Source: Macrostomum lignano (lineage: Eukaryota). From it: a stretch of DNA of 64,000 bases. The stretch is taken from the NCBI GenBank assembly GCA_002269645.1, contig NIVC01001330.1:62001-126000 (forward strand), in the 5' to 3' direction. Of this stretch, positions 1-64,000 are shown in pieces. The notes below the pieces were generated by a model. It had not been told where the DNA came from. It did no database searches and saw nothing but the letters and a program-made list of their open reading frames with translations. The position numbers and the translations under genes are program-made. The number at the start of each line of letters is the position of its first letter. Position 1 is the first letter of the stretch.

Positions 1-430
1 CTACAGTCCTCAGTCTGAACCCTACAGTCCTCTTACAGCCAGTCTTACAGTCCCTCTTAATTGTGTGCGTGATTTGCAAATTTGCTATCGGGTTTATCCC
101 AACCCCCGCAGGCGCTCACGCACGATGCATGCCTCATTTCCCCTTGGGGAAGATTCTGTGCGCAATATAATTTCCCTGCGCATTTTGTTGTTTTTTTAAA
201 GGAAATTTTGTCCTCCGATCCTGACTTGATCCTCTTTTTTTCCGCAATTATTCTGCTTTTACACTGTCTGCGTAATTTAAAGAATTGCTTTTTCAATTCT
301 ATAAAGGGGTTTGACCTGGGTACATGCATTGTTGGTGTGGTAGTACTGCAGCTGCATGTGGTCTGATGTAGTACTGCCTCTGAATCATGAGTGCAGTGCT
401 TGTAGATGTCTGGGTTACACCAGTCTCTTA

Positions 431-643
431 ATTACAGGTGTGTCTGAATTACAGGTGTGTCTGCATTACAGGTGTGTCTGCATTACAGGTGTGTCTGCAT
501 TACAGGTGTGTCTGCATTACAGGTGTGTCTGAATTACAGGTGTGTCTGAATTACAGGTGTGTCTGAATTACAGGTGTGTCTGAATTACAGGTGTGTCTGC
601 ATTACAGGTGTGTCTGCATTACAGGTGTGTCTGCATTACAGGT
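431..643. repeat. 17-bp minisatellite ATTACAGGTGTGTCTG(A/C)
   Basis: About 12 tandem copies. Confidence 0.9.
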
Positions 644-703
644 TTGCAACTCCGAACTCTCCCCAACAAATAAATACAAAGAACAGAAAATCACCCCGCT
701 CAG

Positions 704-1264
704 GTGTTCCTGGACTGCGTCCCATTCTCCCTGGCGATCCGCATCTGGGATGTGTTCATGGCGATCGGAGAGCCGGCTGTAGTCGGCATGGCATTCAACC
801 TGATGCGCCTGCACTCTCGCCGGATTCTGCGACTCCGCTCCGATGAAGACCTGCTGCACTACTTTGGCCAGGTGCTGCCCTCGGATTACAGCTTCAGCGA
901 GGATGAAGTGCTGGACGGCCTGCGGGACTGTCTGGCTGACATGCGGGCCGCCTCCCTGCTGCCCGGGCTGTCCAGAGAGGCCGAGTTGCCCAGGACTCCG
1001 TTCTCATTTGAGCCGGGACACCGGCTTGACGACTCAGTGGTTGAGCAGCGTCGGGCATCTCAGAATAATGTTGAGTCAATGATGAGGCGATCTCTGCAGC
1101 GGAGACTAAGCCCGTCAGCTGCTTCCGCGGCTTCCGCCAATGGCGGTAATGATTTGGTAGTCTCGACGGGTAGCAACGGGGTAGCAACCGGTGATCAGAG
1201 CGAAACTGCCAGCGCCCAGCAACCGGTTGCTACAGACTCAACTGTGGTTGTCACGGCATTCTGA
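704..1264 (+). CDS. USP6NL: Terminal exon of TBC-domain RabGAP (USP6NL/RN-tre-like)
   Basis: Acceptor ctcag|GTG at 703/704. Translation FLDCVPFSLAIRIWDVFMAIGEPAVVGMAFNLMRLH...ELPRTPF matches the C-terminal part of the RN-tre TBC domain as I recall it (FLDRTPFTLNLRIWDIY..GERVLTAM.YTILKLH). Stop at 1262-1264; AATAAA near 2095. Upstream exons were not identified in this window. Confidence 0.8.
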   Translation: MFLDCVPFSLAIRIWDVFMAIGEPAVVGMAFNLMRLHSRRILRLRSDEDLLHYFGQVLPSDYSFSEDEVLDGLRDCLADMRAASLLPGLSREAELPRTPFSFEPGHRLDDSVVEQRRASQNNVESMMRRSLQRRLSPSAASAASANGGNDLVVSTGSNGVATGDQSETASAQQPVATDSTVVVTAF

Positions 1265-1534
1265 TTGATTCAATCGTTCAAATCCATCGAGTGTTCGCCT
1301 TTCTTTGAGGAATCTCCTGCATCTCGATCCCTGAAGTCTATATTTGAGCAACCACTGTTTTTGCTTGCTTGCCTGTCTTTCCTACTTCCAGTCTTGGGTT
1401 TTCCGGATGCTCCATCTGTGCTAGTGAATCCTTTCCCGCTGAGTTTTGCTTATGTAGTTATTTATTTATGTGCTGGGAATTGATTATTGACTATAATTAT
1501 GGGCTGCGATTGGAGGCCTATCTGGATCGATTTA

Positions 1535-2070
1535 TTGATTGGTTGGTTGATTGATTGATTGATTGCTTTATCGATCGATCCATTGATCGATTGATTGATT
1601 TATCGATCGATCCATTGACTGATTTATTGATTTATTGGTGGATCCATTAATTGGTTTATCGATCAATACATTGATTGATTGACCGATTTATCGATTGATC
1701 CGTTGATTGATTGATTAATTTATCGATCCATTGATTGATTGATTGGTTTATCGATCAATACATTGATTGATTGATTTATTTATCGATCGATTCATTGATT
1801 GATTGATTGCTTTATCGATCGATCCATTGATTGATTGATTGGTTTATCGATCGATCCATTGATTGATTGATTGGTTTATCGATTGATCTATTGACTGATT
1901 TATTGATTTATTGGTGGATCCATTGATTGGTTTATTGATCAATACATTGATTGATTGATTGATTTATCGATTGATCCGTTGATTGATTGATTAATTTATC
2001 GATCCATTGATTAATTGATTGTTTTATCGATCGATACATTGATTGATTGATGCTTATCGATTGATTAATT
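1535..2070. repeat. Degenerate (ATTG/ATCG)n low-complexity repeat
   Basis: Direct inspection; downstream of the TBC gene stop codon. Confidence 0.8.
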
Positions 2071-2727
2071 GATCAAACAAGGATTGATGTAATAATAAAA
2101 TGATTAGCTGTTATTCAATAGCTATTTTCATTGATCTTTTTACCTGGCTATTGATTCAGTAAGCGCTTAATCCAGAAATTGAATAATTGACTAACTGACT
2201 AATCAATTTGCAGGCACTCTAAGCCGGTGTTTAAATTTTTTTTTCAAAATGAATGCGCAATGGGTACACCCAGATTTTCCGGTTCACTGCTGCACCTGTA
2301 CATTTCATGTTTATTTATTGCTATATAGTTTGTCTACTACTTTGAGTAGGAGGTAAGCTACTCGATCGTTAGCAACCGTGTTTTAATGATTCTCTATGAT
2401 TCTATCTAACTTTAAATTTTCTACTTACTTTTTTTGGCACATTCGATATTTTTTTCTTTCTTTATTGAAAATAATTTTTTACCTGCTAAAACTTTAGCAA
2501 TGATGGATTCCTGTAAATGCTGTATATGTGGAATCATACTGTCATTCAGGCTGATTGTCTGTCGGGTTGCTAGGCATGACACTATACATTATGATTTATA
2601 TTCTATCCAAATCAACTAGTGTGAGTCATTTCCTACTAATGGCTTTGCTAAATTTTTTCTGCTTATAAATTTTAATTTGCTTCTTTTAGTTGCCTTGGGA
2701 ATTCCGTAGCCTTTTGCTTTTACATTA

Positions 2728-3050
2728 TCAGTCCCATCTCATCAGCCCCACCCCATCAGTCCCATCTTATCAGTCCCACCCAATCAGTCCCATCTTATCA
2801 GTCCCACCCCATCAGTCCCATCTTATCAGTCCCACCCAATCAGTCCCATCTTATCAGTCCCACCCCATCAGTCCCATCTTATCAGTCCCATCTTATCAGT
2901 CCCACCCCATCAGTCCCATCTTATCAGTCCCATCTTATCAGTCCCACCCCATCGTTCCCACCCCATAAGTCCCACCCTTTCAGTCCTATCTTATCAGTCC
3001 CACCCCATGAGTCCCATCCCATCAATCCCATCCCATTAATACCATCCCAT
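2728..3050. repeat. 14-bp minisatellite ATCAGTCCCACCCC/ATCAGTCCCATCTT
   Basis: Two variants, largely alternating. Confidence 0.85.
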
Positions 3051-3699
3051 CTAAGTTTCCTTACCTTACTGACCCAGCAATCACTGATAACTTTAATCAA
3101 TAAACTTAAATTGTGATAAATACAGTTTATTTCTATTTAACAACGTGCAATAAAATATATGATATCTAAATATTTATATTTGGTTCATGTTTATAACCAA
3201 CGAAAATGTGGAGTGTACACTTTAATTGCTTAAAATTTAAATAATCTGGTCGATTAGTTTCAGCAGTTATTTAGTATGTGTATAGTATTATATGCATATA
3301 TAATTGCGGCAATTACTAATCTGAATCAGAGTTTGTACCTGTATGTACATAAACAAATATTGTGCATGCATAATTACTATGAAAACATATTAGTACAATA
3401 CCTAAAATATTTTCTCAGTTTTATTTAACAAAAAGTTCAATAATTTAATTACTCTGTGTTGCTGCACTGCAATCCTGCTACATGTATATTTCTCTGGTAA
3501 TATGAGTGACTTATAATATATAATTGTTAAAGAAATATGTTCTGTCAATTTTCATGCTGGCTTTTTTATTAAGCAATTTTACATGTCAATTTTTTTGCTT
3601 GCCTTCTTTGTGGGTTTAGTTTAATTTTAGTTTCTGTTAACTAAAAGAAAGTCACTTTTTATCTATTTATAATTCACAAATAAAATTCAAAATCCATAA

Positions 3700-4000
3700 C
3701 TTTCTTAATCCATAAATTCCAGAATCCATCAATTTCATATTCCATCAATTTCATAATCAATAAATTTCATATTCGATCAAATTTCATAATCCACAATTTC
3801 ATAAATTTCATAATCTATAAATTTCATAATCCATCAATTTCATAATCCATCAATTTCATAATCCATCAATTTCATATTCGATCAATTTCATAATCCACAA
3901 TTTCATAAATTTCATAATCCATAAATTTCATAATCCATCAATTTTCTACTTCATAAATTTCATAATCTATAAATTTCATAATCCATAAATTTCATAATCC
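3700..4000. repeat. ~16-bp AT-rich minisatellite CCATCAATTTCATAAT
   Basis: Degenerate tandem copies. Confidence 0.8.
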
Positions 4001-4126
4001 ATTGAGTTCACTATCTGTAAATGTTCTATCATACTGCGGATTAAATATTCAAAATTTTGTAATATATTTCAGTGTCCAAATTCTGTTCCAACTAATTGTA
4101 TTGGCACTAAAAGCAGAAATAAAGCA

Positions 4127-7100
4127 ATGACAAAAGAAGATGCTGCAGAAGAGGACGAAGGTGTGGAACTCTCGCTGGGAGGCGAAGTGGTCCTGACGGA
4201 GGCTCACGCAGCATCTCTGGCACCGATGAGTCTGCAGGAGGCGGGCATTCAGCTCACAGATTTGAAGTACCGCGGTGAAGGCAACTTCACCTTGGTGGCC
4301 GCCTATGAGAAGGTGAGGTGGGGGCCTCTGGGCGGCATCACAATTGCAGTGTGTTATTGAGGAGGGTAGCGGGCATCAATGGGGGTAGCGACATTAGGGT
4401 GGGGGTAGCTGCATCAGGGAGGGGGTAGCTGCATCAGGGGTGGGGGTAGCTGCATCAGGGAGGGGGTAGCTGCATCAGGGAGAGGGTAGCTGCATCAGGG
4501 AGAGGGTAGCTGCATCAGGGAGCGGGTAGCTGCTTCAGGGAGGGGGTAGCTGCATCAGGGAGAGGGTAGCGACATCAGGGAGAAGGTAGCTGCATCAGGG
4601 AGGGGGTAGCTGCATCAGGGAAGGGGTTGCTGCATCAGGGAGAGGGTATCTGCATCAGGGAGAGGGTAGCTGCATCAGGGAGGGGGTAGCTGCATCAGGG
4701 AAGGGGTTGCTGCATCAGGGAGAGGGTATCTGCATCAGGGAGAGGGTAGCTGCATCAGGGAGGGGGTAGCTGCATCAGGGAGGGGGTAGCTGCGTCAGGG
4801 AGGGGGTAGCTGCGTCAGGGAGGGGGTAGCTGCATCAGGGAGAGGGTAGCTGCATCAGGGAGGGGTTAGCTGCATCAGGGAGAGGGTAGCTGCATCAGGG
4901 AGAAGGTAGCTGCATCAGGGAGAGGGTAGCTGCATCAGGGAGGGGGTAGCTGCATCAGGGAGAGGGTAGCTGCATCAGGGAGAAGGTAGCTGCATCAGGG
5001 AGGGGGTAGCTGCATCAGGGAGGGGGTAGCTGCATCAGGGAGAGGGTAGCGACATCAGGGAGAAGGTAGCTGCATCAGGGAGGGGGTAGCTGCATCAGGG
5101 AGGGGGTAGCTGCGTCAGGGAGGGGGTAGCTGCGTCAGGGAGGGGGTAGCTGCATCAGGGAGAGGGTAGCTGCATCAGGGAGGGGTTAGCTGCATCAGGG
5201 AGAGGGTAGCTGCATCAGGGAGAAGGTAGCTGCATCAGGGAGAGGGTAGCTGCATCAGGGAGGGGGTAGCTGCATCAGGGAGAGGGTAGCTGCATCAGGG
5301 AGAAGGTAGCTGCATCAGGGAGGGGGTAGCTGCATCAGGGAGGGGGTAGCTGCATCAGGGAGAGGGTAGCGACATCAGGGAGAAGGTAGCTGCATCAGGG
5401 AGGGGGTAGCTGCATCAGGGAGGGGGTAGCTGCGTCAGGGAGGGGGTAGCTGCATCAGGGGAGAGGGTAGCTGCATCAGGGAGAGGGTAGCTGCATCAGG
5501 GAGGGGGTAGCTGCATCAGGGAGAGGGTAGCTGCATCAGGGAGAGGGTAGCTGCATCAGGGAGAAGGTAGCTGCATCAGGGAGAGGGTAGCTGCATCAGG
5601 GAGGGGGTAGCTGCATCAGGGAGAGGGTAGCTGCATCAGGGAGAAGGTAGCTGCATCAGGGAGGGGGTAGCTGCATCAGGGAGGGGGTAGCTGCATCAGG
5701 GAGAGGGTAGCGACATCAGGGAGAAGGTAGCTGCATCAGGGAGGGGGTAGCTGCATCAGGGAGAGGGTATCTGCATCAGGGAGAGGGTAGCTGCATCAGG
5801 GAGAGGGTAGCTGCATCAGGGAGGGGGTAGCTGCATCAGGGAGAGGGTAGCTGCATCAGGGAGGGGGTAGCTGCATCAGGGAGGTGGTAGCTACATCAGG
5901 GAGAGGGTAGCGACATCCGTTCGGAGGGGTTTAAACAGGAGGTCTAAGAACTGAACTCAATTCACAAAGATCACGATGACCTAATGTTGTTTTTCAGAAG
6001 CGTCAAGTGCTCAGATTTCGCAAAGTCAAGGAGCCCTACGAGAAAGTGTCAACAAAGAAGGTATGCATTTTGATATATTTAGTAGTTAATAATTTAGAAT
6101 CGACTTTTTTTGAAATATTGTTATCTAGATGTTGTTTGTTTGTTTATTTTAAAATTATCCTAATTTGTTAATAAACGATTAAGTTCCGATGGAGCGCTTA
6201 TTCCAGACCCACACACCCGGAACATTGTGCCAATTTTTTTTAGCCAAAGTTATCGGCCTCACTAGCCCGTCAGGCTATGCGTTTGTTGCCTTTGCAATTT
6301 CTGCAACAGCTGTTGCTGCTTCTGCCTCTGCGTCTTCTGTTTTACCTGGCGCGTCAGGTTCTGCCGTCCTCCGCTGCTTCCGGTGCCCAGTCTGAGGGAA
6401 ATCCCTCTGTGCAGACTCTGCTGCATCGGGGGCAATTGAAACTAATGCAGTGTAGTTTTGTGCCTGCAATTTCAGCGGGATGGGTATGGTGATGGGGCTC
6501 GGCTCTCTCTGTTTTTTTTATCAGGCATTCTGTGCCATTGTGTTTGACTTTGTTCAAGTCTGGCTCAGCTTTTATCCCAATTTTTTGTGAAATTCTTTGC
6601 ACTGAATCTATCAAGAGATAGATATGAGTAGGGTGAGATAGATATGAGTAAGGTGAGATAGATATGAGTAGGGTAAGATAGATATGAGTAGGGTAAGATA
6701 GATATGAGTAGGGTGAGATAGATATAAGTAGGGTGAGATAGATATGAGTAGTGTGAGATAGATATAAGTAGGGTGAGATAGATATGAGTAGGGTGAGATA
6801 GATATAAGTAGGGTGAGATAGATATGAGTAGGGTGAGATAGATATGAGTAGGGTGAGATAGATATAAGTAGGGTGAGATAGATATGAGTAGTGTAAGATA
6901 GATATAAGTAGAGTGAGATAGATATGAGTAGGGTGAGATAGATATGAGTAGGGTGAGATAGATATGAGTAGGTTGAGATAGATATGAGTAGGGTGAGATA
7001 GATATGAGTAGGGTGAGATAGATATGAGTAGGTTAAGATAGGTATGAGTAGGTTAAGATAGGTATGAGTGGGGTGAGATAGATATGAGTAGGGTGAGATA

Positions 7101-10100
7101 GATATGAGTAGGGTGAGATAGATATGAGTAGGGTGAGATAGATATGAGTAGTGTAACATAGATATAAGTAGAGTGAGATAGATATGAGTAGGGTGAGATA
7201 GATATCTTTAGGTTGAGATAGATATGAGTAGGTTGAGATAGATATGAGTAGGGTGAGATAGATATGAGTAGGGTGAGATAGATATCTTTAGGGTGAGATA
7301 GATATGAGTAGGGTAAATATTCGAGTATATTGAGATGGATAATAATGATAATTTGACGTGAACCACTCGCAAGTAAGTAATAAAGGTCAACAGAACTTAA
7401 TCCGGTCTTTCGGCCACCAGAAACAGGCATGCCATTCTGTCCATATTGATTGATGCAGAATGTTGATACTTTTATATTTCTTACCATCGATTGCCAAGAA
7501 AATCTTGCCCTATAATATAAAATCCTAAACCTCGTATAGTCAATTTTTATCTTTTAAATTCATATTTAGTATTAACCTGCATTTCTAGTTTCCATAGTAA
7601 CATATTTTATTACTTGTTTAACATTCCAGACGAAACTGTGCCACTCCTGCCACTTGGGAGTCTGCGAGTCGACAGACTGCTCAAACTCGACCATCTCAGC
7701 AGCTGAGCCGGCTGATGCTGCAGCCCCTTCGCTCCAGTCTGGCAGCTGCGACTGCCCCATAGCGGCTCCTCACTGCTGCAGGTGCTACCACTCGCGCCTC
7801 ATCAGCATCAAGAAGCTGCAGACACGCAAATTGAAGAAACCGCCTAAATCATTGAATTTGACCTATTTGTACATTGAGACTGTGATGAAGCACTTGCTTG
7901 GAGTTCGGTTTATACCGCCTATTGTGAGTGCCACTGACAACTGTTGCAGTCTTTGTAGCTTAGAGTGCAGTCTTTGTAGCTTAGAGTGCAGTCTTTGTAG
8001 CTTAGAGTGCAGTCTTTGTAGCTTAGAGTGCAGTCTTTGTAGCTTAGAGTGCAGTCTTTGTAGCTTAGAGTGCAGTCTTTGTAGCTTAGAGTGCAGTCAG
8101 TCACCACAGAACCGGTCTTTGTAGCTTAGAGTGCAGTCAGTCATCACAGAACCGGTCTTTGTAGCTTAGAGTGCAGTCAGTCATCACAGAACCGGTCTTT
8201 GTAGCTTAGAGTGCAGTCAGTCATCACAGAACCGGTCTTTGTAGCTTAGAGTGCAGTCAGTCATCACAGAACTGGTCTTTGTAGTTTAGAGTGCAGTCAG
8301 TCATCACAGAACCGGTCTTTGTAGCTTAGAGTGCAGTCAGTCATCACAGAACCGGTCTTTGTAGCTTAGAGTGCAGTCAGTCATCACAGAACCGGTCTTT
8401 GTAGCTTAGAGTGCAGTCAGTCATCACAGAACTGGTCTTTGTAGTTTAGAGTGCAGTCAGTCACCACAGAACCGGTCTTTGTAGCTTAGAGTGCAGTCAG
8501 TCATCACAGAACCGGTCTTTGTAGCTTAGAGTGCAGTCAGTCATCACAGAACCGGTCTTTGTAGCTTAGAGTGCAGTCAGTCATCACAGAACCGGTCTTT
8601 GTAGCTTAGAGTGCAGTCAGTCATCACAGAACCGGTCTTTGTAGCTTAGAGTGCAGTCAGTCATCACAGAACCGGTCTTTGTAGCTTAGAGTGCAGTCAG
8701 TCATCACAGAACCGGTCTTTGTAGCTTAGAGTGCAGTCAGTCATCACAGAACCGGTCTTTGTAGCTTAGAGTGCAGTCAGTCATCACAGAGCCGGTCTTT
8801 GTAGCTTAGAGTGCAGTCAGTCATCACAGAACCGGTCTTTGTAGCTTAGAGTGCAGTCAGTCATCACAGAGCCGGTCTTTGTAGCTTAGAGTGCAGTCAG
8901 TCATCACAGAACCGGTCTTTGTAGCTTAGAGTGCAGTCAGTCATCACAGAACCGGTCTTTGTAGCTTAGAGTGCAGTCAGTCATCACAGAACCGGTCTTT
9001 GTAGCTTAGAGTGCAGTCAGTCATCACAGAACCGGTCTTTGTAGCTTAGAGTGCAGTCAGTCATCACAGAACCGGTCTTTGTAGCTTAGAGTGCAGTCAG
9101 TCATCACAGAACCGGTCTTTGTAGCTTAGAGTGCAGTCAGTCATCACAGAACCGGTCTTTGTAGCTTAGAGTGCAGTCAGTCATCACAGAACCGGTCTTT
9201 GTAGTTTAGAGTGCAGTCAGTCATCACAGAACCGGTCTTTGTAGCTTAGAGTGCAGTCAGTCATCACAGAACCGGTCTTTGTAGCTTAGAGTGCAGTCAG
9301 TCATCACAGAACCGGTCTTTGTAGCTTAGAGTGCAGTCAGTCATCACAGAGCCGGTCTTTGTAGCTTAGAGTGCAGTCAGTCATCACAGAACCGGTCTTT
9401 GTAGTTTAGAGTGCAGTCAGTCATCACAGAACCGGTCTTTGTAGCTTAGAGTGCAGTCAGTCATCACAGAACCGGTCTTTGTAGCTTAGAGTGCAGTCAG
9501 TCATCACAGAACCGGTCTTTGTAGCTTAGAGTGCAGTCAGTCATCCCTATCACACAGCAGGCTAATCCCTAACACCAACAGGAAGTGCTGCACGCGGACA
9601 CTGAGTACTTGACCCAGATCAACACCCTGATGCGCCCCTTCCGTCCCCAAAACCGGCTGGTAAAGGACATCGATGTGCATTATCACGAGGCCATCATCAC
9701 ATCGGATGTGGCTTTCCTGCCTCTCGAACTTGACAAGTTCGTGCTCGAAGGTCGGCCGTCTCTGTGCATAGAACTCAAGGTGAGTTAGTGAATTTGTACT
9801 TTTCCAGTTTCCTTTAGGGGACGAAAGAAGTTAAAAAAATAAAATACGAAAATAGGAACTGTTACATTAGACTCATCAAAAATTGTTAATGACTTATTTA
9901 TTGTATTTATTCGAGCACTTGTTGACATCAAGAGTCCCACTCAGCATCTTAAGTCCTACTCAGCATCTTGAGTTCTACTCAGCATCTTGAGTCCTACTCA
10001 GCATCTTCAGTACTACTCAGCATCTTGAGTTCTACTCAGCATATTGAGTCCTACTCAGCATCTTCAGTCCTACTCAGCATCTTCAGTACTACTCAGCATC

Positions 10101-13100
10101 TTCAGTCCTAGTCAGCTATTGAGTCCTACTCGGCATCTTCAGTCCTACTCAGCATCTTTAGTCCTACTCAGCATCTTCAGTCCTACTCAGCATCTTCAGT
10201 CCTACTCAGCATCTTCAGTACTACTCAGCATCTTCAGTCCTACTCAGCATCTTCAGTACTACTCAGCATATTCAGTCCTACTCAGCATCTTTAGTCCTAC
10301 TCAGCATCTTCAGTCCTACTCAGCATCTTCAGTCCTACTCAGCATATTGAGTCCTACTCAGTCAGCTGTGAGGCGTCACAGCTCATCATGGATGCCAATC
10401 GAGCTGCCGTAGTCCGTAGCAGCGGAGCCGGCGAAGTCCGTCAGTCTCGCCAGCACCTCGTCTTTGCTCAGACCGCCGTCCAGGTTTGAATCGACCGTCT
10501 TCATCAGCCTGTCAGCTTCATCAGCCAGCTCAGCCGCCTCAGCTTCAGCCTCAGCCTCCTTGCTGTGAGCCGGTCCAGCCGAGTCCACATAATCCAGCAT
10601 CTTCTCCATCTCCTCCGCGTCCATATAGCCGTCCTTGTTCACATCCCAGACGTCCTTGAAATTCTTGGCGTCCTCGTCCGGCGCTTTGGGATCGGTTGCG
10701 GCCGGTGCTCCGGCCAGGAACTCGGCCAGAGACACTCGGCCATCGCCGTCCGAGTCCAGCCGCTCCATGGCCTCCAGCGCCAGCACCCGGCGCATTGCGG
10801 GCGAGGCTGCGGCAGCGCCCTCGGCGGCCCCTTCGGCCAGGGCGAACGCCGCAAATTCGCGCCGATTCAACCGGCCGTCGCCGTCCTCGTCGGCGGCTTC
10901 CCAGCGTCGGCGATCGCGGCCGAGTTCCACCGCCAGCCGATGCTGATGCTCCGCCTCGCTGCCGCCGCCGTCAGCTTCCGTTCTTGTTGACTTTGTCGGC
11001 TCCGGTGTCTCAGGAGGTGGCATCTGCGGCACGCCAACATTGATGCCGGCTTTGTCAATCCCAGTCTCCTTGCTAGCCTCATCAATAGCTCGTTTCACCT
11101 CGGCTTGGAACTCCGCCTGCTGCTGTTGCTTGGCTTTTGCCTTTTCCTCTTCCGAGCCGGAAGCGGTTCCAGTGTCCACGCTTGCAGCTCGGCGAGCAGC
11201 GTGACTGTCCCAGTCCAGGAAGCTGTCTGCTCCATCAGTGGTCAGGTTGTAGGCTTGCCAGGTCTCATCCAGCTCTCTAGCAGCCTGCTGTCTGTTGGCT
11301 TCTGCCAGCCATGCAATCAGCTCCTGACGGCTCACCTTCCCGTCTCGATTTGCGTCCAGTTTCTCGTCGAAAAGTTTGTCCAAATTGGACCGGGCCTTGG
11401 CTAGCTGCTCCGGAGTGAAATCCTCGGAGTCTGGAGAGTCTGACTCCGGTGCTGGCTGTCCTGCATCATCTGAGCTGTGTGCTCTGTCTGCTAGCAAAAC
11501 TGCTAGCAATAGCGCCAGGTTGAGAAGCTTCTGTAGCTGCATCATTCTTGCTCTGCTGGTCTGCGTGTGTGCGTGTGTGCAATGTTTTTGTCCAGTCAGT
11601 TTATTTATAGCTTTCCAAAAATTGGCCTACCTACTATTATTGTGCCAATGTGCTCGTTTGAGTCTCGAGGTTTCCTTAGCCCATCTCTCTCTCTTTATTG
11701 TTCCTGTGACCCCACCACCTCAGCCTTGTCTTGTCTCACGATGAGTCAGTCAGTGCAGCTGTCCACCTTTCGCACAATGTGGGGGGGGGGGCATAAAATT
11801 CAAGACAATTTATTTTTAGAAACTTATACTTGGATTATAATTCTTAATAGTAAAATCTGGAATTACTAATAAATGGAATATGAAATAAGTTGAAATATCT
11901 GTTTTTTATGATATCAACTTTTTACGTTAAATCATTAAACTGAAAATATGACATTTTTATAGAAGTAGATTTCTCTTTCGAACACACTTCGAACATTGGC
12001 TGTTTGAGCTTTCCTTGAGTGGACGCTAGTTTAGGAAAAGCCAAGGACTCCTAAAGCTCTCCCTGGACTGGACGCTAGTTTAGGAAAAGCCAAGGACTCC
12101 TAGAGCTCTCCCTGGATTGGACGCTAGTTTAGGAAAAGACAAGGACTCCTAGATCTCTCCCTGGATTGAACGCTAGTTTAGGAAAAGCCAAGGACTCCTA
12201 GAGCTCTCCCTGGACCGGACGCTAGTTTAGGAAAAGTCATGGATTTCTTAAGCTTTCTTTTGACTGGACTGTAGCCTGCGAAAAGCCGAGGACTTTGACT
12301 TTAATTCTAGAGTTCTCGTAGACTGAACGCTAATTTTGAAAATGTCATGGACTCCTAGAGCTCTTCCTGGACTGGATTAATTTTGGGAAAAGTCAAGGCC
12401 TTCCAAGAGCTCTACTGGATGTGGAAGTCTAGATTTTATGGCATTATATATGTCTCGTTTTCAATCCAGACAACTTCAAGGAAGTCCCTGGTCAGTTTCC
12501 GCTCGCTCGTAGTTCAATACACGAATTGCTTCTGAAAGATTTATAAATATTGTCAAAATTGCTTTCACAGGTGAAGCAAGGCTTCATACCCGTGTCAACT
12601 CTGGTGCAGGAGAAAGTCCGCAGAACCTGGTGTCGCTTCTGTCTGATGCAGTTTCATCTGGTTAGTTGAGGGTCTTGTTTTGTTGTAACCAGCACTGTGA
12701 AGAATATCTTGTGTAAATGAGTAATTTAACTTCGGTTTCTTCAAATGTTTCTATTCTAGAAAAAGGGTCGCCAATACGAGACCCGAAGTCAATACTGTCC
12801 ATGCGACCTGTTCTCAGGGTGAGTTTTCTTAATTTGCCATTTGAAATTCTTGATCTCATTTTATTTCAGGCATCGTAATATTAAGCACGTTTGTGTTATT
12901 GTTTTTTTCAGCATTAAAAGTCGCATGGTATCCGCTCTGATGTCGCTGATCCAGACTCCGCAAAACAATTTGCGAGTGTTCAAGGTAGGCAGGATTTGTG
13001 ACTTCTCTATCAGTATTACTGTTTGTTGGGAACAGCCATCGAAGGTGTGCAGCTGTATTTTTTGAAAACCCGCAGGCCTCTCCCAAAAATTGCTCAGTTC

Positions 13101-15567
13101 TAATGTTCAGCGTTTTCTAGAGACATTTAGCTCTAATCTGCCCTCTTTCCTATTTAATCGCAATGAAACTCTTTCCTAGAAACACCCAATCTCTATGTAC
13201 ACTCTTTCCTAGAAACACTCAATCTCCATGTACACTCTTTCCTAGAAACAGCCAACCTCAATGTACACTCTTTCCTAGAAACACCCAACCTCAATGTACA
13301 CTCTCCTAGAAACACTCAATCTCAATGTACACTCTCCTAGAAACACCCAATCTCAATGTACACTCTCCTAGAAACACCCAATCTCAATGTACACTCTTTC
13401 CTAGAAACACCCGACCCCAATAAACTCTCCTAGAAAAACAACCGCAGTGTACACTCTTTCCTAGAAAAACCCAACCTCAATGTACACTCTTTCCTATAAA
13501 CACCCAACCTCAATGTACACTCTTTCCTAGAAAAACTCCACCGAAATGCACACTTTTCTAAAAGCAATCAGCCCAAAACACACTCTTTCCTAGAAAACTT
13601 AATCACAATGTACACTGTTTCCTAGAAAAACCCAACCACAATTTGAAATTTCCTAGAAACACAGTCACAAAGTACGCATTCCTAAAAACAATGAACCCCA
13701 ATTCACTCTTCGTCAAAAACACCCGATCCCAATAAACTCTTTCCTAGAAATAAAGTTTTTTCCTAGAAATATCCAACGTCGACGTCGGATGTTCAGTCGA
13801 TCGACGCATGCCAAATTCTCAAAAGCGCACACCCCATTCCACTCACCCCAGAATGGCACCCCAGCCTACATAGTCGGCAACGAGTCTCCAGCCGATCTCG
13901 CAGCCTGTCTCCGCGAGTTCTTCGACATTCCTCCGTCATCTTCCTCGTCAACCAACGCCGAGGTGACAGACGAGCAGCTGGTTGCGGGATTCGTGGAGAC
14001 CCTCTACCAGGCACTCACCTATGAGTTCAAGTCGCTACCCGTCTCTGATGAGGCCCCTGTGTCAGCTTCTGCGGAATTTTCCTATCCAGCTGATTCGCAC
14101 TACTCGCAGCTGTGCTCAAGGCGGATGCAAGAGGAACAACAGCAACAGCAGCAGCAACCCACCCAGCTCAGCATCAACTGTGTGCTGGGCCGAATTCTGT
14201 CTGTTCAGCTGCTTGATCGGCTGGGTATTGATGGCACCCTGTCGCATTATAACCGACTGGTCAAGTTCCTGCAGGACAATGATACCGCTTGGTGAGCTGC
14301 TCTTGTGATTTATGAGAATCTGCACTGAGTGATTCATGAGAATCTATCATGAGTGATTCATGAGAATCTGCACTGAGTGATTCATGAGAATCTGCACTGA
14401 GTGATTCATGAGAATCTATCATGAGTGATTCATGAGAATCTGCACTGAGTGATTCATGAGAATCTGCACTGAGTGATTCATGAGAATCTGCACTGAGTGA
14501 TTCATGAGAATCTGCACTGAGTGATTCATGAGAATCTGCACTGAGTGATTCATGAGAATCTATCATGAGTGATTCATGAGAATCTGCACTGAGTGATTCA
14601 TGAGAATCTGCACTGAGTGATTCATGAGAATCTGCACTGAGTGATTCATGAGAATCTGTCATGAGTGATTCATGAGAATCTGCACTGAGTGATTCATGAG
14701 AATCTGCACTGAGTGATTCATGAGAATCTGCACTGAGTGATTCATGAGAATCTATCATGAGTGATTCATGAGAATCTGCACTGAGTGATTCATGAGAATC
14801 TGCACTGAGTGATTCATGAGAATCTGCACTGAGTGATTCATGAGAATCTGCACTGAGTGATTCATGAGAATCTGCACTGAGTGATTCATGAGAATCTATC
14901 ATGAGTGATTCATGAGAATCTGCACTGAGTGATTCATGAGAATCTGCACTGAGTGATTCATGAGAATCTATCATGAGTGATTCATGAGAATCTGTCATGA
15001 GTGATTCATGAGAATCTGCACTGAGTGATTCATGAGAATCTGCACTGAGTGATTCATGAGAATCTGTCATGAGTGATTCATGAGAATCTGCACTGAGTGA
15101 TTCATGAGAATCTGCACTGAGTGATTCATGAGAATCTGCACTGAGTGATTCATGAGAATCTATCATGAGTGATTCATGAGAATCGGTCATGAGTGATCCA
15201 TGAGAATCGGTCACACCCCCGCAGGGACTGCTCCAAGGGCAGCCTGAAGGACTTCGTGGAGTCGCTGCAGGCGCCGCTGTCGGTGATCCAGTCCGCGCAG
15301 CACTACGAGGCCTATCTGACATCCCTGGTTGCCAAGGACTGCTCAGTCATGCTCACCCTCGCCCCCAGCCGCCTGCCAGCTAGCGAGCTGCCAGACAGCG
15401 TTGCCCACGCCAAGGACCCCGTGTCCGGTCGAGGACTCCTAATGAACCTAGCCATAGTAGACTTGGATCCGAAACCGTTCGATAAAATTCGGTTAAACTA
15501 CAAAGAGGATCTCGAGGCGTTGCGCGGCTTTGATGCGACTGCGGCGAAGAACCACCGGCAGGACTGA
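4127..15567 (+). CDS. IPPK: Inositol-pentakisphosphate 2-kinase, 9 exons, 581 aa
   Basis: Exons 4127-4312, 5998-6060, 7630-7923, 9582-9779, 12571-12660, 12760-12818, 12912-12984, 13852-14291, 15225-15567. All introns are GT-AG with matching phases; total 1746 nt. Motifs: YRGEGN, VLRFRK, LCIELK/VKQGF, CRFCLMQ, YCPCDLFSG, PQNNLRVFKNG, AKDCSVM, IVDLDPKP. Confidence 0.93.
4405..5915. repeat. 20-bp minisatellite GTAGCTGCATCAGGGAGAGG (IPPK intron 1)
   Basis: About 75 copies. Confidence 0.95.
6615..7315. repeat. 20-bp minisatellite GAGATAGATATGAGTAGGGT (IPPK intron 2)
   Basis: About 35 copies. Confidence 0.95.
7944..9544. repeat. Compound 21-bp then 40-bp minisatellite (IPPK intron 3)
   Basis: TGCAGTCTTTGTAGCTTAGAG about 7 copies, then a 40-bp derivative about 36 copies. 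Confidence 0.95.
9934..10360. repeat. 19-bp minisatellite AGTCCTACTCAGCATCTTC
   Basis: About 22 copies, abutting the stop codon of the nested gene. Confidence 0.9.
10376..11545 (-). CDS. Reticulocalbin/calumenin (CREC family) ER-luminal EF-hand protein, intronless, nested in IPPK intron 4
   Basis: 389-aa ORF with an N-terminal hydrophobic signal peptide. EF-hand loops DANRDGKVSRQE, DEDGDGRLNRRE, DSDGDGRVSLAE, DVNKDGYMDAEE, DSNLDGGLSKDE plus a degenerate EF2. C-terminal FAGSAATDYG and HDEL-stop. Confidence 0.93.
   Translation of the reverse strand: MMQLQKLLNLALLLAVLLADRAHSSDDAGQPAPESDSPDSEDFTPEQLAKARSNLDKLFDEKLDANRDGKVSRQELIAWLAEANRQQAARELDETWQAYNLTTDGADSFLDWDSHAARRAASVDTGTASGSEEEKAKAKQQQQAEFQAEVKRAIDEASKETGIDKAGINVGVPQMPPPETPEPTKSTRTEADGGGSEAEHQHRLAVELGRDRRRWEAADEDGDGRLNRREFAAFALAEGAAEGAAAASPAMRRVLALEAMERLDSDGDGRVSLAEFLAGAPAATDPKAPDEDAKNFKDVWDVNKDGYMDAEEMEKMLDYVDSAGPAHSKEAEAEAEAAELADEADRLMKTVDSNLDGGLSKDEVLARLTDFAGSAATDYGSSIGIHDEL
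11601..11625 (-). promoter_or_regulatory. TATA box and CCAAT box of the nested EF-hand gene
   Basis: Minus strand TATAAATAA at 11601-11609, about 56 nt upstream of the ATG, with CCAAT at 11621-11625. Confidence 0.5.
12020..12400. repeat. 49-bp tandem repeat GGACGCTAGTTTAGGAAAAGCCAAGGACTCC...
   Basis: About 4 good copies plus degenerate copies. Confidence 0.85.
13170..13760. repeat. ~33-bp minisatellite ACTCTTTCCTAGAAACACCCAACCTCAATGTAC (IPPK intron 7)
   Basis: Degenerate tandem copies. Confidence 0.85.
14305..15212. repeat. 24-bp minisatellite GTGATTCATGAGAATCTGCACTGA (IPPK intron 8)
   Basis: About 38 copies, two variants. Confidence 0.95.
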
Positions 15568-15634
15568 CTTGCTTTTTTGTTTTTGGATCACAGTTTTTAT
15601 TGAGAAATCGCCCAGTCTTCCCTGATAGCTGCTA

Positions 15635-16140
15635 TCTAGGAATTGTCCCTGAATATTTCTGGGAATTGTCCCTGAATATTTCTAGGAATTATCCCTGAAT
15701 ATTTCTAGGAATTATCCCTAAATGTTTCTAGGAATTGTCCCTGAATATTTCTAGGAATTGACCCTGAATGTTTCTAGAAATTGACCCTGAATGTTTCTAG
15801 GAATTGACCCTGAATATTTCTAGGAATTGACCCTGAATGTTTCTAGGAATTGACCCTGAATGTTTCTAGGAATTGGCCCTGAATGTTTCTAGAAATTGAC
15901 CCTGAATGTTTCTAGGAATTGGCCCTGAATGTTTCTAGGAATTGTCCCTGAATATTTCTAGGAATTGTCCTTGAATGTTTCTAGGAATTGTCCCTGAATA
16001 TTTCTAGGAATTGTCCCTGAATATTTCTAGGAATTATCCCAGAATATTTCTAGGAATGGTCCCTGAATGTTTCTAGGAATCGTCCCTGAATATTTCTAGG
16101 AATTGTCCCTGAATGTTTCTAGAAATTGGCCCTGAATATT
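15635..16140. repeat. 23-bp minisatellite CTAGGAATTGTCCCTGAATATTT
   Basis: About 22 copies downstream of the IPPK stop. Confidence 0.9.
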
Positions 16141-17471
16141 TATAAGAGTTGCCCTAAATTTAAAATGATACAAAATATTTTTTAGTCCTTTTTACAAAGT
16201 ACAATACGTTTGTCTGTTTGCTTGTCATATATTAATAACATTATTATGCCAACAATTATAATATCCATTACATTTTAATGTCATGACACATTTAGAATGC
16301 TCATTACAGATGTTTAAAGATTCAAACCTGGACTATCATTTAACCATAAAAAATTTTTGTCAAATATTGTTGTTTTTTTCTAAATTTCATTACCCAGATC
16401 TTAGGTTATTCCGTATTGAACAGGTCTTTGTTCTAGCTTCAATTTTAAGTCGCAACTCACTACTTGCGCTCCTCATTTGGCTGGCAGTAGTGCATAAAAT
16501 TATTCTAATTTTGTTTTAATTTTTGTCTCTCCTTGCTTTTCAACCGCCCGCCTTCAGCCGTGTGCTAAAAAACAGAGTTGTTTTTTTCAGCAGTTTTTGT
16601 TCCCTATATATATTTTGCTAATAAATATTTCCCCAACTGTTTCAATGCTTTTCTTTGTCAGGAGGTTTTATCACTGAAAACAGATTTTGAGTTTTTTTTC
16701 AAAAATGCTTTGTAATTTATATCCGTTTTATTATTTTTTAAACTTCCACTCGCTTTGGAGTATTCTGCGTCCTCAGCTGACCATTTCCCAACTATGCTAC
16801 TTTTGTCCCCCCAGCTAATATCAGTAGCGTATTGAGGACATTGTATTTTTATCGCAAGGTTTAGTATTATTGTTATGCCTATTTCAGATTGGTTATCAAC
16901 TCTGTCAACCCCTGTTCGACTGAAGCCGCCCCCCTTTTCGGCGTGAATCGTGACGACCTCTGCGTATTAATTCAGTTTTTCCCAGGCTTCAGTTTTAGCG
17001 CCCGGCTTTTCTAACTCAGCTCACTGAAAATTGATCTTTTTAAGCTCGGCCTTCTAATATAAATAATAATAAATAAATGCGTATTGCGGAGTCAGATTGT
17101 GACAATTTGTTTAAAGTGAAACAAAAGAAATTAAATTCTGCTTATGCAGAAAGAGTCTTTCAAGTCTGAGTATATTGTTGTCTGTATTTGTCTGTTTTTG
17201 AGTCTGTAGCTACTACATGTTTAGGGTGGCTTCAATTTCTAACTGTTGTGGGGTGAACACTGCAAATCGATTAATGATAAATTCTAAACTGATTGACAAT
17301 AAGCAAAGCAGATACGAAAGAGAGCAGCTAGGTGAATGAATAAAATCATATTAAATATTTCACAGACTGTTTGCTGAAATAAATAAATATATGCGAAACA
17401 AATGTCTGCCAGCAAGTCTGAGAGAGAGCTGTTGCGGTGAAATGAGAAAACAGAAAAAATGATTTGCGAGT

Positions 17472-20400
17472 TCAGTAGCCGGTGAGCTCGGCAAAGGTCT
17501 GGTCCAGTTCTTCGCTGATGCCCTTGTAGCGTTCCTTCTCGGACAGGAGCTCGTCTGCGGGATGGGGGAATGCAGTTGGTTGAGGTTTCACCAGTTGGGA
17601 CTTTAGGGAAGTGCCAACTTAGCGTGTGGGACTTTGAGGGTGTGGGATTTTAGAATGTGGAATTTCTGGGAATTGGTTTTGATAGTGTGGGATGGGATTT
17701 CTAGGAGTTGAGATTTCAGGGTGTGGGATTTTTGCATGGGTGTGGGATTTGAAGCAGTGGGATTTGAAGGAGAGTGTGGGATTTGAAGCAGTGGGATTTG
17801 AAGGAGAGAGTGTGGGAGTTGAAGCAGTGGGATTTGAAGGAGAGAGTGTGGGAGTTGAAGCAGTGGGATTTGAGGGTGTGGGATTCGAAGGAGAGAGTGT
17901 GGGATTTGAATCAGTGAAAATAGAGGATGTGGAATTTGAGGGTGTGGGAATAGAGGATGTGGGATTTGAAGCAGTGGGATTTGAAGGAGAGTGTGGGATT
18001 TGAAGCAGTGGGATTTGAAGGAGAGAGTGTGGGAGTTGAAGCAGTGGGATTTGAAGGAGAGAGTGTGGGACTTGAAGCAGTGGGATTTGAGGGTGTGGGA
18101 TTCGAAGGAGAGAGTGTGGGATTTGAATCAGTGAAAATAGAGGATGTGGAATTTGAGGGTGTGGGAATAGAGGATGTGGGATTTGAAGCAGTGGGATTTG
18201 AGGGCTTGGGATTTGAAGCAGTGGGATTTGAAGCAGTGGGATTTGAAGCAGTGGGATTCGAAGGAGAGAGTGTGGGATTTGAATCAGTGGGAATTGAGGA
18301 TGTGGGATTTGAGGGTGTGGAATTTACAGCAGTGGGATTCGAGGGTGTGGGATTTGATGAAGAGAGTGTGGGATTTGAATCAGTGGGAATTGAGGATGTG
18401 GGATTTGAGGGTGTGGAATTTACAGCAGTGGGATTCGAGGGTGTGGGACTCCGAGATATCTACAGTACGAGGAACACAGTGAAATTGGTATTTAAAGTGT
18501 CAATGCTAAGATTACGCTCTTACTAAGATAGAATAACTAAACAAAATCAGGTTAATATTTTGCACGTAGCAATATTGTATAAATAAAAATTATTCACACT
18601 TAATAAAATTACCGGTAGCAATCAGTGCAATAAAGCAAACAAAGTTAAAGACTAGCGGCAGGTTAAATGCAGATTGAATTAACAATTTGAGAGTAAACTA
18701 ATTAAAACCAAATAATAATGTATCATAACTTTCCATAATAATTATGATATTTTTGAGTTAGCCAAGCCGTGTTTGAGGTGAACCACCTGCATCTACCTGT
18801 GCTGTAACGCCGCCTAAATGCTCTCAATCTCTTTGTAGTAGCTCTCCAGCTGGCCCTTCAGCTGCAGGAGGCTGTCCTTCTTCTGCAGCAGCTCAACTGT
18901 AGAGATGAGTTCACCGGATTGATGCAGGGTTGAGGTTGAGGCTGGCTTCGAAAACTTCAAATTTTATTTTCATCAACCCAAGAGACAAGGGCGCCAACCT
19001 AAGGGACAGGGGCGCCAACCTAAGGGACAGGGGCGCCAACCTAAGGGACAGGGGCGCCAACCTAAGAGACGGGCGCCAACCTAAGGGACAGGGGCGCCAA
19101 CCTAAGAGACGGGCGCCAAACTAAGGGACAGGGGCGCCAACCTAAGGGACAGGGGCGCCAACCTAAGGGACAGGGGCGCCAACCTAAGGGACAGGGGCGC
19201 CAACCTAAGATACAGGGGCGCCAACCTAAGGGACAGGGGCGCCAACCTAAGGGACAGGGGCGCCAACCTAAGGGACAGGGGCGCCAACCTAAGGGACAGG
19301 GACGCCAACCAATCAAAGAGACAGGGGCGCCAACCTAAGAGACAGGGGCGCCAACCTAAGGGACAGGGGCGCCAACCAACCTAAGAGACAGGGGCGCCAA
19401 CCTAAGAGACAGGGGCGCCAACCTAAGAGACAGGGGCGCCAACCTAAGGGACAGGGGCGCCAACCAATCAAAGAGACAGGGGCGCCAACCTAAGAGACAG
19501 GGGCGCCAACCTAAGGGACAGGGGCGCCAACCTAAGGGACAGGGGCGCCAACCTAAGGGACAGGGACGCCAACCAATCAAATAGACAGGGGCGCCAACCT
19601 AAGAGACAGGGGCGCCAACCTAAGAGACAGGGGCGCCGACCTACAGTGAATCCCGAATCCAACAGGGTCCTATCCACAACTTCTAATTTCCTCCGACATT
19701 TCTCAGTTTCTTTACCTTCGGCCTCATCAAGCTCCTTCTGCATTTGCAGGGCCTCTCGTTCTGCGGTGAGTGCCCTCTGCTCTGCCTGGGGTTGTCAGTT
19801 TGCATGCAGGTTATTGAGATGCGGGATAAAACAAACCATGCACAGTGACAACAAACAGTACTCAACAAAAAAAAATAGTGAGCATGAGGTAGCTGGAATT
19901 TTCAGGTGGTAGCTGGAATTGTCAGGTGGTAGCTGGAATTGTCAGGTGGTAGCTGGAATTGTCGGATGGTAGCTGGAATTGTCAGGTGGTAGCTGGAATT
20001 GTCAGGTGGTAGCTGGAATTGTCAGGTGGTAGCTGGAATTGTCAGGTGGTAGCTGGAATTGTCAGGTGGTAGCTGGAATTGTCAGGTGGTAGCTGGAATT
20101 GTCAGGTGGTAGCTGGAATTGTCAGGTGGTAGCTGGAATTGTCAGGTGGTAGCTGGAATTGTCAGGTGGTAGCTGGAATTGTCAGGTGGTAGCTGGAATT
20201 GTCAGGTGGTAGCTGGAATTGTCAGGTGGTAGCTGGAATTGTCAGGTGGTAGCTGGAATTGTCAGGTGGTAGCTGGAATTGTCAGGTGGTAGCTGGAATT
20301 GTCAGGTGGTAGCTGGAATTGTCAGGTGGTAGCTGGAATTGTCAGGTAGTAGCTGGAATCGTCAGGTGTAGCTGGAATCGTCTGGGGTAGCTGGAATCCA

Positions 20401-23400
20401 GTTCACTTGATTGCACGCACCAAAAGAAAGTACAAAACACCCAAAAACCCTCGCATGCAGCTGAGAAGTATTGTAAACTTTATGGCAGTTTAGCAAGCAA
20501 GCAAAATAATAATCTGGGACTGGGCAGGCACAGCAGCAGTTGAGCACAGTGCTCAGTCGTACCCTCCAGTCGGTCCACCTCGCTCTGCAGCTTGGCAACC
20601 TGCCTTTCGGCCTCTGTGGCTCGCTGCTCAGCCTGAGGTGTTTCGTGCGTTTTTTGTGAGATTGTTAAACACCAACTGCTAGCTAATGTTCGAGTATTTT
20701 AAAGTCTAACCTTTGTTTCTTGTTATTCATCGCCAGGCCAGATCAATCCAAGGTGTTTTAGAGGCATTCCGTTTTTATAGGAGTTATTGCAAAAATCATG
20801 GTTAGTCAAAAAATAATACAGGATTCGATGGTGGAAGATCCATGAAAAAAAGGAGAGGAAAAAATACTGACTGGATGGAGAAGTGAAAGGGAATAGAAGT
20901 CTGGATATTAGGTTTAGAGTAATTTACAGGGGGAAATTATAGGGGAATTTACAGGGGAGCAATTGGGATCAGGGGAATTTACAGGGGAGCAATTGGGATC
21001 AGGGGAATTTACAGGTGAAGAATTGGAATCAGGGGAATTTACAGGGGAGCAGTTGGGATCAGGGGAATTTACAGGTGAAGAATTGGGATCAGGGGAATTT
21101 ACAGGTGAAGAATTGGGATCTGGGAAATTTACAGGGGAGCAGTTGGGATCAGGGGAATTTACAGGGGAACAATTGGGATCAGGGGAATTTACAGGGGAGC
21201 AATTGGGATCAGGGGAATTTACAGGGGAGCAATTGGGATCAGGGGAATTTACAGGGGAGCAATTGGATCAGGGGAATTTACAGGGGAACAATTGGGATCA
21301 GGGGAATTTACAGGGGAGCAATTGGGATCAGGGGAATTTACAGTGGAAGAATTGGGATCAGGGGAGTTCAAAGGGAAGAATTGGAAACAGGGGAATTTAC
21401 AGTGGAAGAATTGGAATCAGGGGAATTCAAAAGAAAGAATTGGGATCAAAGGAATTTCTCTGATTTTAGATAATAAGAAACAGAGTAATTTACAGGGGGA
21501 GAATCAGGATCGAAGGTAATTTACAGGTAGGGGCGGAGAGAATTGGGATCAGGTGAATAAATTTGATGAGAATGGAAGATGTGGAGAATAAAGGAGACGG
21601 TTAGTAAATGTACGTAGTTAAGTTAAGTCTAGGCATAAAAATAAGTTGCCAAGCAGTAATCAGCAATGATGGAAACGCCTGTTCAACCGAGCTGCATGCG
21701 AGAGTCTGGGATAAGAAAATTTGAAGAAAAAAAGAGTACAAGCAGCTACCTCGTCTACTTTGAACTTCAGCTCCTGAATGTGCTTCTCCAGGTGAGTCTC
21801 CTTGCTTGAGGCCTGCATTTTGTTTCAGTTGGGCATGCAAAGAGGATGCTGTGTTTATGGTTTCATGGTGCATTCCATGCAGCTCAAAACAAAGACTGAT
21901 TCTAAAACACGCGCAAAAAAAACAAGCAACCATGGCATGCTGTAGAAATGAATCGGGGGGAAACGCCTGGCCTGGCAACTAAAATCAATATTTTTTGAAT
22001 AAAACAAGTTTTCTGAATGTCTTTCTCGCGACTCATGCAGGCGGGTCTCACGGTCTTGAGTCGTTCGGACAAGTTCCGGATGGTCTCCTCGTAGGACTCC
22101 TCACGCTGGGCGGCTTCCTGCTCAGAGATCTCCAAGGACTTCATGTTGCTGCCGACCACTCGGAGCTCCTCTTCGAGCTCAAGGATTTTGCTGCAGAATT
22201 TGGTTGGATTAGCGGCTTGGGATCAGAGTGGGTTTGGGGATCGGGATGGGGATCAGAGTGGGTTTGGGGATCTAGATTGGGATCAGAGTGGGTTTGGGGA
22301 TCTGGATTGGGATCAGAGTGGGTTTAAGGATCTAGATTGGGATCTGAGTGGGTTTGGGGATCGGGATTGGGATCAGAGTTGGTTTGGGGATCTGGATTGG
22401 GATCAGAGTGGGTTTGGGGGATTGGGATCAGAGTGGGTTTGAGGATCTGGATTGGGATCAGAGTGGGTTTGGGGATCGGGATTGGGATCAGAGTGGGTTT
22501 GGGGATCTGGATTGGGATCAGAGTGGGTTTGGGGATCGGGATGGGGATCAGAGTGGGTTTGGGGATCTAGATTGGGATCAGAGTGGGTTTGGGGATCTGG
22601 ATTGGGATCAGAGTGGGTTTAAGGATCTAGATTGGGATCTGAGTGGGTTTGGGGATCGGGATTGGGATCAGAGTTGGTTTGGGGATCTGGATTGGGATCA
22701 GAGTGGGTTTGGGGGGATTGGGATCAGAGTGGGTTTGAGGATCTGGATTGGGATCAGAGTGGGTTTGGGGATCGGGATTGGGATCAGAGTGGGTTTGGGG
22801 ATCTGGATTGGGATCAGAGTGGGTTTGGGGATCTGGATTGGGATCAGAGTGGGTTTGGGGATCTGGATTGGGATCAGAGTGGGTTTGGGGATCTGGATTG
22901 GGATCAGAGTGGGTTTGGGGATCGGGATTGGGATCAGAGTGGGTTTGGGGATCGGGATTGGGATCAGAGTTGGTTTGGGGATCGGGATTGGGATCAGAGT
23001 GGGTTTGGGGATCTGGATTGGGATCAGAGTGGGTTTGGGGATCTGGATTGGGATCAGAGTTGGTTTGGGGATCTAGATTGGGATCAGAGTGGGTTTGGGG
23101 ATCTAGATTGGGATCAGAGTGGGTTTGGGAATCTAGATTGGGATCAGAGTGGGTTTGGGAATCTAGATTGGGATCAGAGTTTGTTTGAGGATCTGGATTG
23201 GGATCAGAGTTTGTTTGAGGATCTGGATTGGGATCAGAGTGGGTTTGGGGATCTGGATTGGGTTTGAGGATCTGGAGTGGGTTTGAGGATCTGGAGTGGG
23301 TTTGAGGATCTGGATTGGGATCAGAGTGGGTTTGGGGATCTAGATTGGGATCAGAGTGGGTTTGGGGATCGGGATTGGGATCAGAGTGGGTTTGGGGATC

Positions 23401-26400
23401 GGGATTGGGATCAGAGTGGGTTTGAGGATCTGGATTGGGATCAGAGTGGGTTTGGGGATCTGGATTGGGATCAGAGTGGGTTTGGGGATCTGGATTGGGA
23501 TCAGAGTGGGTTTGAGGATCTGGATTGGGATCAGAGTGGGTTTGGGGATCTGGATTGGGATCAGAGTGGGTTTGGGGATCTGGATTGGGATCAGAGTGGG
23601 TTTGAGGATCTGGATTGGGATCAGAGTGGGTTTGGGGATCTAGATTGGGATCAGAGTGGGTTTGGGGATCGGGATTGGGATCAGAGTGGGTTTGGGGATC
23701 GGGATTGGGATCAGAGTGGGTTTGAGGATCTGGATTGGGATCAGAGTGGGTTTGGGGATCTGGATTGGGATCAGAGTGGGTTTGAGGATCTGGATTGGGA
23801 TCAGAGTGGGTTTGAGGATCTGGATTGGGATCAGAGTGGGTTTGGGGATCTGGATTGGGATCAGAGTGGGTTTGAGGATCTGGATTGGGATCAGAGTGGG
23901 TTTGAGGATCTGGATTGGGATCAGAGTGGGTTTGAGGATCTGGATTGGGATCAGAGTGGGTTTGGGGATCTAGATTGGGATCAGAGTGGGTTTGGGAATC
24001 TAGATTGGGATCAGAGTTTGTTTGAGGATCTGGATTGGGATCAGAGTGGGTTTGGGGATCTGGATTGGGTTTGAGGATCTGGAGTGGGTTTGAGGATCTG
24101 GAGTGGGTTTGAGGATCTGGAGTGGGTTTGAGGATCTGGATTGGGATCAGAGTGGGTTTGGGGATCGGGATTGGGATCAGAGTGGGTTTGAGGATCTGGA
24201 TTGGGATCAGAGTGGGTTTGGGGATCTGGATTGGGATCAGAGTGGGTTTGAGGATCTGGATTGGGATCAGAGTGGGTTTGGGGATCTGGATTGGGATCAG
24301 AGTGGGTTTGGGGATCTGGATTAGGGTTTAATGATCAGAATTTAGGATCAGAGTGGCGGTTTCAGATTAAAAGATACAGAAAGTGCGATAATAGAATTCC
24401 AAGTTGCATTTGAGCGGCGAAAACGAGGATTACACCAGGATACAAACATTAAAAACAATTTTTAGGCATTTAGGCGCGAACAATAATCAATAAGCAATAG
24501 TATCAACTCGAGTAACAAACTGACATGTCAACGCAACCATCAGCATGTTTGAATTGTATATGCTCATAAAATTCTTACTCAAAAAGCAACAGGTTATAAA
24601 CATTATTGCAGCATGCCATTGTCGCTTGTTTCCCTTGCTGAAAAGCAGAGATACCTTCTGCGTGTACTTTTGTTGTCCGTCAACGCTTTGAACCTCTGCC
24701 ACCCCCCCCCCTACACCAATAGCTGGTGAGCATGAGAATTTCAGACCTTCTCCTCGCTGTACTGCAACGACCTCAGATTGATGTTCACGATGGTCAGCTC
24801 GTCGCGGAGCTGACGCGCCTTGGCGGTGGCCACAGAGGCGCGTTCCTCGGCCTCGTCCACCTCTTTGTCCACCTCTGAGTAGCGCTTGTACACCTGCTCC
24901 AGTTGGACACGATGCAAGGTTAGTACATCACAGTCAAGCAGAGAATCAAGCATGCAACACTGAATCAGTGTTTAAAAATTTACAAACTGTGTGGTAAACA
25001 AGCGTGTTAGATATGATTAAGTTATTCGCAAAAAAAAGTTTGTTGCCAAAGATGAGGGCATGCGTTGGGCAGGGTAAACGCTTCAGATTCTGCCACTAGG
25101 AAGGACTCTCGGTCACAGATTGAACTCATTCCGAACATTGGATGGGCCTCTCGCTATCTAGATGTAGGCAATGAAGTTTGTTTGCTTCAGCCTGATGTCT
25201 TTGCAAATATTGCTTGCACCAAGGGGCGCCAGCACCAAGGGGCGCCAGCACCAAGGGGCGCCAGCACCAAGGGGCGCCAGCACCAAGGGGCGCCAGCACC
25301 AAGGGGCGCCAGCACCAAGGGGCGCCAGCACCAAGGGGCGCCAGCACCAAGGGGCGCCAGCACCAAGGGGCGCCAGCACCAAGGGGCGCCAGCACCAAGG
25401 GGCGCCAGCACCAAGGGGCGCCAGCACCAAGGGGCGCCAGCACCAAGGGGCGCCAGCACCAAGGGGCGCCAGCACCAAGGGGCGCCAGCACCAAGGGGCG
25501 CCAGCACCAAGGGGCGCCAGCACCAAGGGGCGCCAGCACCAAGGGGCGCCAGCACCAAGGGGCGCCAGCACCAAGGGGCGCCAGCACCAAGGGGCGCCAG
25601 CACCAAGGGGCGCCAGCACCAAGGGGCGCCAGCACCAAGGGGCGCCAGCACCAAGGGGCGCCAGCACCAAGGGGCGCCAGCACCAAGGGGCGCCAGTACC
25701 AAGGGGCGCCAGCACCAAGGGGCGCCAGCACCAACTAGAGGAACCCCCTGCCCCCTTGGCTACGCCCCTAAGTGCGTTCTAATTGTGTTTTTTCGGTTCT
25801 AGCCATAGACAATAACTTGTTGAAACTAATCAAAATCATGCCATATTATACCTGACTTTACAAGTACGTTAGCAGTTGTCACTAACTAAGGCGAGCGGCC
25901 CATCCAGTGTTTTTAAGTATCTGTGCTCTTAAGTCAGCTTCCTTCAAACGCAGCCTCATCACCTCTCGGCGCTCTCAAGACGCGACTCGGCCCGCTCAAG
26001 GTCGCCCTCGGTGATGGCCAGCTTCCTGGCCGCCTCATCGTACTTCCGGTCGGCGTCCTCGGCGATGTACTTGGCCTCTTTGAGCTGCTCCTCCAGCGTG
26101 TTGATTCGCTCATCATCAGCGATGGAGCGGTTCTCAAGCACCTTGCGACCTCTGCGGTGGATTTTGTTTTTAAAATTGGTCGAGTGCAACCTGAGCTAAA
26201 ACTGCGCGGTGTCGTGACGCTGAGCTCAGGTGCAATGAGTTTTTCATCTATCGCAGCCAATTTTAAAGCAGGCAAACCGTTATGGGTTAGAGAGGTAAAC
26301 CTTTGTCTAATTTTATAGCACTTATTTGTTATAATAGATTATTAATAAATAGCATGTCATTACGTTTAACTTAAGATTTTGTTATAAATCGCAAAATCGC

Positions 26401-29400
26401 GTTGCATTTTTATCGCAAAACTGCTGGTTTCGAATTGGAACTTTAATTTCCAATAAGACTTTAATAATTACGATTTGAATGCGATGAAAATGCATTTTCT
26501 GAACAAAAAATGTTTTCTTCTGTAATTTCTGCGTCGTAAAAAAAGCGGTTAGAGCTACTTACAGTAGGTAGCCGTATAGGCTACTGGCACGCCATACAAG
26601 TACATACAGTACTAAAATATTCAAGCAGCTTTTTAGTGCAAAAAACACAATACAGATCGGGGTTTCGGCGAGCTCCGGCCCAACAACCCCCTCTATTCGA
26701 TACTCTCGGGTCCTTTGAAACTTCACAATAGCAATCCGGCCCCGCTCAAGGTCTTCACGGTTCTCTTCTCTCTCCTCTCCCCCCTCTTGTCTCTTCTCTC
26801 CTTCTCTCAGCTCTCCTCCTCTCTCCTCTTCTCTCCTCTCTTCCCCTTCTCTCAGCTCCCCTCCTCTCTCCTCTTCCCCTCTCTTCTTCTCCTTCTTTCC
26901 TCTCTCCTGTGATCTCCTCTCATCTCTCTCCTCCCCCTTCTCCACTCTTCTCTCCTCTCCCCTCTTCTCCCCCCTTCTGTCCTTTCTCCTCTCATCTCCC
27001 CCTTCTCCACTCTTCTCCCCTCTCCCCCTCCTCTCCTGTCTTCCCCTATTCCTTCATCTCTCCTCTCTCTCCCTCCCTCTTATCCTCTCATCTCTCCTTC
27101 CATCTCTCATCCCATCTATTTTCTCATCTCCTCTTTCTCTCCTCTATTCCCCATGATTTATTCTAGCTGTCATCTGGCCCGCAGTCATGAGCAGGATTCT
27201 CTATCAGGCAATTCAGGTAAAATAAGTTTGCCGACCCCTGAAATACAGACTGTCATTGACCAGCCGTCACCATTAGGATCAATGGAAGTTAGCGCGCAAA
27301 CTATTTTTTATTGTATGGTTAAAGCGATCGATTAAAATGCATTGAATTGAGCTGAAGGAAATCAAACTGTGCCGGCTGCAAAGAGCGGCGGGAGCAAATT
27401 GCAGAAGGAGGGCGGGGCGTCACCTCTGCTTGTCGCTGCTCGTTCTCAGCAGCCAGCTCAGTGGCTTCATCAGTCTGTCGTTCCAGACTCTCCAATTGGC
27501 TGTCCTCGGCGGTCTGGCGGCTGTCCAGCACCTTCAGGGCGCTGCAGGATCGCCGCGTTTAGTTGGATTCCAAAAGCGAGTAGAGTTTTAGATTTTCATC
27601 TATGTGATTGAGTACTGAGCACTCAAAACGGCAAAAATACAAGCAAAGGAAAGTAAAGTAAATATGAATTATAAAAATTGAAAAAAAGAAAATCACGTGA
27701 AGCTTTTAAACGTAGAAACGCAATAATAAACAAAGTCATTTGTTTTATTTAATAATAGGAAAACTTTGAGTCTTCTTACCGCTCACTCTCGTCCGCAGCC
27801 TTGCTGGCCTCCTCAAGTTTCTGGGTGGCCTCGGTGAGTCGGGTCTCAGTCTGCTCGAGATCCTCCTCGATCAACCGGATGCGGCGAGTCAGAGCCTGCA
27901 CCTCGGCCTCGGCCTGTGAATGGTGAAAATTTCATAAAACTTTTATCTATTATAGACTGAAATTCACTTATCTAATTTTGACTTCGTTTTAATAAAATTT
28001 TAAAAATATTAATAATAATAGTAATAATAATAATGATATTAGTAATAATGTTTCGCGTTAAAATAGTAGTATAACAAGAGTGTTACAGACAAGCTAACAA
28101 ACAAATAAACAAATCTTAAAAATTAAGTATAGTTGGTCATTTTATTGCTTTATAAATAAATATAGTTGCGTTTATAATGTTCAATAATGATTTATAATAA
28201 ACCTATTGAAACAATGCTGTGATTTGCAAAAAATTAAATTTATTTTTTATTGATTTTGATTGATTTTTTATTGACAGATTTAGAAAAGAATTGCAAAATG
28301 CATTTATCATACAAATTATTCTAATTTTTTAATCTCTACTGATCGAAGCAGTATAGCCACTTTTAAAAGAAAAATGGAATATGGGCCTAGTATAAAATGC
28401 TGATATCATATATACATATAGAAAATATCAATGAATTTCAATGGAATTTAACAAATTAAATTGATTTATACATTTTCCTTCGAACTTCCATTCTTTATTC
28501 AGGCTTCAGAATTCTAGTAAGAAATTAATTTTTTTGAAATGTTATCAAACAGTTTAGTAAATAAAAAATGAAAAATTTTTTGTAATTAATAAAAAAACTG
28601 AAGAAAAAATTTAATTAATTATAAAAAATTAAAGAAATTGAATTATTCAACAGGTAGCCACCTACTTCTGCTTTTTTGTTCTCCTCTTCTGCGAGCTCAT
28701 TGTCTTTATTTTCCAGCTCTTCTGTAACCGCGTCTAATTCCTTACGCAGCGTCTGCATTTTCTGCTTTAGTATCGTCAAAACACTTTGAGATTGTCCGGA
28801 ATTGGCCATACTGGTCTAGTCAGAAATACTGATACAAAATGTTGTGTAGCGTAGTAAAGAAGTCAAACTACGGAAGTGAAGAATAAAAATAAGCGAAAAT
28901 TAATAGTCACGTGGCAAGTTAAATCTGCGCGAGTGTTATCAATTTAACAAATCCTTGACAACGAGCTTTCAAAATTGTGAAGATACTTAGATAATTATTA
29001 CTTAAGCTCTGTGCACTAATTAATTGCGATAAAAAATTCTAGGAAAAATTGCTTTAACGAAATTGTGTAGCAAGCAAAACACTCACATCATTAGCCCTCT
29101 TTTCAGTGGCCTCCAGGTTTGTGTTAGCACCTGCCAGAGACTCCTGTGCCGTATCAAGTTCCTGCTGCAGCTGTGAAAACTTTTTCTGCAGTTCACCCAT
29201 TTCTTCTTCCTTCTTTGTCATCTCATCTTCCTTTTCTTTAAGCTTCGTTTCTACCTGATCAGCTCTGGAATGTAAAAATGTGGACTTTGCATTAGAAATT
29301 AAATTAGATAATTATTGAACACTAAACGTTACGTGTAATTTTGACTTTCCATTTACAATTTTTTATTTTATCTGAATAATATAATATTAAGGGCTTAAAT

Positions 29401-29562
29401 TACGAGATTAAGACCAAGAACAAGATCAAGAACTTAATTGATAGGTCGTACATATATATACGTGACTAATTGCTTCATTGCATTCCAAAAGCATTATTAC
29501 CTGTCCATTGCATTCTCCTTATCCAGCTTCATAGCCAGCATTTTCTTCTTGATGGCGTCCAT
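17472..29562 (-). CDS. TPM: Tropomyosin, canonical muscle-type isoform (exon set B), 284 aa
   Basis: Exons 29501-29562, 29087-29264, 27780-27913, 25963-26151, 22052-22190, 20563-20632, 17472-17554. All GT-AG and phase-consistent. [18 protein letters not shown]...[16 protein letters not shown]...[12 protein letters not shown]. Confidence 0.95.
17590..18450. repeat. G-rich 15-bp-based degenerate repeat GCAGTGGGATTTGAA
   Basis: Lies between tropomyosin exons 9a and 9b. Confidence 0.85.
18814..29562 (-). CDS. TPM: Tropomyosin, divergent isoform (exon set A), 284 aa
   Basis: Shares exons 1-3, then uses 27424-27541 ([10 protein letters not shown]..), 24747-24893 ([16 protein letters not shown]), 21750-21812 (ASSKETHLE..), 19716-19785 (AEQRALTAE..) and 18814-18896 (VELLQKK..IESI*). 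Exon lengths 118/147/63/70/83 restore exactly 284 aa; all splice sites are GT-AG. Confidence 0.85.
18985..19640. repeat. 21-bp minisatellite GGGACAGGGGCGCCAACCTAA
   Basis: About 30 copies. Confidence 0.95.
19888..20390. repeat. 20-bp minisatellite GGTAGCTGGAATTGTCAGGT
   Basis: About 24 nearly identical copies. Confidence 0.95.
20925..21560. repeat. 30-bp minisatellite AATTGGGATCAGGGGAATTTACAGGGGAGC
   Basis: About 17 copies plus a degenerate tail. Confidence 0.9.
22215..24325. repeat. 30-bp minisatellite GATTGGGATCAGAGTGGGTTTGGGGATCTG
   Basis: About 70 copies. Confidence 0.95.
25218..25735. repeat. 16-bp minisatellite GCACCAAGGGGCGCCA
   Basis: About 32 nearly perfect copies. Confidence 0.95.
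26760..27150. repeat. CT-rich low-complexity tract
   Basis: Almost pure pyrimidine on the + strand. Confidence 0.85.
28666..28809 (-). CDS. TPM: Alternative first exon (1b) of tropomyosin, giving short 252-aa isoforms
   Basis: ATG at 28809, 48 codons [26 protein letters not shown]...KKAE, then a phase-0 GTAGGT donor. Lies between exon 2 and exon 3, the usual position of the internal-promoter exon 1b. Confidence 0.85.
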
Positions 29563-29702
29563 GTTTTGGTACCAGAGGATTATTCAGAAAACAATTCCAA
29601 AAAACTAGATGAGCGAAATCACAACTGAGAAAGAGCAGTAAAGCCCGGTTTCGAAAATCGGTGGAAAAAATTCGGTCAAACCCTTTCGTCTCGTAGTCGG
29701 CC

Positions 29703-29710
29703 TTTTATAG
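29703..29710 (-). promoter_or_regulatory. TATA box of tropomyosin long isoform
   Basis: Minus strand CCTATAAAAGG about 140 nt upstream of the ATG at 29562. Confidence 0.5.
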
Positions 29711-32020
29711 GCGAGATCAGCACGCGCCGGCTTTTAAACCCGAGGTGCGTTGCGTTCCAAGGTTTATCGAGGTAGACACGGGCTGGAACCATTGGGTAGC
29801 TGATCCTAACCTATGGGGACAGGCAAGGCAGTGAGTGCCATGGACGCATTTGCCTTCACAAAATATGAAAGGGAACGAAGGGAAGTGAAGGCGGCATTTC
29901 TGCACAGCAGCTTTATCGATTGTACCAGCATCCCTAGCTGCCAGCTGCATCAGGATCAGCGCGCGAGGAGCAAAGGAAGATCCGTGCCAGATTTAGGCGG
30001 AGGCTGCAGTAGTGGAATGTATAGAAACTACGGGCTTCTTCCCCACAAATCTTTCGACTTCTCTGACGCCCTTGCACGCTGTTTTTTGACGCACAGTCCG
30101 AAACGAAAGCTGTTTCTTAGTGCCGGCCAGCAGTTTTTGACTGGGCCATTTTTTCGTCTCTCTAGCTGCCATAATGGCCTTCAAAAAGTATAAAAGTTTT
30201 TCCAGGATGTGAACTGATGGGGATAGGCGTTTCGGCTCGTTAGGCTTCGAGGGGCCGCTTCGGGGAAGAAAAATGAGAGAGGAGCGAATTTTTGGTCTGG
30301 AAAGATGATGATGCAGTGCCAGTGTGTGGGAGGTTCTATCGATTTTTCTTACGGAACCATTCAGCCCGGGAAAGCTTAACGAAGCGCTGCTGACGTGTCT
30401 TTTGTGGAAAGAAACGAACGCCGCGCAGTAAGCAATTTGGAATCGGGACTGCCTGCAACAGCAGCAAGTCCATGCAGGGGGATGGTGCAGCTTTCGTGTT
30501 GTGCGAGATTTACCGAGGCATAAACATTTCTGGAGCTGGAAGGAACCATCCCATCCCCCATACAATGCAGAAATCAGTTCCATCAGTCATTACGGGCAAA
30601 ACCAGAGTTTATTTTAGGCATCCATTTTTTTCGAGTGACGGCCGCGCTTTTCTAATCACCATATTGCTAAATTAATAAATCAGAATAAACTAGCTGACGA
30701 TAGCGATAAAGCAAGCAAGATTTTCATTTTTAGTATATAGGATTTTACTGCTTTTATTTTGAGTAACTTTTTGGGTATTTGTTCCACTAGCGCAAGAAAA
30801 CACAAAATTATCCCTAAAATTTGAACTGTATGCTTTGTTTATGATCTGATTTATAGCTCTCATTGATGTAGAAATTGTACTTCAGGCCCTAGACGTCGTA
30901 GTACAATGTCAACATTGAGTTTTTTTAAGTACAAGCATTTTAATTTCGTTCAAAAGCGTCACAGGGACCACTTAGAGTTAATAAAATCTCAATTTCACAG
31001 TCAGATCGTGAATAAAATCATCCAAGTGTACCTGGATTTGCAGGTGTTGACTTTTGCATTGAAGTCTCCCACCGATTCAGGACTGAGTGGACAGACCAGA
31101 AGTTGCCATTTGTCGTCAATCAGATCTTTAGGGCTGTGTGAAAGGATCAGGCAAGAAGTAAAACTACCTTGCAAAATAATCAATTTTTGCCTGTCGGACT
31201 TTTCTCCGTGATCTCCGTGACTGAGACCAGTACAACAGCAGTGGGAACCCCCGTGTGGGTCAACAAAACGCCACTCTCCTTCTGCGTAATAAGCAAACCA
31301 GCAGGAAATCTACTGAGTGACCTCGAGGCCGAACTTGAACTGGACTCTTTTTTAGCCGATGATGCACTTGGCACTCCAGCGACACTGAAGCAGGTCAGGT
31401 TCTTATGAGAAGAAAGTTTTGGCTCTTGTTCGTACGCGATATCGAGTCAAAAAATATATAAACACGTCAGAGTGTCCAGCTATTTATAAGAATCGAAAAT
31501 GAGATAATCGAATGCTACATTTGTACTTTTTTTGTAACAGACATTCACTATCAGCTTTCTATTTGAATTTGTAAGTACGCTCGTAGCATTCAAATACTAC
31601 TGTTTTGACTATGAGTAGTTAGCTAGGTAGTAGTTAGGAAGACAGTATTTGACTAGTTTGTAACTGAGAATCGAGTTTTTACTTCGAGCGTCCTTCGATC
31701 GCAATGATGGTTCCTGTAATTCATCCTGGACTTCCACAGCCTTTAGAAGTTGAGAAACGAAACTCCTGCTGGCTTCGGGCTGCAACTCAAAGTTAAAGAA
31801 GAGCAGCAATGGCTGAATGTTCGACTCTGAGACTAAGTAGAGCTTTGAGACGAGCAGCGCTGAAGCAATTTAAGCTGTTTCTTTTGCAATATTCTCAATT
31901 TCAAACTCCTTTGAGGTGAAGAGAGAGCCTTCACAACGACACACATTCGCAGTGTTTTGAGTGGCGTCGCAGCCCCTGATGAAGGGTAGCCCAAAAAACA
32001 CTAAACACTAGTTGCTAGGG

Positions 32021-32377
32021 GGGCCGTAGCCCAGCGGTAGCGCAGCTGCTCTGGTGTGCCGCAACCCAGGCTCGATTCCAAGTGCAGCCACATTAATTTG
32101 GGGCTGAATTGGAATTTCGGCTTGGCTCGCCTGTGCAATTAACGGCCTTGAGAGCCAACCCCCAAGGCGCAGTGAAGTGTACATGCCTAACAATTGATAA
32201 AGTTAGGGCCGCTGTACACTCCTGTGTGGGTGTGTGCCTGCGTACGTATCCGCGCGCTTGTATGCCTGCTCAGGGGAGTCGGCGGAATGGGCAGTAATGC
32301 CTCTCGCCGGTTGTGTGCCAATGTCGCTTAAATTGCGCCAGGGTGCACACAACCCCCCTGCCTCTCTAATAAAAAAG
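32021..32377 (+). mobile_element. tRNA-derived SINE with 13-bp target-site duplication
   Basis: A-box TAGCCCAGCGG (32027-32037), B-box GGCTCGATTCC (32069-32079), 3' tail CTAATAAAAAAG. Flanked by identical CTAGTTGCTAGGG at 32008-32020 and 32378-32390. Confidence 0.85.
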
Positions 32378-33321
32378 CTAGTTGCTAGGGAGATCCGCTC
32401 TGCCCGCGCAGGGAAGGTGGAGTGGGGATTCCAACGCATTGTTTGAGTTAGAAGCGGCTCTTAAGAAGCGCTAGAAGAGCAGAAGTGCTCTCAGTCCCTT
32501 CCCATCAGCGGACAGCGGTACATTCTTCTGCTCATCTCCGGAGGTCCGGACCTTCTCCATCTTGTCCCGTGGCCGGGCGGGGTCCGCGACCGCCATCGAT
32601 CGATTACCATCCGATCCTCTCCTCCGGGTCTGGCTGGCTGGCTGAAATGATGGAGTGGCTTCAGGCCATGTCTCATTACTCATGCTATCGTCAGTTTTGG
32701 TTTACTCTAATTGCCTGTTATTTGCCTCATCGGGTTACTCTGAAGCTCTAATTATCTTTCGGATTTCTGACCAATATGCTGCAGTGGAAGCCGCTGGAAG
32801 AGACTAACCCATGGAGTTACTGACGTGCAAGACAAAGTTTTTACTATTGTACGACTTCAGGCCTCTATGCGTGGTATGCATGCATGTGCAACGACTTTTG
32901 CTCAAAGTTCATGGCTTGCTCTTGCGCTTATTTAAATTACAGAACTCCTGGTCAATACGTTTTTCGATTTCTCGAAATCGAATTCACGGAATTCACGCGG
33001 AATTCACGGAACCAGGGATGGAACCTGAAGTTCAGCCGCGCACCAGACCGAGTGGAGCCTGACAACTGGCCGGATGAGTTGACCAGATACACCGAAATAT
33101 TCCAGTCAGGGGTCCATGGAGGGATGAAGGGGTAAAGGGGAGATCAAGGAAGGATTGAGCTGCTCTCACCGGGGCTTCGCTTCAACTTGTCTCGTAGCCA
33201 AAGTACTTCCGTCTCTTCTGAACCACCGTCGTAGCTGTGCGCTCGATGAGTCTCAGCACCGCGTCGCCTCCGAAACTGCTCATAGTGCATCGGTAACTGA
33301 CTGTTCCATCTCTAGTTACGC

Positions 33322-33765
33322 CAAGTCAACCTCACAAGTCAGAGCAGTTGAGTCAAGTCAACCTCACAAGTCAGAGCAGTTGAGTCAAGTCATCCTCACA
33401 AGTCAGAGCAGTTGAGTCAAGTCAACCTCACAAGTCAGAGCAGTTGAGTCAAGTCATCCTCACAAGTCAGAGCAGTTGAGTCAAGTCAACCTCACAAGTC
33501 AGAGCAGTTGATTCAAGTCAACCTCACAAGTCAGAGCAGTTGAGTCAAGTCAACCTCACAAGTCAGAGCAGTTGAGTCAAGTCAACCTCACAAGTCAGAG
33601 CAGTTGAGTCAAGTCATCCTCACAAGTCAGAGCAGTTGAGTCAAGTCATCCTCACAAGTCAGAGCAGTTGAGTCAAATTAACCTCACAAGTTAGAGTAGT
33701 TGAGTCAAATCAACCCCCCAAGTCAGAGCAGTTGAGTCAAGTCAACCTCACAAGTCAGAGCAGTC
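33322..33765. repeat. 32-bp minisatellite AAGTCAACCTCACAAGTCAGAGCAGTTGAGTC
   Basis: About 13 copies. Confidence 0.95.
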
Positions 33766-34719
33766 AAATCAATTTCAGACAAAATGCGCCTGTCGAGTCA
33801 AATTCTGACAGCGCGCTTTTGCCAAAACGTGTTAAAAGTGCACCACTGCCCTCGAGCTTGTCTCGATCGCCAAACAGTCGCTGAGTTCAATACATGTCCC
33901 CCAGCACCAACCCTGGCGCTAACCGGAGCTTAACCAGGCTTTGGTCAGGCAGCTTAAATCCAATTAAATTGCCGTCAGTCTGCAGGCACTGGGGCTGCAT
34001 TCCACCCAGCATCTATCCCTGCTTGTGTTTTTTTACTGAAATTAAACACTAGCGGGTCTCCTGTAGGCTCATCCTGAGAGATCAATTCTGCCACCCCCCC
34101 ACCCCCCGTTTTCATAACTTATGAGCTGTAGAACAGGGTAGGTCATGCATGTACTCGTATTACATATTTTTAATTAAATATTTGACTGAAGTTATAAAAA
34201 TGGCCAATTGTCCAAGCTAACTTTTGGGACTGTAAAGACAATAAAAAAAATTTTTTAGTGACTTGCAAGCAGAAGCGGGGAGCGAGAAATGGAACTGCGA
34301 TAACTAGTATCTATGCGCAGTTCGTGGGCTTTAATACCGGTGATGTAACTGCCGTTCCATAGACCCTCCCTCCATACTGTCCCTCTGTGACCGTCACACA
34401 CCCCCAGAGCCGAGCTAAGTATTAAAATGCAATGTCACTGCCGATGTAACTGTCATCGTCTAGGAAACAAAGACTGACTCCGATCAGCCTATTGCTTCTC
34501 TGGTATGGCAGGGTGCTCGGGCGCAGAGCAGGCAAGCAGTGAGTTGCCGTATAGAGCTGTTTCTTCCGCGCCTCTGTCGCCATGACAACCAAATGAGACG
34601 CATTGTCTACACAGCCAATCAAGGGAGCCGCTGCGGATGAGGGCAAGATTATTAAGCCTATTGTTCTTCCTCGGGATGCCAAAACCCAGGCAAGCGCCAC
34701 CGCTTCATTCCCAGCAAGA

Positions 34720-35459
34720 ATGGCTGCCGCTCATCTCCTGGCCTTCCTGATTCTGCTGACCGGCTCGGTGCCGCAGCCAGTGGTGCGGGCTGGACTGGCC
34801 GGGCAGTTCCACAGCGTGAACGGCAGCCTCTGCATCGGCAGCGAGTTCACTGAGACCCACAGCACCGACTCCGAGCGAATGTGCGCCTTGCTGTGCAGTG
34901 ACAGTCAGCGCTGCCAGGCCTTCACCACCGCCGACGGTCCGTGCCAGCTGTTCGTGTTCGACAGGTGCAGCAAGTCGGTGCGGGACTGCAGCTGTTCCCG
35001 GAGAGGCCGCCTGTTCGTGAAGCGGCAGCCGGGACTCGAGCCGGGTGCGATGTGCCCGTCTGGCTACGGAGACGAGCTGAGCGGAGTGACGTACCGCCCC
35101 ATCGGCACCACCGCATCCTGGTCGGCCAGCAGACCGCTCTGCGAGTCGGAGCCGGGCCTGGTGATCATGGCTGACGTGATGGACTCAACCGAGATGGAGC
35201 ACGTTGAGAAGCTGCACGCCAAAACCTTCTCAGGTGGCTGGATGTGGCTGGGAGGCCACCAGCTGCCGGCTGGGTCTGGACGAGCTGCGGTGGCAGCCCC
35301 AGCGCCAGCTTTTGGGCTGGCGGAGAGCCAAACAAATATAAAGGCGCAGCTGAGAACGTCACAGTGTGGCACAGACGGAAGACCGGCATCGCGGACTTCG
35401 AAGACGAAGCGGGCCTGGCAGTTGGTGCGCTGTGCGAGTGCGTGTCACCTTTTGAGTGA
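34720..35459 (+). CDS. Secreted PAN/apple + C-type lectin protein, copy 1 (EPN motif), intronless, 1-nt frameshift near 35270
   Basis: Signal peptide MAAAHLLAFLILL; PAN-like C..LC....C.AF.....C.L; CTL features (SWSASRPLCE, WLGG). The second frame continues WVWTSC..FWAGGEPN..ALCECVSPFE*. Length 740 nt is one base short of an intact ORF. Confidence 0.8.
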
Positions 35460-37099
35460 TCGAATGACTTCAATGTCAATTAAATAGCACTTCTAAGACA
35501 TTAGTGCCTCATGCAGGTACAGAGACAGTTGGCATGGACAAATGACGGTGGTTTGTGGACACAATGATATGACTGCAGACTGCAGTGTGGCTCTTGTTTT
35601 TAACGGATTCGCAAAATGCTTTACCCCTCCCTAAAGTTTTGACACAGTATGTTTTCCTGCCGTTTTCCGATTTCTAATGTTCTATCAAAATCGGCCTTGA
35701 CTTCTACGAGTTTATCAAAGTTTTCAATATGCATAAATTATATTTCAAATTTTCTGTCTCAGCCCCGCACCGCTTGCAGCGTCACCCTGCACTCATATTT
35801 AACTTTTCCACGTGTAACTTATCATTTTGTGCAGGAATTCCAGTTGTTCAGCCAATGTAAACCAATTGATAACTTTGCCTAAGCATACAATTAATATGAT
35901 TAGATGTGTGCCTTTGCTTAATTCATAATACAGAGTAGACCCGAACTACAAAAAACTGTTTAAACTCCAAACTGCTCTATCGATTCTGATTCCGATTATG
36001 AGAATAAATATATACACACATCGCTAAACAACTTCAATTCAAGAAATTGTTGAGTTGTGTTAAAGAATTCATTTTTATACCTGTGATACACTAACTGTTA
36101 TACGTGGTTATGATACAGTATAAGATACATTATGATAAATGGTATCATATCAGTTATATCATACATAGCTTGATTAAAGGTGGAAGTGTGCACGACAGTC
36201 CCATATACTAAGAGTCCTACTTCAAGTATATAGGTCCGTATTTTCGCAACGCGAATCACATTTTTGCTTCAGCCAAATTTGGGTGTGGTTAGTAAACTGG
36301 TCCTGGCATGTCACAATGTGCCCTCAGATCACTAAGGCGTTCACTTTATGTTTGGAGTAGCTGGAATTCAAGGCCAGGGTTTATGAATCAATTTTCGATG
36401 AACCATGTTCCCGCACAGTATAGTCACAATACAACGCAGAGATCACCAACCCTGCTCTCGTAAAATCTTTGATTGGTTATCACGCCCATTAGAGCCCATT
36501 GTCCATCGTTTTCGCCATCGTGTCTCGACCGATCCGCGGTGTCTCCTCGTAGTCCGGGCGGTCCTCGCTGGTCGGCCGGTAGCCTCGCACCGCTGCGTCG
36601 CTAGCAGAGCGCCAATGCGTTTCCACAGCAGCGAGGACCCTAGGCAACGAACCGGAAGCTGCTCTGTCGCGTCGAGACAGATGGTCCAGCTGCTCAATGG
36701 AAGCTCGGAGGGTGGCCTCTGAATTGTGTGTTGAATTCGTATGCTGACTTGTAAACTACTTCACTGAGCATTACATACACGGAGGAAAAAGTAACATGGC
36801 ACTCGTCATAGTCCGACCTACTTTTGGTATTGTCTCTCAGTAGCTTTCAATTTTATTATGGCTATGGCGCTTTGCTTGCACATGATCGACGTGATCACTG
36901 ACACAAAGACATCTGTAGAGGGTTGCTAAATACGTTCGCAGAAAATTGAACTTCCTTTTAAGCAAATAGAACAAGATTTTATGCACTTCTTTCAGTAGAT
37001 ATTAAAGTCTTTCATGTCAATTTTCAGCCCCTTTCACTAAAATGCGACGACGCAGTGGTCGAAAAAGTGATACAACACCAGACCCTGTCCTGCGATTGA

Positions 37100-37680
37100 C
37101 AGAGTGTGACAGACGAGTCGCAATTCTTGTTCAATTTCGACTTGGCCAATCTGCCCCTGAGTGCCTGCAGATGCTTTAAAAAGCATTGGGTGATGAAGCC
37201 CCATCCCAGACGATGGTGTACAAGCGGTTTGGTCGTTCCCGTTCTGGCCGCCTAGAGCTGGACGATGATGAACGCGAAGGCCGTCCGAATTCGAATATTA
37301 CGAACGCATCAGTGGCCAGCGTCCGAAGACGGCTCGATGAAGATCGACGAGTGACGGATCGCAAAATCGAGCAACATGTGATCGGGATTCCCGATTCAAG
37401 CGTCATTTTACTCTTGCATGATCATCTAGGCATAAGGAAAGTGTCTGCGCGCTGGGTGCCCCATCATTTGAACCCGACCCAGATGCAAGCTCGTGTTGAG
37501 TTCGCTAACTTCATGCTTAACAATTTCGATGCAGGGGCTTCAAAATTGGTGGACAATATCCTGACAGGAGATGAAACTTGGGTTCACTTTTTTGGCTTAG
37601 AGACGAAATCCCAGAGCAAGCAGTGGATTGCCTTCGAGAAGGATGCCCCCATCAAATTCCCCAAGAAGTGTCGGCAAGGT
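37100..37680 (+). mobile_element. Truncated mariner (Tc1/mariner) transposase pseudogene
   Basis: N-terminal HTH region; in-frame TAA at 37177-37179; DDDEREGRP, RKVSARWVPHHL (37453) and ILTGDETWV (37564). The sequence diverges before the second and third catalytic Asp. Confidence 0.9.
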
Positions 37681-38502
37681 CTTTACAGCATTCTTCTTCT
37701 GGCGGTGTGGCACATGTGGCACACATTTACTTTTCTTTTTAGCCTAGTCAACATAGGACTAAGATTTAGTAGTCTTTAAGACAAAAAAATTCAACAAATT
37801 GTCAAATAAATTCAATTTGACAACAAAATAAAGCGCAGCTGATACACAGTTACGAGTATGAGCACATAATTCTTAGCTGCAATGCAAACAAGTGAGCCTT
37901 CAAATACTTTGTAATATTTGAGTGTTGCGTCCAAGTATCTTCTAGTGGTCCTTGTGCTGCCACTATTGTAAGCTGGAGAAAATAGCTAACGCATTTGAAA
38001 GAATTTCGTCTCGTCCCTTCTTGGGCATCACAGCATCATGCCAAGGTGAAGCGCGCGACCATCTCTTTTTTTCTTCTCTCTCCACTCCATCTCTCTCCAC
38101 TCCAGCCAAAAATAAACTGTACACCTATTCCAAGCTCAAACAGAATGAGTGCACTTACTTTGGCGCTCTCATTGTGTTATTAAATACACTAAGAAGCCGG
38201 GATATTCCACACAGGATGCCGGGAATTTACGAGTTCGGAAATCCAAGATATCCGGCCTGAACAAAACCGGGAGACTAACGCTTTCTGCATGTGAGAAAGG
38301 CAGATATTTTGCTTTCGTCTCTTGTGCATATCCGTGAATTATTTCTGAATCATAGAATATATATACAGGTGAATTCACAGCAGTGTTTGTGCAATAAGCA
38401 GTGGCTACCGCACTGCTCAAGAAGTATTTTATCTGGAAAATACAAATACTCAAAGCGTAAAACCGCCGCGTCTGAATTCATTCCGGAAAATTGCTGCCCA
38501 AC

Positions 38503-39742
38503 ATGAGCAATTATAACAAGCTCGCCATCGGACTGGTTGTTCTCGCCCTGAGCCTGATTGCAGCCGCTGACTGGGCAGGTGAGAGCTAATAAGAAGGTTT
38601 TCCAAGAGTATTATCTTTTCTGAACCAGGTACCGCACAGATAGCTTTGTGCAACCCTCTGATACCGCTTTGAACCGATTTCAGACCAGCCAGCTTCAGAC
38701 AAGCCAGCTTCAGACAAGCCAGCTTATCTGAAAAACTACCATCCAGTTTTCGGCCGGGACTGCATCGAGTCCAAGTACGTCTTCAGGTTCGTTTTCATAA
38801 AATCGCGCAAGAGATGCGCAGCAGTCTGCAATTTATTCAAGACCTGCCAAGCCTTCACAACGATGGGTGGACACTGCAGACTGTTTTTGTTTGACAAGTG
38901 CAGCAAGAACGTGCGCAAGTGCAGCTGCAATCGCGTCGCCAAGCTGTACGTGAGGCGACAGCCGGGCTTGCGACCGGGCACCTTGTGTCCGGCCGACTTT
39001 CATCACGACAGGTGCGTGCGTTTTTGTTTCGCTTAGCGCCCTGGTAGGTCTTTTGGGTTTCCTGTGTGCCAGCCACCGAGGAGGAAGTGTTCCAGCTTTG
39101 CTAACCCATTTAGTGAACCCTTGGGTACGCAGGGAATGACACAGTCACATGAGGTGCACGGCCGCCCTCAATGCTCTGTCACTCTGTGCTTTCGGGTTGG
39201 TCTTCATGAATTTATGTTCCACGGATAGCCCCAGGCTAATACAAATGCATCGAGAATGCCCTTGTTACGAGAATCAAAGGCGATAACGCTTCTCTACCTT
39301 CGCCAGGTGTGGCGTGAAGTACAAGTTCGTTCGGACGCGCTCGCATCGCTGGGACTCGGCCTTGGCCAGCTGCAACGCGGAGCGGGGACTCACCATCATG
39401 GCCGAGCCGATCGACAGGGCCAAGTATTTTTACTTGGCAGGGCTGCATGACAGATGGTTCAGACGGCGACGGGGTCAACATTTCAGTTTTTTCCTCGGAG
39501 GCAGTCAAGATCCCGGGAGCAGGGAACCAGCAGGCGGCTGGTTTTGGCACACCTGCCGGATCCCCATTGATCCCAATCTGTGGCAGAAAGGACAGCCTGA
39601 TAACGCTGGGAAATCTGAGAATTATGCCTGCAGATGGAACACCATTCCATTGATGAACGACTGTCCGATATCTCTGAGGAACAAACATGACTACATAGAT
39701 GGCGCGTTTTGTGAATGCCTGTCACCATTTGACATAGAGTAG
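38503..39742 (+). CDS. Secreted PAN/apple + C-type lectin protein, copy 2 (QPD motif), 3 exons, 258 aa
   Basis: Exons 38503-38578, 38747-39011, 39307-39742; GT-AG, phases 1 and 2. Signal peptide; CQAFTT..C.LF.FD.CSK.VR.CSC shared with copy 1; WQKGQPDN; ends FCECLSPFDIE*. Confidence 0.85.
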
Positions 39743-41164
39743 TGATTCTCACCTGGAAGGAGCTGCACCTACTCATGTTTATTAAACTGAACTTTCCAAT
39801 ACTAAATTGTGATTTTTTGAATTAGCTCGTGAAGTAGTTTTTTGTCCGAACCTTTTTGACTAAAATATTTATTTAAGACACTCTCAGAGTTTCACATTCC
39901 AGACGCCAGCGATTGGAGCTGCTCCGGTTTTGCACACCTCAAATCTAATTAACATGCAAAGTGTGCTGGATGAAAATGTTTAGTTTGTTAATAAATCTGC
40001 TGTATTTTTTGTTTTCACTACTGAAGAAGTAAATATCTACCCTGAATCAAATCCTTTGGATGCCCACGCAGAGTAACTTCTAATGACTATTTTATAACTT
40101 TTGTGAAGGTGAACACCAACAGTGACTCATTAGGCTATTGAAAACTGAAAATCTGCATAACTTTGTTCATTTTTTCTAAAATACTCATCAACTTGGACTT
40201 GTTGAGTTGTGCAGCCGCAACTACATGGCTTTACATGGGTAATGGTGTAGCAGAGTAGGTTGGTTAGTCTCAATGCTGAATGCATTGTGGCTTATACTTG
40301 TATTGTCACGAAAATATATTTTATCAAATTTGCTCCGGGACATCCTGACCGGCTCAATCTTGGGCAAATCTGTTAGCCAACCAGACAACTGAAGTAGATG
40401 GACGCAGGTGCGCTCGATTTTCTGAGAAATGAGCTGGAAGCCGTCAAGGCACGGATGCCTGCCTCCGTACATTCGTCCGCATGTACGCAACGCTCTGCAA
40501 AGTACCATTTGCTGCAAAAGACTGGCTTTGTAGCTCTTAGATGAGACGATGACAATTTATTACAGAGATCAATCAGCTCAAGTTCGATCGGCTGAGCCGG
40601 CAGGAGAGCGTGCGGCGCCGTCTGCAAGAAGACAGAAAGCGGCGAGTTCGGTGGCGATCTGTTGAGCCGGGAGCTGCACGATGTGCCCAAATTACAGGCT
40701 GAGCTGACTTTATTAATGCGCCTCTGCTTGACTGCACGTTGCACAATCAAATTAGAGCATCGTAGACGCTTTTTACTTTGATTGACTGCCGGTGATTTTT
40801 TCGACGGCCGAAAGGTAGTTCAAGTCTTCAGTAAAGCAAAGAATTTATCTGAGTTAAAACAAAGTCAGTTATTTACCTGACATCCATCACTATCTCACCT
40901 GTAGATTCTATATTTTACTAAAGCACTTTAATACTCGTAACCCTTAGAGAATTTATATCGAATTTAAAACCTGTATGCATTATAACGGTTGTGAATTATT
41001 GGATGAGAGACGTCACATTTTGGAGCGCTTTTAGTCTCAGTGGGATCTGCAAATAAACGCTTGGATTGCTGCAGAACTGCTTAGGGATAAGTGGCTATTT
41101 TCTCAAGGAATATGCAGACTGCTGATAGACAAGTGTGCTGCACTGCTAGGGAACCGGTGCTCAT

Positions 41165-42470
41165 TTTCTGATTGTCTCACTCTCCCACTCATATTTTATA
41201 ACTGTATTGTTTTCTCACTCATATTTTGTGACTGTCTGACTTTCTCACTCATGTTTTGTGATTGTCTCACTCTCCCACACATATTTTATAATTGCCTTGT
41301 TTTCTCACTCATGTTTTGTGACTGTTTCACTCTCCCACTCATATTTTATAATTGTATTGTTTTCTCACTCATGTTTTGTGACTGTTTCACTCTCCCACTC
41401 ATATTTTATAATTGTCTTGTTTTCTCACTCATGTTTTGTGATTGTCTCACTCTCCCACACATATTTTATAATTGCCTTGTTTTCTCACTCATGTTTTGTG
41501 ACTGTTTCACTCTCCCACTCATATTTTATAATTGTATTGTTTTCTCACTCGTGTTTTGTGATTGTCTCACTTTCTCACTCATATTTTGTGATTGTCTCAC
41601 TTTCTCGCTCATATTTTGTGATTGTCTCACTTTCTCGCTCATATTTTGTGATTGTCTCACTTTCTCACTCATATTTTGTGATTGTCTCACTTTCTCGCTC
41701 ATATTTTGTGATTGTCTCACTTTCTCACTCATGTTTTGTGATTGTCTCACTTTCTCACTCATATTTTGTGACTGTCTCACTTTCTCGCTCATGTTTTGTG
41801 ATTGTCTCACTTGCTCACTCATCTTTCGTGATTGTGTCGCTTGCTCACTCATATTTTGTGTCACTTGCTCACTTATATTTCGTGATTCTGTCACTTGCTC
41901 ACTCATCTTTCGTGATTGTGTCACTTGCTCACTCATATTTCGTGATTGTGTCGCTTGCTCACTCATATTTCGTGATTGTGTCACTTGCTCACTCATATTT
42001 CGTTATTGTGTCACTTGCTCACTCATATTTCGTGATTGTGTCACTTGCTCACTCATATTTCGTGATTGTATCACTTGCTCACTCATATTTTGTGATTGTC
42101 TCACTTGCTCACTCATATTTTGTGATTGTGTCACTTTCTTACTCATATTTCGTGATTGTGTCACTTGCTCACTCATATTTCGTGATTGTATCACTTGCTC
42201 ACTCATATTTCGTGATTGTGTCACTTTCTCACTCGTATTTCGTGATTGTGTCACTTTCTCACTCATATTTCGTGATTGTGTCGCTTGCTCACTCATATTT
42301 CGTGATTGTGTCACTTGCTCACTCATATTTCGTGATTGTGTCACTTGCTCACTCATATTTCGTGATTGTGTCACTTGCTCACTCATATTTCGTGATTGTG
42401 TCACTTGCTCACTCATATTTTGTGATTGTGTCACTTTCTCACTCATATTTCGTGATTGTGTCGCTTGCTC
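41165..42470. repeat. 30-bp minisatellite with 60/180-bp higher-order zone
   Basis: ATATTTTGTGATTGTCTCACTTTCTCACTC family, about 43 copies. Confidence 0.95.
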
Positions 42471-43429
42471 ACAAATTTTAATTAGTTTTCGCTTCATTGT
42501 TGCAGCATTGCTATGGTTCCTAAGCTTTACGTGATAAGCAATAGACTTCGGTATTTCGTGCTGATAATAACTATTCTCGGGTAATAGTCTTTGATTAATT
42601 AATTTAATGAAATATTTGACTCGCAAAGATTGGGAGACTTCCTGCACTCTCAAAAGTGGCGACCACAGACGGAATCTTGTGTGATGGCGGCTTTTCAATG
42701 TTGCTGAGTGTACTTAGTTAACTTTGTGATCTCTAGGCCCTTGGAAATAATCCATTAGCTGAAGATAAAAAGCATTCTTTCATTGTAACTTTTAATTAAG
42801 TGGTTCAAGGATTTCAGGTTCTTTGCGAGCTGTTTCTTGAGCTGCTTGTCATGCGCCAAAATCTATGAATGTGTCTTTGATAGTTGGCACATTTTACCTT
42901 TAAAACTCGGTTGTTTTCAACCCGACCTTTTCATTCGAAGCTCAGTTTTTCATTTGATTATTCAGAGCTGTTACTATCCATTCAAAAAACAAGTTTTATC
43001 AACTCTTGACTGATTTAAATTCACCGCCAATTAGATTGCGTCAGCACTGACTGATGCCTCGCTACGTTCAATAAAAGCCAGCCCCAGCCCAACTATAACA
43101 AGTGATTCAATTTGGCATCTTTTTATCACAAAATAAGCATAATACCGGTCTTGGAGCCGTTCAAATCAGACTTGTTGCGGCTGGCCCTGGGCCTGGGGTG
43201 GCTGTTTCCCATGGGTAGCACCACGTGCCTGTGCTCAGGCCGCTCTCCGATTGGTCTGTCCTTCCAAGCCGGGGTGGAATCGCGGGGTGCAAGCGGCATC
43301 AACCCCCCCCCTCCGCTGGGCCAAGCCGGGGTTGCTGCAAGCTGCAATGATTCTAAACTGGCTGAGCATAGGCAACACGCTCACACTGCACCTCGGTACC
43401 TGGGGTTGGCGCGGAGGGCTGGTCGCGTC

Positions 43430-43437
43430 TATTTAAG
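43430..43437 (+). promoter_or_regulatory. TATA-like box of Ly6 gene
   Basis: TATTTAAG about 59 nt upstream of the ATG at 43489. Confidence 0.4.
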
Positions 43438-43488
43438 CCAACACTCAAAGCAGCCCCCAGTCTCAGCGAGACATCACCTACCTTCAGC

Positions 43489-43818
43489 ATGCAGTCTCAC
43501 CAAGTGCTCCGCCTGGCAACACTCGGCCTCCTGGCCTCCGTCTGCCTTCTGCCCGCTCCGGCCGACGCCGTCAAGTGCTACGAATGCGCAGACTGCAGCT
43601 CCGTCTCCAGCAGCACCCAGACTGTCAGCGGCAGCTACTGCGTCAAGGTTAAAGCGGCTGGCGTCATCGGCCGCACGGCTGCCCCTGCCTGCGTGGCCAC
43701 CAGCAAAAGCTGGTGCTGCGACACCGACCTGTGCAACTCTTCGCCGAGGCAGTTCGGTCCCAGCGGCCTCCTGCTGACCGCGGCTCTGGCCCTGCTGGCC
43801 GCTGTGTGCAAGCAGTGA
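43489..43818 (+). CDS. Ly6/uPAR (three-finger fold) small secreted, probably GPI-anchored protein
   Basis: 109 aa, single exon: signal peptide, VKCYECADC start, CCDTDLCN end motif, then a hydrophobic C-terminal tail (GPI signal-like). Confidence 0.9.
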   Translation: MQSHQVLRLATLGLLASVCLLPAPADAVKCYECADCSSVSSSTQTVSGSYCVKVKAAGVIGRTAAPACVATSKSWCCDTDLCNSSPRQFGPSGLLLTAALALLAAVCKQ

Positions 43819-45179
43819 AGGCCGCTGTGTGCAAGCAGTGACGGCCGCTGCCACCCCGCACTGCTGTGGCAGAGTCGCCTGCGGGAGAAGACCGAGCTGG
43901 ATTGTTGGAGCCTGGAACTTTCCTGAATATACATTACTTAGATATATGCATATGCATACTCTCATGAAATATATAGCTTGTTTAAATATGCTGACATATT
44001 GATTGTTTCAATAACAGTTTCGTTCGTACAATAACAAATTCAGTTATTACCAAATGACCTGTTGACTCTTTACTCTTGGCATACTGCTTTAATGTATTTA
44101 TTGTAAATTATTTTACACGAGCATATAATGTGCATGCACATGTTTCATTTAATGGAATTTTTTACCTTTTTTTGGGTACGTACGTGTAATCTTATTCGAA
44201 CGCGTATGCATGTACTCGTATGGACAGCATTTGTGGATCAACGGGTTAGCGAACCGTTTGGCACTTCTCACATGATGTACATGCTAAACTAAACAATGGT
44301 AATCTTCACTGCCCCAGGTCGAATGCAATCATTTTGTGATAAAAGAACGATATTTCCAGGAGTCTCTCCTAAAAAATTACACGATCGTTTATTGTCCTGT
44401 TATGACATACTGTGGTCATTGGTCCGACACTTGACGTTGAATACTGGTGCTCACGGATGTCGAGACTTTCTTCAATGCCCAATCCCTGTCGGGCGATAAA
44501 TCATTACAAATAACAAGTGACCACGTGTCAAATACGTGCCTGTGATACGCGTGACGCGAATGCAATGATTCTTGTATAGCTACGAGAGGGAACACACTTC
44601 ACTGATGTGTTCCATTAATGAGCACAGCTATTTTACGCCATACATCACATTTTTCGACTCGAAAACTTCTACAGACTGTGGTCGTGGAAAGAAATTGTCT
44701 CCTGTTGCATAGTTTAAAACCCAGTCTATGGCCGACATTGTACCATGACATACTTTCCCCCTTTAATCCGTTTATTAACATAGACTACGTTTAGCTTGCA
44801 TGAATCAACAGTTTCACAACAGTTTCACATGTATGTTAGAGAGCGCATTATTAAACCAGCATATAATTGATTAGAAAAATTTCGATGTAACCATAAAACA
44901 TAGAACAAATGACAGTACTGAGTTACGTAAACCACTTCAAACCACTTCTACTTACGTGTATATAAAACACTTGATGCCTTCTAATTATCCAACACAACAG
45001 TTGACTCCAGCTAGCTCTCAGTCGACTCAAATGACGCGGTTGCAGACGCGACCTGAAACGCACTATAGAAGCAGGTAGTTCAACAGTGGTGGAAGCAGGT
45101 GCCACCTTCAGGTCCAGCGCCACTCGCTTTGGCAGGACTACGGCATCCAGTCTCTTTTGGGTTGATGCAAGCCAGGTGT

Positions 45180-45965
45180 CGTTGCAATCGAAAGCGTGCG
45201 CTTTTTTCCATTGAGATAGGCTTGGCGTAACCAACGACACTTTGCTTTCTTGTCACCGGAGACGCCCTGAATCCGCTCGGGATTGAATCCTCGTTCCGAC
45301 AAGGTCATGATCACGGTCGATCGAATGGGTACTGGACGATTGAGAAAGGTGGGCAGCTTTAGATAGCTTGTATTACGAGTAATTTCATTAGTTAAGCCAG
45401 GCTGCTCTTGTCTAGAACTTCCTTCGGTCACTAACACTCCTCATCGTTTCATTTGGATTCTCCTCTGACGGCTTTGACAAGTAAAGATTCATTTCTTCAA
45501 CAGGACATTCGGCCTTTTCAGTCACCGGAAATATGCCTATTTGCTGCCTCTTACTCGTACTTTTACTCTTTGCCGAGACCTTATCCTTTTTTTCCCTTTA
45601 CGAGGTCGATGCATTCCACTTCTTCATCGCGGCAACTCACGACAACATCCTTTTTGTTGAAAGGTGTAATCCACTCACGTCCCTGAATTCAAAATGGTAA
45701 ACGATCAGGAAGAACACCGCGTGTTGCAACTTATTTGGGTCAGCCTGGTCAAAGTACGCAGAGAGCTTGCCTAAGTCACCGTCGTCAGTTGCCCTGACAG
45801 TCTTATTCAACTCAAAGAATTCTGGCCTATCGATTAGTGACAGCCCCGCCAGGCAAGCAAGAAGCGATGAAGGGCAGTCCGCATACCCCCTAGCGTGATG
45901 CAGCTGTACGCAAAACCGCCAGCCTTTCGTGCAGTTAAAAACCAGAGCCTTAAATACTGGCACTT
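45180..45965 (-). mobile_element. Degenerate Crypton-type tyrosine-recombinase transposon
   Basis: Frameshifted fragments PSSLLACLAGLSLIDRPEFFELNK, DLGKLSAYFDQADPNKLQHAVFFLIVYHFEFR, ECPVEEMNLYLSK and IRSTVIMTLSERGFNPERIQGVSG occur collinearly and resemble Crypton/DUF3504 YR motifs (recalled, not searched). Confidence 0.7.
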
Positions 45966-46971
45966 AAAAACCTCGTTGGCATAGACTCTAGGCTAAGGTG
46001 GTAGACTGGAAGGTGGGAAGAGTGGTAGACAGGAAGACCGGAAGACCCGGAATACTGAAAGATGCAACATCGGAGGACTGGAAGAACGCAGATCGGAAGA
46101 CTGGATGATCTGAAGACTGGAATAACAGCCCTAGCGACCAATGTCCGCAGCTTTGCGCATATTTTCCTCCGTTCTTGTTTATCTTGTTGGTTGGCGAACC
46201 AGTGACTCAAACCAATCGATTCTGCTAAATTTAGCAGCAGTTGGCACATAAATAGTAGTACATTGGTTGGGCACCCGATCCGACCCCAGTTTCTACACGT
46301 CTTTGAAAAGGCAAAACATTCCAAGCTCTCATTCCATGCGTGCCTATGATGTCAACCCCAAAGAGTCTCAACAAATTTCCCGCTCTTCTACTAAAGTCCT
46401 CTTTGAAATCCCTGTTTGACAAGAGCGCTCGAGCACAGAACGCGAATTCTTTGACAGGGAGACCAGACGGCTCTGAAGGCATCTTTGCGATAGCGAGCCA
46501 GCAGGGCAACAAAGATGATGGATGCAGTTATGGAGAATGCTGGTCTGCGCCAATGTCGGGGCCGATTTCGCGAAGTAAAATCAAGCAGGTAAGGACCCAC
46601 AATGTCTACTGCACTATAGATTGATTAGTAAAATTTTGGCATCGCCAAGTATATTATAATTGATTAAACAAGTAAAAGAAAACATTTTACAAAGATTGAA
46701 GAATCGCGATTGAAACTCTAACAGTGGGAACTACTATTATTTGGTTTAACTAAAAAGTTTAGCTTGAGTGAATCTTGCAGTGGATTGTACGCTAATATGA
46801 GTGCATGATAATAAATTTAATTGCTCATAAATCACTGCTCACTGGCCCGTCTAGGCGCTTCGTTAACATCTGAATATGAATATGAATGTGAGCTTAAATT
46901 TTTTATTGAAACAATCGAGAGTGCCTTGCAGAGCTGTTTATGTTAATGCTTAAATCTACAACATTGGAACA

Positions 46972-47785
46972 CAGCTGACACTCACACAGCTGACACCCAC
47001 ACAGCTGACACTCACACAGCTGACACCCACACAACTGACACTCACACAGCTGACACCCACACAGCTGACACTCACACAACTGACAGCCACACAGCTGATA
47101 CCCACACAGCTGCTACCCACACACCTGACACCCACACAGCTGACACCCGCACAACTGACACAGCTGACACCCACACAGCTGACACTCACACAGCTGACAC
47201 CCACACAACTGACACTCACACAGCTGACACCCGCACAGCTGACACCCGCACAGCTGACACAGCTGACACCCACACAGCTGACACCCGCACAGCTGACACA
47301 GCTGACACCCACACAGCTGACATTCACACAGCTGACAACCACACAGCTGACACTCACACAGCTGATACCCACACAGCTGATACCCACACAGCTGACACCC
47401 ACACAGCTGACACCCGCACAGCTGACACAGCTGACACCCACACAGCTGACACCCGCACAGCTGACACAGCTGACACCCACACAGCTGACATTCACACAGC
47501 TGACAACCACACAGCTGACACTCACACAGCTGATACCCACACAGCTGATACCCACACAGCTGACACCCACACAGCTGACACCCGCACAGCTAACACAGCT
47601 GACACCCACACAGCTAACACCCACACAGCTGACACCCACACAGCTGACACCCACACAGCTGACACCCGCACAGCTGACATCCAGACAGCTGACATCCACA
47701 CAGCTGACACCTGAAATGCTGACATCCACACAGCTGACACTCACACAGCTGACACCCACACAGCTGACACCCGAACAGCTGACAT
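46972..47785. repeat. ~15-bp CACACAGCTGACACC repeat (dense CAGCTG array)
   Basis: Degenerate tandem copies, most containing CAGCTG. Confidence 0.9.
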
Positions 47786-47950
47786 CGGGTGTCACTGATT
47801 TATCAAATGTGCAGGTGAAGTTTAACATATTTTATAAGTGACATTTCCACATAATGGTTAATTGCGTCCTCCTAAGCACTGTGGATGCTCTGCAGTGGTA
47901 TGCAGGTGGGCCAAGGCCTGTGAATACACTCAGCTAATTTATTTGGATTC

Positions 47951-52365
<4,415 letters not shown>

Positions 52366-53810
52366 TTAAGTTGTATGTGCACCGATTTGCTTACCTGGCA
52401 GATTTTGCTTTTTGGTCTGGCAGGAAAACATCTTTCTGAAATTTCGATTGAGTAGGTTCTATTGAGGCTCTTAACTAAAGTTTATCATTTTTTCATCCTA
52501 AATAACACTTCGTTTTGGTACTTACTGCAATTTCAATGCAATTTTTCAAAAACGTCGTCGAAAACATTTTTCACTGGCTCCCAAGTATTGTTAGATCTAA
52601 AAGTCGTGTGTTGTTTTTTTAGCTACGTAGTAATCCAAAGGCTTGGTTTTACTAGAGAATTAGAACGCGAGGAAGTCGATCTTTTAAATTGAATCTTTTC
52701 ATTTTATGCTTACCTTAGGTATCCAGTCCACTTGATGTAACATCTGTTACTGTTGCACCTCTCCGGGACTCTGTGTTATTGGGATATCTCCTGCGAGACA
52801 TTCGTGTCTTCTCGTGTATTGACTATTGACAGTTCAGTTCAATGTTTCAGTCTATCCGAGAAATTAGGTGGTCCATGTAAGCCTGTTTTAGCTAGACCAA
52901 AGGTTTTCACTTTTATAGCTCTGCCCCTCTCTGACTCGTTTAGTCGACGGACTGTCTGTCCCTTGGACTGCTCCTATTGGCTGGCATTCCCAGTAAGGGT
53001 GGTCCGATTTTTACCACCTCTCCGAAATCAGTCCTTAACCAATGCAGCTCTAGTCTGTGTGACTGTGTTGTGCGCTTCGAGTTTCGTTTACATGGACCTC
53101 AACAGACGATTTGATGTGCGTGCAACTGTGTTTAGTGGGACCCAAGCTAAACTAAAATAAAAAATATCAGACCTTCGCTTTGAGCTTGGTTTGGTGCTTC
53201 CCCACCCCTAAACAGGGATCTGAGAGCAGAACCTTCTCCTCAAAGCCGAAACTCTCCACCAGGCTTATTTCTTATTGTGGTTCGACACTTTGATAAATAT
53301 CAAATATCAAAAGGAATCTAAAAGAAGGAAAGTCGAGAGGCCTATAGGATACAATATCCATTTAAACTACTATCAGCAGCTAACGTGATAAAGGAACCGT
53401 CATTCGAATATTTTTCGGGCACAAAACCGTGGGAAGGCTTTGAAGAAAGCTCAACAAAGCCGTGTGTGCCTAATTTAAGATCACGGAAATTAAATATATT
53501 ACTTTTTTGGCGTAAAAGATGTTGTAAAAAGGTAAATTGCCAACAGACTGAAACAGACTGAAACAGACTGCAACAGACAAATTCAGAAATTTTCATTGAC
53601 AATTTTTTTTTAGCTGGACCTTTCAGACCCGGTTTAGGTGGACATCGCAAAAAGTCCATGTAAACTGAAATGCATTTTTTTCTGAACATGAATGCCGATG
53701 AATGTTGCGCTTTGCGGCACTCATTCCTGACATCCATTGCTCTGTTTTGTGGTCCTTATAAACCACTCAACGTTGTCTGGAGCAAAGTTATTCGGTGGTC
53801 CACCTACGCT

Positions 53811-53887
53811 GTCCACCTAAACCGAAAGGTCCAGCTAATGCGGCAACTGAACCGACGAAAGGTCCAAGTAAACACACAGACAGTAAC

Positions 53888-53960
<73 letters not shown>

Positions 53961-53962
53961 GG

Positions 53963-53998
<36 letters not shown>

Positions 53999-54001
53999 CA
54001 A

Positions 54002-54096
<95 letters not shown>

Positions 54097-54105
54097 TAGA
54101 CACTA

Positions 54106-54178
<73 letters not shown>

Positions 54179-54197
54179 CTAAGACACTAAGACACTA

Positions 54198-54242
<45 letters not shown>

Positions 54243-54257
54243 CTAAGACACTAAGAC
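53811..54257. repeat. Partial copy of the same element: conserved left flank plus long (GACA)n
   Basis: 53811-53890 is nearly identical to 49602-49685, followed by about 370 bp of GACA repeats. Confidence 0.85.
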
Positions 54258-54261
54258 ATCT

Positions 54262-55070
54262 CCGCAATCTAGATGGCAGCTGCGGAGCCGCCGTCACCCT
54301 AAGCTGTGTGGTCACCCGGAATGCAGCGGCTGATGTTCCAGCGGCTGTCAAGGTCAGAGTGATCGTGTTCCGCTTGCGCATCCGGCAGCGGCTCCTGGCC
54401 AGCTGCTGTCGCTTCTTGACGCTGCGCCGCAGCTCCTGGTCCGTCGTTGACTCGGTGCTTGCTGGTTGAAGACGACCCATTGGCAGGCAGAACTTTCATC
54501 CCAGCATCAGTTCAGCCGGTGACTTGTTGGTCAGCGCGTGCTCGGATGACCGATTCGCCAGCAGCAGCTCCTGAACCACCTGCTTCACTGGCAGGGCGTC
54601 GGTGCGCACACTGAGGTCTTGATGAAGCCGTTGAACCTATCGAATCCGCCATTCTTTCTGTAGGCAGTAGAGCGAAGTGCGACGGTGCTTGATGCCGAAC
54701 GAGCTGAGGAAGTCCGTGAACTCCGAGCGAAACAAACTGAGATCCGGGGTAAATTCGATATACGAGTAGGCAGCCGCAGTCATGGATGACTATTCGATGA
54801 TCTCAGGCATTTCGCCATTGGTCGCGCTGTCTGGCCTCTGAAGCTCTCTTGGCGTTGATCTCCTGAAGCCGTCGTCAGCTGCTACGCTGGCGGCAATCTG
54901 GATTGCTCCATCCAGAGTGAGCTCTCGCTCAGCAGGAGGCGTTCGCGCACCTTCGCTAATGAGATGCCAAAGATCAGCTGGTTTAGCACGAGATCGTCGT
55001 GAGGCTCTGCAACTCGCAGTCTCTGGCGGCATGGCACAGGTTTGGCACAAATGCGTGCGCGCCTTCGCTG
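54262..55070 (-). mobile_element. Degenerate Ty3/Gypsy LTR retrotransposon remnant (gag and integrase fragments)
   Basis: gag-like DDLVLNQLIFGIS..KVRERLLL/ELTLDGAIQIAASV (about 54880-55000). Integrase-like EFTDFLSSFGIKHRRTSLY, NGGFDRFNGFIK, LLLANRSSEHALTNKSPAELMLG (about 54490-54740). Stops and frameshifts throughout. Confidence 0.8.
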
Positions 55071-55393
55071 CTGTGCTCAACGCACTTCCAAACCCAAAAT
55101 AACATCGCTCATTACAAACCCAAGTATCGCGACTACGAAAGTGCTAGTGAACCGGAGCTTGTTAGCTGCACAGTGTTAAATGCGCTTTTATGTAAAATAT
55201 GCTTTTTATTTGTTTGTATTGATGAGTAGGGCTCTGAAAGCTAATTAAATATTAATGAGTGTGTCTCACGGCAGCTCAATATTCAGCTCCAGCTGTTGAC
55301 ATGCACATTTCTATAGAATAAATATCTTCGATGACCATCCATTGCGTTTATTAGTGCTCAGTTATTTATTCATATTCCTGAGTTGTCGCCTGT

Positions 55394-55626
55394 CTTCTCA
55401 TGGCTTTTCTCGTGTCTTCTCATGGCTTTTCTCGTGTCTTCTCATGGTTTTTCTCGTGTCTTCTCATGGTTTTTCTTGTGTCTTCTCATGGCTTTTCTCG
55501 TGTCTTCTCATGGTTTTCCCGTGTCTTCTCATGGCTTTTCTCGTGTCTTCTCATGGCTTTTCTCGTGTCTTCTCATGGCTTTTCTCGTGTCTTCTCATGG
55601 CTTTTCTCGTGTCTTCTCATGGCTTT
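55394..55626. repeat. 22-bp minisatellite TTCTCATGGCTTTTCTCGTGTC
   Basis: About 10 copies. Confidence 0.9.
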
Positions 55627-56039
55627 TTTAATGGGCTGGGGCTGGGACTGGAGATGAGACTGGGGTAGACAGAGACTAGGACTTGGAGTTGGGATGGGAC
55701 TGGGACGAGATTGTCTTACCTTTGTCACACCACAGAAGTTAAAGAATAAATTTTAAAACCAGAATTTGAAATTTGAAACCGAACTTCGAAACCGGAAATT
55801 ATAGAAATAAGTTTTTCATGAGTTCATGGCGTGCTCAGCTCCAGAATGAGCTCTTATTGCTAATTTTAGCGGCAGCATTCTTAATGAGCTGATCATTCTA
55901 GAGGTGCGATGAAAATCTGAGCAATATTTTATTCCAATATTTAGCATTGCCACCTCAGTCAGTGACACCTCGCTGCTCTCATTCTGCATCATTTGCTGGA
56001 GCGGAGCGTCAGCATCCCGAATATCGAAGATTCAAACCA

Positions 56040-56550
56040 GCGACCTACCATCCGTCTCCCCTAATACGCCGAGCGTCGCCGTCTTCGAGACGGTGTCGGA
56101 GACGACGCTGAGCGACGACGAGGTCAGACGGCAGTTCATCGGAGGCGAAGCGGCGGCGGTCGAGCGGACTCGCACGGCTGCCTGAGCCGGGAGGCCAAGT
56201 CCCGCCGGGTCAGCCTGGCGCCGCACCTGCTGCCGCTGGCCAGCTTCAGCTTCTTCTGCGACGAGCGCGGCCGCGAGTTCGACCTGTCGGCGCTCCGCCA
56301 GGTGAGCCTGCAGACCAGAGACGTTGACGAGCAGCGGCTGGCCACCGAGGCCGCCGTGGCGAAGGCATCGCGGTGGAGCCGGCGGATCCGCAACAACCCA
56401 CCGGTGCGGCTGCGGCCCCCCGGCAGCGTGCGGGTGTTCGGCTTCCTGCGGCACCCGGTGCGCATCATGGACCGCGTGCTCATCGGCTTCCTGGAGCCGG
56501 CGGAGCACCAAAGACTCAAGCGGCTGCTGGATGGGACAGCAGAGCTCTGA
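56040..56550 (+). other. Unassigned GC-rich coding-like segment with an apparent 1-nt frameshift near 56140
   Basis: Strong GC3 codon bias in one frame to about 56140 (..VAVFETVSETTLSDDEVRRQFI), then in another frame to TGA at 56550 (..SLAPHLLPLASFSFFCDE..FLRHPVRIMDRVLIGFLEP..). No family recognised. Confidence 0.45.
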
Positions 56551-56566
56551 CTGCCTTTGAGTGATA

Positions 56567-56800
56567 TGACTGCTAAGTTTGGGTGCGATTCATATGGCTG
56601 CTAAGTTTGAGTGCGTTTCATATGGCTGCTCAGTTTGAGTGCGTTTCATATGGCTGCTCAGTTTGAGTGCGTTTCATATGGCTGCTCAGTTTGAGTGCGT
56701 TTCATATGGCTGCTCAGTTTGAGTGCGTTTCATATGGCTGCTCAGTTTGAGTGCGTTTCATATGGCTGCTCAGTTTGAGTGCGTTTCGTATGGCTGCTCG
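56567..56800. repeat. 28-bp minisatellite GCGTTTCATATGGCTGCTCAGTTTGAGT
   Basis: About 8 copies. Confidence 0.9.
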
Positions 56801-56889
56801 GTGCAGCGTTATGGGGATCGCAGCACATTGCCATTGGGGTTGCTATAGGAGCTTAATTATATAGCTTCATCATTGCATTTGCTTTGCTG

Positions 56890-56995
56890 GATCCCAGTTG
56901 CTGGGCCAGCCTCCCAGATCCCAGTTGCTGGGCCAGCCTCCCAGATCCCAGTTGCTGGGCCAGCCTCCCAGATCCCAGTTGCTGGGCCAGCCTCC
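56890..56995. repeat. 27-bp tandem GATCCCAGTTGCTGGGCCAGCCTCCCA
   Basis: 4 copies, each with a CCCAG-TTG-CTGGG hairpin. Confidence 0.9.
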
Positions 56996-57734
56996 AATTG
57001 ATTGCAATTTCAATAGTTTGTGTCCAATCAGCCACTGCAAAACCCCCATATGAATGTATTCGCAGGTCTTGAATGTACATTGCATCATTGCTACTTATGT
57101 TTTTAGTAGTGCCGTTTCCTTGCACAGTTTTTAATCTGAAATTTGCACTGCCGGGCCGTCTGCCAATTAATTTTAAAACTTTTATTGCTGAATATTTATT
57201 GAATATTGAATATTTTACATTTTAGTTTGTGCAGCAGGGTGAATGGGTCCTGTTTATATTATGAAAGAATTTGTTACCATAAGTTGTCATGAATATTTGT
57301 GCTGCTCTGAAGTCACCCAGTTGCATATTTATCTTTTACATTATTTTCAAGTTTTTTTTGTTTATACTACTACCAACATTTTCAGTAGTAGTCTATCAAT
57401 TGTCGGTTAAAAATAGCAATGTATTAATCCATTAGAATTGTGCATATTTGCGTCATAAAGTACCTTCTTAACGGCCTGTTTTCATATTTTGCACTGGCAC
57501 TTGTTACCTGCACAATGTTTAGATGTATTTTTATGTAAAATATGCTGACTTGTTTATATTGTTGTTTAGCGCTCTGACTTTACTAATTAAATGTTAATTC
57601 ATTTCTCTCGCGGCAGCTCAATGTTCAACTCCAGCTATTGACATGTACATTTCCATTATATAAATATCTGATATGATTATCCATTGCGTTTATTAGTGCT
57701 CACTTATTTATTCATAATCCTGAACTGTCTGCAT

Positions 57735-58272
57735 GTTTTCTCATGGCTTTTATCGCGTCTCATCATGGTCTTTCTCATGTCTTCTCATGGCTTTTATCGC
57801 GTCTCATCATAATCTTTCTCATGTCTTCTCATGGCTTTTATCGCGTCTCATCATGGTCTTTCTCATGTCTTCTCATGGCTTTTATCGCGTCTCATCATGG
57901 TCTTTCTCATGTCTTCTCATGGCTTTTATCGCGTCTCATCATGGTCTTTCTCATGTCTTCTCATGGCTTTTATCGCGCCTCATCATGGTCTTTCTCATGT
58001 CTTCTCATGGCTTTTATCGCGTCTCATCATGGTCTTTCTCATGTCTTCTCATGGCTTTTATCGCGTCTCATCATGGTCTTTCTCATGTCTTCTCATGGCT
58101 TTTATCGCGCCTCATCATGGTCTTTCTCATGTCTTCTCATGGCTTTTATCGCGTCTCATCATGGTCTTTCTCATGTCTTCTCATGGCTTTTATCGCGCCT
58201 CATCATGATCTTTCTCATGTCTTCTCATGGCTTTTATCGCGTCTCATCATGGTTTTTCTCATGTCTTCTCAT
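57735..58272. repeat. 44-bp minisatellite (dimer of the 22-bp unit)
   Basis: TTCTCATGGCTTTTATCGCGTCTCATCATGGTCTTTCTCATGTC, about 12 copies. Confidence 0.95.
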
Positions 58273-58294
58273 CACTCTCATTTTCTATCTTCCA

Positions 58295-58610
58295 CTCACC
58301 TATCTCCCTCTCACCCCATCTCCCTCTCACCCCATCTCCCTCTCACCCCATCTCCCTCTCACCCCATCCCCCCTCACCCCATCTCCCTCTCACCCCATCT
58401 CCCCCTCACCCCATCTCCCTCTCACCCCATCTCCCTCTCACCCCATCTCCCTCTCACCCCATCTCCCTCTCACCCCATCTCCCTCTCACCCCATCTCCCT
58501 CTCACCCCATCTCCCTCTCACCCCATCTCCCTCTCACCCCATCTCCCTCTCACCCCATCCCCCCTCACCCCATCTCCCTCTCACCCCATCTCCCTCCCAC
58601 CACCCCCTCT
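58295..58610. repeat. 16-bp C/T repeat CCATCTCCCTCTCACC
   Basis: About 19 copies. Confidence 0.9.
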
Positions 58611-58659
58611 TACCCGCTCATTTCGAGTTTCTCTGCGCTCCGCTTGCCCCACCTGTTTC

Positions 58660-59990
58660 CTTAATTAGCAACAGTCTCCCACCTGTTTCCTTAATTAGCA
58701 ACAGTCTCCCACCTGTTTCCTTAATTAGCAACAGTCTCCCACCTGTTTCCTTAATTAGCAACAGTCTCCCACCTGTGTCCTTAATTAGCAACAGTCTCCC
58801 ACCTGTTTCCTTAATTAGCAACAGTCTCCCACCTGTTTCCTTAATTAGCAACAGTCTCCCACCTGTTTCCTTAATTGGCAACAGTCTCCCACCTGTTTCC
58901 TTAATTAGCAACAGTCTCCCACCTGTGTCCTTAATTAGCAACAGTCTCCCACCTGTTTCCTTAATTAGCAACAGTCTCCCACCTGTTTCCTTAATTAGCA
59001 ACAGTCTCCCACCTGTGTCCTTAATTAGCAACAGTCTCCCACCTGTTTCCTTAATTAGCAACAGTCTCCCACCTTAATTAGCAACAGTCTCCCACCTGTG
59101 TCCTTAATTAGCAACAGTCTCCCACCTGTTTCCTTAATTAGCAACAGTCTCCCACCTGTTTCCTTAATTAGCAACAGTCTCCCACCTGTTTCCTTAATTA
59201 GCAACAGTCTCCCACCTGTTTCCTTAATTAGCAACAGTCTCCCACCTGTTTCCTTAATTAGCAACAGTCTCCCACCTGTTTCCTTAATTAGCAACAGTCT
59301 CCCACCTGTTTCCTTAATTAGCAACAGTCTCCCACCTGTTTCCTTAATTAGCAACAGTCTCCCACCTGTTTCCTTAATTAGCAACAGTCTCCCACCTGTT
59401 TCCTTAATTAGCAACAGTCTCCCACCTGTTTCCTTAATTAGCAACAGTCTCACACCTGTTTCCTTAATTAGCAACAGTCTCCACCTGTTTCCTTAATTAG
59501 CAACAGTCTCACACCTGTTTCCTTAATTAGCAACAGTCTCCACCTGTTTCCTTAATTAGCAACAGTCTCCCACCTGTTTCCTTAATTAGCAACAGTCTCC
59601 CACCTGTGTCCTTAATTAGCAACAGTCTCCCACCTGTTTCCTTAATTAGCAACAGTCTCCCACCTGTTTCCTTAATTAGCAACAGTCTCCCACCTGTTTC
59701 CTTAATTAGCAACAGTCTCCCACCTGTTTCCTTAATTAGCAACAGTCTCCCACCTGTTTCCTTAATTAGCAACAGTCTCCCACCTGTTTCCTTAATTAGC
59801 AACAGTCTCCACCTGTTTCCTTAATTAGCAACAGTCTCCCACCTGTTTCCTTAATTAGCAACAGTCTCCCACCTGTTTCCTTAATTAGCAACAGTCTCCC
59901 ACCTGTTTCCTTAATTAGCAACAGTCTCCCACCTGTTTCCTTAATTAGCAACAGTCTCCCCACCTGTTTCCTTAATTTGCAACAGTCTCT
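58660..59990. repeat. 30-bp minisatellite ACCTGTTTCCTTAATTAGCAACAGTCTCCC
   Basis: About 44 highly homogeneous copies. Confidence 0.95.
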
Positions 59991-60220
59991 CAGCAGCTGC
60001 GTCAGCAAACTCGCAGCCACTCTCTGCCTCTCCCAGCCTCCATTCGCTCTTCATCTGTCCGAGCTCAGAATGAGCACCAGAAGCTCAAACTGATGCAGCA
60101 GAGATGCTGAGCTCATTCGGCAAGGAGAGGCAGAGGTGCACAGCTGGTGAAATTTGTGCAGGGCTTTTGGACAATGGGGCAGAGTTGATGAGGCACCGCT
60201 GTGTGCAGCTGGGCTGCTGT

Positions 60221-60415
60221 GTGCGGCCTCTGCATCTCCTTCTGTCTCTCCTTCCTCTGTGCTGCCTCTGCATCTCCTTCTGTCTCTCCTTCCTCTGTGC
60301 GGCCTCTGCATCTCCTTCTGTCTCTCCTTCCTCTGTGCGGCCTCTGCATCTCCTTCTGTCTCTCCTTCCTCTGTGCGGCCTCTGCATCTCCTTCTGTCTC
60401 TCCTTCATCTGTGCG
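60221..60415. repeat. 38-bp tandem GTGCGGCCTCTGCATCTCCTTCTGTCTCTCCTTCCTCT
   Basis: About 5 copies. Confidence 0.9.
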
Positions 60416-61782
60416 GCGTCCAGCCATGAGTTGAGGGCTGGGGTTGGGGCTGTGCGCTGTACTTGCGCTCACACCGGAGCGGAAAAACAAAGCCTCTACT
60501 CGCCCCGACCCCAGCTGTCCAAGCAGCTCCAGACCAGCGGAGCTCAATGCCCAGAGGACAATGGCGAAGCTGAGGTTTGAGGGCCGAGCCAGCAGCCTGC
60601 GAACGCGTGACAAAAGAAGACTCGCAGCGAATGCTTTGGGGGGGGGTTGATGGCTGCCTCACAGCGGCACAAAGACAAACTGCTTGAGCGCCAACCCTGC
60701 CCAGCTCAAAGCATTCACTGCTTTGCATTGCGCCTGGGCGTTCTCGTTGACTGTAAAATTCACTGCCTTGGATATTCGGCACTGCGGGTTTTCAGGTGCG
60801 AGCCTCGCACTCACAATTGGGCCTTTGGAGGCCAGCGTGAGTGAAAGTCTCTCTCATGTAGGCAGACTATGGCAGGTGAATGACACCTGTTATTGGCTGG
60901 AGCCGTCGAGCCTATTTTGTCTTTTTTGTTCAAAAGTGCACCTCTGAAGCCAGTGCATAGAAAAGCATTTAAATTTGACATTCAAATGCCTGCTGGTAGA
61001 GGCTGCGAGCTCAGCCCCACCTCATCACCCTATCATTTAGAGCTGCCAGCCTCCTCACTGCAGAGGCTCTGAGCAGCTCATTGTGCCTCCCCACTGACCG
61101 CCTGCTCTGATGAAATGCTGACTTTCTTGGCAACTCCTTTGCACCTCATCGTCTCAGCTGCCCGCTTCGGACCGCCTCGGACTTGGGGTGGGCGCTCGCA
61201 GCCTCGAGTCTCTCAGCATCTCCACAAAGCACTGCTCACTGACCTCTCAGCTCTTGGGCAGTCTGGGCCACTCGAAAGCGGTGTGTCTCTCACCTGCATG
61301 TACAAGCTCTGTTTATCAGCCACCTGAGAAAGACAGGCTGGGATGTAGGGTGGGTGCAGCAGGGTTGACCGTCAGCTAATGGAAGGGGCCAATATCGATA
61401 CTGATCGGACACCCACAACACCTCCAAAAGCGTGAAGAAAACCTGGTACAGCAGCTGCCATCGATCTTTATGCATCGCTTCTTGGCCCTCGCGGATATAG
61501 TCTGCCAGTCCAAAAATACTTTCAAATCTCCGCAAACAATATCGCTTACAATAAGCTACTCATAGTACTCATAAGAATATCACTTGTCCTAAAGTAAAAG
61601 AGAAGAGCTGTATAGAATTTTTCCGGAAATTTGTTTGCACCTGAAGATTCGCTATGCCAGATTATTTTACTCAAAAGTGAGTCACAGACCTCTTGCACTG
61701 CCTTGATTCGTGCCTTCGGCTATCGGGGGTGGGCGCTCAGTTCTGGAATTTTCCAGCGTCTCTTCGATGCACTTCACTCTGC

Positions 61783-62026
<244 letters not shown>

Positions 62027-62399
62027 TCAGCTTGTGTTTTGTTGCAAATCTGTAAAAATTCAATTTTATTGCACATTCGAGTCCGCTTCTCCGTCGGTTT
62101 CATTGTCCTGCCAGTAGCTTATTAAAAAAACTGGCTTGTCAAGTAGTTTTTGCATTTTGTAGCAAATGCTCGCTCACTGACCAGATGTTCCACTTTGTTT
62201 ATATTTTGTCTCCAAGAAGGCCAAAAGCAACAACCTCTTGAACATTAGAAACAGTGCGTCACAGAACACACGTGGTTGGTCCTGACTCACAGAGCCATCC
62301 TTCAAGTAGCTTTATACTCATGTGCCAAAACCCATACCCGTATCTCATGCACACAGCCATTGCTCATGTTCCATAACCATCTTTCTGTCTCTATTTTGT

Positions 62400-63790
62400 G
62401 TCTCTCACCCATACCCCCTCTCACCCATCTCCCACTCACCCATCTCCCTCTCAATCATCTCCCTCTCACACATCTTCCTCTCAACCATCTCCCACTCACC
62501 CATCTCCCTCTCAACCATCTCCCTCTCAACCATCTCCCACTCACCCATCTTCCTCTCACTCATATCCCTCTCACCCATCTCCCTCTCAACCATCTCCCTC
62601 TCAACCATCTCTCTCTAACCCATCTCCCTTTCACCCATCTCCCTCTCAACCATCTCCCTCTCACCCATCTCTCTCTAACCCATCTCCCTTTCACCCATCT
62701 CCCTCTCAACCATCTCTCTCTAACCCATCTCCCTTTCACCCATCTCCCTCTCAACCATCTCTTTCTCAACCATCTCTCTCTAACCCATCTCCCTCTCACT
62801 CATATCTCTCTCACCCATCTCCCTCTCATCCATCTCCCTCTCACCCATCTCCCTCTCACCCATCTCCCTCTCAACCATCTCTCTCTCAACCATCTCCCAC
62901 TCACCCATCTCCCTCTCAACCATCTCTCTCACACATCTTCCTCTCACTCATATCCCTCTCACCCATCTCCCTCTCACTCATATCTCTCTCACCCATCTCC
63001 CTCTCATCCATCTTCCTCTCACCCATCTCCCTCTCACCCATCTGCCTCTCAACCATCTCCCTCTCAACTATCTCCCACTCACCCATCTCCCTCTCAACCA
63101 TCTCCCTCTCAACCATCTCTCTCTAACCCATCTCCCTTTCACCCATCTCTCTCTCACCCATCTCCCTCTCAACCATCTCCCTCTCAATCATCTCCCACTC
63201 ACCCATCTCCCTCTCAACCATCTCTCTCTCACACATCTTCCTCTCACTCATATCCCTCTCACCCATCTCCCTCTCAACCATCTCCCTCTCAACCATCTCT
63301 CTCTAACCCATCTCCCTTTCACCCATCTCCCTCTCAACCATCTCCCTCTCAACCATCTCCCTCTCAACCATCTCTCTCTAACCCATCTCCCTCTCACTCA
63401 TATCTCTCTCACCCATCTCCCTCTCACTCATATCTCTCTCACCCATCTCCCTCTCATCCATCTTCCTCTCACCCATCTCCCTCTCACCCATCTCCCTTTC
63501 ACCCATCTCCCTCTCAACCATCTCCCTCTCACACATCTTCCTCTCACTCATATCTCTCTCACCCATCTCCCTCTCAACCATCTCTCTCTCACCCATCTTC
63601 CTCTCACTCATATCTCTCTCACCCATCTCCCTCTCACCCATCTCCCTCTCACTCATCCCCCTCTCACCCATCCCCCTCTCACCCATCTCCCTCTCACCCA
63701 TCTCCCTCTCACTCATCCCCTCTCACCCATCCCCCTCTCACCCATCTCCCTCTCACCCATCCCCCTCTCACCTATCCGCCTCTCACTCAT
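62400..63790. repeat. 15-bp C/T minisatellite CCATCTCCCTCTCA(C/A)
   Basis: About 90 degenerate copies. Confidence 0.9.
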
Positions 63791-64000
63791 CTCTATTTTT
63801 AGAACATTTTCTAGCTCAGACTTCACAGCCACCAGCTCGGTGCCTGACCAGGACAGTGCGGGACTCACATACAGGCTGATTTTGGATTCCATACAGTTTA
63901 TCTGTGCACTGCGGCTGCCTGCCTTTTTTAATGCATTTTGCACTCGGTGACCGGCACTTCAGCATTTCACTGCTGAGATTGTCAACTCGACAGCTCAGCT

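Follow-up and report, generated by a model that had tools for sequence, protein, structure and literature searches.

Three probable intron losses couple alternative exons in a tropomyosin gene of the flatworm Macrostomum lignano

We analyzed a stretch of 64,000 nucleotides of Macrostomum lignano DNA (contig NIVC01001330.1; hereafter, the window, numbered from its first letter). We found it likely that the region is a single tropomyosin gene that has the exon layout shared by flatworms and has lost three introns in this lineage. What is new in the M. lignano gene is only its unequal exon boundaries, and hence the phase coupling of its alternative exons, which comes from the three lost introns.

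All exons lie on the minus strand. The coding part of exon 1a (29501..29562, 62 nt, 20 residues), which matched the tropomyosin profile, starts the long form of 284 aa, and exon 2 (29087..29264, 178 nt) encodes residues 21–80. An alternative first exon, 1b (28666..28809, coding part of 144 nt, donor GAA followed by gtaggt), starts the short form of 252 aa and is similar to exon 1b of other invertebrate short forms (P0002). The shared exon 3 (27780..27913, 134 nt, residues 81–125) ends in GAGCG followed by the donor gtaaga, two bases into codon 125. The rest of the protein is encoded twice. Set A comprises exons 4a (27424..27541, 118 nt, residues 126–164), 5a6a (24747..24893, 147 nt, residues 165–213), 7a (21750..21812, 63 nt, residues 214–234), 8a (19716..19785, 70 nt, residues 235–257), and 9a (18814..18896, 83 nt including the stop), the last ending in YYKEIESI. 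Set B comprises exons 4b5b (25963..26151, 189 nt, residues 126–188), 6b7b (22052..22190, 139 nt, residues 188–234), 8b (20563..20632, 70 nt, residues 235–257), and 9b (17472..17554, 83 nt including the stop), the last being a C-terminal exon of muscle type. These nine exons, proposed in the initial annotation, were all found where it had placed them, each with an AG acceptor and either a GT donor or, in 9a and 9b, a stop. A profile search of a six-frame translation found no further tropomyosin-like exon in the whole 64 kb; the same search recovered every mapped exon except 9a, the most divergent, and recovered 7a weakly. On path B, blocks of 49 and 97 residues were identical to a UniRef entry of M. 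lignano (P0056).

Both sets sum to 481 nt (118+147+63+70+83 for set A and 189+139+70+83 for set B), so that after one base completing Arg125 each provides 159 codons and a stop (residues 126–284). With exons 1a, 2, and 3 upstream, both paths encode 284 aa, as had been claimed, and with exons 1b and 3 upstream, both encode 252 aa. We enumerated all 256 ordered exon paths, of which 36 were open and only 8 gave 284 aa: these combine either 4a-5a6a-7a or 4b5b-6b7b with 8a or 8b and with 9a or 9b. The mixed joins expected to shift the frame did so, with stops at codon 168 (4a to 6b7b), codon 221 (4b5b to 5a6a), and codon 217 (5a6a to 6b7b). It had further been proposed that the choice made after exon 3 commits the transcript up to residue 234. 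The frameshifts bear this out for mixed joins, but the commitment has three in-frame holes, each of which keeps the heptad repeat: addition of 7a after 6b7b (+21 aa), skipping of 5a6a (−49 aa), and skipping of 4b5b (−63 aa). From exon 8 on, the two sets mix freely. Exons 8a/8b and 9a/9b are pairs of equal length and the same frame, whereas the exon 4–7 block is not (118 vs 189 nt and 147 vs 139 nt, with 7a having no separate partner). The frame analysis is compatible with exclusive use of the two copies.

The sequence and a comparison with further flatworms both uphold the existence of two alternative series with different boundaries in one gene, behind one shared exon 3. The same comparison, named beforehand as a test of the supposed novelty, speaks largely against the idea that the architecture as a whole is unrecognised. 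The loci of Hymenolepis weldensis (L001), Paragonimus (L002), and Schistosoma margrebowiei (L003) resemble the window in having one exon 3 and, after it, a and b copies of all exons from 4 to 9 in tandem, and these three genera have a common exon order of 3, 4a 4b, 5b 5a, 6a 6b, 7b 7a, 8b 8a, 9a 9b. There, the exons are separate (118/71/76/63/70/83 nt) and have AG and GT borders. In Echinococcus (L005), the exons detected by tblastn follow the same order. The order in the window (4a, 4b5b, 5a6a, 6b7b, 7a, 8b, 8a, 9a, 9b) is the flatworm order with three junctions closed; the window departs from a layout of separate exons with pair members equal in length and phase by its three fusions, only its pairs 8 and 9 being equal.

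A map of this kind was published in 2014 for S. mansoni TpmII (Smp_031770), in which a common exon E is followed by tandem mutually exclusive pairs F/G, H/I, J/K, L/M, N/O, and P/Q, the members of a pair sharing about 50% identity and excluding each other in use (Silas et al. 2014, PMC4026961). Like the window, TpmII has several first exons, one common exon (E, equivalent to exon 3), and tandem pairs after it, and the a/b order is identical at the locus of its sister species (L003). The difference is that Schistosoma keeps twelve separate exons in pairs equal in length and phase, so that the pairs can combine, whereas the window lacks three introns, and its exons 4–7 make up two indivisible alternatives with unequal boundaries. 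Schistosome gene models do mix a and b exons; one example joins 4b, 5a, and 6b (P0017). The a-type exons of different flatworms, M. lignano included, are 16–52% identical in all directions, too diverged to prove orthology by sequence, so their shared ancestry rests on conserved position.

The lengths of the fused exons are the exact sums of the ancestral ones: 189 = 118+71 in 4b5b, which lacks the intron after residue 164; 147 = 71+76 in 5a6a, which lacks the intron in codon 188; and 139 = 76+63 in 6b7b, which lacks the intron after residue 213. We infer that the change was a loss, not a gain, of introns. The opposite history, with fused exons ancestral, introns gained by the parasitic flatworms, and nothing lost in Macrostomum, appears improbable. 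It draws on the fact that only one locus of a free-living flatworm was compared, and on the annelid Dimorphilus, in which exons 5–9 are also fused, but the Dimorphilus genome is compacted and its fusion pattern differs. Gain would moreover need six insertions, with each of the three positions receiving an intron in the a copy as well as in the b copy, and this in both paralogous gene types (that of Paragonimus and Echinococcus and that of Schistosoma and Hymenolepis). The intron positions and exon sizes of 118/71/76/63/70 are also those of vertebrate TPM genes, which counts against gain. We give almost no weight to the idea that the interleaving is an artefact of assembly in which two tandem or allelic tropomyosin genes were merged. 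M. lignano assemblies are rich in repeats, and every intron here contains a minisatellite; nevertheless, independent assemblies of three other genera show the same interleaved order, as does a fourth for the exons detected. In addition, exon 3 is single, the 5' exons have no duplicates, and the exon lengths fit one coherent frame scheme.

By its sequence, set A looks functional, because the heptad register is kept, GC3 is high, and the Pfam tropomyosin score is strong. Hydrophobic residues occupy 18 of the 23 a positions and 20 of the 23 d positions of the tropomyosin register in set A, and 2–6 of 22–23 at each of the other positions; in set B the values are 19 of 23 at both a and d. Both sets were read in the register of human TPM1. 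The repeat runs unbroken in a single register along the molecule. GC3 of the set A exons is 0.61–0.89, compared with a GC of 0.40–0.47 in the flanking introns. Set A alone matched PF00261 with 86.5 bits (profile positions 85–241 of 242; cut-off, 38.6), the path B long form with 303 bits, and the path A short form with 157 bits. The ending of exon 9a (EIESI) resembles those of several short tropomyosins (242–262 aa) among the set A matches.

Set A could instead be a decaying duplicate that is spliced into no mRNA, leaving path B as the only product. The identity of set A to set B, as to any known tropomyosin, is only about 31%, and no curated protein containing set A was found in the databases: its residues occur in a single database protein, an ab initio model in which 8b, 8a, and 9a are joined to downstream repeats. 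Decay is nonetheless unlikely, given 480 nt free of stops over five exons with exact ancestral lengths and AG/GT borders throughout, an intact heptad core in register, coding-like GC3, and a Pfam score exceeding the cut-off more than twofold. In S. mansoni, moreover, cloned cDNAs contain a-type exons that are just as diverged. The full interleaving of the two sets and the use of several first exons in flatworm tropomyosin genes might also suggest that set A is a separate gene lying within the introns of the other, with a promoter and 5' exon of its own, an alternative that the initial annotation had already named. We regard such a gene as very improbable: exon 4a, 238 nt beyond exon 3, opens with the final base of a codon, the frame read back into the intron has stops and no ATG, and the N-terminal tropomyosin-like exons in the 64 kb are 1a, 2, 1b, and 3 only. 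In S. mansoni, splicing joins the a-type exons to the common exon of their own gene. Read-through from the intron cannot start a protein at 4a or at 4b5b, since stops lie just upstream and no ATG lies between.

We propose the following history as the most likely one. The gene has the layout common to flatworm tropomyosin genes, with two alternative starts (1a with 2, or 1b) and a single shared exon 3. Exons 4–9 are each present as a tandem pair, in which copy b is conserved and copy a evolves fast. Because the orientation of the pairs flips, 4b adjoins 5b, 5a adjoins 6a, and 6b adjoins 7b. The introns lost would be exactly the three that hold no alternative exon, yielding 4b5b, 5a6a, and 6b7b. 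Three precise losses thereby make the boundaries unequal, and the unequal boundaries cause the phase coupling: crossing between the series before residue 234 shifts the frame and brings an early stop, and the mixed transcripts would presumably be cleared by nonsense-mediated decay. Since such crossings shift the frame, the choice of 4a or 4b5b after exon 3 would be binding for four ancestral exons, with exons 8 and 9 remaining free pairs. Six independent pairs thus become one two-way block and two free pairs, and the number of full-length C-terminal combinations falls from 64 to 8.

The main products are probably a muscle form of 284 aa (1a-2-3, set B up to residue 234, 8b, and 9b) and a non-muscle form of 252 aa (1b-3, set A up to residue 234, 8a, and 9a). 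This assignment is based on homology with cloned S. mansoni cDNAs, among which TpmII.4 is the muscle form, running from 1a to 9b, and TpmII.3 is the non-muscle form, which, judging by its primers, starts in exon 1b and finishes in 9a (PMC4026961). We infer the pairing of each promoter with its path from these cDNAs and from the ending of exon 9a.

Candidate complementary boxes also occur in the introns around exons 6b7b and 7a. Candidate box Y (24601..24638, minus strand), 108–145 nt after the 5a6a donor, is complementary to candidate box Y' (21913..21950, minus strand) in the 239-nt intron between 6b7b and 7a; if the two boxes paired as predicted (33 of 38 nt, −45.9 kcal/mol), exon 6b7b would be looped out. 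That intron also contains candidate box X (21966..21988, minus strand), which lies upstream of Y' by 16 nt. It is complementary to candidate box X' (20720..20742, minus strand), about 90–110 nt before the 8b acceptor, and their 13 G+C-rich pairs (−26.8 kcal/mol) are predicted to loop out exon 7a. The Y/Y' score of 62 compares with a local null of 26.5 ± 3.3 (none of 500 shuffles reached 62), but 9 of 200 region-wide shuffles reached it; the X/X' score of 34 compares with a null maximum of 33. The three loci from other flatworms (L001–L003) yielded no analogous helices. The two helices would cross and be mutually exclusive, being anchored 16 nt apart in the same short intron. It is conceivable, if doubtful, that intron loss made a hard-wired two-way switch and that these crossing helices police the use of 7a after 6b7b, Y-Y' serving path A and X-X' serving path B. 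If so, they would be the first structure-guided exon choice in a flatworm, alongside an intron loss that fixes the coupling of isoforms.

Tropomyosin is a textbook example of one gene becoming two proteins from within. The Macrostomum locus suggests a further step: where duplicated exons of the same set have become neighbours, ordinary loss of the intron between them can fuse them, and a coupling otherwise upheld by splicing control becomes a structural fact of the gene. In practice, the exon 4–7 block would escape predictors that look for alternative exons in pairs of equal length. Public gene models found for the locus are fragmentary (P0056) or chimaeric (P0009), and where tropomyosin serves as a muscle marker in the M. 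lignano regeneration model, probes should be directed against set B or set A, not exon 3.

Several known systems share parts of this design. The principle of internal paralogs in tropomyosin genes was published in 2010 by Irimia et al.; as summarised in PMC3342872, tandem exon duplication recurs, each copy is assigned to the long or the short promoter form, and two proteins gradually emerge inside one gene; the window has the duplicated exons and probably the other two features. Exclusion enforced by incompatible frames and nonsense-mediated decay is likewise familiar: among 28 human genes with validated mutually exclusive exons and Drosophila orthologues, 71% were frame-incompatible on joint inclusion (Hatje et al. 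2017, PMC5740500). In the window, too, wrong combinations cause frameshifts. Ordinarily, the alternatives are two exons that agree in length and phase, whereas here blocks of three and two exons differ in their internal boundaries. The candidate Y/Y' and X/X' boxes recall the geometry of Dscam exon 6, in which a docking site and selectors form competing long-range RNA pairings in mutually exclusive splicing (PMC6071210, PMC1431710): intronic boxes would join a donor to the chosen acceptor and could not all form together. Dscam has one docking site and many selectors, whereas the window has two crossing candidate helices. Finally, in arthropod myosin heavy chain genes, lineage-specific intron loss has also reshaped clusters of alternative exons and left fewer possible transcripts (Odronitz and Kollmar 2008, PMC2257972); in those genes, the fusions joined alternative exons to constitutive neighbours once the variants had disappeared, whereas in the M. 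lignano gene both variants were kept and neighbours of the same set were joined.

The window carries a single tropomyosin gene of 13 coding exons on the minus strand, running from 29562 to 17472. The initial annotation had placed nine of these in two parallel series downstream of a shared exon, and we confirmed all nine at their positions: exons 4a (27541-27424), 5a6a (24893-24747), 7a (21812-21750), 8a (19785-19716) and 9a (18896-18814) of set A, and exons 4b5b (26151-25963), 6b7b (22190-22052), 8b (20632-20563) and 9b (17554-17472) of set B. Each has an AG acceptor and either a GT donor or, in 9a and 9b, a stop codon. Upstream of them, we located exon 1a (29562-29501), exon 2 (29264-29087), the alternative first exon 1b (28809-28666) and the shared exon 3 (27913-27780), which ends two bases into a codon. 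Set A (118 + 147 + 63 + 70 + 83 nt) and set B (189 + 139 + 70 + 83 nt) each amount to 481 nt, in which a first base completes Arg125 and is followed by 159 codons and a stop. As previously stated, both paths yield 284 aa with 1a-2-3; when the start is 1b-3, both yield 252 aa. Scanning the six-frame translation of all 64 kb with a tropomyosin profile revealed no additional tropomyosin-like exons, at a sensitivity that detected all listed exons except 9a, the most divergent, and 7a weakly. GC3 was 0.46 in exons 2 and 1b against 0.61–0.89 in 1a, 3 and all later exons, and intron G+C was roughly 0.21–0.34 near exons 2 and 1b (28666-29264), then roughly 0.40–0.47 further along the gene (17472-27913). 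AATAAA and ATTAAA are absent between the 9a stop and exon 9b (17555-18813); a GT lies 17 nt past the 9a stop, and 9a transcripts may either terminate before 9b or be joined to it, 9b then being untranslated.

Identity between sets A and B is only about 31%. In set A, hydrophobic residues occupy heptad position a in 18 of 23 cases and position d in 20 of 23, the register matching that of human TPM1 and of set B, and the non-core positions in 2–6 of 22–23. The GC3 of set A (0.61–0.89) is like that of set B, the adjoining introns having 0.40–0.47 G+C. Set A alone scored 86.5 bits against Pfam PF00261 (cut-off 38.6), covering profile positions 85–241 of 242, and its exon lengths are ancestral lengths or exact sums of such lengths. 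Based on the heptad register, GC3, Pfam score and exon lengths, we argue that set A is kept as coding sequence. Neither 4a nor 4b5b is able to start a protein through read-through from the intron, so both depend on exon 3.

An exhaustive HMMER search found no relatives of set A above 40% identity except P0009, a public protein model of this locus, and the search for transcript-derived proteins with set A residues also returned P0009 alone. We rejected P0009 as mRNA evidence for set A. It maps to 8b (by means of a frame trick), to a portion of 8a, to 9a and to three pieces further downstream (13869-20650, minus strand), at least one of them within a minisatellite (a 24-nt tandem repeat), and this mapping to fragments identifies it as an ab initio model. 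The second model, P0056, is the UniRef "Tropomyosin" of Macrostomum lignano, a free-living member of the Macrostomorpha, an early-branching flatworm group. It is identical to path B over blocks of 49 and 97 residues, which makes the window M. lignano or a very close copy, and it runs into introns around 4b5b and 6b7b. Both are ab initio predictions that mis-join exons and introns of the locus, and path A is present in neither.

The two sets had been proposed to be locked by reading phase, such that the first choice after exon 3 commits the transcript to one path through residue 234. The three mixed joins named in support of this (4a to 6b7b, 4b5b to 5a6a, and 5a6a to 6b7b) do shift the frame, giving stops at codons 168, 221 and 217, respectively. 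Joining the seven internal exons in order with either last exon gives 256 combinations, all of which we enumerated: 36 are open as far as the natural stop, and only 8 give 284 aa, namely one of the two blocks for residues 126–234 combined with 8a or 8b and 9a or 9b. For full-length products, the lock thus stands up to residue 234, before which crossing between the series is impossible without an early stop; beyond it, sets A and B are free to mix. The lock is nevertheless incomplete, with three in-frame exceptions: 7a can be added after 6b7b (+21 aa), and 5a6a (−49 aa) or 4b5b (−63 aa) can be skipped, the heptad being kept in all three. Frame-shifted, mis-joined transcripts would be cleared by nonsense-mediated decay.

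Over-merged gene models of tapeworms and flukes first hinted at interleaved copies elsewhere, and we fetched the genomic sequence of comparison loci and mapped their exons with splice sites. Twelve separate exons past exon 3, with confirmed boundaries, were found in Hymenolepis weldensis, Paragonimus skrjabini miyazakii and Schistosoma margrebowiei, in the order 4a 4b, 5b 5a, 6a 6b, 7b 7a, 8b 8a, 9a 9b, with lengths of 118, 71, 76, 63, 70 and 83 nt and AG..GT borders. The exons found in Echinococcus granulosus, by tblastn only, follow the same order. Together, the loci compared represent the two paralogous types of tropomyosin gene found in parasitic flatworms, and the order in the window is exactly that of the three mapped loci. 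The "two interleaved C-terminal halves" are therefore the common flatworm layout. The fused exons of the window are exact sums (189 = 118 + 71 for 4b + 5b, 147 = 71 + 76 for 5a + 6a, and 139 = 76 + 63 for 6b + 7b), and the boundaries of A and B are unequal because three introns between same-set neighbors are absent. These three are the sole introns of exons 4 to 7 removable without destroying an alternative exon; a fourth of the same-set kind, between 8a and 9a, is retained. Explaining the difference by loss in the Macrostomum lineage is far more parsimonious than invoking six parallel gains in the parasites, and the phase coupling arises, in this lineage specifically, as a by-product of the three losses. 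The intron positions and exon sizes of the flatworm genes are those of vertebrate TPM genes. The a-type exons are fast-evolving (16–52% identity in every comparison); exon-by-exon identity did not demonstrate orthology between those of the window and of other flatworms, which rests on position, not sequence. Up to 64 full-length combinations are possible where the exon pairs are separate, as in the parasites, whereas the window gene allows 8; parasite gene models with separate pairs combine a and b copies, as in the schistosome model P0017 (4b + 5a + 6b).

Two further loci were unhelpful as outgroups, being intronless (Haliotis) or carrying their own 5–9 fusion (Dimorphilus). The 284-aa tropomyosin of Haliotis cracherodii (L004, 3001-3855) has no introns, suggesting that it arose by retrocopying of a spliced mRNA. 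The annelid Dimorphilus gyrociliatus (L006, 4417-5813), whose genome is compact, has tandem copies of exons 3 and 4 and a single fused exon for 5–9, a duplication and intron-loss pattern different from that of the window. Fluke, tapeworm and Dimorphilus models (P0011, P0013-P0017 and P0042) also include a non-coiled-coil exon of about 200 aa between exons 2 and 3 (..LFSDYG..DEDEY..LNSGTLI..; S. margrebowiei locus L003, 20032-20640; L006, 3786-4304), and S. mansoni TpmII.7 takes its start from the end of this exon; no counterpart in the window was found by tblastn.

Exon choice could hypothetically be controlled by RNA helices predicted from the intron sequences. The longest inverted repeat in the gene, with arms unique in the window, pairs a 38-nt box Y (24601-24638), located 108–145 nt past the 5a6a donor, with box Y' (21913-21950) in the 239-nt intron that separates 6b7b from 7a (33 of 38 nt paired, −45.9 kcal/mol). 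Such pairing would loop out exon 6b7b plus a 2.1-kb minisatellite. With helices ranked by ungapped helix score and shuffled sequences as the null, Y/Y' scored 62 against 26.5 ± 3.3, equaled in 0 of 500 shuffles of the 300 nt adjoining splice sites and, when the best score anywhere in the 12.4-kb region is taken, in 9 of 200. A weaker helix joins box X (21966-21988), in the same intron 16 nt upstream of Y', to X' (20720-20742), about 100 nt before 8b (13 G+C-rich pairs, −26.8 kcal/mol; score 34, null maximum 33), and its formation would leave 7a looped out. The two helices cross and should therefore exclude each other; we hypothesize that X/X' addresses the single crossing left allowed by the frame. 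No helix comparable to Y/Y' turned up at 21 equivalent junctions of three further flatworm loci; neither there nor at five control junctions did any score exceed all of its shuffles. By a rough estimate, inverted repeats I3 and I4 are at chance level and were rejected. Complementarity between the 16-nt minisatellite and exon 5a6a was also rejected, its score of 47 lying under the mean of the region-wide null.

Nearly every intron from 4a to 9b has its own, distinct minisatellite (17740-27108; also 13161-16159), including 16 nt × 32 (25216-25734; 99% matches, palindromic GGCGCC core), 30 nt × 70 (22217-24322), 20 nt × 26 (19888-20397) and 21 nt × 31 (18974-19643). These probably cause the strong G-over-C skew at 20–24 kb; no arrays over the score threshold occur in the gene's AT-rich 5' part. 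Outside the gene, an unbroken 389-aa frame (10376-11545, minus strand) that has several matches to EF-hands and carries HDEL at its C terminus looks like an intronless gene for a secretory-pathway calcium-binding protein. A 197-aa frame (37186-37779, plus strand) that weakly matches a Tc3/mariner-type transposase (19.9 bits, below cut-off) is probably a transposon remnant. Long tandem arrays (41251-42698, 46956-48424, 53900-54182, 57733-59496 and 61631-63802) fill much of the remaining window, and the apparent long frames on both strands there are translated arrays.

From either first exon and the shared exon 3, one of the two alternative series would be chosen. The main products are probably a muscle form of 284 aa (1a-2-3-4b5b-6b7b-8b-9b) and a non-muscle form of 252 aa (1b-3-4a-5a6a-7a-8a-9a), an assignment based on S. 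mansoni cDNAs and the 9a ending. The latter (..EIESI) resembles the ends of several short tropomyosins matched by set A. When compared with the S. margrebowiei locus, the cloning primers of non-muscle TpmII.3 put its ends in exons 1b and 9a, and those of muscle TpmII.4 in 1a and 9b (PMC4026961). The S. mansoni TpmII map has 17 exons, A–Q, with a common exon E (Silas et al. 2014, PMC4026961) followed by tandem pairs F/G, H/I, J/K, L/M, N/O and P/Q of about 50% identity, and both versions of one pair never occur in the same isoform (PMC4026961). More widely, most bilaterian lineages acquired independent duplications of their tropomyosin exons (Irimia et al. 2010, as summarized in PMC3342872). 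We found no description of fusion between same-set neighbors in these sources, Irimia et al. being represented by that review's summary. The structural interpretation in the initial annotation was right. Its view of the interleaved halves as an unrecognized design falls, since the same order recurs in the three mapped parasite loci, the S. mansoni TpmII map with its tandem pairs is already published, and frame incompatibility guarding mutually exclusive exons is a standard principle.

Follow-up and report, generated by a model that had tools for sequence, protein, structure and literature searches.

Two interleaved, frame-interlocked exon sets in a tropomyosin gene of the flatworm Macrostomum lignano

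Background

In the TpmII gene of Schistosoma mansoni (Smp_031770), a common exon is followed by six mutually exclusive tandem exon pairs (Silas et al. 2014, PMC4026961). The tropomyosin gene of Macrostomum lignano described here resembles it, and cestode and trematode tpm genes, in the paired array, the a/b order and the HMW and LMW starts. However, the exons of the parasite genes are all separate, and both members of each pair agree in length and phase, while three introns are lost in Macrostomum and the alternatives for exons 4-7 have turned from homologous pairs into interlocking staggered composites (118/189/147/139/63 nt). Vertebrate TPM1-4 likewise produce muscle and non-muscle isoforms from duplicated exons (2a/2b, 6a/6b, 9a-d; RBFOX2/PTBP1), but from independent duplications, with fewer clusters and no staggered composites, and their coupling is regulatory rather than enforced by the reading frame.

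Introns within alternatively spliced arrays are usually conserved, and the Macrostomum losses fall inside such an array. Precise intron loss is reportedly caused by reverse-transcribed mRNA, in the Fink model and in later surveys. The Macrostomum losses share with this type the codon-exact removal, the persistence of orthologous introns in relatives and a retroelement-rich genome, but they lack a 3' bias, do not affect consecutive introns and would need templates from two different isoforms.

Intron loss beside mutually exclusive clusters also occurs in arthropod Mhc genes. For example, in Pediculus Mhc1 the sequence that a cluster of alternative exons encodes elsewhere in arthropods has become part of the next exon, and in the Culex Mhc3/Mhc4 copies alternative exon 8 and the constitutive exon after it are fused (Odronitz & Kollmar 2008, PMC2257972). 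In those genes a single variant of the cluster is left and the choice was lost, whereas in Macrostomum both variants persist, interlocked. In the compact genome of Dimorphilus gyrociliatus, tropomyosin exons 5 to 9 are united in a single exon and the introns flanking the duplicated exons 3 and 4 are kept. As in Macrostomum, introns were lost between always-co-spliced exons; unlike in Macrostomum, the fused exons are constitutive, hence without staggered alternatives.

Results

Exon layout of the gene

The window is the 64,000-nt stretch of M. lignano DNA that was analysed, and the tropomyosin gene lies on its minus strand, to which all coordinates below refer. Every exon named by an earlier, sequence-only reading of this DNA is present in its place, and the limits given there (27541 and 21750) are the first base of exon 4a and the last base of exon 7a. 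The HMW start is exon 1 (29501..29562; ATG at 29562, aa 1-20 plus 2 nt, donor GTAATA), followed by exon 2 (29087..29264; 178 nt, aa 21-80). The LMW start is the alternative first exon 1b (28666..28809; 144 nt, MANSGQSQ...NKKAE, donor GTAGGT), which joins the constitutive exon 3 (27780..27913; 134 nt, aa 81-125) in frame.

Past exon 3, the genomic order is 4a, 4b5b, 5a6a, 6b7b, 7a, 8b, 8a, 9a, 9b. Exon 4a (27424..27541; 118 nt) is a divergent copy of aa 126-164. Composite exon 4b5b (25963..26151; 189 nt = 118+71) encodes canonical aa 126-188 and lacks the ancestral intron at aa 164/165. Composite exon 5a6a (24747..24893; 147 nt = 71+76), preceded by a branch-point-like CTAAC, encodes divergent aa 165-213 and lacks the intron at aa 188/189, and composite exon 6b7b (22052..22190; 139 nt = 76+63) encodes canonical aa 189-234 and lacks the intron at aa 213/214. 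Exon 7a (21750..21812; 63 nt) is the divergent version of aa 214-234. Both versions of aa 235-257 have 70 nt, the canonical one in exon 8b (20563..20632) and the divergent one in exon 8a (19716..19785). Terminal exon 9a (18814..18896) encodes 27 aa, as does 9a of Schistosoma and Echinococcus, and terminal exon 9b (17472..17554), also with 27 residues, has the canonical invertebrate muscle-type C-terminus. An AG acceptor is found at each exon from 3 to 9b and a GT donor at each internal one, and the phases are compatible. The a/b labels of exons 4-7 are partly set by the fusions themselves.

Open frames of exact exon length between AG and GT were scanned on the entire minus strand of the window and scored against human TPM1 as an independent reference. 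Exons 4a, 5a6a and 8a score 55, 83 and 49 (medians about -11 to -27; best unrelated candidates about 15-37, by exon class), and exon 7a is weaker, at 30 versus 25 for the best unrelated candidate. Only the listed exons rise above background on the full minus strand, where this exact-length AG/GT scan found no separate 5b, 5a, 6a, 6b or 7b exon. Moreover, UniProt A0A1I8FBT4, a partial M. lignano model that includes intronic read-through, matches the window exons.

Reading-frame interlock and protein products

All four spliced models have intact open reading frames, of 284 aa for HMW-A and HMW-B and of 252 aa for LMW-A and LMW-B. When all paths were enumerated, 8 of 32 splice patterns were in frame, and only pure A and pure B gave 284 aa. 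In none of the 8 in-frame patterns are the two sets mixed across exons 4-6: the exon boundaries of the two sets no longer coincide, so A/B mixing within exons 4-6 breaks the frame. The Macrostomum gene is therefore interlocked by frame, with two interleaved exon sets and just two full-length protein versions. The A-specific part alone gives a collinear match to Pfam Tropomyosin (87 bits; cutoff 38.6) and keeps the heptad register, with 83% hydrophobic residues at a/d positions, equal to isoform B.

The unfused array in other animals

In three neodermatan genes (Schistosoma margrebowiei TpmII, Echinococcus granulosus and Paragonimus), exons 4-8 are all separate pairs in the order 4a,4b,5b,5a,6a,6b,7b,7a,8b,8a, with all introns between 4 and 8 present. 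In two of the three, Schistosoma and Echinococcus, 9a and then 9b follow. The ancestral order deduced from the Macrostomum DNA by the sequence-only reading is thus found in living relatives. An ostracod crustacean tropomyosin has the same intron positions, exon lengths and phases, with duplicate pairs for exons 4, 5 and 7, and an annelid tropomyosin has the same lengths and phases for exons 3-4, both of which are duplicated. Since these exon lengths and phases are shared with the ostracod (and, for exons 3-4, the annelid), the flatworm introns are ancestral. Vertebrate TPM genes have introns at the same positions.

The fusion junctions are exact (...RKYDE|AARKL... and ...ISEQE|AAQRE...) and collinear with unfused orthologues, and neither residual intron bases nor missing exon bases were found at any Macrostomum fusion junction. 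Because parasitic flatworms and the ostracod retain introns at these positions, the comparison identifies 4b5b, 5a6a and 6b7b as derived, codon-exact intron losses. This outgroup evidence favours the earlier proposal that each fusion precisely joins exons adjacent both in the genome and in one mRNA.

A tree built from concatenated sequences unites the a-sets (96% bootstrap), with a topology that mirrors the b-tree, but this clade may reflect long-branch attraction, because by raw identity each a-set is nearer to b copies than to other a-sets. The 9a exons are all 27 aa long and end in E-x-x-[S/N]-I.

UGCAUG motifs and a predicted RNA stem

UGCAUG is the Rbfox motif, and in muscle and neurons Rbfox proteins repress exons from upstream sites and activate them from downstream sites. 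Seven UGCAUG motifs lie on the transcript strand (first bases 24956, 22039, 21881, 21839, 20459, 19842 and 19808; span 19803..24956), and all seven are in the predicted windows, within 120 nt upstream of a-exons (one at 5a6a, two at 7a, two at 8a) or downstream of b-exons (6b7b and 8b). Pooled over four flatworm genes, the count is 21 versus 5, the most asymmetric of all hexamers (rank 1 of 4096), in a test devised after the motif had already been noticed. The reverse complement has no asymmetry (7 versus 5), and asymmetry is absent from the Echinococcus gene (4 versus 4). RBFOX2 is known to control exon 6a of rat Tpm1, and long reads show linkage of muscle exons within single molecules (PMC8419188).

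A predicted 38-nt stem brackets exon 6b7b. Its intronic 5' arm (24601..24638) begins some 109 nt past the 5a6a donor and its 3' arm (21913..21950) lies some 100 nt before the 7a acceptor, so that pairing would loop out 6b7b together with a 2.1-kb minisatellite. This stem has no counterpart elsewhere in the window (-45 kcal/mol, z = -11.7; top of 36 intron-window pairs), although its antisense strand folds almost equally well (-39.5 kcal/mol). It was not found in the three parasite genes.

Discussion

Exons 4 to 9 would all have been tandem-duplicated in a flatworm ancestor, each giving a slow canonical b copy and a divergent a copy in the order 4a,4b,5b,5a,6a,6b,7b,7a,8b,8a,9a,9b. In the Macrostomum lineage, introns 4b|5b, 5a|6a and 6b|7b were then deleted exactly, leaving the staggered sets 4a / 5a6a / 7a and 4b5b / 6b7b. 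Any stray chimeric transcript would contain a premature stop, and nonsense-mediated decay would presumably clear it. Which of the A and B paths is taken is probably decided by a shared regulator acting via UGCAUG sites, and the local stem, by looping out 6b7b, would favour the joining of 5a6a to 7a. We hold this account as a whole (an orthologue of the tpm genes in parasitic flatworms, an inherited duplicated array, three losses, an interlock and a probable shared regulator) to be quite probable; within it, the anatomy of the exons, the derived nature of the fusions and the interlock by frame are shown, and we infer the mechanism of deletion, the clearance by decay, the regulation by Rbfox and the stem, and the actual transcripts.

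The Macrostomum duplications could be independent of those in parasites, with composites arising from staggered segmental duplications of an already intron-poor gene. Bilaterians have indeed duplicated tropomyosin exons on many independent occasions (PMC3342872), the ostracod and the annelid have the pairs given above, and a-exons of different flatworms are only 25-29% identical. However, exons 4-9 are duplicated in both Macrostomum and parasites, the position of the divergent copy agrees in six of six pairs (chance about 1/32 to 1/64), the 27-aa length of 9a, its terminal motif and the a-clade are common to them, and no simple duplication series gives 118/189/147/139/63 with correct phases, which makes independent origin very unlikely. 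It is still harder to believe that the gene of the flatworm ancestor was already fused and that parasites regained introns. Macrostomorpha branch early in Rhabditophora, hence polarity needs an outgroup, but the parasite introns lie at ostracod, annelid (exons 3-4) and vertebrate TPM positions and phases in both a and b copies; regain would demand many parallel insertions at ancestral sites, and this reading is already contradicted. The A set (4a, 5a6a, 7a, 8a, 9a) might instead be a decaying relic, no longer part of functional mRNA. Use of the A path in Macrostomum transcripts is something we infer, because protein libraries of 5.8 billion and 1.84 billion entries held no close A-type protein or Macrostomum transcript, the sole A-type Macrostomum entry being P0001, a gene-prediction fragment spanning 8a-9a. 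Against decay, the five A exons are open, with canonical splice sites, exact ancestral lengths and exon-like GC (0.51-0.61), their coiled-coil register and Pfam match are as given above, and regulatory motifs cluster beside them; a relic is highly improbable.

Returning to the inherited array with three losses, the sequence-only reading attributed the deletions to mRNA-templated recombination, but the pattern is not specific to that mechanism. The same surviving fusions would result from any exact deletion on which purifying selection then acts, because fusion of pair members is out of frame (71+71, 118+118) or duplicates a segment. Genomic deletion, e.g. microhomology-mediated end joining at AG|GT junctions with selection keeping usable exons, would also suit losses that are internal and non-adjacent, with the 3' introns 8a-9a and 9a-9b kept, unlike the 3'-biased cDNA signature. 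Moreover, under a cDNA model two different mRNAs must have supplied at least three separate conversion tracts, all of them short, because a longer tract would erase intervening exons. On the other side, three codon-exact removals are a hallmark usually ascribed to cDNA-mediated loss, the junctions show no footprint, and reverse transcriptase is plentiful in M. lignano, since 21% of the genome consists of LTR retrotransposons (PMC5730564). Genomic deletion is a plausible origin, though less likely than not. The same reading took 8a-9a as the only eligible intron that was retained, but 1-2, 1b-3 and 3-4a are likewise kept, as is 7a-8b, whose eligibility depends on the existence of such mRNAs.

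That coordinated splicing preceded the fusions, as the reading also proposed, is supported only indirectly. Clusters 4, 5, 6 and 7 may have been chosen roughly independently until the fusions made a two-state switch: each loss needs only a pairwise junction, not global coordination, so that every mRNA with a 4b-5b, 5a-6a or 6b-7b join could serve as its template or tolerate it, labels in exons 4-7 are partly fusion-defined, and schistosome annotations contain 4b-5a-6b hybrids (P0008, from S. mansoni, and P0010; P0216 reaches only 4b-5a), so coupling is not absolute where exons are unfused. Yet Fasciola model P0258 is an all-a chain (4a-5a-6a-7a-8a-9a), S. mansoni clone TpmII.3 is extensively exon-substituted while TpmII.4 and TpmII.7 are canonical, unfused species share the UGCAUG map, and duplicated tropomyosin exon copies get assigned to one of two isoforms (review PMC3342872). 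We regard coupling as a mere consequence of fusion as rather unlikely, and the earlier interpretation overall as partly supported.

Tandem alternative tropomyosin exon pairs were already known; what Macrostomum adds is fusions that lock them by frame, and the possible full-length combinations go from sixteen to two.

Structure of the Macrostomum tropomyosin gene

Translation of the minus strand of the window shows a complete tropomyosin gene between 17400 and 29600, in which every exon was placed by splice sites, length and phase, with 100% AG acceptors and 100% GT donors. All exons lie on the minus strand. The gene opens with exon 1 (29562–29501; beginning MDAIKKKM...) and exon 2 (29264–29087; 178 nt), followed by an alternative first exon, 1b (28809–28666; 144 nt), and by exon 3 (27913–27780; 134 nt). 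Downstream of exon 3, canonical (b) and divergent (a) exon copies are interleaved as 4a (27541–27424; 118 nt), 4b5b (26151–25963; 189 nt), 5a6a (24893–24747; 147 nt), 6b7b (22190–22052; 139 nt), 7a (21812–21750; 63 nt), 8b (20632–20563; 70 nt), 8a (19785–19716; 70 nt) and the terminal exons 9a (18896–18814) and 9b (17554–17472). The sequence-only reading had described three codon-exact fused exons in 21750–27541, limits that are the last base of 7a and the first base of 4a, and this observation is confirmed: the composites are exact sums of ancestral exon lengths (118+71 nt for 4b5b, 71+76 nt for 5a6a and 76+63 nt for 6b7b). Separate exons 5b, 5a, 6a, 6b or 7b were not found in a scan of the whole minus strand of the window for open frames of the pattern AG-[exact length]-GT. 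When candidates were scored against an independent human TPM1 reference, 4a, 5a6a and 8a were far above unrelated candidates, while 7a was marginal (30 vs 25).

Two starts (exon 1 or exon 1b) and two chains, A (4a/5a6a/7a) and B (4b5b/6b7b), give four spliced models, all with intact ORFs, of 284 aa for both models from exon 1 and 252 aa for both from exon 1b. Scores against Pfam Tropomyosin (PF00261, cutoff 38.6 bits) are 303 bits for isoform B, 193 for isoform A and 87 for the part specific to A, and all matches are collinear. The heptad repeat is unbroken: 83% of a/d positions are hydrophobic in the TPM1 register, against 49% or less in any other, and the coiled-coil register is preserved equally in both chains.

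In a textbook mutually exclusive cluster the alternatives are homologous and of equal length. Adjacent alternatives of equal length and phase are found here for exon 8 (70/70 nt) and exon 9, whereas those of exons 4–7 measure 118, 189, 147, 139 and 63 nt and have staggered boundaries, a defining difference from such clusters. Duplicated mutually exclusive tropomyosin exons (including six pairs in parasites), precise intron loss and Rbfox control of Tpm1 have all been described already; no earlier description of the staggered Macrostomum arrangement was found in the literature searched.

The nine introns from 4a to 9b include seven with a distinct tandem repeat of their own, and the short introns 3–4a and 6b7b–7a are without any. 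The arrays lie at 17740–18481, 18974–19643, 19888–20397, 20941–21457, 22217–24322, 25216–25734 and 26772–27035, with units of about 15–36, 21, 20, 30, 30 and 16 nt and a CT-rich unit of 91 nt, respectively; the biggest (2.1 kb) is in the intron between 5a6a and 6b7b. That the introns have their own repeats agrees with the 15% of tandem repeats reported in M. lignano. Further downstream on the minus strand, an uninterrupted 389-aa ORF (10376–11545) with several EF-hand domains (Pfam EF-hand_1/7/6/5) looks like a single-exon gene for a calcium-binding protein. Another ORF of 353 aa (14261–15322, minus strand) matches the C-terminal trimerisation repeat of phage T4 gp5 in Pfam (56 bits), a match that is probably repeat-driven, the region being repetitive.

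Existing protein models and searches for isoform A

A database search with the canonical isoform returned flatworm tropomyosins as top matches. The partial M. lignano model A0A1I8FBT4 is identical to the window residue by residue, including an intron stretch translated as protein: compared with 17472–26151, the end of 4b5b is frameshifted and intron sequence (ANPTKFCS) is run into 6b7b. By this match the window belongs to M. lignano or to a nearly identical genome. In a metaclust fragment (P0001), intron, 8b, 8a and 9a are joined. Current protein models of the gene contain errors, and none has the A chain; the structure presented here corrects the annotation, including a UniProt model with intron read-through and without the A isoform. 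For A-isoform proteins or transcripts, a word-indexed search gave the gene-prediction fragment P0001 as sole match, and an exhaustive HMMER search gave nothing closer than 45% over long alignments; use of the A path is therefore inferred.

Many flatworm, annelid and other models (P0002, P0004–P0010, P0007, P0217, P0222 and P0246) carry a non-coiled insertion of about 200 aa before exon 3, whose end motif is conserved (...LNSGTLIK.AIIG.ELQN...); this points to a third alternative 5' exon that is widely conserved. No match to this long N-terminal exon of schistosome and annelid models came from a motif search of the window.

Introns lost between same-chain neighbours

M. lignano is a free-living, early-branching rhabditophoran flatworm. 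S. mansoni TpmII has been described as six tandem pairs with mutually exclusive splicing that follow a single common exon (Silas et al. 2014, PMC4026961). Three parasite loci, S. margrebowiei TpmII, an E. granulosus locus and a Paragonimus TpmI-type locus, were scanned by identical length, phase and splice-site rules. In all three, exons 4–8 are each present twice, as separate exons of ancestral length, and the two adjacent copies of a pair are equal in length and phase. Their order is 4a, 4b, 5b, 5a, 6a, 6b, 7b, 7a, 8b, 8a, followed by 9a and 9b as located in S. margrebowiei and E. granulosus, and the order of coding segments after the common exon 3 is the same in the window and in the three loci. 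The ancestral order, which had been deduced from Macrostomum alone, is thus exactly that of the parasites.

Outside flatworms, the ostracod Notodromas monacha (6131–9979 of its locus) has exons of 134, 118, 71, 76, 63 and 70 nt, whose phases agree as well; exons 4, 5 and 7 are duplicated and 6 and 8 are single, another duplication set on the same intron positions. In the annelid Dimorphilus gyrociliatus, the boundaries of exons 3 and 4 are common with the flatworm genes. Since ostracod lengths and phases and annelid boundaries agree, the introns at aa 164/165, 188/189 and 213/214 predate flatworms, and therefore their absence in Macrostomum is loss. The three fusion junctions are collinear with unfused orthologues, with zero residues gained or lost. 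An outgroup with an ancestral fused state had been named beforehand as evidence against loss; the introns are present in parasites and ostracod, and the fused state is derived. Dimorphilus offers a parallel (7417–8813 of its locus: exon 3 twice, exon 4 twice, then one terminal exon for aa 165–284), in which introns flanking the duplicated exons 3 and 4 are retained and exons 5–9 are merged, so that loss occurred only where no alternative exons intervene. Haliotis cracherodii was rejected as a reference for intron positions, its tropomyosin genes being an intronless tandem pair. These two tropomyosin-like genes of 284 aa (10001–10855 and 17973–18827 of the locus, about 7 kb apart) look like retrocopies duplicated afterwards.

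Reading-frame consequence of the fusions

Inclusion or skipping of the five middle exons gives 32 patterns; all were enumerated, and 8 are in frame. Only two of them, 4a+5a6a+7a and 4b5b+6b7b, yield 284 aa; the remaining 6 lose or gain residues in multiples of seven. Mixing of a- and b-sets across exons 4–6 is absent from the 8 in-frame patterns, and joining 4a with 6b7b, or 4b5b with 5a6a, always brings in a premature stop that precedes the last junction. For exons 4–7, sixteen full-length combinations can be read in the unfused parasite genes and two in Macrostomum, where the choice at exons 8 and 9 is still free. The frame analysis predicts a mature mRNA with exactly one member per cluster.

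Origin of the divergent exons

The a-sets show 25–29% identity among one another and 32–40% to the slowly evolving b copies. Every a-exon is nearer to b copies than to its a counterparts, which makes identity matrices of single exons uninformative, and per-exon trees were set aside for a concatenated tree and gene order. In a neighbour-joining tree of concatenated exons 4–8, all a-sets form one group (96% bootstrap), within which the topology mirrors the b-tree; long-branch attraction could cause this grouping. Stronger arguments than the tree for a single a-lineage come from gene structure. The divergent copy sits at the identical position in six of six pairs in Macrostomum and parasites, exons 4–9 are duplicated as a whole block in both lineages, and 9a is always 27 aa long and ends in E-x-x-[S/N]-I. 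On these three grounds, independent a/b duplications in Macrostomum and in the parasites are unlikely.

Candidate regulatory elements

From exon 3 to 9b, all seven UGCAUG sites on the transcript strand fall in predicted windows, defined as the 120 nt before an a-exon or after a b-exon: upstream of 5a6a (one), 7a (two) and 8a (two), and downstream of 6b7b and 8b. None was found in equal-size mirror-image windows or elsewhere between exon 3 and 9b. Pooling four flatworm genes gives 21 predicted vs 5 mirror sites, and TGCATG ranks first of 4096 hexamers for this asymmetry, which is absent in Echinococcus taken alone. The reverse complement is without asymmetry (7 vs 5), which places the signal in the RNA. 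As the motif had been noticed before the test was set up, the result calls for independent confirmation. UGCAUG is the Rbfox site, and under the established position rule Rbfox bound upstream of an exon represses it and Rbfox bound downstream activates it; in muscle and neurons, Rbfox would accordingly choose the canonical b chain. In rat Tpm1, RBFOX2 acts on exon 6a (PMC8419188).

A 38-nt inverted repeat has one arm at 24638–24601, about 109 nt downstream of the 5a6a donor, and the other at 21950–21913, about 100 nt upstream of the 7a acceptor. Energies from RNAduplex on 180-nt windows were inflated by long loops, and local inverted alignment against shuffles was used instead. The stem, the only one of its kind in the window, folds at -45.1 kcal/mol (z = -11.7) and ranks first among 36 intron-window pairs. 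Pairing of the arms would loop out 6b7b and favour the A join (5a6a to 7a). No comparable stem pair was found in the Schistosoma, Echinococcus or Paragonimus genes, and the antisense strand folds almost equally (-39.5 vs -45.1 kcal/mol), a small asymmetry that therefore gives no evidence for function at the RNA level. Both the UGCAUG sites and the stem may serve as leads on regulation.

Other inverted repeats (I2–I4) are short and AT-rich or enclose only minisatellite. A 21-nt inverted repeat (25134–25154 and 25891–25911; 90% complementary) inside the 4b5b–5a6a intron encloses only the 16-nt minisatellite, and could represent the ends of an inserted element or an intron-shortening stem.

Route of intron loss and order of events

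Exon-by-exon tandem duplication followed by precise intron loss between same-chain neighbours is supported. The sequence-only reading had further singled out recombination templated by mRNA as the mechanism, which the pattern does not identify: any exact deletion, once filtered by selection, would leave identical fusions behind, since a fusion of both pair members either breaks the frame or repeats a segment. Genomic deletion and a cDNA route are about equally probable. Exact removal, a feature of templated loss, is seen at all three junctions, whereas the 3' bias and adjacent losses that also mark it are lacking. The lost introns are internal and non-adjacent, with retained introns between them, and the 3' introns 8a–9a and 9a–9b are kept; a cDNA route would moreover require no fewer than three short tracts, supplied by two different mRNAs. 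These points favour genomic deletion, while the abundance of retroelements speaks against it, with LTR retrotransposons making up 21% of the M. lignano genome (PMC5730564). Nor is 8a–9a, as had been claimed, the sole eligible intron kept, since 1–2, 1b–3 and 3–4a also join neighbours in genome and mRNA and are retained; 7a–8b is another if such mRNAs exist.

The proposal that coordinated splicing existed first and was then fixed by intron loss goes beyond the evidence, although it has indirect support. A Schistosoma all-a query returned only one Trichobilharzia fragment and an all-a gene model from Fasciola, which counts in its favour, as do the shared UGCAUG map and the cloned, heavily substituted S. 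mansoni TpmII.3 (PMC4026961). One review also holds that duplicated tropomyosin exons become allotted to one of two isoforms (PMC3342872). Schistosome annotations with 4b-5a-6b hybrids count against it.

Implications for coupled splicing

A joint reading, which we put forward tentatively as possible rather than probable, is that the staggered composites exceed a by-product of intron loss and constitute a frame-interlocked two-state splicing switch. Four once-separable mutually exclusive clusters would have been welded into two incompatible exon chains, and isoform purity would be enforced by reading frame and NMD. An Rbfox-type regulator acting on the UGCAUG sites, which overlap the looping stem around 6b7b, would pick the chain. 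M. lignano has RNAi and transgenesis, so that the predictions on Rbfox sites and RNA stem are testable.

The coordination of distant splice choices in one gene is usually approached by long-read sequencing and regulator knock-downs. Parasites with six separable pairs and Macrostomum, with the same array and three losses that make exon 4–6 chimeras unreadable, provide a natural comparison. It makes testable whether coupling came before the fusions, how costly hybrid isoforms are to the animal, and whether introns in such arrays can be lost without losing alternatives. If the reading is true, Macrostomum would be a natural case of intron loss turning a regulatory coupling of distant splice choices into a structural one.
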